DNA from: Octopus sinensis | Lineage: Eukaryota | Assembly: GCF_006345805.1 (NCBI RefSeq) | Contig: NW_021834197.1 | Location: forward strand, 1-50,711 | Direction: 5' to 3' | Length of the DNA stretch: 50,711 bases | Shown here: piece after piece, positions 1 to 50,711 of the stretch | How positions within the stretch are numbered: position 1 is the stretch's first letter | Layout: each line of letters starts with the position of its first letter | Notes under the pieces: model-generated | Databases searched by the model: none | What the model saw: the letters and a program-made list of their open reading frames with translations, nothing else | What the model was told of the DNA's origin: nothing | Made by a program: the position numbers and the translations under genes

Positions 1-985
1 AATAGAATAATAATAATAGAATAATAATATAATAAGAAGAAGAAGAAGAAGAATTGGAAGAAGAAGAAGAAGAATAAGAAAGAAGAAGAAGAAGAAGAAT
101 TGGAAGAAGGAGAAGAAGAAGAAGAAGAAGAAGAAGAAGAAAGAAGAATTGGAAGAAGAAAGAGAAGAATAATAATAATAATAATAAGAAGAAGAAGAAG
201 AAGAGGAAATGTTTTTCGAAGTCCAAGGACTTGAAGCAAACATAAAAAGAATGCCAGAGAGAAGATAAAATGAAAGTTGGAGGTCGAAGTAAGACTAAGG
301 GATCGAGAAAGAGATAGAGTGAACGTTAATACTTTTTGAGAGCGGGAAAGAAAGAGAGGGTGAGAGATACAGTAAATGTTCATGCCGTAGAGAGAGAGAG
401 AGAGAGCGTGAACGTAAATGCTAGAGAAAGAGGGAGAGAGAGAAATAGTAATATATGAAGGGAGAAAGCGAAGGACAGAAAAAGGGAGAGAGGAGATAAA
501 TGACTGAAAGAGATAGATAGAGAGAGGGGAAAGAGAAGCAGAGAGACAGAGAGTGGGAAAGAAAGTAAATGAGTGAGTGATTGAGAGACTGATAGAAAAG
601 GTGAAAGGAAGTGAGTTAGAAAGAGAGAGTGGATGAGAGAACGTGTAGATGAAAGAGAGAGAGATAAGAGAACGTGTAGGTGAAAGAGAGAGAGAGAACG
701 TGTAGGTGAAAGAGAGAGTGAGATAAGAGAACGTGTAGGTGAAAGAGAGAGTGAGATAAGAGAACATGTAAGTGAAAGAGAGAGAGAGAGAGATAAGAGA
801 ACGTGTAGGTAAGAGAGAGTGAGATAAGAGAACGTGTAGGTAAGAGTGAGAGAGAGAAAAGAGAGAACGTTAGTAGGTAAGAGATAGAGAGAGAGAGAAA
901 GTACGACAGACAGAACGTGAGAGAGAGAAGGTTGGGAAAAACTCAGAGAGAGAGAGAGAGAGGAAGGGGAGGGAGGAAGAGAGCA
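1..985. repeat. (AAT)n/(AAG)n then GA-rich polypurine tract containing a ~30-bp minisatellite (AGAACGTGTAGGTGAAAGAGAGAGTGAGATAAG-like, about 8 copies, 637-880)
   Basis: Read directly from the sequence. Confidence 0.9.
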
Positions 986-997
986 AACGTAAACGAG

Positions 998-1354
998 TGA
1001 CGTAGTGAGTGTGAGTGTGAGTTGCGACTAAAAGCGGGCAGATGTTGGACGTTGAATAATGAAAGTTCTAGACGAGACTTTGTATGACATCATTGCGAAG
1101 TCTCTTCCGGTGACGTATGTAGGGGGAAGAGAGAGAGAAAGAGGAAGGAGGGAAATAGGTAACAACCTTAGCAAACACACACACAAACACACACATACAT
1201 ATACATATATACATACATGCATGCATACATACACACACACACACGCACGCGCGCGCGCACACACACACCAGCCGCACACACACGCGTATTTTGCAAGAAC
1301 TCCGTAAACTTGCGCTAAATAACTTAAATATAGCGCATTCTGAGACCTCTGTGT

Positions 1355-1397
<43 letters not shown>

Positions 1398-1665
1398 GCA
1401 CACATACACACGCACACACACTCACATACACACACATGCACACATACACACACTCACATACACATACACACACACACATATACACTAGTAATACGAGTAT
1501 GTTGATGCAAGCATGAAAAATGGAACTCAAAATATGATGTATATTTTATTTGTATTAATGTTTAGCAGAAGTAAGAGTGACTCAGGGTCCGAGAGTTTCG
1601 AGTGTTGGCACTTACCACACTAGTCTGAGAAGTGCGAACGCACGAAACTGCCGGACCTTGAGTCA
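998..1665. promoter_or_regulatory. Putative distal bZIP (CRE/AP-1) element cluster
   Basis: TGACGTA at 998 and 1111, ATGACATCAT at 1084-1093, TGACTCA at 1578-1584 and TGAGTCA at 1659-1665, in CpG-containing unique DNA between microsatellites. Confidence 0.4.
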
Positions 1666-1689
1666 CTCTATTACGTACGCTAAATATCA

Positions 1690-1726
<37 letters not shown>

Positions 1727-1730
1727 ATAG

Positions 1731-1762
<32 letters not shown>

Positions 1763-1852
1763 ATATAGATATATATATATATATATATATATCATATATA
1801 TATATATATATAATATTATATATATATATATATATGTATATATAATTATATG

Positions 1853-1903
<51 letters not shown>

Positions 1904-2289
1904 ATATATAATCTATATTTATTTATTTATTTATATGCGTATGTATGTATGTCTGCATTATATGTGTATACATTCATAAATACATATGCTTATATATATG
2001 TGTACGTGTGTGTGTGTGTATATATATATTATATATATATATTAGAGGTGTACTTGCATAGCAAGTGACCTGATCTGAGATTGTGCGCAAAAACAAAAAC
2101 AATTGCAGCGTGGAAGGTGTTTATGAGCCATTTAAAGATGCACAGAAGCCGTTAGGTTCACTTCAACATTTAAATTTAATTTGCCAAAATATTTTCGTCA
2201 CTTTGAGACCACAACCTGTTCACTGACAAAATTCCGAGCTGCATCTATATACATACATACATACATGCATACATACACACACACACACG

Positions 2290-2356
<67 letters not shown>

Positions 2357-2379
2357 GAATAAATAAATAAATAAATGGA

Positions 2380-3322
2380 GTTGAACGAAGATGTTAACAA
2401 AATTCCTTTACTCTCAACATATGTTTCGAAGACAACATGGTTTTATTCCAAAGGAATAAACAGTGCAAGATGCAATCTTCTCATCAGGAAATAAAGGGAA
2501 CCTCTCTCAACAACAAAACAAAACAATAATTGCGATGACTGCCTACATGGTAAACAGAACGTTATTAAGTGTTTAAAAAAAACCGTTAGTAGAATTGAAG
2601 TCAAAGTTAGATAGTAGGAAGAGAAGGGTTAAAGGAATAATAAGTAGGGAACAAATAGAGAGGGAGGGGTACGTTGATTAAAAGAATGTTCAAAGGCTTA
2701 GAAAAGAATTTCTCTATTGAAGTGGAGTGCATGTTAAGCTAATTGTTCAAACTATAATGACTATCGAAATCATTTATATGAGTAAAATGTATGTTTCTGC
2801 CAGTGTTTACATTTGTGTGTATACAAGGGGATCCTTAGAGAAGAGAATATGGAAGAGTTCAGAGTTGCAAATGTTACAAAATCTCCTGCCCTTATCGAAA
2901 GGAAAGGATACGGACAGTATGAACCAATCTAACTTAAAATCTATATTGTCTTTAAGACGCCAAACTAATTTACTTAGCCCTGTACTAGGTCGTTTTTTAC
3001 TATCCCTAAATGATGAATAATGGTTTGAAATTCTCTTGGATAACTGGGAAGTGGACGCACCTATATAGAAGAAGACATTGGTACCGGAAGAAAGTTTTAC
3101 ACTGGTATATAGAATTCTTGATCTTAGAATTACTAGACAAAAATTTAATTCTGTTGGGGGTTGTCCTCAGAGATCGAAACCAAGTTTTTATTGCTATGGT
3201 TGTTGTTACTATTATTCTTACCACCACCAACAACACTATTCCTATTATTATTAGCATTATTATTGGTAATACAACTAATAATACTATCAACAATAATACC
3301 GTTATTAATATTATTATTATTA

Positions 3323-3360
<38 letters not shown>

Positions 3361-3715
3361 ATTACCATTGTTATTAACACGACTTTTACTATTACTATTA
3401 TTATTAATATTATTCTTATTATTATAATTGTATGAGGGGTTGGAATTAGCAAGATTAATGCTGGAACTCCCGAGTGAAGAACCTTTATTTAGCAGCTTGG
3501 TATTGTGAGAAGATATAATTTGTGAGGGATTCTTAGTGTTAGAGAAAGCGATTCTAACTATGTGGGAATTGATAATAGAATAATATCTAGAACTTTTGGG
3601 AAAGTTCCTAGCAACAGCTTCACGGAACTCCAAGGGAAGGTTCGATTTGATTTGTTTTCCGAAAGGTATTAATAAAATTATAAGTTTAAATTATTTAAAT
3701 AATTTTTTTTTTTAA
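2380..3715 (-). mobile_element. Penelope-like retroelement (PLE) 3' fragment: RT-EN linker, Asn-rich insert, GIY-YIG endonuclease, 3' end with hammerhead; frameshifted
   Basis: The minus strand reads IPFGKQIKSNLPLEFREAVARNFPKSSRYYSIINSHIVRIAFSNTKNPSQIISSHNTKLL, then poly-Asn. After a frameshift it reads KNSIYQCK. After a +1 shift in an A4 run near 3095 it reads LSSGTNVFFYIGASTSQLSKRISNHYSSFRDSKKRPSTGLSKLVWRLKDNIDFKLDWFIL...CNICNSELFHIL. This is the IY/YIG/R..H/W.LK/C..C..E pattern of PLE endonucleases. Confidence 0.85.
2403..2500 (-). ncRNA. Type I hammerhead ribozyme motif (PLE-associated)
   Basis: Minus strand: uucccuuuauuuc-CUGAUGA-GAAGA...UCUUC-GAA-ACAUAUGU-U/gagaguaaaggaa. The core is intact, stem II has 5 perfect bp, stem III is palindromic, the triplet is GUU and stem I is about 12 bp with bulges. 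Confidence 0.8.
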
Positions 3716-3745
3716 CTTTACACTAATATATATACTTATATATAT

Positions 3746-4155
3746 ACTCTTTTACTCTTTACTGTTTCAGGCATTGACTGCGGACATGCTGGAGCACCAC
3801 CTTTAGTCGAGCAAATCGACCCGGGACTTATTCTTTGTAAGCCCAGTACTTATTCTATCGGTCTCCTTGCCGAACCGGCTATGGGACGGGGACGTAAACA
3901 CACCAGCATCGGTTGTCAAGCAATGCTAGGGGGACAAACACAGACACACAACACACACACACACACAATATATATATATATAAATACATATATACGACAG
4001 GTTCTTTCAGTTTCCGTCTACTAAATCCACTCACAAGGCATTGGCCGGCCGGGGCTATAGCAGAAGACACTTGCCCAAGATGCACGCAGTGGGACTGAAC
4101 CCAGGAACCATGTGGTTGGCTAGCAAGCTACTTACCACACAGACACTCCGCGCCT
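3746..4155 (-). mobile_element. tRNA-headed SINE family A, full length
   Basis: Family head has A-box TGGCTGTGTGG and B-box GGTTCAGTCC, then CCTTGGGCAAG (CORE-like), an internal (TA)n/(CA)n and a tail ...GCAGTCAAATGACTGAAACAAGT(AAAAGAGT)n. Many near-identical copies occur in the window; this one is somewhat diverged. Confidence 0.85.
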
Positions 4156-4175
4156 ATATATATATATATATATAT

Positions 4176-4250
<75 letters not shown>

Positions 4251-4775
4251 TATATAAGTATGCTGGATGTATGTATGCGTGTATGCTTTAATTCTTAATA
4301 GCTTTCCTCTTGAAATCTGCGGCCATGCTGGGGCACCACTGTTGGTTGATAGATAAAAAGTAGAGTAAGATAATATGAATGTGTGTGTGTGTGTGTGTGT
4401 TTACATGAATGTGTTTATATTTGTGTGTGTGCGTGTGTGCATACTTATATGTGTATGTGTGTGTGTGTTTGCATACTTGAGTGTATGTATGTGTGTACTT
4501 GAGTGTGTATGTATGTGTATGTGTATACTTGAGTGTGTGTATGTGTGTGTATGCGTATACTTGAGTGTGTGTTTGTGTGTCCTTGTGTGTTGTCTGTGTG
4601 TATGTATGTATATATTTGAGTGTGTAGGTGTGAGTGTGTGACTGAAGCAAGAATCAGATTAAAAATACACACACACACACACACACACATATACATGATG
4701 CCTTCTCCTATTGGAAATGACTGATTGGAAATTAAGGATTTCCTCAATTTTTTTGCCAAACAACCGGAGCAAACA

Positions 4776-5351
4776 CAGGAGCAGCTGTGTGGTAAGTAGC
4801 TTGCTTACCAACCACATGGTTCCAGGTTTCAGTCCCACTGCATGGCACCTTGGGCAAGTGTCTTCTGCTATAGCCTCGGGCCGACCAAAGCCTTGTGAGT
4901 GGATTTGGTAGACGGAAACTGAAAGAAGCCGGCATATATATATAGGCGTTGGAGGGGTTGGTGGTATGTGGTAAGTAGCTTGCTTACAACCACATGGTTT
5001 CCAGGTTTCAGTCCCACTGCATGGCACCTTGGGCAAGTGTCTTCTGCTATAGCGGGGCCCCCAAAGCCTTGTGAGTGGATTGGTAGACGGAAACTGCAAG
5101 AAGCCCGGTATATTATATATAGGCGTTGGGTGGGTTGTGTGGTAAGTAGCTTGTTACCAACCACATGGTTCCAGGTTTCAGTCCACTGAATGGCACCTGG
5201 GCAAGTATCTCTGCTATAGCCTCGGGCCGATAACCAAAGCCTTGTGAGTGGATTTGGTAGACGGAAATGAAAGACCCAATGTATATATTATTATATATAT
5301 ATATGTATATATATATATATTATATATATAATATATTATATGTATATATAA

Positions 5352-5390
<39 letters not shown>

Positions 5391-5552
5391 TATAGGCATC
5401 GGAGTGGCTGTGTGGTAAGTAGCTTGCTTAACCAACCACATTGTTTCAGGTTCAGTCCCATAGTGTGGCCCTTGGGCAAGGTCTTTACTATAGCCTCGTA
5501 AGTGGATTTGGTAGATGGAAACTGAAAGAAGCCCACCGTATATATGTATGTG

Positions 5553-5587
<35 letters not shown>

Positions 5588-5645
5588 TTGTCTCCCCCAC
5601 CATTGCTTGACAACCGATGCTGGTGTGTTTACATCCCCGTAACTT
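4776..5645 (+). mobile_element. Four head-to-tail SINE-A 5' halves
   Basis: Heads start near 4776, 4945, 5120 and 5395, separated by (TA)n. Confidence 0.85.
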
Positions 5646-5699
5646 ATAGCAACCAAATGTTTTTGCTGTACGTGAGCTTAGGCCTTCCATCAAAGTGAC

Positions 5700-5840
5700 A
5701 TGGCCTGTAAAGGCACATAGAGAGCCACATATCAGATGTGAAATGAAGTATTTTTCTCAAGAATACAACACACCGCCCAGTCCAGGAACTGAAACTATGA
5801 TCTTGCAATCCTGAGTACGACATCCTAACCACTGAGCCAC
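5700..5840 (-). mobile_element. Degenerate tRNA-headed SINE fragment (other family)
   Basis: Reverse complement starts GTGGCTCAGTGGTTAGGATG...GTTTCAGTTCCTGG (A/B-box-like). Confidence 0.5.
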
Positions 5841-5857
5841 TGTTATTCTTTCATTTT

Positions 5858-6878
5858 TATTTCTTTATTGCCCACAAGGGGCTAAACCTAGAGGGGACAA
5901 ACAAGGACAGACAAAGGGATTAAATCGATTACATCGACCCCAGTGCGTAACTGGTACTTATTTAACTGACCCCGAAAGGATGACAGGCAATGTCGACCGT
6001 GGCGGAATTTGAACTCAGAACGTAACGACAGATGAAATACCTATTTCTTTACTACCCACAAGGGGCTAAACACAGAGGGGACAAATAAGTACAGACAGAT
6101 GGGTTAAGTTGATTACAGTGACTCCAGTGTGTAACTGGTACTTAATTTATCGACCTCAAAAGGATGAAAGGTAAAGTTGACCTTGACGGAATTTGAACTC
6201 AGAACGTAGCGGCAGATGAAATACCTATTTCTTTACTACCCACAAGGGGCTAAACACAGAGGGGACAAATAAGTACTGACAGACAGGTTAAGTTGATTAC
6301 ATTGACTCCAGTGTGTAATTGGTACTTAATTTATTGACCCCGAAAGGCTGAAAGGTAAAGTCGACCTCGACGGAATTTGAACTCAGAACGTAGCGGCAGA
6401 CGAAATACCTATTTCTTTACTACCCACAAGGGGCTACCCACAGAGGGGACAAACAAGGACAGACAGACAGATTTAGTCAATTATATCCACCCCAGTGTGT
6501 AACTGGTACTTATTTAGGCGGCGAGCTGGCAGAAACGTTAGCACGCCGGGCGAAATGCTTAGTGGTATTTCGTCTGCGTTACGTTGTGAGTTCAAATTCC
6601 GCCGAGGTCGACTTTGCCTTTCATCCTTTCGGGGTCGATAAATTAAGTACCAGTTACGTACTGGGGTCGATGTAATCGACTTAATACCTATGTCTGTCCT
6701 TGTTTGTCCCCTCTGTGTTTAGTCCCTTGTGGGTAATAAAGAAATAGGTACTTATTTAATCGACCCCGAAAAGATGAAAGGCAAAGTCGACCTCGACGGA
6801 ATTTGAACTCAGAACGTAGCGGCAGGCGAAATACCGCTAAGTATTTCGCCCAGCATGCTAACGATTGTGCCAGCTCGT
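5858..6878 (-). mobile_element. SINE family B multimer: one head plus four 184-bp bodies
   Basis: Units start at 5858, 6042, 6226 and 6410 (period 184). The head lies at about 6835-6878. The body contains GCCTTTCATCCTTTCGGGGTCGATAAATTAAGTACCAG, resembling Deu/Nin-type central SINE domains (inference). Confidence 0.9.
6517..6746 (+). mobile_element. Full-length SINE-B nested in opposite orientation inside the multimer
   Basis: Flanked by the direct repeat GGTACTTATTTA at 6505-6516 and 6747-6758 (12-bp TSD). Confidence 0.9.
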
Positions 6879-7136
6879 TTCTGTCATTCTTTTATTCTGT
6901 TATCCATTTATTCTTTTACTTGTTTTCAAGGGTTTTAATTGAATAAATCGACCCTGGGACTTGTTTTTCTGAAGCCTAGAACTTGCTTAGAAACTGGTGA
7001 GTGTTGGTGACAGGAGGAACGTCCCAATTGTAGAAAATATGTCCCAATAAAGTAAATGCCATCTGACCCATGCAGGCATGGAAAAATGGATGTTAAAATG
7101 ATGATGCATCCATGTGTGAATATGAGTAAAGGGATG

Positions 7137-7806
7137 AGTAAGTGAGCCAGATCATGAGTGTGTGTGTACATAACTGGGATAGATCATGAGTGTGTGTGTT
7201 GTGGGGGGGTGTACGTGTGTGTGTACGTGTGTGTATGTGTGTGTGCATGTGTGTGTGTGCACATAACTGAGACAGATCATGAATGTGTGTGTGTGTGTGT
7301 GTATGTTTACCTAACTGAGATAGATCATGAGTGTGTGAGTGTGTGTGGGCGTGTGTGCATGTACGTGTGTGTGTACGTGTGTGTATGTGTGTGTGCATGT
7401 GTGTGTGTGTGTATGTTTACATAACTGAGATAGATCATGAGTGTGTGAGTGTGTACATGTGTGTGTGCATGTGCGTGTATGTGTGTGTGTACATATCTGA
7501 GATAGATCATGAGTGTGTGAGTGTGTGCATGTGTGTGTATGTGTGTGTGTGCATGTGCGTGTATGTGTGTGTATGTGTACATATCTGAGATAGATCATGA
7601 GTGTGTGAGTGTGTGTGTACGTGTGTGTGTGTGTGCATGTGTGTGTACGTGTGTGTGTGCATGTGCGTGTATGTGTGTGTATGTGTACATATCTGAGATA
7701 GATCATGAGTGTGTGAGTGTGTGTGTACGTGTGTGTGTGCATGTGTGTGTATGTGTACATATCTGAGATAGATCATGAGTGTGTTCATGTATGCTTGTGC
7801 ATATGC

Positions 7807-7838
<32 letters not shown>

Positions 7839-7990
7839 GTGTGCGTGTTTGTGTGTGTGCATAGCCAAGCCAGAGCATGAGTTTGTGCATGTGTCTGTGT
7901 GCATGTATGTGTGTGCATGTATGTGTGTGCATGTGTGTGTGTGTTTGCGTGTGTACATAACTGAGCCAGATTATGAGTGTGTGTGTGGAC
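7137..7990. repeat. (TG)-rich minisatellite with constant core ACATA(A/T)CTGAGATAGATCATGAG, about 11 copies
   Basis: Cores near 7168, 7262, 7309, 7420, 7491, 7579, 7687 and 7757, plus degenerate ones at 7140, 7860 and 7955. Confidence 0.9.
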
Positions 7991-8096
7991 ATGTACATGT
8001 GTGTGTGTGTGTGTGTGTGTGCCAGTGACAGAGGGAGAACAAATGACTACATATATGTGTGCATGTGTGTGTACATATACAATATGTGTGTATATA

Positions 8097-8476
8097 CTCT
8101 TTTACTTGTTTCAGTCATTTGACTGCGGCCATGCTGGAGCACCGCCTTTTAGTCGAGCAACTCGACCCCGGGACTTATTCTTTTGTAAGCCCAGTACTAT
8201 TATCGATCTCCTTTTTGCCGAACCGCTAAGTGACGGGGACGTAAACCACACAGCATCGGTTGTCAAGCGATGTTGGGGGGACAAACACAGACACACAAAC
8301 AATATACACACACACACATCCTCCAAGTAAGTTTTAGCTTGCTAACCAACCACATTGTTCCACGTTCAGTCCCACTGCGTGGGCACTTGAGCAAGTGTCT
8401 TCTGCTATAGTCCGGGCCGACAATGCCTTGTGAGGGATTTGGTAGACGGAAACTGAAAAGAAGCCGTCGTTATATG

Positions 8477-8513
<37 letters not shown>

Positions 8514-8870
8514 GTATGTGGTGTTTGTGTGTCTGTGTTGTCCCCCTAGCATTGCTTGACAACCGATGCTGGTGTGTTTATGTCCCGTTACTTAGCGGTT
8601 CGGCAAAAGAGACCGATAGAATAAGTACTGGGCTTACAAAAAAATAAGTCCCGGGGGTCGATTTGCTCGATTAAAGGCGGTGCTCCAGCATGGCCGCAGT
8701 CAAATGACTGAAACAAGTAAAAGAGTAAAAAGAGTAAAAGAGTATATACGACGATATATGAGTGTGTTTGTTAACATGTTCATGTCAACATATAGGTGCA
8801 GGAGTGGCTGTGTGGTAAGTAGCTTGCTTCCCAACCACATGGTTCCAGGTTCAGTTCCACTGTGTGGCAG
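8097..8870. mobile_element. SINE-A cluster: 3' half (-) 8097-8310, near-full copy (+) 8326-8745, head fragment (+) 8795-8870
   Basis: Matches the other SINE-A copies. Confidence 0.85.
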
Positions 8871-8959
8871 CCCTTTGTGTGTGTGTACGTGTGTGTGCTT
8901 GTGTGTGTGTGCGTGTGTATGTGCTCATATGTATGTGTGTGTTTGCGTGGATGCGTGCT

Positions 8960-8990
<31 letters not shown>

Positions 8991-9261
8991 GCTCATATGT
9001 GTGTATGTGTGCGTGTGAGTGAGTGTTTGTGTAGATATGGGCTCATGCGTGTGTATGTGTGTAAATGTGGTGTGTGTGTGTGTGTGTGTGTGTGCGTGAT
9101 GCTGCCAGAGCTGAAGAGGGAGGGGGAACTGAAGTGTGTGATGGGAGGGATGGCGTGAGGAGTAAGAAAAAATATATAAGAGGAGGAGAGAAGGGGAGGG
9201 AGGAGATAAAAGTTGAAAGTTCACAAAGATTTTTCTCGAGAAACAATTACTTTATTTTGCT

Positions 9262-9292
<31 letters not shown>

Positions 9293-9364
9293 ACAAAGTC
9301 GTTGCCCCAGCAAGGCCGTAACCGTGATGTCATGGAAAGAAGCTGGAAAACTGGAGAGATGAAC

Positions 9365-9511
9365 TTAAGGTGACAAAGACGATGATGATGATGGTGATGG
9401 TGGTGGTGGTAGTGGTGGAGTCAGTGATGATGATGATGGCAGTGGTGTTGTTGATGATGGTGGTGGTGATGAGAGTAGTGGTGTTGAAGGTGGTGGTGGT
9501 GGTGGTGGCAA

Positions 9512-9543
<32 letters not shown>

Positions 9544-9760
9544 TTGATGATGATGATGGTGGTGGAGTCAGTGATGATGGTGATGGCGGTGGTGTTGTTG
9601 ACGATGATGATGATGGTGGTGGTCGTGGTGGTGAGGGTAGTGGTGTTGAGGGTGGTGGTGGTGGTGGCAATGACGGTGATGACGATGATGATAACGATAA
9701 CGATGACAATGGTGACGATAATGATAATGATGATAAATGATAATGATTGCAGTGACGAGG
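9365..9760. repeat. (GAT/GGT)n trinucleotide low-complexity block
   Basis: Read directly from the sequence. Confidence 0.9.
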
Positions 9761-9959
9761 ATATGTTTAAATAAAATAGAAGTTCGGCGGGGAAAGAACG
9801 TCTGTAAAATGAGAGAACGCGTATGTGTGTGTATGTGTGTGTGTGTGAGCGTGTGTGTGCGTGTGTGTATACGTGCGTGTGGAGGAGTGGTAGCGTGTGA
9901 ATGAGAGCGTGAGTGAATGAATCCTTGAGTGAGAGGGTGTATGTGTGTGTGAGCGAGTG

Positions 9960-10620
9960 AGTGAGAGTTTGAGTGGAAAAGTAAAAGAGTTATTTATAGA
10001 CGTAGATAATATTTGTGTATATATTTATATACAGAAGGGACGAGTGAGAGAGAGAGAGAGAGAGAGAGGCAGATAGCAGACAGAGAGGGAAGAGAAAAGG
10101 AGAGGGAATATGAGAGGAAATGGCGAAGTAAAAAGAGTGAGAGTTTTGTACTGAGAGAGAGGGAAGACATACACAGAGAGAAAGTAAATATAAATAAAGA
10201 GAGAGAGAGAGATAAATGGATAGATAGATAAAAAGAGTAAGAGAGAGTGTGTGTGAGAGGAGTGGTAGAAGGAAATTTGAGTGCGAGCTAGGCGGAGAGA
10301 AGGGGGGAAATAATGAGTAAGAGAGCGAGCGAGCGAGGCGGAGAGAGAGAGAGAGACAGAGAGAGGAGGACAGAGATAAAGAGAGAGGAGGGCAGAGATA
10401 AAGAGAGAGGAGAACAGAGATAAAGAGAGAGGGGTTGGTGAAACGTTTAAGTGGAAGGGTGACGAATGCGGGAGGATGAGGAAGGGGAGGAGAAGCGAGG
10501 ATGAGGTAATAGGTTGCTTTTAACGTCAGCTGGGAAGTTTTTCTCTTCAGAGCAACTGGCAAGGCCAGGCTATACACATCGTGAATAGAGCGCAGCGTGT
10601 AGATTCGTTAATATATATAT
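9960..10620 (+). promoter_or_regulatory. Possible DUSP10 promoter region: GA-rich tract followed by CpG-containing unique segment
   Basis: GAGA repeats, GAGTGCGAGCT at about 10279 and a CRE variant TAACGTCA at about 10521, upstream of the coding exon. No TSS evidence is available. Confidence 0.3.
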
Positions 10621-11081
10621 ATTTATACATAAACATATATATATATATATATTTATACACACACACACATATACTCATTTTTACACGCACAATTTTGGAA
10701 AGAAAAAATATAGAGAAACAGCGCTTATACCAGAATAAGGAGATTTAATTAACAATTTATTTTATATACATACATATATAATATTTTATATATATATTAT
10801 TGTATATATATATATATATAGATATATTTATTCCTAAATAGACCATCCATACACACAAAAGTCGTATGATTTAACAGTATTAAGATAGAAGGTGAAAAGG
10901 CCCAAAGTCCTTAATATTTTATGTTAAACAAAGTAAGTTTATATTTGTAATATATTTAAATATACATACATACGTATATATATTTAGTGTTGTATATATA
11001 TAGTTTAAAGTGCATATCTTCTAAACTTTTTTTGTTTTGTTTGTTATTGAACTATATACAAAGTAACGCACGCACCAGCCG

Positions 11082-11088
11082 TGAGTCA
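11082..11088. promoter_or_regulatory. Perfect AP-1 site TGAGTCA about 950 bp upstream of the ATG
   Basis: Motif match only. Confidence 0.35.
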
Positions 11089-12034
11089 TAACTCACAAAT
11101 TTGGCGTATTGTAATACTCACACATACACCCATGTGTCAGTGTATATATCTATATACATGTACGTGTGTAGCCACTTAACTGTTTAATCTTCCTCTTTAG
11201 TCCAACATTAACAGCAAAATACAAAAATCTAATTAAAAGAAAGGAAACATGATGGAAATATATAGACAAACCACGGATGATTTTAGCTAACGAAGGGCTA
11301 TTTTCGCCATACAACATCCCATTTTCATCATACCCTGGTCACATCGCTATCCCCAAAAGACAACCCCCACAAAAAAAAAAAGAAAAGAAACTGGACTGTC
11401 TTTTGTTTTATTTTTTTAAGGGTCGCCCCTCGTTTTTGTTTTTTCTGTTGTCTTCAAACCACGTAAGCTTTTCTTGAAAAGCTTTCTTTTAAGGAATAAG
11501 AAAAACGGAAGAGGTTCCTAGGCGGATCTTTAATACCATTCTGTTTAATAATTATTTTTGCGGAGAGACAGACGAACAAGAGGATTTTACATTTAACATC
11601 CGTGTATATTTTTTTTGTCATTTCATTTTCAATTTAAATTATCTTAATTTTATTTTCCATTTCATTTTATTTAATATTTTTTTGTGCATAACATAACATC
11701 TATATTTATTGTATGTACATATATATTCTAGGATCGCCAACCTCAACCACATTTACTGAACGGTTTTAAAGCATATGTATATATAAACATATATATTTGT
11801 GGATATACGGATTACATATTGTGAACAACTTGGAAAAATATTTTTTTGAGCGGAAAAAAGAAATTTTGAATGACCAGAAGTTAAGAGAGAAAAGTGTTTT
11901 GTAAAATTTTTTATTTCGTTATTGGATAAAAATATTTATTATACACACAACTACATATATATAGTTTCACACATTTATATATATTTATAAATATATATAC
12001 TCATATTTAAATAATTCCAAAACAAAAAAGCAAG

Positions 12035-12572
12035 ATGCCTGATTCAGGAGAAATAGATGTTCTTACACCAACATTAAGTTTACCAGAACGAAGAAGGGCT
12101 GGATTGAAACTGGAATTCGGTTCTTTGAATGTCGTGAGCAAGAAATGCAAACTGGAAAGTTTATCAGCCGATGTCGGCCTGTCTGATATGTCGAACGGTA
12201 CTTTACGCCGGGCGCGAACTATAACCACCAACGAACTGGCCGGACGTTTGTCGTCGGGTCGCGCAAAAAGTATGCTGATTGTTGACTGTCGGCCCTTCTT
12301 GGAGTACAATATGTCACACATACGGGGCGCAATCAACGTCAACTGCATCGATCGGTTAAACCGCAAAAAACTGCAACAAAAGGGTAAAGTGGCTCTGGTC
12401 GACTTGGTCACCACGAAGGAGGGCAAAGAGATGTTTCGGAGACGGTCTGCCAAGGAGATTATCTTGTACGACACTTGTACGAGAGATGAAAGCCACTTAA
12501 GCAGGGACAATGCAATCACAGCCATCCTCAGTTTACTGTACTGGGAGGGAAAAGAGGCATTTATTTTAAAAG
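12035..12572 (+). CDS. DUSP10: Dual-specificity MAPK phosphatase (MKP5-type), coding exon 1: N-terminus plus rhodanese/Cdc25-homology MAPK-binding domain
   Basis: ATG at 12035. The translation contains IVDCRPFLEYNMSHIRGAINVNC, DRLNRKKLQQKGKVALVDLV (KIM) and EGKEAFILKG, closely matching the vertebrate DUSP10 rhodanese domain as I recall it. Donor G|GTGAGT at 12572/12573, phase 1. Confidence 0.95.
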
Positions 12573-12789
12573 GTGAGTTTTTTCAAGGCCTTTTTCTACA
12601 TCTTGTTTTGTTGTTTTGTAAATATATTTGATATTATTTTCGTGTGTTGTTAAGATTTAGGGATCTATTTCATGACTTTGTCAGAGAAGGGGCAGCATTT
12701 ACGACAGCTCTGTTGGATAGGGTCAGCAGCGTATATGAACCCTTCCAGGATTTCCAAGACTGGTTGGTAGGGGCAGTAGTGCCCATGAC

Positions 12790-14140
12790 TTCTTTCGCGG
12801 CTTCAACTGGGGGCAAACAATAACAAAGAAGGACCTATTGTATAACGTAATCATATCTACTTTATATCTGATTAACAGACTGGATAGGCATGTCTGGGAC
12901 ATCTCTGTTCATAAGTGCACCATGGTATCAGATAGAACATCTTTGATCGTGGCTCTACTGGATCAAGCCTGACTTGAGGCCAAACGATAACAAAGACGGA
13001 CACATCAGATAATGCAGTCTCGGGTAACCTATACCTGAATTAATTACAAGATGGTCACAGCAAGATCAGATCTGCCCGATCACAACTGATAGAGCTGAAC
13101 AATGACAACAGAACCATCTTTCGTTTATCTCCATTTGTACAGCACTTCTCATATATTGTGCCATGTATGTTGTTGTACGAATAGCAGGTCAACCCTAAAA
13201 ATGTAGACAGACCCTAAGGTCAAAGGGCATCGTATTTCTTCTCTCTTTTGTTTTCATGTTTAATTTTTGCTTATGAAATAGTGTAACTCCTCACTCACCC
13301 ATTTCTCAAGCCCCAGGAGAAAAGGTGAGAGGTTCTCGAATCAATTCTAACCCTTTACCTTAATGACTGACGAAAGAAAAGTTTTGTGACTCCTTATGCA
13401 GCCCCATCCCTGAAGGGTTTGAGTTGGGGTGATTCCCCTGTTCCCTTCTATCGCTCTACAGCTCGCCAACCTTCCAAATAACCCAGACGAACAGTTTATC
13501 TGATGTCGCCTAAAGATGCGATTTGAGGAAAATTTGGTCGCAGCTTTTAGCATTTGCAAGCCACCACGTAGAGGTCTCTCGTTGATTGGCGGCGAGTGTC
13601 AAATGCTGTTGTTATTTAGCTCCGGGTCAGTCTTGATCCAGGAGACCTATGATCAAAAGCGTTCCAGCTGTGACCACCCCGTCCTTTACTCCGACATAGT
13701 GTATCTAGAACTATATTATCTAACGTGTCCTTCTCTTTCCTGTTGTTGTTGTGTAGCCCAGGGTCAGTCCTGGTCAAGCAGACCTATGATCAAAAGTATT
13801 CCAGCTGTGATTATTTTATCTTTTATTCATAGTGTATCTAGGACTACATTATCTAATGTGTCCCTCCTTGTTGCTGCTGATTAGCCCCAGGTCAGTCCTG
13901 ATCCAGTAGACCTATGTTCAAAGACGTTCCCGCTGCGACCATCCTGTCTTTTATTCTGACACACTATATCTTGGATTTTATAAATCCTTGTTGTTTAGCC
14001 TCCTTGTTGTTTAGCCCCAGGATCTATGATCAAAGGCATTCCTGCTGTGACCACCCTGTCTTTTTATTCAGACATAGTTTCTTGAACTACATTATGTAAT
14101 GTCCTTCCTGATTTCTTTTTATAGACTGTAAGGCTCAATA
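12790..14140. repeat. Repeat family G: degenerate (-) copies 12790-13110 and a (+) tandem array of ~130-bp units at 13615-14140
   Basis: Recurring GGTCAGTCCTGATC..AGACCTATGATCAAAG..TTCCAGCTGTGACC..ATAGTGTATCTAGGACTACATTATCTAATG at 13619, 13756, 13884 and 14013. Further copies lie at 28590-28920. Confidence 0.75.
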
Positions 14141-14189
14141 TGAGAGACATTCAGCTGCTATTTCTAACATGTTGATTGCTCACAGTCTT

Positions 14190-15775
14190 CCTCTTGCAGT
14201 GAGTGCACCAGCTGTTTTTGCACATATTGCACTAATCTGCAGCCCTTGTTCGCTATTCAGTTGCACCCGTGTTTAGTGCTAATGTTGAGAACGTTGCATG
14301 TGTTGTTGGTTGCAGTGGGTGCAATTTCTAAATGTTGCTAATTCAACATTGCAAATTTCATTTGCAGGTATTTACTGTAGTTACGTTTCTGCATTTGATG
14401 TTTTAAAAAGTAGTTGCAGTTGCAGCAAATGCTGTTAATATGAATGCATTAGTTGCACTTATATTTCCGACACTGCACCCGAGTGCAACTGCGATTCCTT
14501 TTAATACAGGTGTAGCTTTTAATTGCAGTCGTACCTGCTCACAATACAGCTATAGATTGCATTTTCAGGTGCATGTGTTAGCAATACCTGTCTACGTATA
14601 TTGCAATTATTAGCGCATATGTTAAAGAAGTAACTGCAAAATGCAGGTGCATGTTTGCAATACAGCTGTAAGTTGCAAATCCAGATTGCACGTGTTAGCA
14701 ATAAAGCTGTATACTGCACAATAACACACGTTAGCAGCACTACCTAAAGGTTGCAAAAGCAGGTGCACATATTAACCATGCACATGTTTACAATTCAGTT
14801 GTAGGTTGTAATTGGTGTTGCTCTTGTTAAAATGCAGAATATTTGCAGCTGTTGGTAGCGATATCGTTGCAGTTTTATTCACAAAGTATATTGTTGCAAA
14901 TATTGCATTTTGTAAATGCAGCAGTCCTTATTACTGCAGATTCAGTTTGATGTTGGATTTTTAGTGGTATGCACCTGCAACCGTGTCACAACTGCAGATG
15001 TTGCAATTGTTTTAGCACCTGCAGCTGTTGTGACGATTGCAACGGTTTTCTACAGCACCTGCGTTTGATTTTGCAACGACTGCAGGTGCAGTTTTTGTCT
15101 GAAGGTGTTACACCATTTGTCCGTTGCTGCAGTTACTGCATTTGTTTTAGTAATATGCAAACATGCTTAATTGTTGCAATGTTTGCAATATTTGTGGCAG
15201 CTGCACCTCTCCCCTTGTTGCATCTATACAGCTGCAATCTTTTGACTGTTAACAAAAAAAAACCCTGCACTTTTAACAAATGCTTCTACAATTGCACCTT
15301 CCATGTGAATTACAAACACGTGCATCTGTAATTTTATTGAATTATTCCTTGCAGCTGTTTGCGTTGTTGCAACTTTTGCAGATGTCTTGCAATTAATGTC
15401 TAAAGTGATTGCACCTGTCGCTGCAAAATTAGCAATTTGCTGTTGCAGTTTACGTATCAATGAATGCAGTTGCATATATTATTGTTGCTGTATCTTTTCT
15501 TCTTCGTTCCCTGGAACCTGTACTATCGCAAAATTCCGTAGGTGTCTTGCAATCAGTGTTGGTTCCTCCGTCGCCGTTGCAATTCGTGCAGGTATCGTTG
15601 CAGCCTGTCTCTTTCGAGTGGTTGCACCTGTCATTGGAATGAATATTCGCAAATTGCTGTTGCGGGCCGCTGTTGTTTCAAGGATTGCAGTTTTGTATAT
15701 ATGTTGTTGGTACGGTTGTTGCAGTTGCATGCATGCATGCTCCAAGACATTTTTTCGTGCACACGATGATGCATT
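14190..15775. repeat. Aperiodic TGCA-enriched cryptic simple sequence
   Basis: About 80 TGCA tetramers by hand count in about 1.6 kb. Confidence 0.8.
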
Positions 15776-15829
15776 TCAAGAGTTTTGGAAACAGTGTGAT
15801 CGTTGTGATATTCTTGAAGATGATGTCAT

Positions 15830-16400
15830 TGATGGTAGGATGGTGGTGGTGGTGGTGTTAGTGGTGGAACTAGTCTTACATATTGTGGTGGTGGTGGTGG
15901 AGCTAGCCAGGCATGTTGTGGTAGTGGTGATAGTAGATGTGTTGCTGTGCTGGTGTTAAGAGATGTGATGGTTGTAGTAGTGTTAGTGGTGGAACCTGTT
16001 GTACATGTGGTTACTGTTAGGCGTGGTGGTTGTGGCGGTGGTAGTAGAGGTTCTAGCGGAGCTGGTCATGCATGTTGTGGTTGTTGTGGTAGTTGTACAT
16101 GTGGTGGTTATAGTGGTGTTAAGCCATACATATTGTTGTGGTGGTAGTTTTGACGGTTGTGGTGGTTGCTGCGGTAGTATGGGCTTGGTAGTTATAGCAG
16201 TGGTGTTTGGTGGTGGTAGTAATAGTAGTATAAGCGGTTGTTGTAGAGGTGATAGTAGTAACTATAGTACTTGTGGTAGTATTTGTAGTGGTGTCACTGT
16301 TTATACATGCTGTGGTTTCGGTTGTAGTATTTATGGTGCTGTCAGATGTCGTATCGTTTGTCATTGATGTTGTAGTATAGGTGGTAGTAGTATGCTGCTA
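15830..16400. repeat. (GGT/GTA/GTT)n low-complexity block
   Basis: Read directly from the sequence. Confidence 0.85.
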
Positions 16401-16506
16401 TTGCACTCTGGGTCAACTCTCACGGAGCAAGGTTCCTTCCATGGCCATCTCTTCGATTTCCTTTCATTGTATGTATTTTAGTACATTATAGTTATTTAGA
16501 TTCGTA

Positions 16507-17070
16507 GTGTGATTTGAGGGAGATTTAGCTGCTATTTCAACCAAATCTAACTGCCACGTAGAGGTCTCCCTCATTGGCCCCTGCATACATATATACATAC
16601 ATAAGACAGTAAGGTGTGATTTGGGGGGGAGATTTAGCTGCTATTTCTAGCATCTCTAGCTACCACTTAGAGGTCTCCCTCATTGGCTCATACATGCATA
16701 CATATATACACAGGGTGTGATTTGAGGGAGATTTGGTGCTATTTCTGCCAGGTCTAGCTACCACGTAGAGGTCTCCCTCATTGGCTCATATATATAGACA
16801 TACACACACACACACACACAGGGTGTGATTTGAGGGAGATTTGGCTGCTATTTCTACCAGCCCTAGCTACCACGTAGAGGTCTCCCTCATTGGATCATAC
16901 ACACACACATATATATATATACACACAGAGTGTGATTTGAGGGAGATTTGGCTGCTATTTCTACCAGGTCTAGCTACCAAGTAGAAGTCCCCCCTCATTG
17001 GCTCATACATACATATATACATACAGGAGGGTGTGATTTGAGGAAGATTTTGGCTGCTATTTCTAGCACC
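16507..17070. repeat. Tandem array of ~105-bp units (GTGTGATTTGAGGGAGATTTGGCTGCTATTTCTA...CCACGTAGAGGTCTCCCTCATTGG)
   Basis: Units at 16507, 16614, 16715, 16823, 16930 and 17031 (last one partial). Confidence 0.92.
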
Positions 17071-17318
17071 CCTGTCTACAATACAAAGGTCAGCCCCACC
17101 CCACCTCTTCAGATGTCGGCAATGATGAGTCAGTCACGTGGTCATGTTTTTGTTTCTGCTATGATGTCATTGTGGATGATAATGTTGTTATTTGTTGATA
17201 ATGCTGATAAACGTGTCTTGCTGCTATCGGTCAGGTTTGTGATGCTGGGTGATGTCATTAGCAACCTTCGTTCTTACTGATGTGTGTGGGTGTGTGTGTT
17301 ACACTCGTTTCTCCTTTG

Positions 17319-17364
17319 TTTGTTTACGTATTTCTTGTTATTTGTACCTTTGGTGACGTCCTAC

Positions 17365-17401
<37 letters not shown>

Positions 17402-17448
17402 TATAGGACGTCACCAAAGGTACAAATAACATGAAATACGTAAACAAA
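17319..17448. repeat. Inverted repeat with 45-bp arms (1 mismatch) around an (AT)n spacer
   Basis: Arms at 17319-17363 and 17404-17448. Confidence 0.92.
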
Positions 17449-17749
17449 GTAGTATAAGCGGTTGTATATATATATATTAATAAATAAAACATATACATAC
17501 ATATATGTACATACCTACATCTATATGTATATATATATATATATAACAAATTAATAAATAAAACATATACATACATACATATATGTACATACCTACATCT
17601 ATATATCTATCTATATATATATATATATATATATATACATAGACGTACTTGTTTGTGTATACATAGATATTTATATAAGGATGTATGTATTTGTATATAC
17701 ATGTGTTCGTGTGTTTATATATCTATGTATGTAAGCACGTGTGCTTGTG

Positions 17750-17781
<32 letters not shown>

Positions 17782-18289
17782 GACTTTTACGTGTGCACAA
17801 ATTTGTTTATATACTCAAGCTTGTATGTATGTATGTTTTCATGTGTCTATATAAATATATCTATCATTGTGTATATGTATGTGTTTGAGTATATAAATAC
17901 ATATATTCGTGTGTTTGTTTTGTTTCGTTTTTTGGTTGTTGTTTTTTGTTTGTTTGTTTTACATGTACTTGTCCATGTTTTTATCTTTTGTTGTTTTAAC
18001 CTTCGACCTTTCACTTCGAACTCTGACCTCGAAACGTCAGATCGTGAAATGTGTCTTGTAAACATGAGTCACAAACACAACACACTAAAGCATAATTTTG
18101 TGTGTGTGTGTGTGTGTTTCGGTGGTCCTCATAAAAAAAGGCTCCTTGGAGTATCGTTCTTACCAAATATAAGGAGTATATAATAAAACTATAAATACAT
18201 GGAGTAATGTACTATGATAGTATGTTTCTCTCTTTGTCTATAATTTTACATATGTAAACATACATGCGTACACACGTGTGTTTGTATTT

Positions 18290-18761
18290 GTGAAATATAC
18301 ATATATATATATATATGTGTGTGTGTGTGTATATATATATGTGTGTGTGGTGTGTGGTATATATATGTGTGTGTGGTGTGTATATATATATGTGTGTGGT
18401 GGTGTGTATATATATATGTGGTGTTGTATATTATGTGTGTGTGTATATATATGTGTGTTGGGTGGTATATATGTGTGTGTGTGTATACATGTGTGTGTGT
18501 ATACATATGTGTGTGTATACATATGTGTGTGTGTATATGTGTGTGTATATATGTGTTGTGTGTTATATGTGTGTGTATATATATATGTGTATATGTGTGT
18601 GTGTATATATATATGTGTATATGTGTGTGTGTATATATATGTGTATATGTGTGTGTGTATATATCTGTGTATATGTGTGTGTGTATATATCTGTGTATAT
18701 GTGTGTGTGTATATATCTGTGTATATATGTGTGTGTGTATATATGTGTGTGTGTGTATATA

Positions 18762-18806
<45 letters not shown>

Positions 18807-18920
18807 ATATATATATATATGTGTGTATATATATATATGTGTGTGTGTGTGTATATATGTGTGTGTGTGTATATATATATGTGTGTGTGTATGTATATAT
18901 ACGCCTGTGTGTATATAATA
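18290..18920. repeat. Compound (TG)n/(TA)n microsatellite
   Basis: Read directly from the sequence. Confidence 0.95.
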
Positions 18921-19392
18921 TATTGATTATACATAGTAGTAACTAGCACACATTAACCTCAAATTGCTTATCCTCATACGTGTAATGAAAATAGTTATAC
19001 GCACGCACACGTGCACACACACATACACAAATACACACACACACACACCACACACACACACAACCCAGTATTTTACATGCTCTTCCGATCCATTCTTCCC
19101 TTCCAAAAAACCTAATCTTACTTTTCTCTCCAAAGTTTATAAAAGTCTTATGACGTCACACACGCAGAGATGCTGGCATTGTAATCGCATGCATCATTAT
19201 GGAATGTTTGTACCTGACGAGAAAAAAAAAATTGCACCTTGCATTCCAGCATATTTCTTGGCGCAATTTGTGCATAATTGAAGTTAATTGATCACTGCAT
19301 CTCAGCCTTGCTTGCGATTGCACTTCGCTACTGCACACATTCTTCATACTGCACTTAGCTACTTTATTGTTTTGCTGAAATTATACCTATAT

Positions 19393-19534
19393 GTGCTAAC
19401 CAACCACATGGTTCCGGGTTCAGTCCCACTGCGTGGCATCTTGGGCAAGTGTCTTCTGCTATAGCCCCGGGCCGACCAATGCCTTATGAGTGGATTTGGT
19501 AGACGGAAACTGAAAGAAGCCCGTCGTATATATG

Positions 19535-19569
<35 letters not shown>

Positions 19570-19772
19570 TTGTCCCCCTAGCATTGCCTGACAACCGATG
19601 CTGGTGTGTTTACGTCCCCGTCACTTAGCGGTTCGGCAAAAAGAGACCGATAGAATAAGTACTGGGCTTACAAAGAATAAGTCCCGGGGTCGATTTGCTC
19701 GACTTAAAGGCGGTGCTCCAGCATGGCCGCAGTCAAATGACTGAAACAAGTAAAAGAGTAAAGAGTATATAT
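19393..19772 (+). mobile_element. SINE-A, slightly 5'-truncated
   Basis: B-box, body and AAAAGAGT tail are present. Confidence 0.88.
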
Positions 19773-20029
19773 AATGTATATATATATGTATGCATGTGTG
19801 TTTAGTATAGTCAATAGTTTTGCATAGTGTGCAATGGTGTTATAAAACTGCAGTTGCGGTGCATGTGCATTTGTCTGGTATGACATATGCAGTGATGTTT
19901 ATTAAATGGATACAATGTGTGCAGCACAATGCATTGTTATGCATTCTGCTGTGCACTTGCATGCATACGTATGAATATGCATACATGCATGCATATATAA
20001 ATACATACCTATATGCACGTACATAAATC

Positions 20030-20480
20030 ACACGCATACACACACACACTCACATGTACACATACACACACACACTCATGTACACACATACGCACACACT
20101 CATGTACACACATACGCACACACACATGTACACACACACACACTCATGTACACACACACACACACACTCATGTACACACACACACACGCACACACACATG
20201 TACACACACACACTCATGTACATACACACGCACACACACACTCATGTACACACACACACGCACACACACACACGCACACACACACTCATGTACACACACA
20301 CGCACACACACACTCATGTACAACACACACACGCACACACACACACGCACACACACACACGCACACACACACTCATGTACACACACACACACACACACAC
20401 TCATGTACACACACACGCACACACACACTCATGTACACACACACGCACACACACACTCATGTACACACACACGCACACAC
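20030..20480. repeat. (CA)n minisatellite with recurring CTCATGTA core
   Basis: Read directly from the sequence. Confidence 0.9.
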
Positions 20481-20894
20481 ATCTTTGCATTTTGAGCATT
20501 CGCCCTTGTTTTAACTTTTAAGATTTTCACCTCCCCTTCCTCTACTCATTTCCTCTCCCTTCTCCATCTCTCCCTGTCTCTCTCTCTCTCTCTCTCACTT
20601 CTATCTTACTCTCTTCCTCTCACTTTACTACGACCACCACCACCACCATCAACTCTGATCCCTCCTCTTCCATCGCCACCACTAAAATCACAGCTGGCCG
20701 CCGTTTCATTGTTTCTTGCCGCCCCCTTCCGTTTGCGTTATACTTCCCCGACACCACCATCACAATAACAATACATCACCGCCACCGCCTCATCACAATA
20801 ACATTACCCCACCACCACCATCTAACAATATAACTACCACTACCACCACTATAACATTACCGCCTCTACCACCACTTCCAGAATCTAGGTTATG

Positions 20895-22859
20895 ATGATG
20901 TCATACTCCATATTTAGCTGTGAAACCCTGACAGCATGGAGTGTACAGGGTGCCAAAAGGGTTGCTAGAAAGAGCAACCAAATCTACTGCTGCTGGATCG
21001 GCGTGGTGGTATAGGAAGGGGTTCTTTGGGGGTCGGGTAGAGACAAATAACAACAAAGGCAGCAAGCAATAACAACAATTATTTCTGGAGCCAACAAGAT
21101 TGCTTGAAATAACAGCTAAATCTATAGAAATTGTTACATGAAGTCTGCTATTGGAGATCAGGGTTAAGCTAGGACTTCACAACAATGCTAACCAGAGGAG
21201 GCACTTGGTAGCTATGTACGTTAGAAATAGCAGCCAAATCACCGTTAGATTATTATAGGAGTTCCTTTACTGGATCAGGATGACCTAGGGTGGATCAACA
21301 ATAGCCTTGATATGTCAATAGGGGAGGTACATAGTGGCTACGTCAGCTAGAAATAGCAGCTAAATCTCTGTTGTATTATCATAGGTCTGCTTTGGAAAGT
21401 CATGCTTGAATAGCTGCTAAATCTCTGAATTGTCATAGAAGGCTTGCTACTGGATCATGACTGACCTGGGGTTAAACAACAACAACAACAATAATAACTA
21501 TCACAACTGATATAGCTACAGCTGGCCAACAAAGGATTCCGCTAAGTGATTGCTAGAAATAGCAGCAACATATCCGTCAAATAATGGTAAATCTGTTGGA
21601 TCAAGGCTGACTTGGAGTTAAATATTACAACTACAGAAGCTGTGATCTAAACAATGAGTACATTCTACGTGGTCGTTGTATATGCTAAAAATAGCAGCTA
21701 AATCTCACTGAAACCGCGTTAGCTTTCTGCCTTAATTTAGGAAAAGATTCCATCAGATGATGACGTCATTCCAAATACATTTAGCTCGATAAGGCGTTGT
21801 GGTCAGGGCTAGAAGGTCTTGTATCATAAGTTTGTTGTTTGTACTAATTTAAGGAAACCTAGGGTTAAATAACAATGACATACCAACAGCATACTCTTTT
21901 ACCCTTTTACTAGTTTCAGTCATTTGACTGCGGCCATGCTGGAGCACCGCCTTTAATCGAGCAACTCGACCCCGGGACTTATTCTTTTTGTAAGCCCAGT
22001 ACTTATTCTATCGGTCTACTTTTGCTGAACCGCTAAGTGACGGGGACATAAACACACCAGCATCGGTTGTCAAGCAATGCTAGGGGAACAAACACACTCA
22101 CACAAACACACACACGCATATATATATATATATATATATACACACAAATACACACACGCATATACATATATATATATACATATATATATCTAATATATAT
22201 ATAATAATATATATATATATATATATAAATACACACACAACCACACACACACATATATATATATACATATATATATATACATATATATGACGGGCTTCTT
22301 TCAGTTTCCGTCTACCAAATCCACTCACAAGGCTTTGGTCGGCCCGGGGCTATAGCAGAAGACACTTGCCCAAGATGCCACGCAGTGGGACTGAACCCGG
22401 AACCATGTGGTTGCTAAACAAGCTACTTACCTCACAGCCACTCCTATGCCTATATTAAACCACACACATACATATATATATATATACATATATACGACGG
22501 GCTTCTTTCAGTTTCCGTCTACCAAATCCACTCACAAGGCTTTGGTCGGCCCGAGGCTATAGCAGAAGACACTTGCCCAAGGTGCCACGCAGTGGGACTG
22601 AACCCGGAACCATGTGGTTGCTAAACAAGCTACTTACCACACAGCCACTCCTGCGCCTCAAGTTTCATATATAAAATTTTAAAAAAATTTGCTTTTAAGG
22701 CAGATCTTCCCACATTCTTCCAATGCCTTTTTTTTCTGTTCTTTTCTTTCTCCTGGTGAGGGTAAGATCTCACTCAATCTATGAAGCTATGTAAATACAA
22801 GGAGAACAACAGCAATTGTAGCATCATCCTGGAATGATGATGTCATGTGCTATATTTAG
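20895..22859. promoter_or_regulatory. Putative intronic CRE(-variant)/MEF2 enhancer modules
   Basis: TGATGTCA+CCATATTTAG (20896-20917), CTAAAAATAG (21685-21694) with ATGACGTCAT (21760-21769), and TGATGTCA+CTATATTTAG (22838-22859). Confidence 0.45.
21893..22658 (-). mobile_element. SINE-A full copy plus tandem extra head
   Basis: Full copy at 21893-22445 and second head at 22495-22658. Confidence 0.88.
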
Positions 22860-23029
22860 CTTTTATTTAAATCCAGGCGTAAACAATTAAATCACGGCTC
22901 TGCAGACTAGCTTAGAATTAATGAAGGCTTTTGATGCGTGTTATAGTGGTAGTCCTGAAGTTTAGCACGCGAAACCCTCTAAGCATTTGCTTTTAAAACA
23001 TAACCTATGGTACACTAATTAAGCCAACC

Positions 23030-23757
23030 TACTAGAAATAGCAGCCAAATCTCCCACAAATTACACCTTACCGTCTTGGGCCATGAGGGAAACCTCTAAG
23101 TGATAGATAAATCTGGAAGAAATAGCAGCCAAATCTCCCTCAAATTACACCTTTCCGTCTTATTAATGTTCATATGTGAAGGAAACCTCTAAGTGATAGA
23201 TAAATGTGGTAGAAATAGTAGCCAAAATCTCCCTCAAATTACACCTTACCGACTTATTAATGTTTGTGTGTATGAGCCAGTGAGGGAAACCTGTAAGTGA
23301 TAGATACATCTGGTAGAAATAGCAGCCAAATCTCCCTCAAATCACACCCTACTGTTTTATGTATGTATATATGAATGTATGAGCCAATGAGGGAGACCTC
23401 TACATGGTAGCTAAGCCTGGTAGAAATAGCAGCCAAATCTCCCTCAAATCACACCCTACTGTTTTATGTATGTATATATGAATGTATGAGCCAATGAGGG
23501 AGACCTCTACATGGTAGCTAGACCTGGTAGAAATAGCAACCAAATCACACCTTACAGTCGTATGCATGTATGTGTGTATGCATGTATGAGCCAATGAGGG
23601 AGACCTCTACATGGTAGCTAGACCTGGTAGAAATAGCAGCCAAATCTCCCTCAAATCACACCCTCCTGCCTTATGTATGTATATATATATAACGGGAAGC
23701 TTTATGAAAATAGACAAAAGACGAAGGCAGGTGGAAAACAAACGAACAATTGTATTA

Positions 23758-23817
<60 letters not shown>

Positions 23818-23900
23818 CATAAGCTAATGAGGGGTTTTTCTACATGGTAGCTAGGCCTGGTTGAAATAGCAGCCATGTAGAGGTCTCCTTCATTGGCTGG
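23030..23900. repeat. Tandem array of the same ~105-bp unit as 16507-17070, in reverse orientation (about 8 units)
   Basis: Recurring TAGAAATAGCAGCCAAATCTCCCTCAAAT(C/T)ACACC...GAGCCAATGAGGGAGACCTCTACATGG. Confidence 0.92.
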
Positions 23901-24390
23901 GATTTTCTTTGTTAAAGAAGGGTATTTAGAAAATCACCTAATTTAATTTTAGGTATATAAGACTCGAAAGGAGAGGAAAAAAAGTGGAACGGTCACGGCT
24001 AGAGCGCTTCTTTAATCAAGCTATGCTGGTGCCAAACAACTGCAGCGGCATCCAGCAATGATGTCATATAACATTAGATATTAAAATCTTAAAATAGATA
24101 ACCCCCCCTCCCCATCTCTGTGTAAGACGGAGCAACTAGGTACGACTTTCATTCACGTCATTCACACACCAACGCCTGTTTTTCCTGTTTTAAGAAGTAC
24201 ACTTTAGATTGATCTCTCGCTCTCTCTCCTTGGCATAAGCTGTTTGGAAACGGAAAACATATGTGCAACTGCAGATAGGTGTGTGTGTGGAAGTTGTATG
24301 TTTGAAATAATGACCTGCAAAACTAAATGCACTTGAGAGGAACGACTGAGATATGTACGGTGGAGAGCAAGTAACGAGGTGGCTTTTTAA

Positions 24391-24710
24391 CCCTTTAGTG
24401 TTCAGATTACTCTGTTAAATGTAATACTTTTTCACTCAAATTGAGTGTTCAGATTAGTGTTCAGATTTAGTGTTCAGATTACTCTGTTAAATGTAATACT
24501 TTTTCACTCAAATTGAGTGTTCAGATTAGTGTTCAGATTTAGTGTTCAGATTACTCTGTTAAATGTAATACTTTTTCACTCAAATTGTTTTGAATTAATC
24601 CTGGATCATCTTACAGCTTTGAGGTTTCAATGATCTGATTACTTATTTTTAGAATGGCATTGTAGGTTAGGTGTGAGAGGATAGACATCGCCAGTTTAAA
24701 CACTAAAGGG
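24391..24710. mobile_element. piggyBac-like MITE with internal tandem expansion
   Basis: TTAA at 24387-24390 and 24711-24714. Perfect 12-bp TIR CCCTTTAGTGTT / AACACTAAAGGG. CCC...GGG ends with TTAA are the piggyBac signature. Confidence 0.85.
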
Positions 24711-24799
24711 TTAAGTATATGGATAGTTGTCTTGGTGGCTTGGCAAGCGGGTAGCTAGATCGGTAGCTGGGTAGCTTGGTAAGTACATGGGTAGGTAGA

Positions 24800-25125
24800 T
24801 ATGTTTCTTTATTAGCCACACAGGGCTGCACGCAGACGGGACAAATTACAAGGTAGAGCTTTTCTTTTGGGAATAAAAAAGGGGGTTTGGTTTTCGATCA
24901 AAAGGGATCGTAAAAGGAAAGAAAGTGGAAAGCAAAAAAAAAAAGAGGGGGGATAAAAATAAAAGGAAAAGGGGAAAAAATGGATCAATAAGGATCGTTA
25001 TCACAGAAATGTCAATATAAAGTGTAAAGGAGAGGAGAGGTGAGGTTTACCCGTGGAAAGAAAAGCCCACGGAAAAGACCACGGTAACCTCGGTCAATGA
25101 AGTCACATGTTATTATTATTATTTT
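24800..25125 (-). mobile_element. Probable LINE 3' end sharing its tail with SINE-B
   Basis: The reverse complement ends CCTTGTAATTTGTCCCGTCTGCGTGCAGCCCTGTGTGGCTAATAAAGAAA. The SINE-B tail is CCTTGTTTGTCCCCTCTGTGTTTAGCCCCTTGTGGGCAATAAAGAAA. The upstream part is unrelated to SINE-B. Confidence 0.5.
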
Positions 25126-25721
25126 TTGCAAATAAGCAACTCTGTATTAATTTTTACGGTTCATAGGATCATAATCAAGGGGGCTTCGTCAGATAGATGG
25201 TTTGGTAAATAGATGGGTACATGACTAGTTGTCTTATGAATTAGTTTGGTACATTGGTAGCTGGGCAGTTTGGATACCAAGGTGGCTTGGTACAGAGATG
25301 AGTTGTTGGCTAAGCGACTTGGTGAGCAGGTGGGTTGGTGGCTAGGTTTCTTGGTCAATAGATGGGTAGACATCTTGATGGTTTGGTCGGTAGGTAGGTA
25401 AATTGCTTGGTAAATAGATGGACGGCTCGTTATCTAGCTAGCTTGTTGAGTTAGAGGTTAATCAGAGAGATAGGTAACTTGATGGATGCATGGAGTGGTA
25501 GCTAGGTGGGTAAGTAGATGATCAGTTAATTATGATTTTATTCAACATATCCTCCTCCAAGATTCTTACATTTATTGCAGCGGCCCCCTTCAATTTTTCT
25601 AAGCCCTTGTAAAAGAATTTGGAAGGTTGGGCTTCCAACCAGGTCTTTCGCGACACCCTTAAAGCCAGGAACCGTAGATAGATAGGTAGATGGATGGATG
25701 GATAGATATATAGATATATAT

Positions 25722-25915
25722 TTCTTTATTGCCCACAAGGGGCTAAACATAGAGGGGACAAACAAGGACAGACAAAGGGATTAAGTCGATTACATCGACC
25801 CCCTACCCAGTGCGAAACTGGTACTTTATTTATCGACCCCGAAAGGATGAAAGGTAAAGTCGACCTCGGCGGAATTTGAACTCAGAACGTAACGACAGAC
25901 GAAATACCGCTAAGA
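25722..25915 (-). mobile_element. SINE-B, head truncated
   Basis: Matches the family B body and tail. Confidence 0.88.
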
Positions 25916-26295
25916 TATATAGATAGATAGATACGGACGGACATTAAGAGAGCTGTAGGCGACTAAGGATTAAGGTTTAAATATTTTAAAATTCATTCTT
26001 AGATATATATCTTGACCGGACATAGCTTTTTTTATAACTCGTCATCTCCTGAAATTAGATAGATGTAGATAAGTAGTTAAGTGGTATGTAAGAGAGAGAA
26101 AACGGACTTTCGTAGAATTCCTGTCTGCCAAAATTCCATTCACAAAGTATTAGTCATCTCGAGACTGTAATCAGAGAAAGAACACTTGCCCCTCCACCAA
26201 CCCACCCAAGACTGCGCTCAAGGATCGCTTGAACCCGGCACCATTTTGTCGTGAATCAAGCTTCTTAACGACGTGTCCAGTTTGTCATTGGCTCC

Positions 26296-26337
<42 letters not shown>

Positions 26338-26499
26338 GTGTGTGTGTGTGTGGTGCCGAGGCGTGCGCCGGTCACACGTCTGACGCGAGCCGACACCGCG
26401 TCTACGTTTATCTGCTGACCCAGTTTCGAAACAGCAGCTGGCAAGACGTAGGATGCGTCATAGGTTAGGATGTGTGGCGGGGTGGATGGTTGAGGTAAG

Positions 26500-27370
26500 G
26501 TAAGATGGCTAGAAAAAGAAAGGTAGGTAGGTAGATAGATGTAGGCAGAGAGAAATAAATTGATAGATTGATAAAAGAAATAGGTAGTTATAGAGGTAGA
26601 TAGGTAAGTAGGTAGGTAGATAGATAGATAGACAGAGGTACAGAGAAAGATGGATAGATAGATAGAGGGTAGAGAGAAATAGGTAGATAGATAGATTGAG
26701 GGTAGAGGGAAATAGATAGATAAGCAGATAGAGAGAGAGGCATAGACAGAGGTACAGAGAAAGATGGATGGATAGATAGATAGAGGGTAGAGAGAAATAG
26801 GTAGATAGATAGATTGAGGGTAGAGGGAAATAGATAGATAGACAGATAGAGAGAGAGAGAGAGAGGCATAGACAGAGGTACAGAGAAAGATGGATAGATA
26901 GATAGAGGGTAGAGAGAAAGATGGATAGATAGATTGATAGAGGGTAGAGAGAAATAGATAGATAGATAGATAGATATGTGTGCATATATGAGAGAGAGAG
27001 AGAGAAATAGATAGATAGATAGATGGAGGGTAGAGAGAAATAGGTAGATAGATAGATTGATAGAGGGTAGAGAGAAATAGATAGAGGGTAGAGATAGATA
27101 GATAGAGGGTAGAGAGAAATAGATAGAGGGTAGAGAGAAATAGATAGATAGAGGGTAGAGAGAAATAGATAGATAGATAGAGGGTAGAGATAGATAGATA
27201 GAGGGTAGAGAGAAATAGATAGATAGAGGGTAGAGAGAAATAGATAGATAGATAGAGGGTAGAGAGAAGTAGGTAGAGAGAAATAGATTGATAGAGGGTA
27301 GAGAGAAATAGGTAGATAGATAGAGGGTAGAGAGAAATAGATAGATAGTGGGTGGAGAGGGATAGACATG
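26500..27370. repeat. (GATA)n/(GA)n compound minisatellite (GAGGGTAGAGAGAAATAGATAGATA-like units)
   Basis: Read directly from the sequence. Confidence 0.92.
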
Positions 27371-28190
27371 TAGTTAGGGTACCTATCTTAAGTTTTTTTC
27401 CATTGTTTAACCGTGGGTCACTTTTGATCACGTAAATCTGAGCTACCGTAACCGAACGTTTCAATGTGTCCATGTTTTGGGGGTTTATTTCTTATTTTTA
27501 TTTATATTTCATTACATTTAGGATGTAATTTGAGGAGGGAATGGTAATTGCTATTTCTAGCTAAGTCGGTCGTGAAACCAGGTAGAGGCGGGGGCTGCTT
27601 AGGTTTTGCGTATGTATGTGTGTGTAATTATGTATTTTTGCATTTGTATGAGCTGTGTATATATGCATGTATAGATGTGTGTAAATGTATATGTATACGT
27701 GTAAACGTGTATATATTTATATTCATGTTCGTGCATATGTCCGTCTGTCTACCTGTCTCTCTGTCTATGTATATACACGCACACGTAATTAATTGATTTT
27801 GTCGAGCTTAATAAAAGCAATTTAACATAAAACTGAATGATCATTCGATACTTTTTGTTGAGTACATATCTATTATATACCTTTACAAGGATTGTGTTGA
27901 CGGAGACTTAATCAGAAACCTGGAAAGTCCTTGAGACCGAAGGTTCCAGAAAATCGATGTAATTCCCGTGTGTATGCGCGGGCGCGCATGTGTTCATAGC
28001 TGTTTATTCATCAAACAGGATAATCTAAGTGTATATAATATATAAAACGACACAAATTCATAAACTAGAATGTTTGTATAACTTTATTGTATCTACGAAG
28101 CAATACCAGATACTCAATGACCAAGATATTCGTACAAATGTATTTGTGAAACAACACACATATAATATAATCTTCCGTTTCTATTTGCAG

Positions 28191-28370
28191 GGGGTTTACG
28201 GGAATTCAAGTCAAAACACGAAAATCTATGCGACAATTTACTATGGATGCCGTCAGAATGTCGTTTGTTATCGTCAGAGTGTCGTATAGTACACAGTCCT
28301 TTGACGCCATTAGTTGAACATCAAATCGAAGCAGCCGAGGTTTCACGAATATTGCCTTTTCTCTATTTAG
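28191..28370 (+). CDS. DUSP10: DUSP10 coding exon 2 (180 nt, phase 1-1): end of rhodanese domain, linker, start of catalytic domain
   Basis: Acceptor TTTGCAG| at 28190 and donor TTAG|GTGAGA at 28370. Reads (G)GLREFKSKHENLCDN...IEAAEVSRILPFLYL(G), in frame with exon 1. Human DUSP10 has LKGGLSSFKQNHENLCDN...IENAELTPILPFLFLG. Not in the ORF track because it has no in-frame start long enough. Confidence 0.95.
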
Positions 28371-29565
28371 GTGAGAACCGTTTTTTATAATCATTTAGAA
28401 TATTATCATTCACCATCCATTGTTTGTCATCAATCATCAATCAAATTTTAGACCTAATTTTGTGTTTCGTTTTGAGATTTTTCCCTTCTCCACCCCGTCC
28501 TTGCTTGGTTTGGACGATGTCTTGCCTCTCCAGCACTGCCGCCATGTTGTTGTCTTTTGTGACTATCGTCACTATCATTTCTCCATGCCTTCCTCTGCCA
28601 TATATATGGCCCATCTTTTATTCAGATATTGTGTATCTAGGACTACATCATCTAATGTGCCCTTGCTATTGTTTAGCTCCAAATTAATCCTGATCTTGTA
28701 CGCCAATTATGAAAATTACTCCAGCTGTTAGCTTCCTGTCTTTTATTTAGATATGGTGTACCTAGCACAACCTTATCTTTCCTCCCTATTGTAAGACTCC
28801 TGTTCAGCCTTGATCCAATACACCAGTGATCAATGGACAATCCAGCTGACACCATGTTTTTTCTTCATTCGGTCATAGTGTATCTAGGACTACATTATCT
28901 AATATGTTCTTTGTTCTTCAACCCCTAGTTTGAGGGTTATGTCATCTAATATGTCCTGGTTGATACTTTTTAGCAAGTAGAACAAACCACATGGGACCTT
29001 CCTTAATTTCGTTGGGCAGTGGTTCTAAATAGGGAGATTACAGTCTTGAGATGACTAATATATCGTGAATGGAATTTTGGCAGACAGGAATTCTATGAAA
29101 GTCCGTTTTCTCTCTCTTACATACCACTTAGCTACTTATCTACAAACCACATCGGGCCTTCCTTAATTTTATTGGGCAGTGATTCTAAATAGTGGGGGAT
29201 ACAATGTTTTCAGGGTCTACATGAATAAAAGGGGACATTTGTAAGGTCACTAAAGTTTCTGAGGAGACCACAGATGTTTTTTTAGGGGTCACGCACAACT
29301 TTAACTGCCAGACAAGCATACAATCACCTTTTAAAGTGTCATACAAATAAAATGGGATGTTTGTAGTGTCACTGACGTTTTATTTCTCTGGGGTTCATGT
29401 TTCAGAGGAGAACGCAGAAGTTTTTGAAGGGGTCATAGACAGCTTTAACTTCTAGATCGACAGCATCAATCTTTATAGGGTTCACATTGTCAGAACTTTC
29501 AATTTAAAACAAAAATCTAGGCCTTGTACCTATAGTAAAAAGGATTGTTATTATTATTATTATTA

Positions 29566-30164
29566 AGGTGCTGGAGAAAAGAATTCAAGCATTTCATCTG
29601 TCTTTATGTTCTGAATTCAAATTCCACCGAGGTTGACTTTGCCTTTCATCCTTTTCGGGCTCAATAAAATAAGGACCAGTTGAGCACTGGGAGTCAATGT
29701 AATCAATTTAACCCAACTCCCCTGAAATTGCAGTCCTTGTCCCAAAATTGGAAATATTATCATTATTAACAAGGTGGTGAGCTGGCAGAACCGTTAGCAC
29801 ACTGGGCGAAATACTTAGCGGTATTTCACTCGTCGCTCTGTTCAACTTTGCGTTCGTCCATTTGGAGTCGATAAATTAAGTAAGTACCAGTTGAGTACTA
29901 GAGTCAATTCAACTGACCAGTCGCCTCCCAACCAAATTTCAGGCCTTGTGCCTTTAGTAGAAAGGATTATTATTATTATTGCATTTTATCTATCATCTAT
30001 CTTTACATTCTGAGTTCAAATTCCACCATGCCCCACCATGCTCAGTTTTGCCTTTCGTCTTTTCGGGGTCGATAAATTAAGTACCAGTTGAGTTCTGGGG
30101 TCAATGTAATCGACTTACCTCCTCCCCAAAATTGCTGCCCTCGTGGCAAAATTTGTAACCATTA

Positions 30165-30208
<44 letters not shown>
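29566..30208 (+). mobile_element. Three stacked degenerate SINE-B-related copies, each ending in an (ATT)n tail
   Basis: Copies at about 29566-29770, 29771-29980 and 29981-30208, sharing the GTCGATAAATTAAGTACCAG-like core. Confidence 0.75.
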
Positions 30209-30212
30209 TCAG

Positions 30213-30398
30213 GTAACGAGCGAGATGCTGGTAATTTACAAATTCTGAAAGAGTTAGATATAACTTATATTTTAAATGTCACGTCACATGTTCGACCCCA
30301 TTTCGAGAGTCAAGGCATTCATTACAAAACGATACCAGTAACGGACAGCGGTCACCAAAATCTACGGAAGTACTTTGATGATGCCATAGAATATATAG
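30213..30398 (+). CDS. DUSP10: DUSP10 coding exon 3 (186 nt, phase 1-1): DSP catalytic domain N-half with general-acid Asp
   Basis: Acceptor TTTCAG| at 30212 and donor ATAG|GTAAAT at 30398. Reads (G)NERDAGNLQILKELDITYILNVTSHVRPHFESQGIHYKTIPVTDSGHQNLRKYFDDAIEYI. Asp284 lies in PVTDS. Confidence 0.95.
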
Positions 30399-30777
30399 GT
30401 AAATATCAATCTATTTGTATGTCTGTAACCATCTGTGCATCATACTTGATTACATACATGTTTGAAAGGCAAATTTATTGTGATATTTGTCCAGAAATAA
30501 CATCTCTTATGGGTGTTCTGTGTTGAAAAGCACAATGTATATTGTGGGCAGATGAAAATTTTCTCACTTGCTGTTGCTGGGGCGATTTTTGACCCCTTTC
30601 ATATATATATTGTGTTTTTAGGCACAGCATGTTCACGAGATGTTATCTCTGGACAAGTGGTGCTGTAAATTTGCCTTTCAACTGTGTATTTATGTAAAGT
30701 TGATACATACGTAGATGGCTGTTTTCACCTAATGCTCCTTTTATTATGCATAACTAATCTATCTATGAAATATAAGT

Positions 30778-31160
30778 GTAAGAGTGACTGTGTGGTAAGA
30801 AGCTTGCTTCCCAACCACATGATTCCGGGTTCAGTCCCACTGCATGGCACCTTGGGCAAGTGTCGTCTACTATAGCCTCAGGCTGACAAAAACCTTGTGT
30901 GTTTGGTAGACAGAAACTGAAAGAAGCCCATCATACATGTATGTGTGTGTGCGCACACGCACATCTGTATTTGTGCCCCCATCACTGCTTGGCAACATAT
31001 GTTGGTATGTTTACATCCCTGTGACTTAGCGGTTCAGCAAAAGACAATGACAATAAGTACTAGGCTTTAAAAATAGGTTCTGGGGTTGATTTGTTTGACT
31101 AAAATTCTTCAAGGTGGCGCCTCCAGCATGAGGTCACAGTCAAATGAATGAAATAAATAA
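30778..31160 (+). mobile_element. Degenerate SINE-A
   Basis: Head, CCTTGGGCAAG and tail are recognisable. Confidence 0.75.
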
Positions 31161-32121
31161 GATATATGACTCCACTTCTTAATGTGTGTGTGTGTGTGTG
31201 TATATATATAAATATATATATATATATATGGTCCAGGGGGAAATGTTTTGAGAAGTAGGAAGGCATTCCGCATGAAATAAGGTTTTACATATGCAATGAT
31301 AATGAGCTGAGAACTGATTATCCTTGCAATTAGTAGGTACATACTCCCTCCATGGGTGTTTAAAATCTCAAAACAAACAACAACCAAAGAGATAAATGCT
31401 CAACAGTCAGTTGAAATGTTTGGACTATATATATATATGTATATATATGTATATATATAACAATGTAGACTGGAGTGGGTCAAATGAAAGGAAAGCAACT
31501 GGATGTGTTTCAGCCTTGTTATAACTCATCAGTGAAATCTATTTGGTCTCAGTTTGCAGTACTGACAGTAATCAGTGCACACACACACGTGTGTGTATAC
31601 ATGTGCATGAATATATATGTGTATTTATTAATATGCATACGTGTGTGTGTGTATATATATGCATACGTGTATATATATGCATACGTGTATATATATGCAT
31701 ACGTGTATATATATGCATACATGTATATATATATATGCATACGTGTATATATGTATATGTGCATGTGTGTATATATGCATATATTGCATGTGTGTATATA
31801 TATATATGCATACGTATATGTATATATGTGCTTGTGTGTATATATATATATATATATTTGTGCATGTGTGTATATGCATGTGTATATATGTGCATGTGTG
31901 TGTGTGTATCATCATCATCATCATCATCGTTTAACGTCCGCTTTCCATGCTAGCATGGGTTGGACGCTTCAACTGGGGTCTGTGTATATATATATATGCA
32001 TGTGTATATGTGTGTGTGTGCATGCATGCATATATACGTCGCGTGCACACCTTTATTTTTTCATTTCCAGCTTCTAGAATTTTTCTTTTCATATTTATTC
32101 CTCTATTCTTCATACTTTCTT

Positions 32122-32144
32122 CGTCTTTTCTTTGTCTCCCTCTT

Positions 32145-32176
<32 letters not shown>

Positions 32177-32535
32177 TTCTCATCACTGATTGACGTACAC
32201 ACACATACACACACACACACACACATACACATACGTACGCGCGCACACTCACGCACGCCCAGACGGACGCACGCATGCGAGCTCGCACTCTCACTCTCAC
32301 TCACGGGCTTTAACGTTCGCTTCACTCAACAGCCCCGTCTTTTCTTTGTCTCCCTCTCTCCCCCTCTCTCTTTCTTATCACTGATGGACGTACACACACA
32401 CACACACACCACACACACACACAGACACACACACGTACGCACGCCCAGACGGACGGACGCACGCACGCACGCGAGCTCGCACTCTCACTCTCACTCAACG
32501 GGCTTTAAAACGTTCGCTTCACTCAAACATCCCCC
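32122..32535. repeat. Tandem duplication of a ~210-bp CT/CA/CpG-rich unit
   Basis: Units start at about 32122 and 32336. Confidence 0.85.
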
Positions 32536-32911
32536 GAACACACAGACACACAACACAACTCACAACACGCTTCGACTCCGACTCCGACTGCTGAAAGCCG
32601 AAGCGGCGGCGGCGGTGGGAGGAGGAGGAGGAGGAGGGAAAGTGAGGGAGAAGGAAAGCAAACAACCAAATCGGCTGGAAAAACAGAGGACGTTCACCTT
32701 GTACTAATAGGCATAGCGTAGTGGCGGTGGCGGTGGTGGCGGTGGGAGTACTAGAAATGGTAGTGGTGATGGTGTGAGGGGGGGGGTAAGTGAAGTCAGT
32801 CGCTGCTGCTGATGCCGCCGTCGCTGAGAGAACTTTTCTGACTTAATGACTCATCGACGCATGCACCCCCCCCCCTCGCCATCTCCTTTTTCTCTCCGTT
32901 AGTAAAGCATA

Positions 32912-33332
32912 TACTCTTTTACTCTTTTACTTGTATCAGTCATTTGACTGCGGCCATGCTGGAGCACCGCCTTTTTTAATCGAGCAAATCGACCCCGGGA
33001 CTTATTCTTTTTGTAAGCCCAGTACTTATTCTATCGGTCTACTTTTGCCGAACCGCTAAGTAACGGGGACGCAAACACACCAGCATCGGTTGTCAAGCAA
33101 TGCTAGGGGGACAAACACAGACACACAAACATATACACACACATACACATATATATATACATATACACGACAGGCTTCTTTCAGTTTCCGTCTACCAAAT
33201 CCACTCACAAGGCATTGGTCGGCCAGGGGCTATAGTAGAAGACACTTGCCCAAGATGCCACGCAGTGGGACTGAACCCGGAACCATGTGGTTGGTAAGCA
33301 AGCTACTTACCACACAGCCACTCCTGCGCCTA
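32912..33332 (-). mobile_element. SINE-A full length
   Basis: Matches the family consensus. Confidence 0.9.
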
Positions 33333-33347
33333 TATAGAATTTTATTC

Positions 33348-33761
33348 GGATCTTTTCGGTTTGAACGGCAGTTTTTTAAAATAATTTCCACGTAACCAAA
33401 CACTTTTAAACTTAGTATACTGGTAGAATGTGTTTATAAAACATCTTTTTTCTCTTGGCTTTATTGAGGAAATTCTATAGTTTGTAAGATATTTGTTGTT
33501 TTTTTCTTCAATTTCTGCAATTTCAACCAACCAATGACGTCTATTGAGGTAAAAAAAAAACATTCTGTGCCGTATGAATATGTCCCTCGTTTAAGAAACA
33601 GATTGGGTTTATTTACATTTGTGAAGAAAAAAGATACCCTTCCCCCACCCCTAACCCTAACATAGATTGAAATGCAATAGATCGATACTAGGGTCATAAT
33701 TATGGGTAACAATTTCATATGACACCGCTAGAAAAAACTGCCAGTCAAACCGAAAAGATCC
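33348..33761. mobile_element. Unclassified MITE with 30-bp TIRs
   Basis: GGATCTTTTCGGTTTGAACGGCAGTTTTTT ... AAAAAACTGCCAGTCAAACCGAAAAGATCC (28/30 complementary). No clear TSD. Confidence 0.75.
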
Positions 33762-35133
33762 CTTAATTCTATCGGTTTCTTTTACCAAGCCTGTAAGTTG
33801 CGGGGACGTAAACACACCAACATCGGTTTTTAGCAATGATGGTGGGGACAAACACAGACACACAAATACATAAGAATATATATGTACTAGCAGTATCGCC
33901 TGGCGTTGCTCGGGTTTGTTTCGACCCTTTAGAATTGGAAACACAGACACACAAATTCAGCTAAAATTCTTTGAAGATGGTGCTCCAGTATGGCCACAGT
34001 CTGACTGAGACAAGTAAAAGAAAAAATAGAAATATAAGAACTTATTAAACAAGGTGATTCATCCAGGGTACAAATTGTCTTTCATGGAAGTTTCTGTGGG
34101 TGCAGTCCTGGGGTCAGCTGTTTGGTTCACAAGGAGCTTGACTGACCCTTGACCTGTCTGGCTTTTAGTCCTCCATGGTGACCACAATATCCATCTCACC
34201 TGGTAAGCCAGAGGTGGGTGCAGTTTGATCGCTGACCACCCAACCATGAAATGGATGGTTCCTGGCTTAGATAGGGGTCAGTATCAGGGTTTTTCTCACC
34301 TGACCCTTATTGTGCTCGCAAGCTGGAGTCAGCACCCCCCCGAGTGGTGTGGCTTAGCAGAATGGTCATAATTGGATTGTTTTGTTGTTTTTTTTTTGAT
34401 CAAAGGTCTGCTCCAGTTGTGCTAACCATGGGCTAAACAACAGCAGCAGCGATGCTATCATTATCGCTCCTAGAATGACCCACCTCTACTGCCCACCCCC
34501 ACTTCAGCCCCATCTTCGCCACTGCCACCACCACTGTAGACACATAGGGACTTTGGAGATGAGGGAGGGGGTGTAATTTCCTCTGTACCCCCCCCCCCGT
34601 TCCATCCCACCCATCCCCCCAGACACTTTCCTTTCTATCCCTTTTTTTTTCTCTTCTGGCAATCTTAAAAAGGAGGCATGAGTCACACAGGATGACGGGG
34701 GGGGGGGGGGGGGGCTATGGACAATTTAGCTTATGGGGTGGGGGGCGATGGGGGGTGAATGAGGTTCACATGGTGGAGTGGTAATGATGGCGGCGGTGGT
34801 GGTGGTGGTGGGTGAGTGAGGTGGTCTGATGTGAGTAGATGGTGACTGGGGGGATAGGGGTAGATGAGTCCCCCCCCCTTGTTTAAAATGGCTGGGGGCG
34901 ATGAGTGACGAATAAAAAGGGGGCAAAGAAACATTTTATGCCTGTGTGTGTATGTGTACATATATATCCTTTTATTCTTATGCTTGTTTCAGTTGGCAGA
35001 CTGCGGCCATGCTGGGGCACCCCCTTGAAGAGTTTTGGTCCAACGAATTGAATCGACCCCAAGACTTTCTTTCCCTTTTTCTTTTTTACAAGTAGCACTT
35101 ATTTTATCAGTCTCTTTTGCCTGACTGCTAAGT

Positions 35134-35389
35134 TACGTAATGGCAGACGAAATACCTATTTCTTTACTACCCACAAGGGGCTAAACACAGAGGGGACAAA
35201 CAAGGACAGACAAACGGATTAAGTCGATTACATCAACCCCAGTGCGCAACTGGTACTTAATTTATCGACCCCGAAAGGATGAAAGGCAAAGTTGACCTCG
35301 GCGGAATTTGAACTCAGAACGTAGCGGCAGACGAAATACTGCTAAGCATTTTGCTCGGCATGCTAACATTTCTGCCAGCTCACCGCCTT
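35134..35389 (-). mobile_element. SINE-B with run-on start of a second body
   Basis: Has the same GAAATACC|TATTTCTTT junction as the 5858 multimer. Confidence 0.85.
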
Positions 35390-35461
35390 CCAGTCAAACC
35401 CTCTAACCCATGCCAGCATGGAAAGCAGATGTTAAATGATTTTTTTTTTTTTTTTTTTTTT

Positions 35462-35853
35462 TTTACTTGTTTCAGTCATTTGACTGCGGCCATGCTGGAG
35501 CACCGCCTTTAATCAAGCAACTCGACCCCGGGACTTATTCTTTGTAAGCCCAGTACTTATTCTATCGGTCTCTTGTGCCGAACCGCTAAGTGACGGGGAC
35601 ATAAATACACCAGCATCGGTTGTCAAGCAATGCTAGGGGGACAAACGCAAGCATATACACACACATATATATATATATATATACATATATACGACGGGCT
35701 TCTTTCAGTTTCCGTCTACCAAATCCACTCACAAGGCTTTGGTCGGCCCGAGGCTATAATAGAAGACACTTGCCCAAGGTGCCACACAGTGGGACTGAAC
35801 CCGGAACCATGTGGTTGGTAAACAAACTACTTACCACACAGCCACTCCTGCGC
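35462..35853 (-). mobile_element. SINE-A full length, about 110 bp upstream of the exon 4 acceptor
   Basis: Matches the family consensus. Confidence 0.9.
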
Positions 35854-35966
35854 CCTGATGATGATATTTTTCTTGAAGTTTGTAAATTTCTTATGATGTC
35901 AACAACAAAAAATTCTGTTCATTTTATCTTAGATTTTAATTTTCTTTTCCTTTTGTTTATTTGCAG

Positions 35967-36241
35967 ATGAGGCCAAACGAAACGGCGCCAAGATCTTAAT
36001 CCATTGTCAAGCTGGGGTATCACGGTCGGCAACGGTGACCATCGCATATTTATTGAAACACTCCACCCTCAGTATGACAGATGCTTACCGATACGTAAAG
36101 CAGAAGCGTGCCATCATTTCGCCGAATTTTAACTTCATGGGACAACTTATGGAGTTTGAACAATCCTTAAACAACGGACTCTCGCCTCGAATCCATGAGA
36201 AATCCCGAGAAGAGTTTGATGAGATTGACCGCTGGTTATAG
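35967..36241 (+). CDS. DUSP10: DUSP10 coding exon 4: active-site P-loop and C-terminus, stop TAG
   Basis: Polypyrimidine tract plus TTGCAG| at 35966. Reads (D)[31 protein letters not shown]...[27 protein letters not shown]...RWL*. Catalytic Cys315 codon at 36005-36007, 31 residues after Asp284. Spliced CDS is 538+180+186+275=1179 nt, i.e. 392 aa. Confidence 0.96.
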
Positions 36242-37516
36242 CGAAGCGTCCAGTTTTTGTAAATCCTGTGTATATCTTTTGATTGTATCTATACGCACGC
36301 GCGCGCATGTGTGTGTGTTTGAGAGAGAGAGAGAGAGAGAGCAAAGTGAAACGAGAGGAGTCGTGGCCGAAAGAGGCTTCTCGTAGCAACATGTCTTTCG
36401 GCTCAAAGCCGCGAATTGACCAAGCCAGTCAGGGAAAAATAAAAAGCTGTCTTTGATGGAGAAGTGCGTTCGATATATCTTCCAGGTTCCATCAACCGCC
36501 TGGGAGATTGTTTTGGGATTTTTCTTTTGTTTTTTTTTTGTCACATACGCATGCTGTGTGTCACACCTACTGAGTCTGTAACGTGAAGACAACGTAAAGA
36601 CATGCAAATATATGGTACACGTGTGTGCGTGTGTGTGTGTGTGTGTGTGTGAGACTTGCGAATCGGTCTAATGAAGCTAGTCTTATTAAATCTCTCTCTC
36701 TATCTCTCTGTCTTGAAACAAACGATAAATGAGTGATGGTGAAAATTCCTCAAAAATAGCCAATTCACAAATGCAATCAACTAATCAAAACACACAACTA
36801 CTACCACTGCTGTCATCACCATCAATCATTTGCCATTGTAATATAATATATATATATATATATGTATGTATATATGTATGTATATATGTATGTATGTATA
36901 TGTATGTATGTATATATATGTATGTATATATAGTATGTATGTAATGTATATATATATATGGTATATATATATATAATGTATTATATATATATGTATGTAT
37001 ATATATGTATAATATATATGTGTGTATATATATATATATATAATATATGTATATATATGTGTGTGTATGTAGTCTGAACAGTATTGATACAAATGTCACT
37101 AGTCAGAAATAATAATGATAATAATAATAATGACTACAGCAACCCTTCTGAACACACTAAAATATGCTACCAGTGATACGTTGAGGTCGATGGTATTTGT
37201 TAAAGCCCCCTTCAATCTCAAAACTGCTGGCCTTGCACCAAAATCAGAAACAATTATTATTATTATTATTGTTATTATCAGTTGACCATCACTCCTCATC
37301 TCTCCTTTTCTCAGAATGTGTGTGTGTGTGTGTGATATCTGTAATAGTAGTGTTGTTATTTGCAATAATCTTCCCTTTTTGTGTGGTGTGTGTATAATAT
37401 ATGTATGTATGTATGTGTATATATACACACATACCATCTGGAAGATGTAAGAGATGTGGGAGAGAGAGCAGGTAAAGACAGGTCTTGTAACAATGGCATT
37501 GACAGATGGTGTTGAA

Positions 37517-37557
<41 letters not shown>

Positions 37558-38765
37558 GCCAAATAACTGAAATATCATTATATATATGTAATGTGTTTTC
37601 AACTATGAACATTCCAGTATTATCAAAATGAGATTCGAGAGAGAATAAAGATAAAAATGAGAATCAAAGACATTAAAAGATACAGCCAGTATGATTATAT
37701 AAAATTGTGTATCTACCTTTATTCATCTATATGTTTATTTATATATCTGTATCTATCTGTCTAATTTGTCTGTCTGTCTGTCTGTTGGTTGTTTTGGTCT
37801 GTTTATTGAAAAATATAAGATAAAAATCTATAAAAAGAAAAAAAAACTTGAATAAGTTATACACAAATTCACACATGTTGTTGGGGAGGGTTTTTTTTGT
37901 AGGGGTTGGCGGGGATTGGCCAGAAGAAAAAATGAAATTAAAGACACTCAGAGAAAGAAAGAAAAATATTTAATTGAAATTTTAAACAAAACCCACCGAC
38001 ATTTCAGTTTGTTGTTTTCAAACAAACAATAATTTGAAAAGAAAAAAAGATGATTGAATAATGTTATTATTATCATCCTGATTATTAATAATATTATTAT
38101 TATCAATATTATTATTATTATTATAATGGATGGACAAATATTTACGGAATGATAAAGAAGAAATATGAACACAAAACAAAATGGCCACCATCATCATCAT
38201 TGCCTCACAGCTTTTCTTCAAGAAATATATTATTATATTCATTAAACTTGAAAGAAAGTTGTGTGGAATTGGGAGCTAAAAGTGAGATTCATTCTTTCTG
38301 AACAATTCTTTTGTACATTTTTAGGGGATATTTTTTTTTTTTTATTCAATTATAAATATATATTTTTTTTGTGGTTACAAAAACTTTTTACAGTTTTTTT
38401 TTTTTTTAATGATGAAAAATAAAGTGATTTTTTTCCAAGTCGTGCCTTTGTGGTACAAACAAAATGATGTTTCAAGAAAAATACAAACAGAACAAACAGT
38501 GATGATAAAAATATCTCTTTATATATATATATAAATATGTATGTGTGTTTGTATGTATGTGTTTGTTTGTGTGTATGTGTGTAATTTATATAGAATGTCT
38601 GTGCATTTATCATACATATATATACATGCATGTATGCATACATATGTATGTATGTAATATAATTTTTGGTATGAATTTGTATTTATTTTTTATTTAATGT
38701 GTGTTAGCAGAGGAGACATGTTATCCGGAAAGGAAAGAGAAGAAAAAAAACCTCTGAGGTGTGTG

Positions 38766-38798
<33 letters not shown>

Positions 38799-40374
38799 AT
38801 AACATACATATATATGACAACAAAAATTCAATCAAGAATTATATAAGAAAATCAAAGAAAATAAGTTAAAGATGTAGAATAAATGAACACCTTTTTTTTA
38901 AAAGAAAAAAATAGGTATATTAAAGAACAAAATTTTTAAATAATTATCCAAATATTTTGGTAAAAAACGCCAACAATACAAATTGGACCAGAAGCCAAAT
39001 GAATACCATTATATAATAGAATTAAAAATGAATCCCCAAAATAGCATATATATATATATATACATGCAATATATACATGCAATATATACAATATATATAT
39101 ATATATATACATGCAATATATACAATATATATTTATATATACAGATAAATATGTATATATTTTAATACATGTGTGTGTGTATGTATGTATATATATATAT
39201 ATATTTATATATTATAATACATATTTAGATAATCTCCAAAGCTTTCAACAAAATATTATGGAAAAAGTTTTCAAAATGGCTACCAAGCAGTTGTCTGCTT
39301 CTGGCATTTTTTTTTCCCTTAAGTATCTCCATCTTTTCTCTTCTCTTTCATGCTAAATTAAACTTTCTCTTAATCTCTCTCACACATATATTCATAAAAC
39401 ATATTTAAAAACCATTGAAATGATGGTGTTTCATTTTTATTTTAAAGTTTAAGTTTTTTTGGGTTTTTTTTCTCCTGATTCATCACATAAATTTTTTTCG
39501 TTTCTTTTCCGTTCCCCCCCCCCCTTCCGAATTTCATTATTTATAAAAATGTATTTATTCGTATTATTTATTTATTTTTGTATATTTCTATATATTAGAT
39601 ATTATAAATATTAAAGAATACATGAAACAAATAAACAAAAAATATATTATATATATATATTATATATATCATATGTAATTAAATTATTTATATGCGTAAT
39701 GAATTTCTGACTTTTGTTATCTTTCCTTTTACTTCGTTAAAAATATTTGATTGGTATATATCACACATAAACACTCATGTTACTCACCAAATATATATAT
39801 ATATATATAGAGGAATAAAATTAATATATAAAGAAACAAGAACGTGAAATACACAAAGGGACGACCACAGAAAACAGACGGGTCATTCGAAGCCTTTAAT
39901 CTTCAGTCAAAAACCGGATCATCATAGCAAATTTCGGCTGATTAATTCTGATATTTACTCCAACGCAGCCAGCCCCAAGGAAAAACTAAGCTGTGAGCAT
40001 TAGATTTCTTGGAAAAAGGAATGAATGTAAACGCAACAGAGACGGATATAAATACAAAAAACAAGAATGGTTAATAATAGGATGACAGCAGGTGTCTTAC
40101 GACTTTAGACAAAATGAGACAAATATAACTTATCTAGCAGGCGTGTTTGGAAAATTGCCTTTTCGGCAGAGGGGAACGATGTTGAGCGTGGAACGAAATG
40201 GCTTGTTAGGCAGCAGGTCGCAAGAGGGTAGAGAAAGAGAAAGAGAGACAGAGAGAGAAGGAATTAAAGAGGGTGGAAGACAGAGGGCGCCGAGGATTGA
40301 CCAGGTCATGTGAGAATAAGAGAGAGAGAAATAAATTCTTGCATGTTTAAATATGTGCATGCATGTATATCATT

Positions 40375-40741
40375 TATTTCTTTATTGCCCACAAGGGGCT
40401 AAACATAGAGGGGACAAACAAGGACAGACAAAGGTATTAAGTCGAATACATCGACCCCAGTGCGTAACTGGTTCTTAATTTACGACCCTGAAAGGATGAA
40501 AGGCAAAGTCGACCTCAGCGGAATTTGAACTCAGAACATAACAGGAGATGAAATACTGCTAAACATTTTGCCTAGCGTGCCAACGTTTCTGCCAGCTCGC
40601 TGCTTTGTACTTGATTTATTGACCCCGAAAGGATGAAAGGCAAAGTCAACCTCGGCAGAATTTGAACTCAGAACGCAAAGACACGAAATACCGCTAAGCA
40701 TTTCGCCCGGCGTGCTAACATTTCTGCCTGCTCGCTGCCTT
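40375..40741 (-). mobile_element. SINE-B full copy plus partial second 5' half
   Basis: Matches the family consensus. Confidence 0.85.
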
Positions 40742-40759
40742 ATATATCATGCATGTATA

Positions 40760-41090
40760 TCATTATCATCATCATCTAATGTCCATTGTCCATGCTGGCA
40801 TGGGTTGAATACTTTGACCAGAACTGGAGAGCTGCACTAGGTTCCAGTCTGATTTCGCAAGGTTTCTAGAACTGGAGGCTTTTCCTAATGCCAACCACTT
40901 TACAGTGTGCTGTGTGCTTTTACCAGCACTAGGCTCTTGTAGGCCAATCCTCTTTGCCAAGAGGAGAGGCCTTAACAATTATGCTGTGGAATACAGGTCT
41001 TCTTGAGTAGAGAAATGTGTCAAGTATTTCGGTCATTTGTCTTCCCTTCTGAAAGGCTCAGTGTCCTGAGGTCACCTTTCAATATTTCAT
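40760..41090 (-). mobile_element. 3' end of an RTE-like LINE (ORF2 C-terminus, 3'UTR, (GAT)n tail)
   Basis: Minus-strand translation DEILKGDLRTLSLSEGKTNDRNT*HISLLKKT resembles the WDEVV..DLR.LGL.E.M..DR..WR C-terminus of RTE ORF2 as I recall it. The tail ...CCATGCCAGCATGGACAATGGACATTAGATGATGATG is shared with fragments at about 7060-7110, 31910-31981, 35391-35430, 46850-47066, 50167-50203 and 50568-50684. Confidence 0.7.
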
Positions 41091-41557
41091 CCAGATTCAG
41101 CATCCTGAGGTCGTACTTCATCCATGTCCAGCATACTGACGTCCTTCAGCACTTCATCCAGGTCCAGCATCCTGAGGTCATCCAGCTCCTGCGTCCTGAA
41201 GTCATCCTTTGGTATTTTGTCCAGGTTTAGCATCTTGAGGTTGTCTCTCAGCACTTCGTCCAGGCCAGCATCCTGAAGTCATCCTTCAGTATTTTGTCCA
41301 GGTCCAGCATCCTGAGGTCACCCTTCAGTACTTCATCCAGGTCCAGCGTCCAAGGTCATCCTCCAGCACTCATCCAGATTTAGCATCCTGAGGTTGTCTT
41401 TCAGCACTTCATCCAGGCCAGCATCCTGAAGTTATCCTTCAGTATTTTGTCCAGGTCCAGCATCCTGAGGTCACCCTTCAGTACTTCATCCAGGTCCAGC
41501 GTCCAGAGGTCATCCTCCAGCACTCATCCAGATTTAGCATGCTGAGGTTGTCTTTCA
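41063..41557. repeat. 39-bp minisatellite (about 14 monomers) with a ~154-bp higher-order repeat
   Basis: Monomer TCCTGAGGTCACCCTTCAGTACTTCATCCAGGTCCAGCA. The variant marker TTTAGCAT recurs at 41226, 41379 and 41533. Confidence 0.9.
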
Positions 41558-41630
41558 ATGATTAAACACACATATACATGCATGAGTATACCTTGTCTGT
41601 GTGTGTATGTGTGGAGATATATTTATAAAT

Positions 41631-42016
41631 GTGGAAGCACTCCGTCGGTTACGACGACAAGGTTTCCGGTTGATCCGAATCAACGGAACAGCCTGCTCAT
41701 GAAATTAACGTGTAAGTGGCTGAGCACTCCACAGACACGTGTACCCTTAACGTAGTTCTCGGGGATACTCAGCATGACACAGAGAGTGACAAGGCCGGCC
41801 CCTTGAAATACAGGTACAACAGAAACAGGAAGTAAGAGTGAGAGAAAGTTGTGGCGAAAGAGTACAGCAGGGATCGCCACCATCCCCTGCCGGAGCCTTG
41901 TGGAGCTTTAGGTGTTTTTGCTCAATAAACACTCGCAACGCCTGGTCTGGGAATCGAAACCACTATCCTATGACCGCGAGTCTGCTGCCCTAACCACTGG
42001 GCCATTGCGCCTCCAC
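41631..42016 (-). mobile_element. tRNA-headed SINE family D
   Basis: Head GGCGCAATGGCCCAGTGGTTAGGG...GGTTTCGATTCC. Imperfect TSD ATATTTATA(AAT/TAC). A second copy lies at 46389-46766. Confidence 0.88.
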
Positions 42017-42084
42017 ATATTTATATACACACACACACATCATTAGACATGCATGCACAGATATATGCACATATCTTTACATAT

Positions 42085-42342
42085 ACACACAAATACAGAC
42101 TGACACAAGGTATTGTTGGAGCACTGCATCCTTCAAAACTTCCATGCTTCCTGAGATTCGCCAACACTACACTTGATTTTCTCCCCTCCATACACACACA
42201 AGCATGTATCTGACTCATAGATTGTTCGCTTTCCAGACATTTCTACATTACTGCATGTACTTTATATGCACTTTCTGACAAGTTGTGGTGCACCTGAGCA
42301 CTCTATACAATAATTTCATTATTATTATTATTATTATTATTT
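42085..42342 (+). mobile_element. Possible LINE 3' end with (ATT)n tail
   Basis: A unique segment ends ...GTGGTGCACCTGAGCACTCTATACAATAATTTC(ATT)n. There is no second copy in the window. Confidence 0.4.
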
Positions 42343-42568
42343 GGTCTAAATATGACAGTTTGTTTGAAAGGAAAAAAAAACATGATATCCTAGTCTCAAT
42401 AATAGAAGTATTTTTAAAGAACCAAGTAAACTAACTAGACTATGGCTGGGATAACACTTTACTCTAAGTATCCATCCTCAATTTCCACCATGACATCAAG
42501 ACCCCTCCAGAACCTGTTGCATGCTTTCCTCGTGTATTGGGGAAGATCTTTGAATTCCTTCTCCATCT

Positions 42569-42990
42569 TATTTCTTTACTGCCCACAAGGGGCTATGCTA
42601 TATATACACAGAGGGGACAAACAAGGACAGATAAACAGATTAAGTTGATTATATCGACCTCAGTGCATAACTGGTACTTAGTTAATTGACCCCAAAAGGA
42701 TGAAAGGCAAAGTCGACCTCGGCGGAATTTGAACTCAGAACGTAGCAGTAGACGAAATACCTATTTCTTTACTACCCACAAGGGGCTAAACACAGAGAGG
42801 ACAAACAAGGACAGATAAACGGATTAAGTCGATTATATCGACCCCAGTGCATAACTGGTACTTATTTAATTGACCCCAAAAGGATGAAAGGCAAAGTCGA
42901 CCTTGGCGGAATTGGAACTCAGAACATAGTGGATGAAACACGGCTACGCATTTTGCCCGGTGTGCTAACGTTTATGACAGCTTACTGCCT
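42569..42990 (-). mobile_element. SINE-B dimer (one head, two bodies)
   Basis: Units start at 42569 and 42762 with the same junction as the 5858 array. Confidence 0.88.
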
Positions 42991-43274
42991 TCTTCATCTT
43001 AGCCACTAACTCAGCCTTGGTTTTGCAGGAAGAGCAGTTGGTGTATTCCTCAATTGCAACCCACACATAGTAATCCATGGGGTTACAATTGAGAGAATTA
43101 GGAGGTCAGAAATTGGGAATTATGAAGTTTGCTGGCAACCACTTTTTGAACATTTCCAAAAGGTACAACAAAGAAGAAATCTCGCAGCCACACATGTGGC
43201 CTTCCAGCAGCAACCCCTACCCAGCCAGGGTCTGTCCTCAGTCTCCAGCAACCTCCCATAGCCATCTGAATTAA

Positions 43275-43719
43275 CCCTTTAGTGTTCACATTATTCTACC
43301 AAAACTAATTCTTTTTCATCCTCATTGCTTTGAATTAATCATGCATTATCTTGTAGCTTTGAGATTTTGATGAGGTAGCTGTTAATTTTTAAAACGATAT
43401 TGTAGGGTTGGTGTGAGAGACCAGATCTGGCCAGTTTGAACATAAAACAGGCAGAATACTTTTGGCCAGATCTGGCCAGTTTGAACATAAAACAGGCAGA
43501 ATACTTTTGGCCAGATATGGCCAGTTTGAACATAAAACAGGCAGAATACTTTTGGCCAGATCCGGCCAGGTTGAACATAAAACAGGCAGAATACTTTTGG
43601 CCAGATCCGGCCAGTTTGAACATAAAACAGGCAGAATACTTTTGGCCAGATTTGGCCAGTTTGATCATAAAACAGGCAGAATACTTTTGGCCGGATATGG
43701 CCGGTTTAAATGTTAAGGG
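43275..43719. mobile_element. piggyBac-like MITE (same family as 24391) containing six 45-bp tandem units
   Basis: TTAA|CCCTTTAGTGTT at 43271 and AAGGG|TTAA ending at 43723. Units start at 43421, 43466, 43511, 43556, 43601 and 43646. Confidence 0.85.
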
Positions 43720-43724
43720 TTAAG

Positions 43725-44000
43725 CCTAAGATCCTCTTCAAAGATGTCGGGCAGCATGATATCACTCCCACTTCCCTTATATAATAGCAAAAAAAATGCA
43801 TTAAAAATGGGAAAAAATGATGGTAAATTCTTTTTAAAATCGTAGACTCATCGTAGACACACGCTAATACCCAGAAGAGCTCGATATGAATCACGACTAT
43901 AAGATACTTGGTTTTGGTTAAACTGCACCGCAAAATGTGGGAGTAGTTAGGAATCTAAATCGTAGGAGACAGACACACAACTTCACTTTTATATATAAAG
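43725..44000 (+). mobile_element. Possible non-autonomous Helitron-like (Lep1/DINE-type) 3' part; similar segment at 44505-44722 and a 5'-like piece at 33886-33925
   Basis: Ends CAGACACACAACTTCACTTTTATATATAAAGAT. The 44.6-kb segment has AAATTTGAATGAAATTGGTTGTGTAG...CAGACAGACACACATTCTCAGTTTTATATA, and 33886 has ACTAGCAGTATCGCCTGGCGTTGCTCGGG. Based on remembered architecture only. Confidence 0.4.
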
Positions 44001-44346
44001 ATTAATTATAATAAAGGGTTAATTGCAATAAGTTGCTCAAAACCACATACCGAAAATATTAGAAATGGCAGCCAAATAGGTCACCATTTCTCCTACTAGT
44101 AAAAAAGTCTCCACAAACAAACAGAATTTGCAACCCGTATATGGTAAAGAGAAAGAAAATAATGAAATCCCAGCCTATTTGGATTGCATTTCTTTCGATT
44201 TACCATATATGGGTTGCAAATTCTGTTTGTTTGCGGAGACTTTTTTACTAGTAGGAGAAATGGTGACCTATTTGACTGCCATTTCTAATATTTTCGGAAT
44301 GTGGTTTTGAGTAACTTGTTGCAATTAACCCTTTATTATAATTAAT
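44001..44346. mobile_element. Foldback/palindromic element with ~158-bp arms
   Basis: Arms at about 44001-44158 and 44189-44346 are roughly 95% reverse-complementary over the outer ~147 bp. Confidence 0.9.
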
Positions 44347-44724
44347 ATAATCCTTACCAAATATGGTCTTTTCCATACCGATAAAACTACTAGGTGAAAT
44401 TTATTAATTTTATTAAATTAATTATATTTCACCCTTTTTGCATATTATATACATATATATATATATATATATATACATCCATATACATACAATAGAGAGA
44501 TGTTTTTGTTTCACTTTTAACATGTAATACTGAAATAGTGGAGAAGATATGATATTGCTGTGGGCTCGCTCTAGGCAAGAAGTTAAAGAATTTTTGCTGA
44601 TGACACTCCCCGGACCCTAAGTAAGGCATGTGTAAAATTTGAATGAAATTGGTTGTGTAGTTCTTAAGTTTTAGGGAAACACACAAACAGACAGACACAC
44701 ATTCTCAGTTTTATATATATTACT

Positions 44725-44934
44725 ATACTCTTTACTCTTTTACTTGTTTCAGTCATTTGACTGCGGCCATGCTGGAGCACCGCCTTTAGTCGAGCAAATC
44801 GACCCGGGACATATTCTTTTGTAAGCCCAGTACTTATTCTATCGGTCTCTTTTGCCGAACCGCTAAGTAACGGGGATATAAACACACCAGCATCGGTTGT
44901 CAAGCAATGCTAGAGGGACAAACACAGACACACA

Positions 44935-44984
<50 letters not shown>

Positions 44985-45148
44985 GACAGGCTTCTTTCAG
45001 TTTCTGTCTACCAAATCCACTCACAAGGTTTTGATCGGCCCAAAGCTATAGTAGAAGACACTTGCCCAAGGTGCCACGCAGTGGGACTGAACCCGGAACC
45101 ATGTGGTTGGTAAACAAGCTACTTACCACACAGCCACTCCTGCGCCTA
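44725..45148 (-). mobile_element. SINE-A full length, followed by (CATA)n (45150-45590) and an extra head (45648-45790)
   Basis: Matches the family consensus. Confidence 0.88.
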
Positions 45149-46332
45149 TATATACAGACACACAAACACATACATACATACATACATACATACATATGTA
45201 CATACATACATACATACATACATACAAACATACATACATATGTACATACATACATATGTACATACATGCATACATAAATACAAACATACATACATACATA
45301 CACACATACATACACACACACACACATACATACATACATACATACATACATACATAACACAAACATACATACAAACATACATACATACATACATACACAC
45401 ATACATACACACACACATACATACATACATACATACATACATACACACACATACATACACACACACATACATACATACATACATACATACATACACACAC
45501 ATACATACACACATACATACATACATACATACACACACATACATACACACACACATATTAACATACATACATACATACATACATACTGAAAGAATCGTGT
45601 TGAATATATATACATACGTACGTACGTACGTATGTATATATATTCAACACGATTCTTTCAGTTTTCCACCTACCAAATCTATTCACAAAGCTTTGGTCAG
45701 CCCAAGGCTATAGTAGAAGATACTTGCCCAAAGTGCCATGCAGTGGGACTGAACCCGGAACCATGTGGTTGAGAAGCAAGCTTCTTACCACATCACCACA
45801 CCTGCACCTGTATATTAATATTTATATTTCAGGGAGGAATTTCACAAAATCGGATTTGTACGTTTTTACCTATTTTCTTGAACTGTTCCAAAAATAGCTA
45901 ATAATTTTTTTCTTGATCCTATTAGCTGTTATATATTGATTAGAATGTCTTAATTAAGAAAATCGTATTTACCTGTCCTGTGTCCACTGACAGGTAAATA
46001 CACTGATTTGCATATTGTAGGTGTGTATATTTCTGTGTTTATGTATGTATGTATGTATGTATGTATGTATGCATGTATGTATGTGTGTGTATGTATATAT
46101 ATACGTAGCTGTGTATATGTATGCTTGTATGTAAATATGTATGTTGTGTATATACACAGGCACATATGTATGCATTATATATGTATGGTGTATGGGTATG
46201 TGCATGTGTATGCATGTGTGTGTGTATATATATATATATATATACACACACACATACATATATGGATATACATCCATTTCTATATAGATGTATGTAGATG
46301 TGTAAGCATGTATAGATGTATAGGTGTTTGTA

Positions 46333-46388
<56 letters not shown>

Positions 46389-46389
<1 letters not shown>

Positions 46390-46766
46390 GGAGGTGTAAT
46401 GGCCCAGTGGTTAGGGCAGCGGACTCGCGGTCATAGGATCGCGGTTTCGATTCCCAGACCGAGCATTGTTTATATTGAGCGAAAACACCTAAAGCTCCAC
46501 GAGTCTCCGGCAGGGATGGTGGTGATCCCTGCTGTACTCTTTCACCACAACTTTCTCTCACTCTTACTTCCTGTTTCTGTTGTACCTGTATTTCAAGGGG
46601 CCGGCCTTGTCACTCTCTGTGTCACGCTGAATATCCCTGAGAACTACGTTAAGGGTACACGTGTCTGTGGAGTGCTCAGCCACTTACACGTTAATTTCAC
46701 GACAGGCTGTTCCGTTGATCGGATCAACCGGAACCCTCATCGTCGTAACCGACGGAGTGCTTCCAC
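46389..46766 (+). mobile_element. SINE family D, inverted relative to the 41631 copy
   Basis: TGGCCCAGTGG A-box, GGTTTCGATTCC B-box and tail GACGGAGTGCTTCCAC. Confidence 0.88.
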
Positions 46767-46849
46767 ATATATATATATATATATATATAGATCGATAGAT
46801 AGATAGATAGATAGATAGATACACATCTACATACATACATATATGCACA

Positions 46850-47066
46850 CACACTGGCCGATGCCAGACTCCCTGGCACCTGTGCCGGTGGCATGTAAAA
46901 AGCACCCACTACACTCGTGGAGTGGTTGGCGTTAGGAAGGGCATCCAGCTGTAGAAACACTGCCAGATCAGACTGGAGCCTGGTGCAGCCCCTGGCTTCC
47001 CAGACCCCGGTCGAACCGTCCAACCCGTGCTAGCGCAGAAAATGGACATTAAACGATGATGATGAT
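46850..47066 (+). mobile_element. RTE-type 3'UTR/tail fragment with (GAT)n
   Basis: Reverse complement of the 50568-50684 fragment and similar to 40760-40930. Confidence 0.7.
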
Positions 47067-47210
47067 ATATATATATGTATATATATGTACATATATGTAT
47101 GTAGATGTGTAAGCATGTTTAGATGTATGTGGTGTGTGTGTGTATGTCTGCTTGGATGTATACATATATATGTATGTATGTGTGTGTGTTTATATATATC
47201 TCTTTTCTCT

Positions 47211-47812
47211 TTTCTCTTTTACTTGTTTCAGTCATTTGACTGCGGCCATGCTGGAGCACCGCCTTTTAGTCGAGCAAATCGACCCCAGGACTTATTCTTT
47301 GTAAACCCAGTACTTATTCTATCGGTCTCTTTTGCCGAACCGCTAATTATATACATATATATAATTTCAAACCATATAAAGGCGCAGGAGTGGCTGTGTG
47401 GTAAGTAGCTTGCTAACCAACCACATGGTTGCGGGTTCAGTCCCACTGCGTGGCATCTTGGGCAAGTGTCTTCTGCTATAGCCCCGGGCCGACCAATGCC
47501 TTGTGAGTGGATTTGGTAGACGGAAACTGAAAGAAGCCTGTCGTATATATGTATATATATGTATATATGTATATATATGTATATATATGTGTGTGTGTGT
47601 GTGTGTTTGTGTGTCTGTGTTTGTCCCCCTAGCATTGCTTGACAACCGATGCTGGTGTGTTTACGTCCCCGTCACTTAGCGGTTCGGCAAAAAGAGACCG
47701 ATAGAATAAGTACTGGGCTTACAAAAAGAATAGGTCCCGGGGTCGAGTTGCTCGACTAAAGGCGGTGCTCCAGCATGGCCGCAGTCAAATGACTGAAACA
47801 AATAAAGAGTAA
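47211..47812. mobile_element. SINE-A tail fragment (-) 47211-47346 and full copy (+) 47380-47812
   Basis: Matches the family consensus. Confidence 0.88.
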
Positions 47813-47997
47813 ACTCTTACCCACTCATACACAAACACACACGTATATATTTTTAGGCACACACCCACACATCTCACACACAAAGCATTCCAAAAATAAC
47901 ACACACATTACAATACTCTCTCACACACACACACACTCTGAACTTTATCCCAACTTCGAACATATTATGAAGCCTTCCATTCTTTCTCCTTTCTTCT

Positions 47998-48181
47998 CCA
48001 CCACCACCACCACCACCACCACCATCACCATCACTATTACCACTACCTCCACCACCGCCTCCAACACTACCACCACTACCAACAACAAACAAAACCATCA
48101 CCACTGCTATCATCACCATCATTGCGAATCCCACCATGACCACCACGACCAACACTGCCACCACCACCACCACCACCACTA

Positions 48182-48212
<31 letters not shown>

Positions 48213-48845
48213 AACCATCACCACCAACACCACCACCACCACCACCACCACCACTACTACTACAACCATCATCACAACCACCACCACTACCATCTCTACC
48301 ACAACCACTGCTGCTACCATAACGACTATTACTACTACAAGTACTCCAACCACCACCACCACCACACCACCACCACCACCATCACCACCACCACCGCCGC
48401 CACTGCTGCTGCTACTACTACTACTGCTGCTACCAGCTCCACCACCATCACTACCATCATCATTTATACCATCACCACAACTACTATCTTCACACAAAAC
48501 CATTGCTGTTGTACATGGTGGTGGTGGTGGTGGTGGTGGTGGTGACAGTGGTGGTGTTGATGGTGGTGGTGGTGGTGGTGGTGACAGTGGTGGTGTTGAT
48601 GGTGGTGGTGGTGGTGGTGACAGTGGTGGTGTTGATGGTGGTGGTGGTGGTGGTGGTGACAGTGGTGGTGTTGATGGTGGTGGTGGTGGTGATGGTGGTG
48701 GTATTGGTGGTGGTTTCATTAGTAGTTGTGGTCATGGTGACGATGGAGGCGGTGGTGATATCCATGGCAGTGGCAATTATGATGGTGATGGCAATGATGA
48801 TGGTGGTGGTGGTGGTGGTGGTGGTGGTGGTGGTGGCGGAGGTGG
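47998..48845. repeat. (ACC/ACT)n block followed by (GGT/GAT)n block
   Basis: Read directly from the sequence. Includes a ~35-bp GGTGGT...GACAGTGGTGGTGTTGAT tandem at 48517-48690. Confidence 0.9.
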
Positions 48846-48887
48846 GGGGGGAGGGCTGTTGTTTTTTGCCCCCAGGAAAGTCCTTTG

Positions 48888-48980
48888 GTCATGTGACATG
48901 AAATTTTGACTGAACCAGCTTTGTGCCGTGACTCATCCGTGACGTCATTGTTACACCACTGCCAGCGCCCCCTAGCGGCT
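48888..48980. promoter_or_regulatory. Compact module: M-box, AP-1, CRE and CTCF motif
   Basis: GTCATGTGAC at 48888-48897, TGACTCA at 48929-48935, TGACGTCA at 48940-48947, and minus-strand CCGCTAGGGGGCGC at 48965-48978. Confidence 0.6.
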
Positions 48981-49099
48981 GTATAATGGCTGAACGATCT
49001 AGGTGAGCACACGCTTGTGTATGTATATGTGTGTGTGTGTCTATTGCGCACACACATACACATACACACACTCACTATACAAGTATACATACGTGTCAG

Positions 49100-49146
<47 letters not shown>

Positions 49147-49458
49147 AATTGTTTGTATATATACATATATGTATAAGCGTGTACATATACATAGTATGTA
49201 TATGTATGTGTACATATATATATAAATATACATATATATGTACATATATATATATGATATGTATGTATGTATACACACACACACACATATTCATATGCAC
49301 TTACATAGATAGATATCCAGAAACAAAGACAGACAGACTGAAAGATATACACACATCTACATACTTACATATACATATACATACAATATATATGTACATA
49401 TATATATATATATTATATATATATATATATATACATACATAGATCAATATATGCATAT

Positions 49459-49492
<34 letters not shown>

Positions 49493-49584
49493 GAATACAT
49501 ATACACACATATATATATATACATCATTACACCTAACATACATACATACACATACATACATATACATACATATACTATACATAT

Positions 49585-49629
<45 letters not shown>

Positions 49630-49635
<6 letters not shown>

Positions 49636-49732
49636 TAGAAGATAGTATTAGATAGATAGAAAGATAGTAGAAAGATAGATAGATAGATAGATCGATAGAT
49701 AGATAGACAGACAGACAGACAGATAGATAGAT

Positions 49733-49763
<31 letters not shown>

Positions 49764-49783
49764 AAGAAAGAAAGATAGATAGG

Positions 49784-49851
<68 letters not shown>

Positions 49852-49852
49852 C

Positions 49853-49915
<63 letters not shown>

Positions 49916-49930
49916 GATAGATAGATAAAC
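49630..49930. repeat. (GATA/GACA)n tetranucleotide repeat
   Basis: Read directly from the sequence. Confidence 0.95.
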
Positions 49931-50343
49931 ACAGATTTTCAGATGCCTATGATGTGGAAATGTGCTATCTTCACCAGAATGTTCCCATGAGTATAATATG
50001 ACTTCTGCTTCGCAAATCTCACAAAATCTATGCTAATCCATGCACTTACAATATTATTGCACATTATCATTCATATATATGCATACATACATATATATGT
50101 GTATGTGTGTGTGTGTATATATATATTATATATATATATATATAATATTTATATATATATATATATATCATCATCATAATCGTTTAACGTCGCTTTCCAT
50201 GCTAGCATGGGTTATATATACACATATATACATGTATATAACATATATATATACACATAAGCTTATATATATATATATATACATAAGCTTATATGATATA
50301 TATGTATAAATTAATAAAATAAAAAAATGATGCCAAGGATTCA

Positions 50344-50419
50344 GCGGTTACATATGTTTCGGCCTTATTAGACGGATTATAACAATGCATAATGTGTGTC
50401 TATGGCCTTCTTCAGCCGC
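50344..50419 (-). ncRNA. Hammerhead ribozyme-like motif (type I, CUGAAGA-A variant)
   Basis: Minus strand: gcgg-CUGAAGA-A-GGCC...GGCC-GAA-ACAUAUGU-A-a-ccgc. There is one extra A next to the cleavage site. Confidence 0.6.
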
Positions 50420-50711
50420 GCACAATTACTACCTCAAGGACATGTATTACATCAAAAGTTCTACGTTGGGGATGCAAATCCTCTCTTTCGCGTACGACAT
50501 AATGCGGCAACAGCACAAAAATGAAGCGTCCATCTCGTCCTTCTCTCATGTATATATATGTATATATATATCATCATCATCATCATCATCGTTTAACGTC
50601 CGCTTTCCATGCTAGCATGGGTTGGACGGTTCAACTGGGGTCTGGCAAGCCCGAAGGCTGCACCAGGCCAGTCAGATCTGGCAACACACACACATACACA
50701 CATATAATGTA

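What the first reader, a model, noticed from the sequence alone, without database searches (positions are those of the whole stretch)
15820..24067. Eight TGAYGTCA sites spaced about every kilobase through central intron 1
Sites lie at 15821, 17162, 17250, 19151, 20896, 21761, 22838 and 24059. Six are in the 10-mer ATGAYGTCAT, and all six TGATGTCA are in the same orientation. A rough composition-based expectation is below one in 8.3 kb. The flanks are mostly non-homologous. TGACATCA/TGATGTCA is the established Jun/ATF2 site of the c-jun promoter, and ATF2/Jun are p38/JNK substrates, so this could be a distributed feedback enhancer for a p38/JNK phosphatase. Caveats: GAT-rich context favours the prefix, and TGATGTCA is also the CpG-decay product of a CRE.
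Basis: partly seen in the sequence, partly recalled or inferred. Interest (0 to 1): 0.7.

Follow-up and report, generated by a model that had tools for sequence, protein, structure and literature searches.

The report
Intronic ATF/CRE-type site cluster in DUSP10
Eight copies of a known stress-factor (Jun/ATF/CREB-type) DNA motif really are crowded into the big intron of a stress-kinase phosphatase gene, most likely as ordinary feedback enhancer sites, but their function and conservation could not be tested here.

Summary
TGAYGTCA lies at all eight stated positions, all six TGATGTCA are on the + (sense) strand, and six sites are the 10-mer ATGAYGTCAT. All eight lie in non-repeat DNA. Markov models of order 0-4 expect 0.2-0.8 sites. 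TGATGTCA is the most over-represented non-microsatellite 8-mer in the window.

The gene is a DUSP10/MKP-5 (fly puckered) type phosphatase. The sites sit in the 15.6-kb intron between coding exons 1 and 2.

New here: the only other ATGAYGTCAT in the 50.7 kb (1084-1093, minus strand) lies in a ~140-bp block conserved with another species' DUSP10 locus, next to an ETS site and CRE-like sites. This is probably the promoter. Two further orthologous loci also carry TGAYGTCAT upstream of exon 1. Site 22838 copies the c-jun promoter's ATF/Jun–MEF2 arrangement.

The flanks are mostly unrelated, apart from short extensions in two pairs. Spacing is irregular (88-1901 bp). The snoRNA, transposon and RNA-motif readings failed.

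Best reading: a homotypic cluster of bZIP sites acting as intronic stress-response enhancer(s). This is a new member of a known kind. Binding, activity and conservation of the intronic sites remain untested.

The parts
15820..15829 (+). ATGATGTCAT site. It lies at the 5' edge of a cryptic (GGT/GTT)n tract.
17161..17170 (+). ATGATGTCAT site. It lies 29 bp downstream of an AP-1 TRE and an E-box (ATGATGAGTCAGTCACGTGGTCATG, 17122-17146).
17250..17258 (+). TGATGTCAT site (G at position -1)
19151..19158 (.). Palindromic CRE TGACGTCA. It shares 18 nt of upstream context (AAGTTTRTAAANNTCTTA) with site 35894.
20895..20917 (+). ATGATGTCAT, a 4-nt spacer, then CCATATTTAG (9/10 match to the MEF2 consensus YTAWWWWTAR)
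21760..21769 (.). Perfect palindrome ATGACGTCAT. A canonical MEF2 consensus CTAAAAATAG lies 76 bp upstream (21685-21694).
22837..22859 (+). ATGATGTCA-TGTG-CTATATTTAG: an ATF/Jun-type site followed by a perfect MEF2 consensus after a 4-nt spacer, the same order and spacing as the c-jun promoter
   Evidence: PMC2441799, PMC3392945
24058..24067 (+). ATGATGTCAT site. Its wider context GCAATGATGTCATATAA matches the reverse complement of the promoter site at 1085 in 16 of 17 positions.
17126..17132 (.). AP-1 TRE TGAGTCA. A second copy lies at 18065-18071.
981..1118 (.). Putative promoter block conserved with L004:677-823. It reads TGACGTA ... ATGACATCATTGC (site 1085, minus-strand TGATGTCA) ... CTTCCGG (ETS) TGACGTAT. 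CpG o/e is 1.14 in 1-2000.
12035..12572 (+). DUSP10-like coding exon 1 (start codon, rhodanese domain)
12573..28190 (+). The 15.6-kb intron that holds the cluster
28191..28370 (+). Coding exon 2 (...ILPFLYLG)
30213..30398 (+). Coding exon 3 (DSPc domain, N-terminal part)
35967..36241 (+). Coding exon 4 (HCQAGVSRS active site, stop codon)

Best explanation
The eight sites are a homotypic cluster of bZIP (ATF/Jun/CREB-type) binding sites. Their consensus is (G)ATGAYGTCAT, a full CRE palindrome or its CpG-to-TpG derivative. They are scattered through the unique DNA of the large intron of a DUSP10/puckered-type p38/JNK phosphatase gene.

The likely mechanism is as follows. Stress-kinase or cAMP signalling activates ATF2/Jun-type or CREB-type dimers, and MEF2 at some sites. 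These dimers bind the conserved promoter site and the intronic sites, raise transcription of the phosphatase, and the phosphatase then switches the kinases off. This is a negative feedback loop.

Shown here: the sites exist, they are over-represented and clustered, the gene is of DUSP10 type, and one promoter copy of the motif is conserved.

Inferred only: binding, enhancer activity, the identity of the factor, and the feedback logic.
For: - The 8-mer and the 10-mer are far above every background model tried.
- All eight sites lie in non-repeat DNA.
- Every ATGAYGTCAT in the 50.7 kb is either in the cluster or in the conserved promoter-like block at 981-1118.
- The flanking bases fit a 10-bp rather than an 8-bp specification: A at -1 in 6 of 8 sites (p = 0.013) and T at +1 in 7 of 8 (p = 0.0016).
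- The region is also rich in CRE half-sites: 0.97 TGACGT per kb against 0.28 outside. It holds two AP-1 TREs, one of them 29 bp upstream of site 17162.
- Orthologous loci carry the same 9-mer upstream of exon 1. L004 has 3 sites in 3.4 kb. L005 reads ATGATGTCATG-N18-CTATATTTAG-N7-ATGACCTCAT...TGACGTG-TATATAT.
- Site 22838 has the c-jun promoter's ATF/Jun-4 nt-MEF2 layout. All four downstream sites have a MEF2 match of at least 9/10 within 30 nt.
- An identical core with decayed flanks is what constraint on the motif would leave.
- Literature: ATF2 is needed for Dusp10 expression (PMC3080913), and puc/DUSP10 is an AP-1 feedback target (PMC10552427).
Against: - There are no binding, chromatin or expression data.
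- Conservation of the intronic sites could not be tested.
- The one orthologue with a complete intron (L001, 51% amino-acid identity) has a single site in it, so the intronic cluster is not ancient.
- The window is repeat-rich and cryptically simple, so Markov nulls are optimistic. Another tract (14.2-15.75 kb) yields equally strong 8-mer clusters.
- Some sites are not independent: 20896/22838/21761 share context, and 15821/17162 share GATGTCATTG-TGG. The number of independent origins may be about five.
- After Bonferroni correction over all 8-mers, frequency alone gives about 0.06.
- In L001 the three upstream CREs sit inside a ~410-bp repeat family, which shows that repeats can spread this motif.
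- The MEF2 association is not significant over all 13 sites.
Confidence: 0.45

Rival explanations
1. The sites are a non-functional by-product of local sequence evolution. They would be relics of short local duplications, cryptic (GAT/GGT)n-type simple sequence or decayed repeat fragments that happened to carry the motif, with no regulatory role.
For: - Sub-groups share short extended context: 20896/22838/21761, 19151/35894, and 15821/17162 with TGTCATTG, which also occurs at 15629 and 16359.
- Four sites (9325, 15821, 20896, 48940) lie within 100 bp of (GGT)n or (ACC)n tracts.
- In L001 the CREs are carried by a ~410-bp repeat.
- A uniform orientation is what direct duplication would give.
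- The window has other 8-mer clusters born of cryptic repeats.
Against: - Over all site pairs, flank similarity equals the null: mean 0.81 against 0.76. Only two of the 77 pairs tested stand out, and only over 10-18 nt.
- A profile of the shared module finds no further copies in the window.
- Markov models up to order 4, trained on the region itself, still expect fewer than 1 site.
- There are no transposon protein remnants.
- If the copies are old duplicates, survival of a 10-13-mer amid randomised flanks itself argues for constraint.
- The same 10-mer sits in a conserved promoter block.
Confidence: 0.28
2. The cluster is chance plus post-hoc choice of motif and boundaries in a compositionally odd, GAT/TG-rich intron.
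For: - Bonferroni over all 8-mers leaves about 0.06 for frequency alone.
- Simulated Markov sequences often yield some semi-complex 8-mer with at least 8 copies.
- The region's boundaries were set by the sites themselves.
- The 6:0 orientation is only p about 0.03.
Against: - The motif is one of the handful of best-known transcription-factor sites, not one picked from 65,000 8-mers.
- Frequency, clustering (p about 0.004-0.01), flank bias (p = 0.013 and 0.0016) and enrichment of half-sites are partly independent signals.
- The 10-mer gives 8 matches against 0.71 expected.
- The same motif recurs at the DUSP10 loci of three other species.
Confidence: 0.15
3. The motif acts at the RNA level on the sense strand, for example as box C (AUGAUGA) of intronic C/D snoRNAs or as a pre-mRNA protein-binding motif UGAUGUCAU.
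For: - All six non-palindromic sites are on the sense strand.
- Three sites begin with ATGATGA, which matches box C.
Against: - No box D with a terminal stem lies at a snoRNA-like distance.
- Rfam finds nothing at any site, at gathering score or at E up to 10.
- In the orthologous loci the non-palindromic copies are on the antisense strand (L001 x2, L004 x1), and the conserved promoter copy at 1085 is also antisense.
- Two sites are perfect DNA palindromes.
Confidence: 0.03
4. The sites are real binding sites, but for another factor class or another role. Examples are TALE homeodomain factors (TGAT plus TGTCA), or CRE-plus-TATA-like cores (ATATTTAG) of alternative intronic promoters that would give N-terminally truncated isoforms.
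For: - TGATGTCA contains the TGTCA (MEIS/TGIF) core and the TGAT (PBX) half-site. This rests on general knowledge.
- Sites 20896 and 22838 have a TATA-like ATATTTA 5-6 nt downstream.
Against: - Two sites, and several orthologous ones, are the intact palindrome TGACGTCA, which fits bZIP and not TALE factors.
- The region is enriched in TGACGT half-sites and TREs.
- The conserved promoter block pairs the motif with CRE-like TGACGTAT.
- A CRE only 5-6 nt from a TATA box is closer than in classical CRE promoters.
Confidence: 0.09

Closest known systems
c-jun promoter jun1 TRE/ATF site with adjacent MEF2 site (targets of Jun/ATF2 and MEF2; p38/JNK-responsive)
   Same: The core is TGACATCA, the reverse complement of TGATGTCA. 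At 22838 the layout is TGATGTCA-TGTG-CTATATTTAG, against TGACATCA-TGGG-CTATTTT... in c-jun (PMC2441799, PMC3392945), so order and the 4-nt spacer are the same. p38 acts on the c-jun promoter through the AP-1 and MEF2 sites (PMC2628930).
   Different: The octopus sites are intronic, there are eight of them, and they lie in a phosphatase gene. Only one site has a perfect MEF2 partner and one has a 9/10 match. The central dinucleotide is TG rather than CA relative to the MEF2 site. The last three bases of the c-jun MEF2 site (…TAG) are recalled from memory, not read in a paper held here.
AP-1 to puckered (Drosophila DUSP10 orthologue) negative feedback loop
   Same: The target is a JNK/p38-type MAP-kinase phosphatase of the DUSP10 family with AP-1/ATF-type input. 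DUSP10 is named as the human orthologue of Puc, and puc as a transcriptional target of JNK/AP-1 (PMC10552427).
   Different: Nothing here shows induction or binding. The fly elements were not compared at sequence level.
ATF2/ATF7-dependent expression of mammalian Dusp1, Dusp8 and Dusp10
   Same: The same gene family and the same proposed factor. Atf2-/- neurons have less Dusp10 mRNA and less MKP5 protein (PMC3080913).
   Different: The paper read here does not map the mammalian cis-elements. The octopus case rests on sequence alone.
E-selectin PDII (NF-ELAM1) ATF2 site TGACATCATTG
   Same: The 11-mer CAATGATGTCA is identical to site 24059, to the conserved promoter site at 1085 and to L004:788 (PMC4973847).
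   Different: It is a single promoter site in a vertebrate cytokine-response gene, not a cluster.
Homotypic clusters of transcription-factor binding sites in enhancers and promoters
   Same: Several copies of one motif lie within a few kb of non-coding DNA near or inside the regulated gene.
   Different: The density here (about 1 per kb physical, about 2 per kb of unique DNA) is lower than in classical compact enhancers. The sites may belong to two or three separate elements: 17.1-17.3 kb, 20.9-24.1 kb, and the singles.

Membership tests
CRE/ATF-type bZIP binding-site cluster (enhancer) | Match to TGACGTCA or its Jun/ATF2 variant TGACATCA/TGATGTCA | tested here: met
   Eight exact matches, six of them as ATGAYGTCAT. 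The variant is documented as a Jun/ATF2 site in PMC2441799 and PMC4973847.
CRE/ATF-type bZIP binding-site cluster (enhancer) | More sites than the background sequence gives, and clustered | tested here: met
   Eight sites against 0.2-0.8 expected. TGATGTCA is the top non-microsatellite 8-mer. Scan p is 0.004-0.01. Caveat: only window-internal backgrounds were available, not a genome-wide one.
CRE/ATF-type bZIP binding-site cluster (enhancer) | Sites conserved in related species beyond flank level | not testable with these tools
   No orthologous contig covering 15.8-24.1 kb could be found. The close relative's contigs reach only to 13.7 kb. The promoter copy at 1085 is conserved with L004.
CRE/ATF-type bZIP binding-site cluster (enhancer) | Factor occupancy and site-dependent enhancer activity | not testable with these tools
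   This needs CUT&Tag or ATAC and reporter assays.
AP-1/ATF to MAP-kinase-phosphatase negative feedback (puc / Dusp10 type) | The target gene is a p38/JNK-class MKP | tested here: met
   Rhodanese and DSPc domains are present. The best solved-structure matches are DUSP10 for both domains: 190 bits against 157 or less for other DUSPs. Substrate preference is inferred from orthology.
AP-1/ATF to MAP-kinase-phosphatase negative feedback (puc / Dusp10 type) | The gene is induced by the pathway that it inhibits | not testable with these tools
   No expression data are available.
c-jun-type ATF/Jun-MEF2 composite element | TGAYRTCA followed after about 4 nt by YTAWWWWTAR | tested here: inconclusive
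   The match is perfect at 22838 and 9/10 at 20896, both with a 4-nt spacer. L005 has the same two motifs 20 nt apart. The other sites lack it, and over all 13 sites the association is not significant.
Dispersed repeat / transposon-derived copies | Homology of flanks over tens to hundreds of bp, further copies elsewhere, and transposon protein remnants | tested here: not met
   The sites lie outside the TRF and self-BLAST masks. Flank scores equal the null except for two pairs over 10-18 nt. An nhmmer profile finds no other copy. Pfam finds nothing. No genome-wide repeat library was available.
Box C/D snoRNA | Box C RUGAUGA, box D CUGA 60-120 nt downstream, and a terminal stem | tested here: not met
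   A box-C-like ATGATGA occurs at three sites only. There is no box D with a terminal stem and no Rfam match.
Regularly spaced (periodic) array | Constant spacing or a repeating unit | tested here: not met
   The intervals range from 88 to 1901 bp, and there is no unit homology.

The most novel reading that the evidence does not exclude
The c-jun-type stress module (a Jun/ATF2 site next to a MEF2 site, together with ETS and CRE) may be an ancient bilaterian 'SAPK-response' grammar. On this reading cephalopods have multiplied it into a distributed, same-orientation array through the intron of their DUSP10/puckered gene. The phosphatase's feedback gain would then be set by the number of intronic modules rather than by one compact enhancer.
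Probability: 0.12. Interest if true: 0.55.

Novelty: new member of a known kind. Interest (0 to 1): 0.36.

Why it matters
If the sites work, they would show that the AP-1/ATF to MAP-kinase-phosphatase feedback loop known from flies (puckered) and mammals (ATF2 to Dusp10) also operates in a cephalopod. They would also give concrete, mutable cis-elements for studying stress signalling in an animal group with almost no characterised enhancers: the promoter block at 981-1118 and the intronic sites at 17.1-17.3 and 20.9-24.1 kb. This would extend a known principle rather than reveal a new one.

Tried and rejected
1. Intronic C/D snoRNAs. Three sites carry ATGATGA, but there is no box D or terminal stem, and Rfam finds nothing at gathering score or at E up to 10.

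2. Transposon or dispersed-repeat origin. The sites lie outside the TRF and self-BLAST masks. BLAST, local and anchored flank comparisons give only two short pairs. An nhmmer profile of the 20.9-24.1 kb module finds no other copy. Pfam finds nothing in the ten longest ORFs.

3. Ancient ~1-kb tandem units or a large inverted duplication. There is no unit homology. The inverted 109-bp satellite arrays (16.5-17.1 and 23.0-23.7 kb) are in the wrong order, and the motif orientation is not mirrored.

4. Conservation test using spurious ORFs over and near the sites as probes for Logan contigs of related species. Two chimeric protein searches gave no hit. The contigs of the close relative (L002, L003) cover only 11.7-13.7 kb.

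5. Sense-strand RNA motif. The orientation is reversed in the orthologous loci.

6. A family-wise simulation of 'maximum count of any complex 8-mer'. It was poorly calibrated, because semi-low-complexity words with high expectation dominate it, so it was not used as evidence either way.

7. Identifying the species from the run accessions in the literature. No paper mentions them.

8. Han & Prywes 1995 (PMC230521), which gives the full c-jun MEF2 site, is not held.

Full report
**Observation**

TGAYGTCA occurs at 15821, 17162, 17250, 19151, 20896, 21761, 22838 and 24059. The six TGATGTCA copies are all on the + strand. The copies at 19151 and 21761 are the palindrome TGACGTCA. Six of the eight sites are the 10-mer ATGAYGTCAT. 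Five further 8-mer sites lie elsewhere in the window: 1085-, 9325+, 35894+, 42491- and 48940.

**Is it more than chance?**

- Markov models of order 0 to 4, trained on the region or on the whole window, expect 0.2-0.8 sites in the 8,248 bp.
- The tool's dinucleotide shuffles of the whole window give 5.5 +/- 3.0 matches against 16 observed for the 8-mer. For the 10-mer they give 0.71 against 8.
- TRF plus self-BLAST mask 55% of the region, and all eight sites fall in the unmasked 3.7 kb.
- In the 23.3 kb of unmasked window, TGATGTCA occurs 8 times against 0.86 expected (order 3), p = 3.4e-6. It ranks eighth of all 8-mers, and the seven above it are all microsatellite remnants.
- Bonferroni correction over about 16,000 8-mers leaves about 0.06 for frequency alone.
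- Clustering is partly independent of frequency: scan p is 0.01, or 0.004 in unmasked coordinates.
- The flank bias is also partly independent: A at -1 in 6 of 8 sites (p = 0.013) and T at +1 in 7 of 8 (p = 0.0016).
- So is the enrichment of TGACGT half-sites: 0.97 per kb in the region against 0.28 outside.
- I regard the cluster as non-random. The caveat is that this window is cryptically simple. A TGCA-rich tract at 14.2-15.75 kb produces 8-mer clusters of equal strength, so window-internal nulls are optimistic.

**Setting**

- ORFs at 12035 and 30143 hit the Rhodanese and DSPc families.
- I built a four-exon model: 12035-12572, 28191-28370, 30213-30398 and 35967-36241. It encodes 392 amino acids with the HCQAGVSRS active site.
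- The best matches among solved structures are DUSP10 for both the catalytic and the rhodanese domains.
- The cluster therefore lies in the middle of the 15.6-kb intron between coding exons 1 and 2 of a DUSP10/MKP-5-type gene, on the sense strand.

**Are the sites copies of one another?**

Mostly they are not.

- BLAST of +/-300 bp, local alignment of +/-100 bp, and anchored alignments of the flanks give a mean score equal to the null.
- There are two exceptions. Sites 20896 and 22838, and more weakly 21761, share ATGATGAYGTCAT-N5-8-A(T/C)ATTTAGCT. Site 19151 shares 18 nt upstream with 35894.
- Sites 15821 and 17162 share GATGTCATTG.TGG within a T/G-rich cryptic tract.
- The number of independent origins is probably about five rather than eight. 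That also removes most of the weight of the 6:0 orientation, which was only p about 0.03 to begin with.
- A profile of the 20.9-24.1 kb module finds no other copy in the window or in the loci.
- The ORFs of the region have no Pfam match.
- Spacing is irregular, from 88 to 1901 bp.

**Alternatives tested**

- Three sites start with ATGATGA (box C). There is no box D or terminal stem, and Rfam finds nothing.
- A sense-strand RNA motif is unlikely. In the orthologous loci the non-palindromic copies are antisense.
- CpG o/e is 0.63 in the region and 0.65 in the window. CpG decay of ancestral TGACGTCA into TGATGTCA is therefore plausible. TG exceeds CA on the + strand (334:242), which mildly favours the observed orientation.

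**Evidence from other species**

Exon 1 found four relatives in public assemblies.

- The nearest relative (97% amino-acid identity; L002 and L003) aligns only over 11.7-13.7 kb.
- Two chimeric searches, using spurious ORFs over and near the sites as probes, found no contig for the region. Conservation of the intronic sites is therefore untested.
- The orthologous loci are still informative.
- L004 (73% amino-acid identity) has TGACGTCA at 690 and 1502 and TGACATCA at 788, all upstream of exon 1.
- Window 981-1118 aligns with L004:677-823, with z = 9.9 against shuffles and 0 of 1,500 random window segments reaching the score.
- The conserved block reads TGACGT(C)A ... AAAAGCG.GGCA ... GAATAAT ... 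ATGACATCATTGC, then 6-7 nt, then CTTCCGG (ETS) and TGA(TGA)CGTAT.
- That block holds site 1085, the only ATGAYGTCAT in the window outside the cluster. It sits in the most CpG-rich part of the window, with o/e 1.14. I take it to be the promoter. A non-coding first exon may follow it, so the 'intron 1' of the finding may be intron 2.
- L005 (51% amino-acid identity) has a promoter-like string just upstream of its exon: ATGATGTCATG-N18-CTATATTTAG-N7-ATGACCTCAT ... TGACGTG-N4-TATATAT.
- L001 (51% amino-acid identity, compact gene) has three TGACGTCA, each followed by CCGGAAGTG, 4.5-6.8 kb upstream. These sit inside a ~410-bp repeat family. Its intron holds only one site.
- In sum, the motif is tied to DUSP10 loci in four species, but the intronic cluster itself is not ancient.

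**A composite element**

- The sequence shared by 20896 and 22838, ATATTTAG, is part of a MEF2 consensus (YTAWWWWTAR).
- Site 22838 reads TGATGTCA-TGTG-CTATATTTAG. Site 20896 reads TGATGTCA-TACT-CCATATTTAG.
- The c-jun promoter reads TGACATCA-TGGG-CTATTTT... (PMC2441799, PMC3392945). Its AP-1/ATF and MEF2 sites both convey p38 signals (PMC2628930).
- The only two CTAWWWWTAG sequences in the window are at 22850 and at 21685, which is 76 bp from site 21761.
- All four downstream sites have a MEF2 match of at least 9/10 within 30 nt. The null rate is 0.24 per site.
- Over all 13 sites the association is not significant, so this is a lead and not a result.

**Interpretation**

- The best-supported reading is a homotypic cluster of ATF/Jun/CREB-type bZIP sites. 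It serves, together with the conserved promoter sites, as stress- or cAMP-responsive input to a p38/JNK phosphatase, which makes a negative feedback loop.
- This loop is known in flies, where puc is the DUSP10 orthologue and an AP-1 target (PMC10552427). It is also known in mice, where ATF2 loss lowers Dusp10/MKP5 (PMC3080913).
- TGACATCA is a documented Jun/ATF2-type site (PMC2441799, PMC4973847).
- Which bZIP factor binds, whether any does, and whether the DNA enhances transcription are all inference.
- The main rival is a functionless by-product of local duplication and cryptic simplicity.
- I put the enhancer reading at about 0.45, the by-product reading at about 0.28, chance at about 0.15, and the rest on other factor classes or RNA-level roles.

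**Verdict**

It would be a new member of a known kind. It is of moderate interest, mainly as a testable handle on cephalopod stress-response regulation.

Noticed in passing
window 981-1118 (with L004:677-823): A ~140-bp non-coding block is conserved between the window and a species with 73% exon-1 identity. It holds TGACGTA, ATGACATCATTGC, an ETS site (CTTCCGG) and TGACGTAT, in the most CpG-rich part of the window. It is probably the DUSP10 promoter, 11 kb upstream of the start codon, which would imply a non-coding first exon.
   Followed up: partly
window 14200-15750: A cryptic, degenerate TGCA-rich tract. CAGGTGCA/CGGGTGCA (E-box CAGGTG) occurs 9 times on both strands, together with many TTGCA and CAGCTG words and short inverted repeats. 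Neither TRF nor self-BLAST masks it.
   Followed up: partly
window 16506-17091 and 23027-23690: Two arrays of the same ~107-109-bp tandem repeat lie in opposite orientation and bracket much of the motif cluster. Their order and the motif orientation do not fit a simple inverted duplication.
   Followed up: partly
window 17322-17445: A near-perfect inverted repeat with ~45-nt arms around (AT)16. Each arm carries a TGACGT half-site, so the two half-sites mirror each other. Rfam gives only sub-threshold low-complexity 'miRNA' matches here. It looks like a hairpin or a MITE-like element.
   Followed up: no
window 15840-16400, 20716-20890, 9381-9750, 47870-48910: Long cryptic triplet tracts, (GGT/GTT/GAT)n or their complement (ACC)n, give long spurious ORFs (VVVV, TTTT, PPPP). 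Four TGAYGTCA sites (9325, 15821, 20896, 48940) lie within 100 bp of such tracts.
   Followed up: partly
window 41067-41473: Six TGARGTCA words (TGAGGTCA or TGAAGTCA, a nuclear-receptor half-site AGGTCA) lie within 400 bp, all on the + strand. They are probably units of a tandem repeat downstream of the coding region.
   Followed up: no
L001:1500-6300: A ~410-bp repeat family lies upstream of the DUSP10 orthologue of a distant species. Three units keep TGACGTCATG followed after 11 nt by CCGGAAGTG (CRE plus ETS), as if a promoter-like module had been amplified.
   Followed up: partly
L005:460-560: A promoter-like string lies upstream of another orthologue's first coding exon: ATGATGTCATG, a MEF2 consensus CTATATTTAG, ATGACCTCAT (similar to the jun2 TRE, as recalled), TGACGTG and TATATAT, all within 100 bp.
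   Followed up: partly
window 35894-35901: A TGATGTCA lies 65 bp upstream of coding exon 4 and shares 18 nt of upstream context with the intronic CRE at 19151 (anchored p = 4e-5). It may be a short duplicated fragment.
   Followed up: partly
window 4788-5274, 5858-6516, 22267-22652: Tandemly repeated copies (179-207-bp periods) of short dispersed repeats that may be SINE-type elements; the repeat at 4788-5274 recurs in opposite orientation at 22267-22652, inside the intron. About 54% of the window is tandem or dispersed repeat.
   Followed up: no

What the first reader, a model, noticed from the sequence alone, without database searches (positions are those of the whole stretch)
26065..29198. 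Private inverted duplication brackets the frame-symmetric exon 2
26065-26172 (intron 1) is copied in reverse at 29036-29143 (intron 2) with about 6 mismatches in 108 bp. The copy includes unique flank plus a heavily diverged SINE-like part, so it is a local templated copy and not two independent insertions. The intron 2 copy sits between ~55-bp direct repeats (about 28984 and 29144), a template-switch signature. Exon 2 (180 nt) and exon 3 (186 nt) are both phase 1-1. Pairing could therefore promote in-frame skipping (removing the rhodanese end, linker and RILPFLYL strand) or exon 2 circularisation. Opposed SINE-B and family-G copies add further flanking complementarity.
Basis: partly seen in the sequence, partly recalled or inferred. 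Interest (0 to 1): 0.7.

Follow-up and report, generated by a model that had tools for sequence, protein, structure and literature searches.

The report
Old inverted intron copy around DUSP10 exon 2
A 109-base piece of decayed SINE in intron 1 of an octopus DUSP10-like phosphatase gene was copied in reverse into intron 2 at least 34 million years ago. The copy is real and could pair across exon 2 in the RNA, but it evolves like ordinary intron and Octopus vulgaris has lost one arm, so it looks like an ordinary, dispensable repeat pair.

Summary
Window 26064-26172 and 29036-29144 are reverse complements: 109 nt, 6 mismatches. The intron 2 copy lies between 51-nt direct repeats (28982-29032 and 29142-29192, 90% identical). 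Exon 2 (180 nt) and exon 3 (186 nt) are both phase 1-1.

The window is an Octopus sinensis scaffold carrying a 4-exon DUSP10-like gene. The pair is not private to this genome: O. bimaculoides (split about 34 My ago) has both arms and both direct repeats with the same junctions. O. vulgaris (split about 2.5 My ago) lacks the right arm through a 199-bp deletion, yet its protein has 100% BLASTP identity over full length.

The left arm is the 3' end plus degenerate tail of an old SINE related to the abundant G family. The right arm shares 42 of the 49 left-arm departures from the G consensus, so it is a local copy. A template switch is the most likely origin.

The arms are not significantly better conserved than the surrounding intron (92.1% vs 88.5%, p=0.12). 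The predicted 109-bp RNA duplex (-184 kcal/mol) loops out exon 2. No transcript evidence for skipping or circularisation could be obtained. It is most likely a neutral inverted repeat and a probable ADAR substrate.

The parts
26064..26172 (+). Left arm, the source copy, in intron 1, 2018 nt upstream of exon 2
   Evidence: Orthologs in O. vulgaris (L001 24548-24656) and O. bimaculoides (L002 ~23560-23666).
26040..26296 (-). Old, decayed tRNA-type SINE related to the abundant G family. Its sense strand is the window's minus strand: body ~26096-26296, degenerate tail ~26040-26095. The left arm is its 3' end plus tail.
   Evidence: Alignments to G copies and G consensus: ~58-60% identity, 6 of 8 consensus CpGs lost, GC>AT 38 vs AT>GC 20.
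29036..29144 (+). Right arm, the derived inverted copy, in intron 2, 665 nt downstream of exon 2
   Evidence: Ortholog in O. bimaculoides L002 26600-26708; absent in O. vulgaris.
28982..29035 (+). Direct repeat 1: target sequence, upstream copy. 51 nt by the repeat finder; extends to GGAG.
29142..29192 (+). Direct repeat 2: duplicated target. Its first 3 nt (ACA) overlap the end of the arm, giving junction microhomology.
29033..29231 (.). Segment missing in O. vulgaris: a 199-nt deletion removing the right arm, direct repeat 2 and 39 further nt, with AG/GG microhomology at the junction
28191..28370 (+). Exon 2 of the DUSP10-like gene, 180 nt, phase 1-1, residues 180-239: end of the rhodanese domain, the linker, and the ILPFLYLG start of the DSPc domain
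30213..30398 (+). Exon 3, 186 nt, phase 1-1
12035..12572 (+). Coding part of exon 1 (ATG at 12035)
35967..36241 (+). Coding part of exon 4 with HCQAGVSRS active site and stop codon
25716..25914 (.). SINE-B copy just upstream of the left arm. It is opposed to the two intron 2 copies and extends the predicted closing stem.
29591..29714 (.). Opposed SINE-B fragment in intron 2 (80.6% over 129 nt to 25778-25905)
29993..30117 (.). Second opposed SINE-B fragment in intron 2 (73% over 131 nt)

Best explanation
This is a one-off, ancient, local DNA rearrangement that now behaves as neutral intronic sequence.

In a common ancestor of O. sinensis/O. vulgaris and O. bimaculoides, 109 nt from the tail end of an old SINE in intron 1 of the DUSP10-like gene were copied in reverse orientation into intron 2, 2.86 kb away. 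At the same time 51-55 nt of the target were duplicated. By a rough rate calculation this happened no more than about 8 My before the ~34-My split. The most likely cause is a double template switch during replication or break repair: out to the nearby template, then back 51-55 nt behind the exit point.

In the pre-mRNA the two arms can form a 109-bp, nearly perfect duplex that encloses exon 2 in a ~2.9-kb loop. The expected consequences are hyper-editing by ADAR and, at most, low-level exon 2 skipping or back-splicing. Nothing indicates that the gene depends on it. O. vulgaris removed the right arm by a 199-bp microhomology deletion.

Shown: the anatomy, the direction of copying, the age, the loss in O. 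vulgaris, the lack of excess conservation, and the thermodynamic potential. Inferred: the template-switch mechanism, ADAR editing, and any splicing effect.
For: - Anatomy.
- Same arms, same junctions and both direct repeats in O. bimaculoides, so this was one event before a split dated ~34 My (PMC10700109).
- Star-like site patterns: 0 paralog-supporting sites in the 109 arm columns and in the ~52 ungapped repeat columns. The duplication therefore only shortly preceded speciation.
- Direction: the SINE body continues beyond the arm only at the left locus. The right arm shares 42 of 49 left-arm-specific states.
- Locality: there is no third copy in the window or in loci L001-L003. A source 2.86 kb away is natural for a template switch and very improbable for retroposition, which inserts genome-wide.
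- Neutrality: inter-species identity is 92.1% for the arms and 88.5% for ungapped intron background, Fisher p=0.12. Exons are 98.6%.
- Dispensability: 199-nt deletion of 29033-29231 in O. vulgaris, with protein at 100% BLASTP identity over full length.
- RNA potential: -183.9 kcal/mol (O. sinensis) and -167.7 kcal/mol (O. bimaculoides). 106 of 109 cognate pairs form in the minimum-free-energy fold of 25650-30260. The left arm has no competing inverted partner inside intron 1.
- In octopus, most A-to-I editing is in introns and 3'UTRs, and circRNAs are low overall (PMC9699675).
Against: - Two alignment columns (13 and 85) carry the same state in both arms within a species but differ between species. 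My rough Poisson estimate gives P about 0.01 for independent parallel hits. This could mean selection for pairing, or gene conversion between the arms.
- Four of the 6 mismatches are G-U wobbles in the sense RNA. That is not significant (4 of 5 transitions, P about 0.19).
- The arm point estimate (92.1%) is above background.
- No RNA data were examined, so a regulatory effect is not excluded.
- The O. vulgaris deletion rests on one assembly and could be polymorphic.
- The copy ends inside the SINE tail with the tail next to the downstream repeat. That is also the layout of a 5'-truncated retroposed SINE.
Confidence: 0.7

Rival explanations
1. The pair is a selected long-range RNA bridge. Left-right pairing loops out exon 2 and tunes in-frame skipping or production of a 180-nt exon 2 circle. 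The skipped protein would lack the end of the rhodanese domain, the linker and the first strand of the catalytic domain. The pairing has been maintained for more than 34 My.
For: - A very stable duplex is retained in two lineages: -184 and -168 kcal/mol.
- It is the strongest of only 3 inverted pairs across exon 2, and the left arm has no intra-intron competitor.
- Two double (both-arm) changes occurred.
- Exon 2 is symmetric and free of stop codons.
- Inverted repeats of 30-40 nt are enough for circularisation in human reporters (PMC4201285).
- Inverted Alu pairs are associated with exon skipping (PMC2533698, PMC13019944).
Against: - There is no significant excess conservation.
- The right arm is deleted in O. 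vulgaris.
- The direct repeats, which have no pairing role, are equally well kept (91%).
- A single annotated protein isoform exists in both arm-bearing species.
- circRNAs are low in octopus.
- Longer SINE pairs bracket exons 2 and 3 together and would compete.
- A protein without the ILPFLYLG strand is unlikely to fold (inference from the Pfam DSPc boundaries).
Confidence: 0.1
2. The arms are two independent retropositions of one unsampled, older G-related SINE subfamily. The right copy would be a 5'-truncated insertion made by target-primed reverse transcription, and the 51-55-nt direct repeats would be its target-site duplication. A variant of this idea is a retrocopy of the left copy's own transcript.
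For: - The right copy has the layout repeat, truncated body, tail, repeat, with the SINE 3' tail next to the downstream repeat.
- The left copy is only ~58% identical to the G consensus. At the local rate that is too diverged to be a simple decayed G copy, so it probably belongs to a separate older family.
- A 3-nt ACA overlap at the tail junction would suit priming.
Against: - No other member of such a family exists in the 50.7-kb window or in L001-L003, whereas G has ~16 copies in the window.
- Two copies of a rare family, or a retrocopy of the left copy, landing 2.9 kb apart is improbable.
- Both copies share the same complex degenerate tail (30 of 32 nt identical).
- The repeat of 51-55 nt is far longer than the ~11-12-nt duplication at the one clean lineage-specific insertion examined.
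- The A box of the left copy is disrupted.
Confidence: 0.17
3. The inverted copy is an assembly artefact of the short, unplaced O. sinensis scaffold.
For: The window is a whole 50,711-bp scaffold.
Against: The same structure is present in the independent O. bimaculoides assembly with 34 My of accumulated differences.
Confidence: 0.01

Closest known systems
Inverted SINE/Alu pairs in flanking introns that promote exon circularisation or exon skipping (PMC4201285; PMC2533698; PMC13019944)
   Same: The arms are reverse-complementary, SINE-derived sequences in the two introns flanking one exon. They are well above the 30-40 nt shown to suffice in reporters. The predicted duplex loops out a symmetric exon. 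Further opposed SINE copies lie alongside.
   Different: The arms are not two independent insertions of an active family. They are one local copy of an already decayed element. No back-splice or skipped transcript has been observed. The animal is a cephalopod, where circRNAs are reported to be low (PMC9699675). One close species has lost an arm.
Template-switch mutations and FoSTeS/MMBIR-type templated inverted insertions (PMC5453318; PMC8794818; PMC7954356)
   Same: An inverted copy of nearby sequence, a source within a few kb, short microhomology at both junctions, and creation of a new RNA-pairing potential in a single event.
   Different: The published short-range events mostly replace sequence within tens to hundreds of bases. 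Here the source is 2.86 kb away, the insert is 109 nt, and 51-55 nt of target were re-copied. No empty ancestral site was recovered.
5'-truncated SINE retroposition with target-site duplication
   Same: A truncated body with the 3' tail next to the downstream repeat, and flanking direct repeats.
   Different: The duplication is 51-55 nt, and the tail is the same degenerate sequence as in the left copy. No other family members were seen, and the insertion is next to its apparent source.
ADAR substrates formed by intronic inverted repeats (as summarised for octopus in PMC9699675)
   Same: A long, nearly perfect intramolecular dsRNA in introns of a nervous-system-rich editing species.
   Different: Editing at these sites has not been examined.

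Membership tests
Intronic inverted-repeat pair driving circRNA formation or exon skipping | Reverse-complementary sequences in both introns flanking the exon | tested here: met
   109 nt, 94.5%. It is the strongest of 3 cross-exon-2 pairs.
Intronic inverted-repeat pair driving circRNA formation or exon skipping | Cross-exon pairing favoured over pairing within one intron | tested here: met
   The left arm has no inverted partner inside intron 1 and the right arm has none of note inside intron 2. 106 of 109 cognate pairs form in the minimum-free-energy fold. This is in silico only.
Intronic inverted-repeat pair driving circRNA formation or exon skipping | Observed back-splice (28370->28191) or skip (12572->30213) junction | not testable with these tools
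   The junction-peptide search returned nothing, but it also missed the canonical protein, so it is uninformative. The only assembled mRNA is canonical. There are no isoform labels in NCBI names.
Intronic inverted-repeat pair driving circRNA formation or exon skipping | The event depends on the arms | not testable with these tools
   A natural right-arm deletion exists in O. vulgaris, but no RNA data are available here.
Selected long-range RNA structure | Arms more conserved than neighbouring intron | tested here: not met
   92.1% vs 88.5%, Fisher p=0.12. The direct repeats are 91.2%.
Selected long-range RNA structure | Compensatory double substitutions | tested here: inconclusive
   Two columns changed in both arms within a lineage. 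This is also explained by gene conversion or arm-to-arm template switching (PMC8604942, PMC8794818).
Selected long-range RNA structure | Retention in related species | tested here: not met
   Kept in O. bimaculoides, lost in O. vulgaris. Not alignable in Argonauta.
Template-switch / MMBIR templated insertion | Insert matches nearby sequence in inverted orientation and carries that copy's private changes | tested here: met
   42 of 49 left-arm-specific states are shared. The source is 2863 nt away.
Template-switch / MMBIR templated insertion | Microhomology at the switch points | tested here: met
   1 nt (G) at the repeat 1/arm junction and 3 nt (ACA) at the arm/repeat 2 junction, read. This is short, so the support is weak.
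Template-switch / MMBIR templated insertion | Ancestral empty site in an outgroup | tested here: inconclusive
   The absence in O. vulgaris is a secondary deletion that also removes 39 nt beyond repeat 2. Argonauta introns do not align.
SINE retroposition by target-primed reverse transcription | Target-site duplication of ordinary length | tested here: not met
   51-55 nt, against ~11-12 nt at the one clean insertion examined.
SINE retroposition by target-primed reverse transcription | Other copies of the same subfamily in the genome | tested here: inconclusive
   None in the window or L001-L003. No octopus genome can be searched here. The metagenome scan gave 0 hits.
tRNA-derived SINE (the left-arm host element) | Alignable over its full length to a tRNA-type SINE with A and B boxes | tested here: inconclusive
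   It aligns over its full length to the G consensus at ~58%. The B-box-like GGTTCAAGCG is kept and the A-box region is disrupted by an insertion.
MAP kinase phosphatase (DUSP10-like) | N-terminal rhodanese domain plus DSPc domain with the HCxxGxxR loop | tested here: met
   Pfam Rhodanese 65-187 (E 1.7e-14) and DSPc 237-367 (E 6.2e-44). HCQAGVSRS is present. The protein is 100% identical to the annotated O. vulgaris protein.

The most novel reading that the evidence does not exclude
A single template-switch mutation more than 34 My ago created a 109-bp RNA bridge across the symmetric exon 2 of DUSP10. The bridge has since been kept pairable, with two both-arm substitutions and mostly G-U mismatches. 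It sets the level of an exon-2-less, catalytically dead MAPK-binding isoform or of a 180-nt circle with an endless reading frame. Its recent deletion in O. vulgaris would then be a species-specific change in MAPK-phosphatase regulation.
Probability: 0.06. Interest if true: 0.5.

Novelty: new member of a known kind. Interest (0 to 1): 0.2.

Why it matters
Taken alone this is an ordinary feature of a SINE-rich genome. Inverted repeats flanking exons are common, and this one shows no sign of selection.

Its modest value is as a clean natural experiment. Two species that split only about 2.5 My ago (O. sinensis and O. vulgaris) differ by presence or absence of one arm of a 109-bp cross-exon duplex. 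Their protein and flanks are otherwise nearly identical, and a third species (O. bimaculoides) keeps both arms. Existing RNA-seq could therefore test directly, in a cephalopod, how much a single strong intronic duplex contributes to exon skipping, back-splicing and ADAR editing.

It is also a datable example of a kilobase-range templated inverted insertion with a long target duplication.

Tried and rejected
- Rfam scan of the whole window at gathering thresholds found no hits, so no known RNA family is involved.
- Scan of JGI metagenome contigs for a 26-nt invariant arm core found 0 hits, as expected. It says nothing about the octopus genome.
- The Argonauta hians ortholog (L003) has no homolog of the arms or the direct repeats. 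The introns are too diverged, so there is no outgroup empty site.
- A protein-database search with a chimeric skip plus back-splice junction peptide gave one unrelated DSPc hit. It did not return even the canonical octopus protein, so it is uninformative.
- Exact look-ups of 10 spurious ORFs around the arms and exon 2, meant to pull Logan genomic contigs from other octopods, found none in the collection.
- I tried to measure target-site duplications of G-family copies directly. The result was confounded by (TA)n/(TG)n tails and tandem or composite arrangements. Only one clean orthologous-gap example was obtained.
- Idea rejected: the left arm lies in a conserved non-coding element. The apparent 94% block is typical of ungapped intron here.
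- Idea rejected: O. vulgaris holds the ancestral empty site. Its gap also removes 39 nt that both other species keep downstream of repeat 2.
- Idea rejected: loss in O. vulgaris by recombination between the direct repeats. The breakpoints lie outside repeat 2 and share only 4 nt.
Full report
**What the window is.** The window is a complete 50,711-bp scaffold of Octopus sinensis. The cluster member XP_029656707.1 sits on a contig of exactly that length. It carries a four-exon gene for a 392-aa dual-specificity MAP-kinase phosphatase of the DUSP10 type.
- Pfam finds Rhodanese at residues 65-187 and DSPc at 237-367, and the active site is HCQAGVSRS.
- The coding exons are 12035-12572, 28191-28370, 30213-30398 and 35967-36241, all with AG/GT boundaries.
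- The joined translation is 100% identical to the annotated O. vulgaris protein.
- A spliced Logan mRNA contig from another octopod (SRR3401912, L004) aligns with breaks at these same four exons.
- Exon 2 is 180 nt and exon 3 is 186 nt. Both are phase 1-1, and removing exon 2 keeps the frame.

**The observation.** It is correct.
- The repeat finder reports arms 26064-26172 and 29036-29144: 109 nt, 94% complementary, 2863 nt apart. BLAST gives 94.5%, and there are exactly 6 mismatches.
- The right arm sits between direct repeats 28982-29032 and 29142-29192 (51 nt, 90%).
- No third copy of the arm or of the direct repeat exists in the window.
- Across exon 2 there are only three inverted pairs, and this is the strongest. 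The other two are opposed SINE-B fragments: 25778-25905 against 29591-29714 (80.6%) and against 29993-30117 (73%).
- G-family and composite SINE pairs of up to 392 nt at 91-93% bracket exons 2 and 3 together.

**What the arm is made of.** Aligning the left region with six window copies of an abundant repeat shows an old relative of that family.
- The family is a tRNA-type SINE, here called G, with about 16 copies in the window at 80-97% identity to the copy used as query.
- From about 26096 to about 26296 the window's minus strand is the old relative of this SINE. The stretch 26040-26095 is its degenerate, microsatellite-like tail.
- The left copy is only ~58-60% identical to the G consensus. 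It has lost 6 of 8 consensus CpGs, shows a GC-to-AT bias (38 vs 20), and has a disrupted A-box region.
- The 109-nt arm therefore equals the last ~77 nt of the SINE body plus 32 nt of tail. It is not 'unique flank plus SINE-like part'.
- The SINE body continues past the arm boundary only at the left locus. The left arm is therefore the source and the right arm the copy.
- At the 49 aligned sites where the left copy departs from the G consensus, the right copy has the left-copy state at 42 and the consensus state at 1. The right copy is thus not an independent insertion of the common family.

**Orthologous loci.** I fetched the O. vulgaris locus (L001, OX597843.1) and the O. bimaculoides locus (L002, CM046630.1).
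- O. bimaculoides has the left arm, the right arm and both direct repeats, with the same junctions. Its second repeat is followed by GGAG, as the first is, so the duplicated target was 55 nt.
[quoted passage not shown] That split is given as about 34 My, against 2.5 My for O. sinensis vs O. vulgaris (PMC10700109). The duplication is not private to this genome.
- O. vulgaris has the left arm but lacks window 29033-29231. This is a 199-nt gap that removes the right arm, repeat 2 and 39 further nt that both other species retain. AG/GG microhomology lies at the junction, and the retained repeat 1 is identical to that of O. sinensis.
- Given the phylogeny and the extra 39 nt, this is a recent secondary deletion and not an empty site.
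- Argonauta hians (L003) has no alignable counterpart.

**Timing and mode of evolution.** The four arms (left and right, in O. sinensis and O. bimaculoides) give a star-like pattern over 109 columns.
- 92 columns are invariant, 13 are singletons, 2 fall in an indel, 0 group the two left arms against the two right arms, and 2 (columns 13 and 85) group both arms of one species against both arms of the other.
- The direct repeats show 10 variable columns, none grouping by paralog or by species, and nothing else informative.
- With roughly 3.9% change per lineage since the split, zero paralog-supporting sites in 2 x 161 nt puts the duplication no more than about 8 My before the speciation. This is my rough Poisson bound.
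- The two both-arm changes are more than independent hits predict (about 0.16 expected; P about 0.01, rough estimate). They could reflect selection for pairing. They could equally reflect gene conversion or arm-to-arm template switching, which is known to homogenise inverted repeats (PMC8604942, PMC8794818).

**Conservation between O. sinensis and O. bimaculoides.**

| Region | Identity |
|---|---|
| Arms (both) | 92.1% |
| Left arm | 94.4% |
| Right arm | 89.9% |
| Direct repeats | 91.2% |
| Other ungapped intron columns | 88.5% |
| Exons | 98.6% |

The difference between arms and background is not significant (Fisher p=0.12). The sliding profile shows that 90-96% is typical of non-microsatellite intron here.

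**Origin.** Three routes fit the repeat-arm-repeat layout.
- (a) A double template switch during replication or repair: out to the plus strand 2.86 kb upstream, then back 51-55 nt behind the exit point.
- (b) A retrocopy of the left copy's transcript.
- (c) Two insertions from an unsampled older subfamily, the right one 5'-truncated.

For (b) and (c), the copy ends in the SINE tail and the tail abuts the downstream repeat. Against them:
- Retroposition has no reason to land 2.9 kb from its source.
- No other family member is seen in the window or in L001-L003.
- The two copies share the same complex degenerate tail.
- The 51-55-nt duplication is far longer than the ~11-12 nt at the one clean lineage-specific insertion I could read.

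Junction microhomologies are 1 nt and 3 nt. I put (a) at about 0.7, (c) at about 0.2 and (b) at about 0.05. A genome-wide BLAST would settle it, and it could not be run here.

**Function.** The RNA potential is real.
- Duplex energy is -183.9 kcal/mol in O. sinensis and -167.7 in O. bimaculoides, against -28.9 +/- 4.5 for shuffles. Four of the six mismatches are G-U in the sense transcript. That is not significant.
- In the minimum-free-energy fold of 25650-30260, 106 of 109 left-arm bases pair with their cognate right-arm base. The adjacent SINE-B pairs mostly with 29591-29714, extending the stem.
- In human systems 30-40-nt inverted repeats suffice for circularisation (PMC4201285), and inverted Alu pairs are linked to exon skipping (PMC2533698, PMC13019944).

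No evidence shows that it operates or matters here.
- There is no excess conservation.
- The right arm is deleted in O. vulgaris while the protein has 100% BLASTP identity over full length.
- NCBI names carry no isoform label in O. sinensis or O. bimaculoides.
- The only assembled transcript is canonical.
- Octopus circRNAs are reported to be low overall, which the authors of PMC9699675 consider consistent with ADAR repression.
- A skipped product would lack residues 180-239, including ILPFLYLG at the start of the DSPc domain. I infer that it would not fold into an active phosphatase.

My attempts to reach RNA-level evidence through the protein collections were uninformative.

**Verdict.** The 'local templated copy' reading is supported, and 'private' is wrong. 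The splicing and circRNA role is unproven, and the evolutionary evidence leans towards a neutral, dispensable inverted repeat that is probably an ADAR substrate. The feature is a new member of a well-known kind. Its main use is the natural presence/absence contrast between O. sinensis and O. vulgaris.

Noticed in passing
window 19394-19770 vs 32909-33300 and 35461-35819; also 22283-22673 vs 30760-30942: Long inverted SINE pairs (up to 392 nt at 91-93%) lie in intron 1 and intron 3 and bracket exons 2 and 3 together (366 nt, also in frame). They are longer than the pair in the finding and would compete with it or favour a two-exon loop.
   Followed up: partly
window 3969-5563, 22267-22681, 33149-33331, 35157-35854, 44958-45147, 47380-47571: G-family SINE bodies are repeatedly followed by (TA)n(TG)n and then the same second repeat (TTTGTCCCCCTAGCATTGCTTGACAACCGATGC...). 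G and this element often occur as one composite unit of ~390 nt. Two G copies are in tandem at 22267-22681.
   Followed up: partly
window 26500-27400: A ~0.9-kb block of TAGA/GAGA-type micro- and minisatellite in intron 1 (periods ~21-29 and ~118 nt) gives a spurious 402-aa ORF on the minus strand (26265-27473).
   Followed up: no
window 28610-28960, related to 13612-14100: Roughly 123-125-nt tandem units lie immediately upstream of the first direct repeat, with relatives in intron 1. The stretch 28775-28974 is the least conserved part of intron 2 against O. bimaculoides (46-64% per 50 nt).
   Followed up: no
window 12945-13109: A 165-nt insertion just downstream of exon 1 is present in O. sinensis and absent in O. 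bimaculoides. It is flanked by an ~11-12-nt target duplication (AGAAC(C)ATCTTT). Its type was not identified.
   Followed up: partly
window 29192/29193 vs L002 ~26762-26779: O. bimaculoides has 18 extra nt (GGAGCCACTGGTACAAGT) right after the second direct repeat that O. sinensis lacks. This is a small deletion in the O. sinensis lineage or an insertion in O. bimaculoides.
   Followed up: no
window 28191-28370: Exon 2 is 180 nt, has no in-frame stop, contains an in-frame ATG (28247), and stays in frame across a back-splice. A circle of it would carry an endless reading frame. This is a consequence of its length and phase, not evidence of translation.
   Followed up: no
P0002 / L003 (Argonauta hians): The Argonauta ortholog is annotated at 633 aa, with long Gly/Ser and Asn/Thr-rich low-complexity insertions in the N-terminal region, the linker and the C-terminus, compared with 392 aa in Octopus.
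   Followed up: no
P0024 (Logan, 2 contigs, 1905 nt): A related octopod contig encodes exon 1 (97% identical) and then reads straight into intron 1. It is either genomic DNA or an intron-retaining transcript.
   Followed up: no
window 26290-26350 and 36300-36345: Long (TG)n abuts the head of the old SINE, and (GT)n(GA)n lies in the 3'UTR just after the stop codon.
   Followed up: no

What the first reader, a model, noticed from the sequence alone, without database searches (positions are those of the whole stretch)
48888..48980. Near-consensus CTCF site packed with AP-1, CRE and M-box in under 100 bp
The minus strand CAGCCGCTAGGGGGCGCTG matches the CTCF core CC[AG][CG][CT]AG[AG][GT]GGC[AG][CG] at all 14 positions. 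A perfect AP-1 site and a perfect palindromic CRE lie 4 bp apart, and GTCATGTGAC (MITF/TFE-type) is 30 bp away. The CTCF motif points back toward DUSP10, 12.7 kb upstream. It is a candidate boundary/loop anchor combined with a stress-responsive enhancer, in an animal group where CTCF sites are little characterised.
Basis: partly seen in the sequence, partly recalled or inferred. Interest (0 to 1): 0.7.

Follow-up and report, generated by a model that had tools for sequence, protein, structure and literature searches.

The report
Octopus CTCF/bZIP motif island near DUSP10
A 160-base single-copy stretch downstream of the octopus DUSP10 gene really does carry a very strong CTCF-type motif next to paired AP-1/CRE sites, and a second octopus species keeps it, but it is an untested candidate regulatory element that also looks like a small exon.

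Summary
The motifs are present at the stated coordinates. The window is a whole 50,711-bp unplaced scaffold of Octopus sinensis, and the DUSP10 stop codon lies 12.6 kb upstream of the island.

The CTCF-type match is the outlier. It is the only regex match in the window (expected 0.01). It scores 19.6 bits on a CTCF matrix I recalled from memory, against 12.5 bits for the next best site.

The AP-1 and CRE sites are not independent. They are one 11/12-bp tandem duplication (CCGTGACTCAT|CCGTGACGTCAT). The M-box match alone is at chance level.

The island is single-copy. It sits between microsatellites and is present at the syntenic place in O. bimaculoides. There the bZIP pair and M-box are intact, and the CTCF motif is weakened by a C→T change but still the best site in that locus at 16.1 bits. 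Conservation is real but unexceptional, in the top 8-13% of alignable windows.

No forward-strand CTCF partner exists in the window, so a loop to the DUSP10 promoter has no sequence support.

The island is framed by a strong splice acceptor (48875|48876) and donor (49002|49003). The only other such pair in the window is the true DUSP10 exon 2.

Best reading: a candidate regulatory module, possibly promoter-proximal or exonic. Binding, target and transcription are untested.

The parts
48853..49014 (.). Single-copy island between microsatellites. The O. bimaculoides ortholog is at L002 39498-39658, which is CM046630.1 about 6,956,912-6,957,072, 6.2 kb 3' of the DUSP10 stop.
   Evidence: Unique in the window. 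93.8% identical over 162 nt to L002. No other copy in L001, L002 or L004.
48963..48981 (-). CTCF-type site CAGCCGCTAGGGGGCGCTG. The 14-nt core is at 48965-48978.
   Evidence: Only regex match in the window, expected 0.01. 19.6 bits against 12.5 for the next best site. p 1.4e-7 to 2.8e-8 per site. O. bimaculoides has G48967 to A, which is GGC to GGT on the motif strand, and scores 16.1 bits.
48926..48948 (+). Tandem duplication CCGTGACTCAT | CCGTGACGTCAT, which creates the AP-1 and CRE sites.
   Evidence: Read directly. Identical in O. bimaculoides.
48929..48935 (+). AP-1/TRE site TGACTCA.
   Evidence: 9 in the window against 8.3 expected. Conserved.
48940..48947 (+). Full palindromic CRE TGACGTCA.
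   Evidence: 3 in the window against 0.73 expected. Conserved.
48888..48897 (+). M-box / E-box-type GTCATGTGAC. It is part of the 13-nt palindrome TCATGTGACATGA in O. sinensis.
   Evidence: 1 against 0.77 expected. The core is conserved, and the 3' flank becomes GTGACGTAA in O. bimaculoides.
48875..48883 (+). NF-kB-like GGAAAGTCC (9 of 10 positions of the classic kB site). Not conserved.
   Evidence: Read. It is GGAAAATCC in O. bimaculoides.
48856..48875 (+). Splice-acceptor-like signal: a pyrimidine tract followed by CAG|G. The exon-like segment would start at 48876.
   Evidence: Conserved in O. bimaculoides.
48876..49002 (+). Exon-like 127-nt segment. All three frames hit a stop within 35 nt. 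The ATG at 48986 sits in ATAATGG context and is open for 17 nt up to the donor.
   Evidence: With the strict filter, the only acceptor-donor pairs in the window are the true DUSP10 exon 2 and this segment. Shuffles give 0.07 pairs per window. The same pair is present in L002 at 39520-39646.
48982..48987 (+). TATA-like TATAAT, 35 bp 3' of the CRE. It overlaps the ATG at 48986-48988.
   Evidence: Read. Conserved.
49001..49008 (+). Splice-donor-like AG|GTGAGC.
   Evidence: Conserved.
47998..48845 (.). Left flank: a (CCA)n tract followed by a (TGG)n tract, which together form imperfect inverted arms.
   Evidence: The same arrangement is in O. bimaculoides at L002 39006-39498.
49015..49633 (.). Right flank: TG/TA microsatellites.
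   Evidence: Sub-threshold Rfam mir-297/466-type hits here are repeat artefacts.
12035..36241 (+). DUSP10 coding span, the nearest gene. Exon 1 is 12035-12572, exon 2 is 28191-28370, exon 3 is near 30.2-30.4 kb, and the last exon runs from about 35960 to 36241.

Best explanation
The island is a compact, single-copy cis-regulatory module.

Its parts are:
- a high-affinity-looking CTCF-type zinc-finger site on the minus strand;
- 17 bp away, a tandemly duplicated bZIP site pair (TRE plus full CRE);
- 31 bp 5' of that pair, an MITF/TFE/USF-type E-box.

Proposed mechanism (inferred): AP-1/ATF/CREB-family dimers, activated through JNK/p38/PKA-type signalling, bind the duplicated GTGAC-core sites and drive transcription. 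CTCF bound next to them tethers or delimits the element.

Two uses are compatible with the sequence and cannot be separated here:
(a) a distal feedback enhancer for DUSP10, a JNK/p38 phosphatase and the only gene within reach;
(b) the promoter-proximal region and short 5' exon of an unannotated plus-strand transcript. This reading rests on the CRE 35 bp upstream of a TATA-like box, an ATG in Kozak context and strong conserved splice signals.

Shown: the motifs are present and rare, the island is single-copy, and a congener retains it at the syntenic site. Inferred: protein binding, signal responsiveness, the target gene and any architectural role.

Rough split of my belief:
- some regulatory function, about 0.5-0.55;
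- within that, CTCF actually bound, about 0.25-0.3 overall;
- acting as a loop anchor or boundary for DUSP10, about 0.1.
For: - CTCF match: the only one in 50.7 kb, expected 0.01. It scores 19.6 bits against 12.5 for the next best site, with p of 1.4e-7 to 2.8e-8 per site.
- A full CRE lies 17 bp away. The window has 3 CREs against 0.73 expected.
- On a 45-motif panel the island is the top 100-bp window, 15.0 against a shuffle maximum of 9.45.
- It is single-copy in the window and in 108 kb of other cephalopod sequence.
- Its translation finds nothing in the protein collections, so it is not coding or from an ORF-bearing repeat.
- It is not a known or stably folded RNA.
- The orthologous island in O. 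bimaculoides lies at the same place relative to DUSP10 and the same microsatellites. A 48-nt perfect block covers AP-1 and CRE, the M-box core is intact, and the CTCF site is still the best in that 43-kb locus at 16.1 bits.
- The splice-signal pair is otherwise seen only at the true DUSP10 exon 2.
- Literature: cephalopods have CTCF and cohesin. CCCTC-like motifs are enriched at E. scolopes TAD boundaries (PMC9023564), and CTCF-like motifs occur at coleoid loop anchors (PMC13652810).
- From my own general knowledge: MAPK phosphatases are commonly induced by the pathways they switch off.
Against: - There are no occupancy, accessibility or expression data.
- Conservation is not exceptional: 96.1% for 127 columns puts it in the top 7.7% of windows, and 93.75% for 160 columns in the top 13%, against 91.2% ungapped identity over the aligned syntenic chain (coding exons included). 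The 48-nt perfect run is about rank 35 in 20 kb.
- One of the 7 substitutions hits a high-information CTCF position.
- AP-1 and M-box are at chance frequency on their own, and AP-1 and CRE are one duplication event.
- Without CTCF and the double-counted CRE half-site, by my rough estimate's totals (not a separate run), the motif-panel score falls inside the shuffle range.
- CpG observed/expected is 0.64-0.77, no higher than the window's 0.62, so there is no CpG-island signature.
- There is no forward CTCF partner in the window.
- Roughly 85-775 equally good CTCF matches are expected by chance per 2.7-Gb genome.
- In cuttlefish loop anchors the HOMER CTCF motif is only 0.37% against 0.29% of background windows (I assigned this sheet to S. 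officinalis from the sheet order seen).
- No homolog was found within 10 kb 3' of DUSP10 in a distant cephalopod.
- No protein-coding gene is called at or within 3.6 kb beyond the island in O. bimaculoides.
Confidence: 0.45

Rival explanations
1. The island is an unannotated internal or 5'-UTR exon of a plus-strand transcript. That transcript could be a lncRNA, a 5' exon of a gene beyond the scaffold end, or a DUSP10-linked poison or alternative exon. On this reading the transcription-factor motifs are incidental or secondary.
For: - A pyrimidine tract with CAG|G at 48875/48876 and TAG|GTGAGC at 49002/49003 lie 127 nt apart. Both are conserved in O. bimaculoides.
- With the strict filter, the only acceptor-donor pairs in the three octopus loci (138 kb) are the true DUSP10 exon 2 and this island, on the same strand. 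L001 stops short of the island. Shuffles give 0.07 pairs per window, and 13 of 200 shuffles have any.
- The ATG at 48986 in ATAATGG context is open to the donor and conserved.
Against: - All three frames hit a stop within 35 nt of the acceptor.
- The 5 codons after the ATG change from MAERS to MAEQP; both substitutions in them are non-synonymous.
- No protein-coding gene is called over the island in O. bimaculoides. In O. vulgaris none is called within 10 kb 3' of DUSP10, though that locus stops short of the island.
- An exon-only reading leaves a CTCF match at about p 1e-7 next to a full CRE unexplained.
- No transcript data could be consulted.
Confidence: 0.2
2. The cluster is a chance coincidence in neutrally evolving unique DNA. 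A small GC-richer remnant between microsatellites happens to match several short consensus motifs, and a reader who could choose among many motifs picked it out after the fact.
For: - AP-1 and M-box occur at chance frequency, and AP-1 and CRE are one duplication.
- Conservation is within the upper range of ordinary intronic and intergenic DNA at 91% neutral identity.
- Substitutions do not significantly avoid the motif cores: 1 of 7 falls in a core, against about 2.3 expected.
- There is no CpG-island signature.
- 85-775 chance CTCF matches of this quality are expected per genome.
- The first-stage scan looks at many windows.
Against: - The joint occurrence of a CTCF match of 19.6 bits or more (0.003-0.015 per window) and a full CRE within 50 bp (about 0.002-0.003) comes to about 1e-5 per window before correcting for post hoc choice (my own rough product).
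- An independent strong splice-signal pair frames the same 127 nt (0.07 per window anywhere).
- The island tops the 45-motif panel, beyond all 60 shuffles.
Confidence: 0.28
3. The island is a fragment of a transposable element or other dispersed repeat that spreads CTCF sites, as SINE B2 does in mouse.
For: The surrounding 46-48 kb is packed with SINE-like repeats that occur about ten times in the window. Repeat-borne CTCF sites are known in mammals; this is from my own knowledge.
Against: - There is no second copy in the window, in 87 kb of two other Octopus loci or in L004.
- No ORF-called relatives exist among 5.8 billion or 1.84 billion proteins.
- The island has no terminal repeats.
- A low-copy family cannot be excluded without a whole genome.
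Confidence: 0.04
4. The island encodes a small structured RNA, such as a miRNA, snoRNA or other ncRNA gene.
For: None specific. The idea was considered because CTGAAC occurs twice and the island contains small palindromes.
Against: - Rfam gives no hit at gathering threshold anywhere in the window.
- No sub-threshold hit falls within the island; all of those are in the TG/TA repeat at 49008 and beyond.
- Folding z-scores are -0.13 on the plus strand and -0.52 on the minus strand.
Confidence: 0.02

Closest known systems
Vertebrate and insect CTCF binding sites (core CCASYAGRKGGCRSY; insulators and loop anchors)
   Same: The 14-nt core matches at every position, and the extended 19-mer scores 19.6 of 26 bits. 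The match also fits the shorter insect-type YAGRKGGCGC core. A minus-strand motif faces the gene on its left, as a right-hand anchor would.
   Different: - No occupancy data exist.
- There is no convergent partner motif within 49 kb.
- The strict core is broken in the congener.
- Cephalopods have no CTCF ChIP data and only weak motif enrichment at anchors, and their reported loops are far larger than this locus.
CRE/TATA promoters and immediate-early-type bZIP enhancers (CREB/ATF and AP-1 targets such as the c-fos or DUSP1 regulatory regions; from my own knowledge)
   Same: A full palindromic CRE lies next to a TRE and about 35 bp upstream of a TATA-like box, with an E-box nearby. The neighbouring gene is a MAPK phosphatase, a class typically under feedback induction.
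   Different: No transcription start site is known here. The island lies 12.6 kb 3' of DUSP10, not at its promoter. It has no CpG-island character, and signal responsiveness is untested.
Short non-coding or 5'-UTR cassette exons
   Same: A canonical pyrimidine tract with CAG|G and an AG|GTGAG donor lie 127 nt apart and are conserved in a congener. The filter that finds them otherwise finds only a real DUSP10 exon.
   Different: There is no open frame through the segment, no annotated gene and no transcript evidence available.

Membership tests
CTCF binding site / insulator-loop anchor | Match to the CTCF core motif well above chance | tested here: met
   The regex matches 14 of 14 positions and is unique in the window, with 0.01 expected. 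The score is 19.6 bits, p 1.4e-7 to 2.8e-8. The matrix was recalled from memory.
CTCF binding site / insulator-loop anchor | Motif retained in related species | tested here: inconclusive
   O. bimaculoides has CCGCTAGGGGGTGC. It fails the strict regex at the GGC cytosine but still scores 16.1 bits, the top site in L002. O. vulgaris could not be reached, and a distant cephalopod had no homolog within 10 kb.
CTCF binding site / insulator-loop anchor | Convergent partner motif on the other side of the proposed loop (towards DUSP10) | tested here: not met
   The best plus-strand score anywhere in the window is 7.8 bits. The second-best site overall is also on the minus strand (20717, 12.5 bits). 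A partner beyond the scaffold cannot be excluded.
CTCF binding site / insulator-loop anchor | CTCF/cohesin occupancy and insulation or a loop in contact maps | not testable with these tools
   No ChIP, CUT&Tag or contact data are available here. The supplements of the coleoid Micro-C paper that are held as text did not contain DUSP10 or the chromosome accession.
bZIP (CRE/TRE)-responsive enhancer or promoter | Full-site CRE and/or TRE, conserved | tested here: met
   TGACGTCA and TGACTCA are present and identical in O. bimaculoides within a 48-nt perfect block.
bZIP (CRE/TRE)-responsive enhancer or promoter | Position near a transcription start or TATA box (typical of cAMP-responsive CREs; from my own knowledge) | tested here: inconclusive
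   A conserved TATAAT lies 35 bp 3' of the CRE, but no start site or annotated gene is known.
bZIP (CRE/TRE)-responsive enhancer or promoter | Open chromatin, factor binding, inducible activity | not testable with these tools
   This needs ATAC-seq, CUT&Tag or reporter assays.
Spliced exon | Canonical 3' and 5' splice signals at exon-like spacing, conserved | tested here: met
   the strict filter finds only the true DUSP10 exon 2 and this island, and shuffles give 0.07 pairs per window. The signals are conserved in L002.
Spliced exon | Open reading frame or conserved coding potential | tested here: not met
   All three frames hit a stop within 35 nt. The 5 codons after the ATG at 48986 carry 2 non-synonymous changes. 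The translation has no protein relatives.
Spliced exon | Transcript evidence (spliced reads) | not testable with these tools
   No RNA-seq is accessible. No protein-coding gene is called over the island in O. bimaculoides.
Repeat-borne CTCF site (SINE/TE-derived) | Multiple dispersed copies | tested here: not met
   The island is single-copy in the window and has only the ortholog in L002. L001 and L004 have none. The sample is only about 158 kb.
Known structured RNA family | Covariance-model match or a fold more stable than shuffled sequence | tested here: not met

The most novel reading that the evidence does not exclude
The island is a true octopus CTCF-bound element fused to a bZIP-responsive module and a spliced exon. 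It would act as a right-hand anchor or tether that couples JNK/p38/CREB signalling to feedback induction of DUSP10. That would be an example of vertebrate-style, orientation-dependent CTCF action at the 10-40 kb scale in a spiralian, where direct evidence for CTCF function is so far missing.
Probability: 0.08. Interest if true: 0.6.

Novelty: new member of a known kind. Interest (0 to 1): 0.27.

Why it matters
If the site is bound, it gives a concrete, sequence-defined and conserved locus for asking whether cephalopod CTCF recognises the vertebrate-type motif and whether it works directionally. Spiralian 3D-genome reviews list this as open (PMC10658181). The short fragment would also be a convenient reporter for AP-1/CREB signalling in octopus. 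If it is not bound, it is one of the few hundred chance matches expected per genome and has no wider meaning. A single site cannot settle the general question either way.

Tried and rejected
1. Coding or repeat origin. The island's only fully open frame found no candidate in the 5.8-billion-protein word search and nothing in the HMMER scan of 1.84 billion representatives.
2. Known RNA. Rfam found nothing at gathering threshold and nothing in the island with the E-value scan. The mir-297/466-type sub-threshold hits at 49008 and beyond are TG/TA-repeat artefacts. Folding z-scores are near zero.
3. Dispersed repeat. A self-BLAST and BLAST against L001, L002 and L004 gave only the ortholog.
4. Wider occurrence. 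Exact scans of a 21-mer and a 25-mer in the metagenome and viral collections returned 0. This was expected, because those collections hold little cephalopod DNA.
5. O. vulgaris ortholog. The locus (L001, OX597843.1) ends about 2.7 kb short of the island because of the 10-kb flank limit, and no other anchor protein was available.
6. Deep conservation. A decapodiform-like contig (ENA ERZ21867824 ctg118109l, L004) has no island homolog and no CTCF match within 10 kb 3' of DUSP10. This is inconclusive, because nothing in that flank aligns at all.
7. CpG island. CpG observed/expected is no higher than the window average.
8. Published Micro-C loops. The supplements held as text did not mention DUSP10 or CM046630.
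9. tRNA origin of the neighbouring SINE-like repeats. ARAGORN finds none, so I make no such claim.

Full report
**What the window is.** Searching with the DUSP10-like exons retrieves Octopus DUSP10. The O. sinensis protein XP_029656707.1 is recorded on a contig of exactly 50,711 bp, so the window is a whole unplaced O. sinensis scaffold. DUSP10 lies on the plus strand, with its ATG at 12035 and its stop at 36239-36241. Exon 1 is 12035-12572, exon 2 is 28191-28370, exon 3 is near 30.2-30.4 kb and the last exon is about 35960-36241. The finding lies 12.65 kb 3' of the stop and 1.7 kb from the scaffold end.

| Motif | Coordinates | In window | Expected |
|---|---|---|---|
| CTCF regex (minus strand) | 48965-48978 | 1 | 0.01 |
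| Full CRE TGACGTCA | 48940-48947 | 3 | 0.73 |
| AP-1 TGACTCA | 48929-48935 | 9 | 8.3 |
| M-box TCATGTGAC | 48889-48897 | 1 | 0.77 |

AP-1 and the M-box are therefore unremarkable on their own.

I scored the site with a 19-position CTCF matrix recalled from memory (JASPAR MA0139.1, so approximate). CAGCCGCTAGGGGGCGCTG scores 19.6 of a possible 26.0 bits. The next best site in the window scores 12.5 bits (20717, also minus strand) and the best plus-strand site scores 7.8 bits. The exact tail probability is 1.4e-7 per site with a uniform background and 2.8e-8 with the window's composition. That gives 0.003-0.015 expected per window, and about 85-775 chance sites per 2.7-Gb genome.

On a fixed panel of 45 classical motifs, the island is the top 100-bp window of the scaffold. 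It scores 15.0, against a shuffle maximum of 9.45 and a mean of 7.06. By my rough estimate's totals (not a separate run), the score falls inside the shuffle range without CTCF and the duplicate.

The 'perfect AP-1' and 'perfect CRE' are the two units of a tandem duplication, CCGTGACTCAT | CCGTGACGTCAT (48926-48948). They are one event, not two independent matches.

**What it is not.**
- It is not a dispersed repeat at the scale I could test. There is no second copy in the window, and only the ortholog appears in 87 kb of two other Octopus loci and 20 kb of a distant cephalopod.
- It is not coding. The only fully open frame has no relatives among 5.8 billion clustered proteins or 1.84 billion representatives.
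- It is not a known or stably folded RNA. Rfam finds nothing at gathering threshold. Sub-threshold hits are all in the TG/TA repeat. Folding z-scores are -0.13 and -0.52.
- It is not a CpG island. CpG observed/expected is 0.64-0.77, against 0.62 for the window.

**Conservation.**
- The O. vulgaris locus (L001) stops about 2.7 kb short of the island because of the flank limit.
- The O. bimaculoides locus (L002, CM046630.1) contains the island at 39498-39658. That is 6.2 kb 3' of the DUSP10 stop, between the same kinds of microsatellite, at 93.8% identity over 162 nt.
- Seven substitutions fall in 48876-49002. None touches the AP-1, CRE or M-box cores, and a 48-nt perfect block covers the bZIP pair.
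- One substitution (G48967 to A) turns the CTCF GGC into GGT. The strict regex then fails, but the site still scores 16.1 bits, by far the best in that 43-kb locus.
- The NF-kB-like GGAAAGTCC is lost. The M-box flank becomes GTGACGTAA, a third bZIP-like half-site.
- Set against the syntenic chain (19,056 ungapped aligned columns, 91.2% identity), the island is in the top 7.7% of 127-column windows and the top 13% of 160-column windows. Its perfect run is about the 35th longest. Conservation is real but not beyond what ordinary unique intronic or 3'-UTR DNA shows at this divergence.
- A decapodiform-like contig (L004) shows no homolog and no CTCF match within 10 kb 3' of DUSP10. Nothing aligns in that flank at all, so this is uninformative.

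The island is framed by a pyrimidine tract with CAG|G (exon-like start at 48876) and by TAG|GTGAGC (exon-like end at 49002), 127 nt apart on the DUSP10 strand.
- I applied a strict filter: at least 13 of 16 pyrimidines followed by YAG|G, then AG|GTRAG, at 50-300 nt spacing. The only pairs in the window are the true DUSP10 exon 2 and this island.
- The same two pairs are the only ones in O. bimaculoides. O. vulgaris, whose locus does not reach the island, has only exon 2.
- Dinucleotide shuffles give 0.07 pairs per window, and 13 of 200 shuffles have any.
- All three frames hit a stop within 35 nt, so the segment cannot be an internal coding exon.
- The ATG at 48986 sits in ATAATGG context and is open for 17 nt up to the donor. 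The five codons after it differ between species (MAERS against MAEQP), and no protein-coding gene is called there in O. bimaculoides.

**How it most likely works.** Two independent and individually improbable signals fall on the same 127-160 nt: the CTCF plus CRE motif cluster and the splice-signal pair. Pure chance therefore seems less likely to me than function, although neither signal is proof.

My best reading (confidence about 0.45) is a compact cis-regulatory module. AP-1/ATF/CREB-type dimers would bind the duplicated GTGAC-core sites, an MITF/TFE/USF-type factor the E-box, and CTCF the adjacent site. It could serve as a distal feedback enhancer for DUSP10, a JNK/p38 phosphatase and the only gene called within 10 kb either side of DUSP10 in O. 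vulgaris and O. bimaculoides. Alternatively it could be the promoter-proximal region and short 5' exon of an unannotated plus-strand transcript. Only motif presence, rarity, copy number and retention are shown. Binding, responsiveness and target are inferred.

The specific claim of a loop to the DUSP10 promoter gets no support from sequence, because the window has no forward-oriented partner.

The literature says that cephalopods have CTCF and cohesin, and that a CCCTC-like motif is enriched at E. scolopes TAD boundaries (PMC9023564). CTCF-like motifs are also detected at coleoid loop anchors (PMC13652810). In the one HOMER table I could read, the enrichment is small: 0.37% of anchor windows against 0.29% of background windows (I assigned this sheet to S. 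officinalis from the order of sheets seen). Reviews state that direct evidence for loop extrusion in spiralians is lacking (PMC10658181). A motif alone is therefore a weak predictor of an anchor.

**Rivals.**
- Exon only, about 0.2. This explains the splice signals but not the CTCF/CRE cluster.
- Chance, about 0.28. This fits the ordinary conservation, the chance-level AP-1 and M-box, and the fact that many windows are scanned.
- TE-borne site, about 0.04.
- Structured RNA, about 0.02.

**Verdict.** This is a new instance of known kinds of element. Interest is modest until occupancy, accessibility or transcript data are examined.

Noticed in passing
window 47998-48403 and 48516-48845: A (CCA)n tract of about 400 bp is followed by a (TGG)n tract of about 330 bp. 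Together they form imperfect inverted arms (about 200 nt, 71-77% complementary) directly abutting the island. The same CCA-then-TGG arrangement is present in O. bimaculoides (L002 39006-39498). It might form hairpins or cruciforms or be a fragile site, and it contains a 39-bp minisatellite at 48522-48697.
   Followed up: partly
window 21685-21768 (DUSP10 intron 1): A perfect MEF2 site, CTAAAAATAG (21685), lies 66 bp from a full CRE (21761). This is the second-highest window in the 45-motif panel (10.0, above all shuffles). The MEF2 site is conserved in O. vulgaris and O. bimaculoides, and the CRE is TGACGTAA in O. bimaculoides. It is a candidate activity-dependent intronic enhancer.
   Followed up: partly
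window 19105-19365 (DUSP10 intron 1): A third full CRE (19151) is preceded by TTTATAAAAG about 10 bp upstream. It is conserved in both O. vulgaris and O. bimaculoides, inside a block that is 97% and 86-88% identical respectively.
   Followed up: partly
window 20717-20735, minus strand: The second-best CTCF-like match in the window, CAAACGGAAGGGGGCGGCA (12.5 bits), has the same orientation as the island site. It lies in DUSP10 intron 1 next to a CA-rich repeat.
   Followed up: no
window, e.g. 3728-4162, 4659-5312, 8095-8729, 19394-19767, 32909-33341, 35461-35854, 44712-45154, 47200-47813: A SINE-like repeat family of about 300-400 bp occurs about ten times in the scaffold, and many times in the O. 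vulgaris locus, at 85-94% identity. ARAGORN finds no tRNA-like gene in any copy.
   Followed up: partly
window 43339-43723: A tandem array with a period of about 39 bp shows up as periodic ORF translations on both strands (…SGQKYSACFMFKLA… and …NIKQAEYFWPD…).
   Followed up: no
window 36242-39804 vs L002 33296-36626: About 3.5 kb directly after the DUSP10 stop aligns continuously with O. bimaculoides at 85-90% identity and contains many long perfect runs (up to 106 nt at 38645). It is probably a long conserved 3' UTR.
   Followed up: no
window 49008-49148: Sub-threshold Rfam hits to mir-297, mir-466 and mir-3149 (E down to 2e-6, far below gathering scores) fall entirely in the TG/TA microsatellite. 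They are repeat artefacts, not miRNA genes.
   Followed up: yes
whole window vs L001/L002: Unique non-coding DNA of this O. sinensis scaffold is about 97-98% identical to O. vulgaris and about 91% identical to O. bimaculoides. Insertions of SINE-like repeats and microsatellites roughly double the DUSP10-to-island distance in O. sinensis (12.6 kb) compared with O. bimaculoides (6.2 kb).
   Followed up: partly
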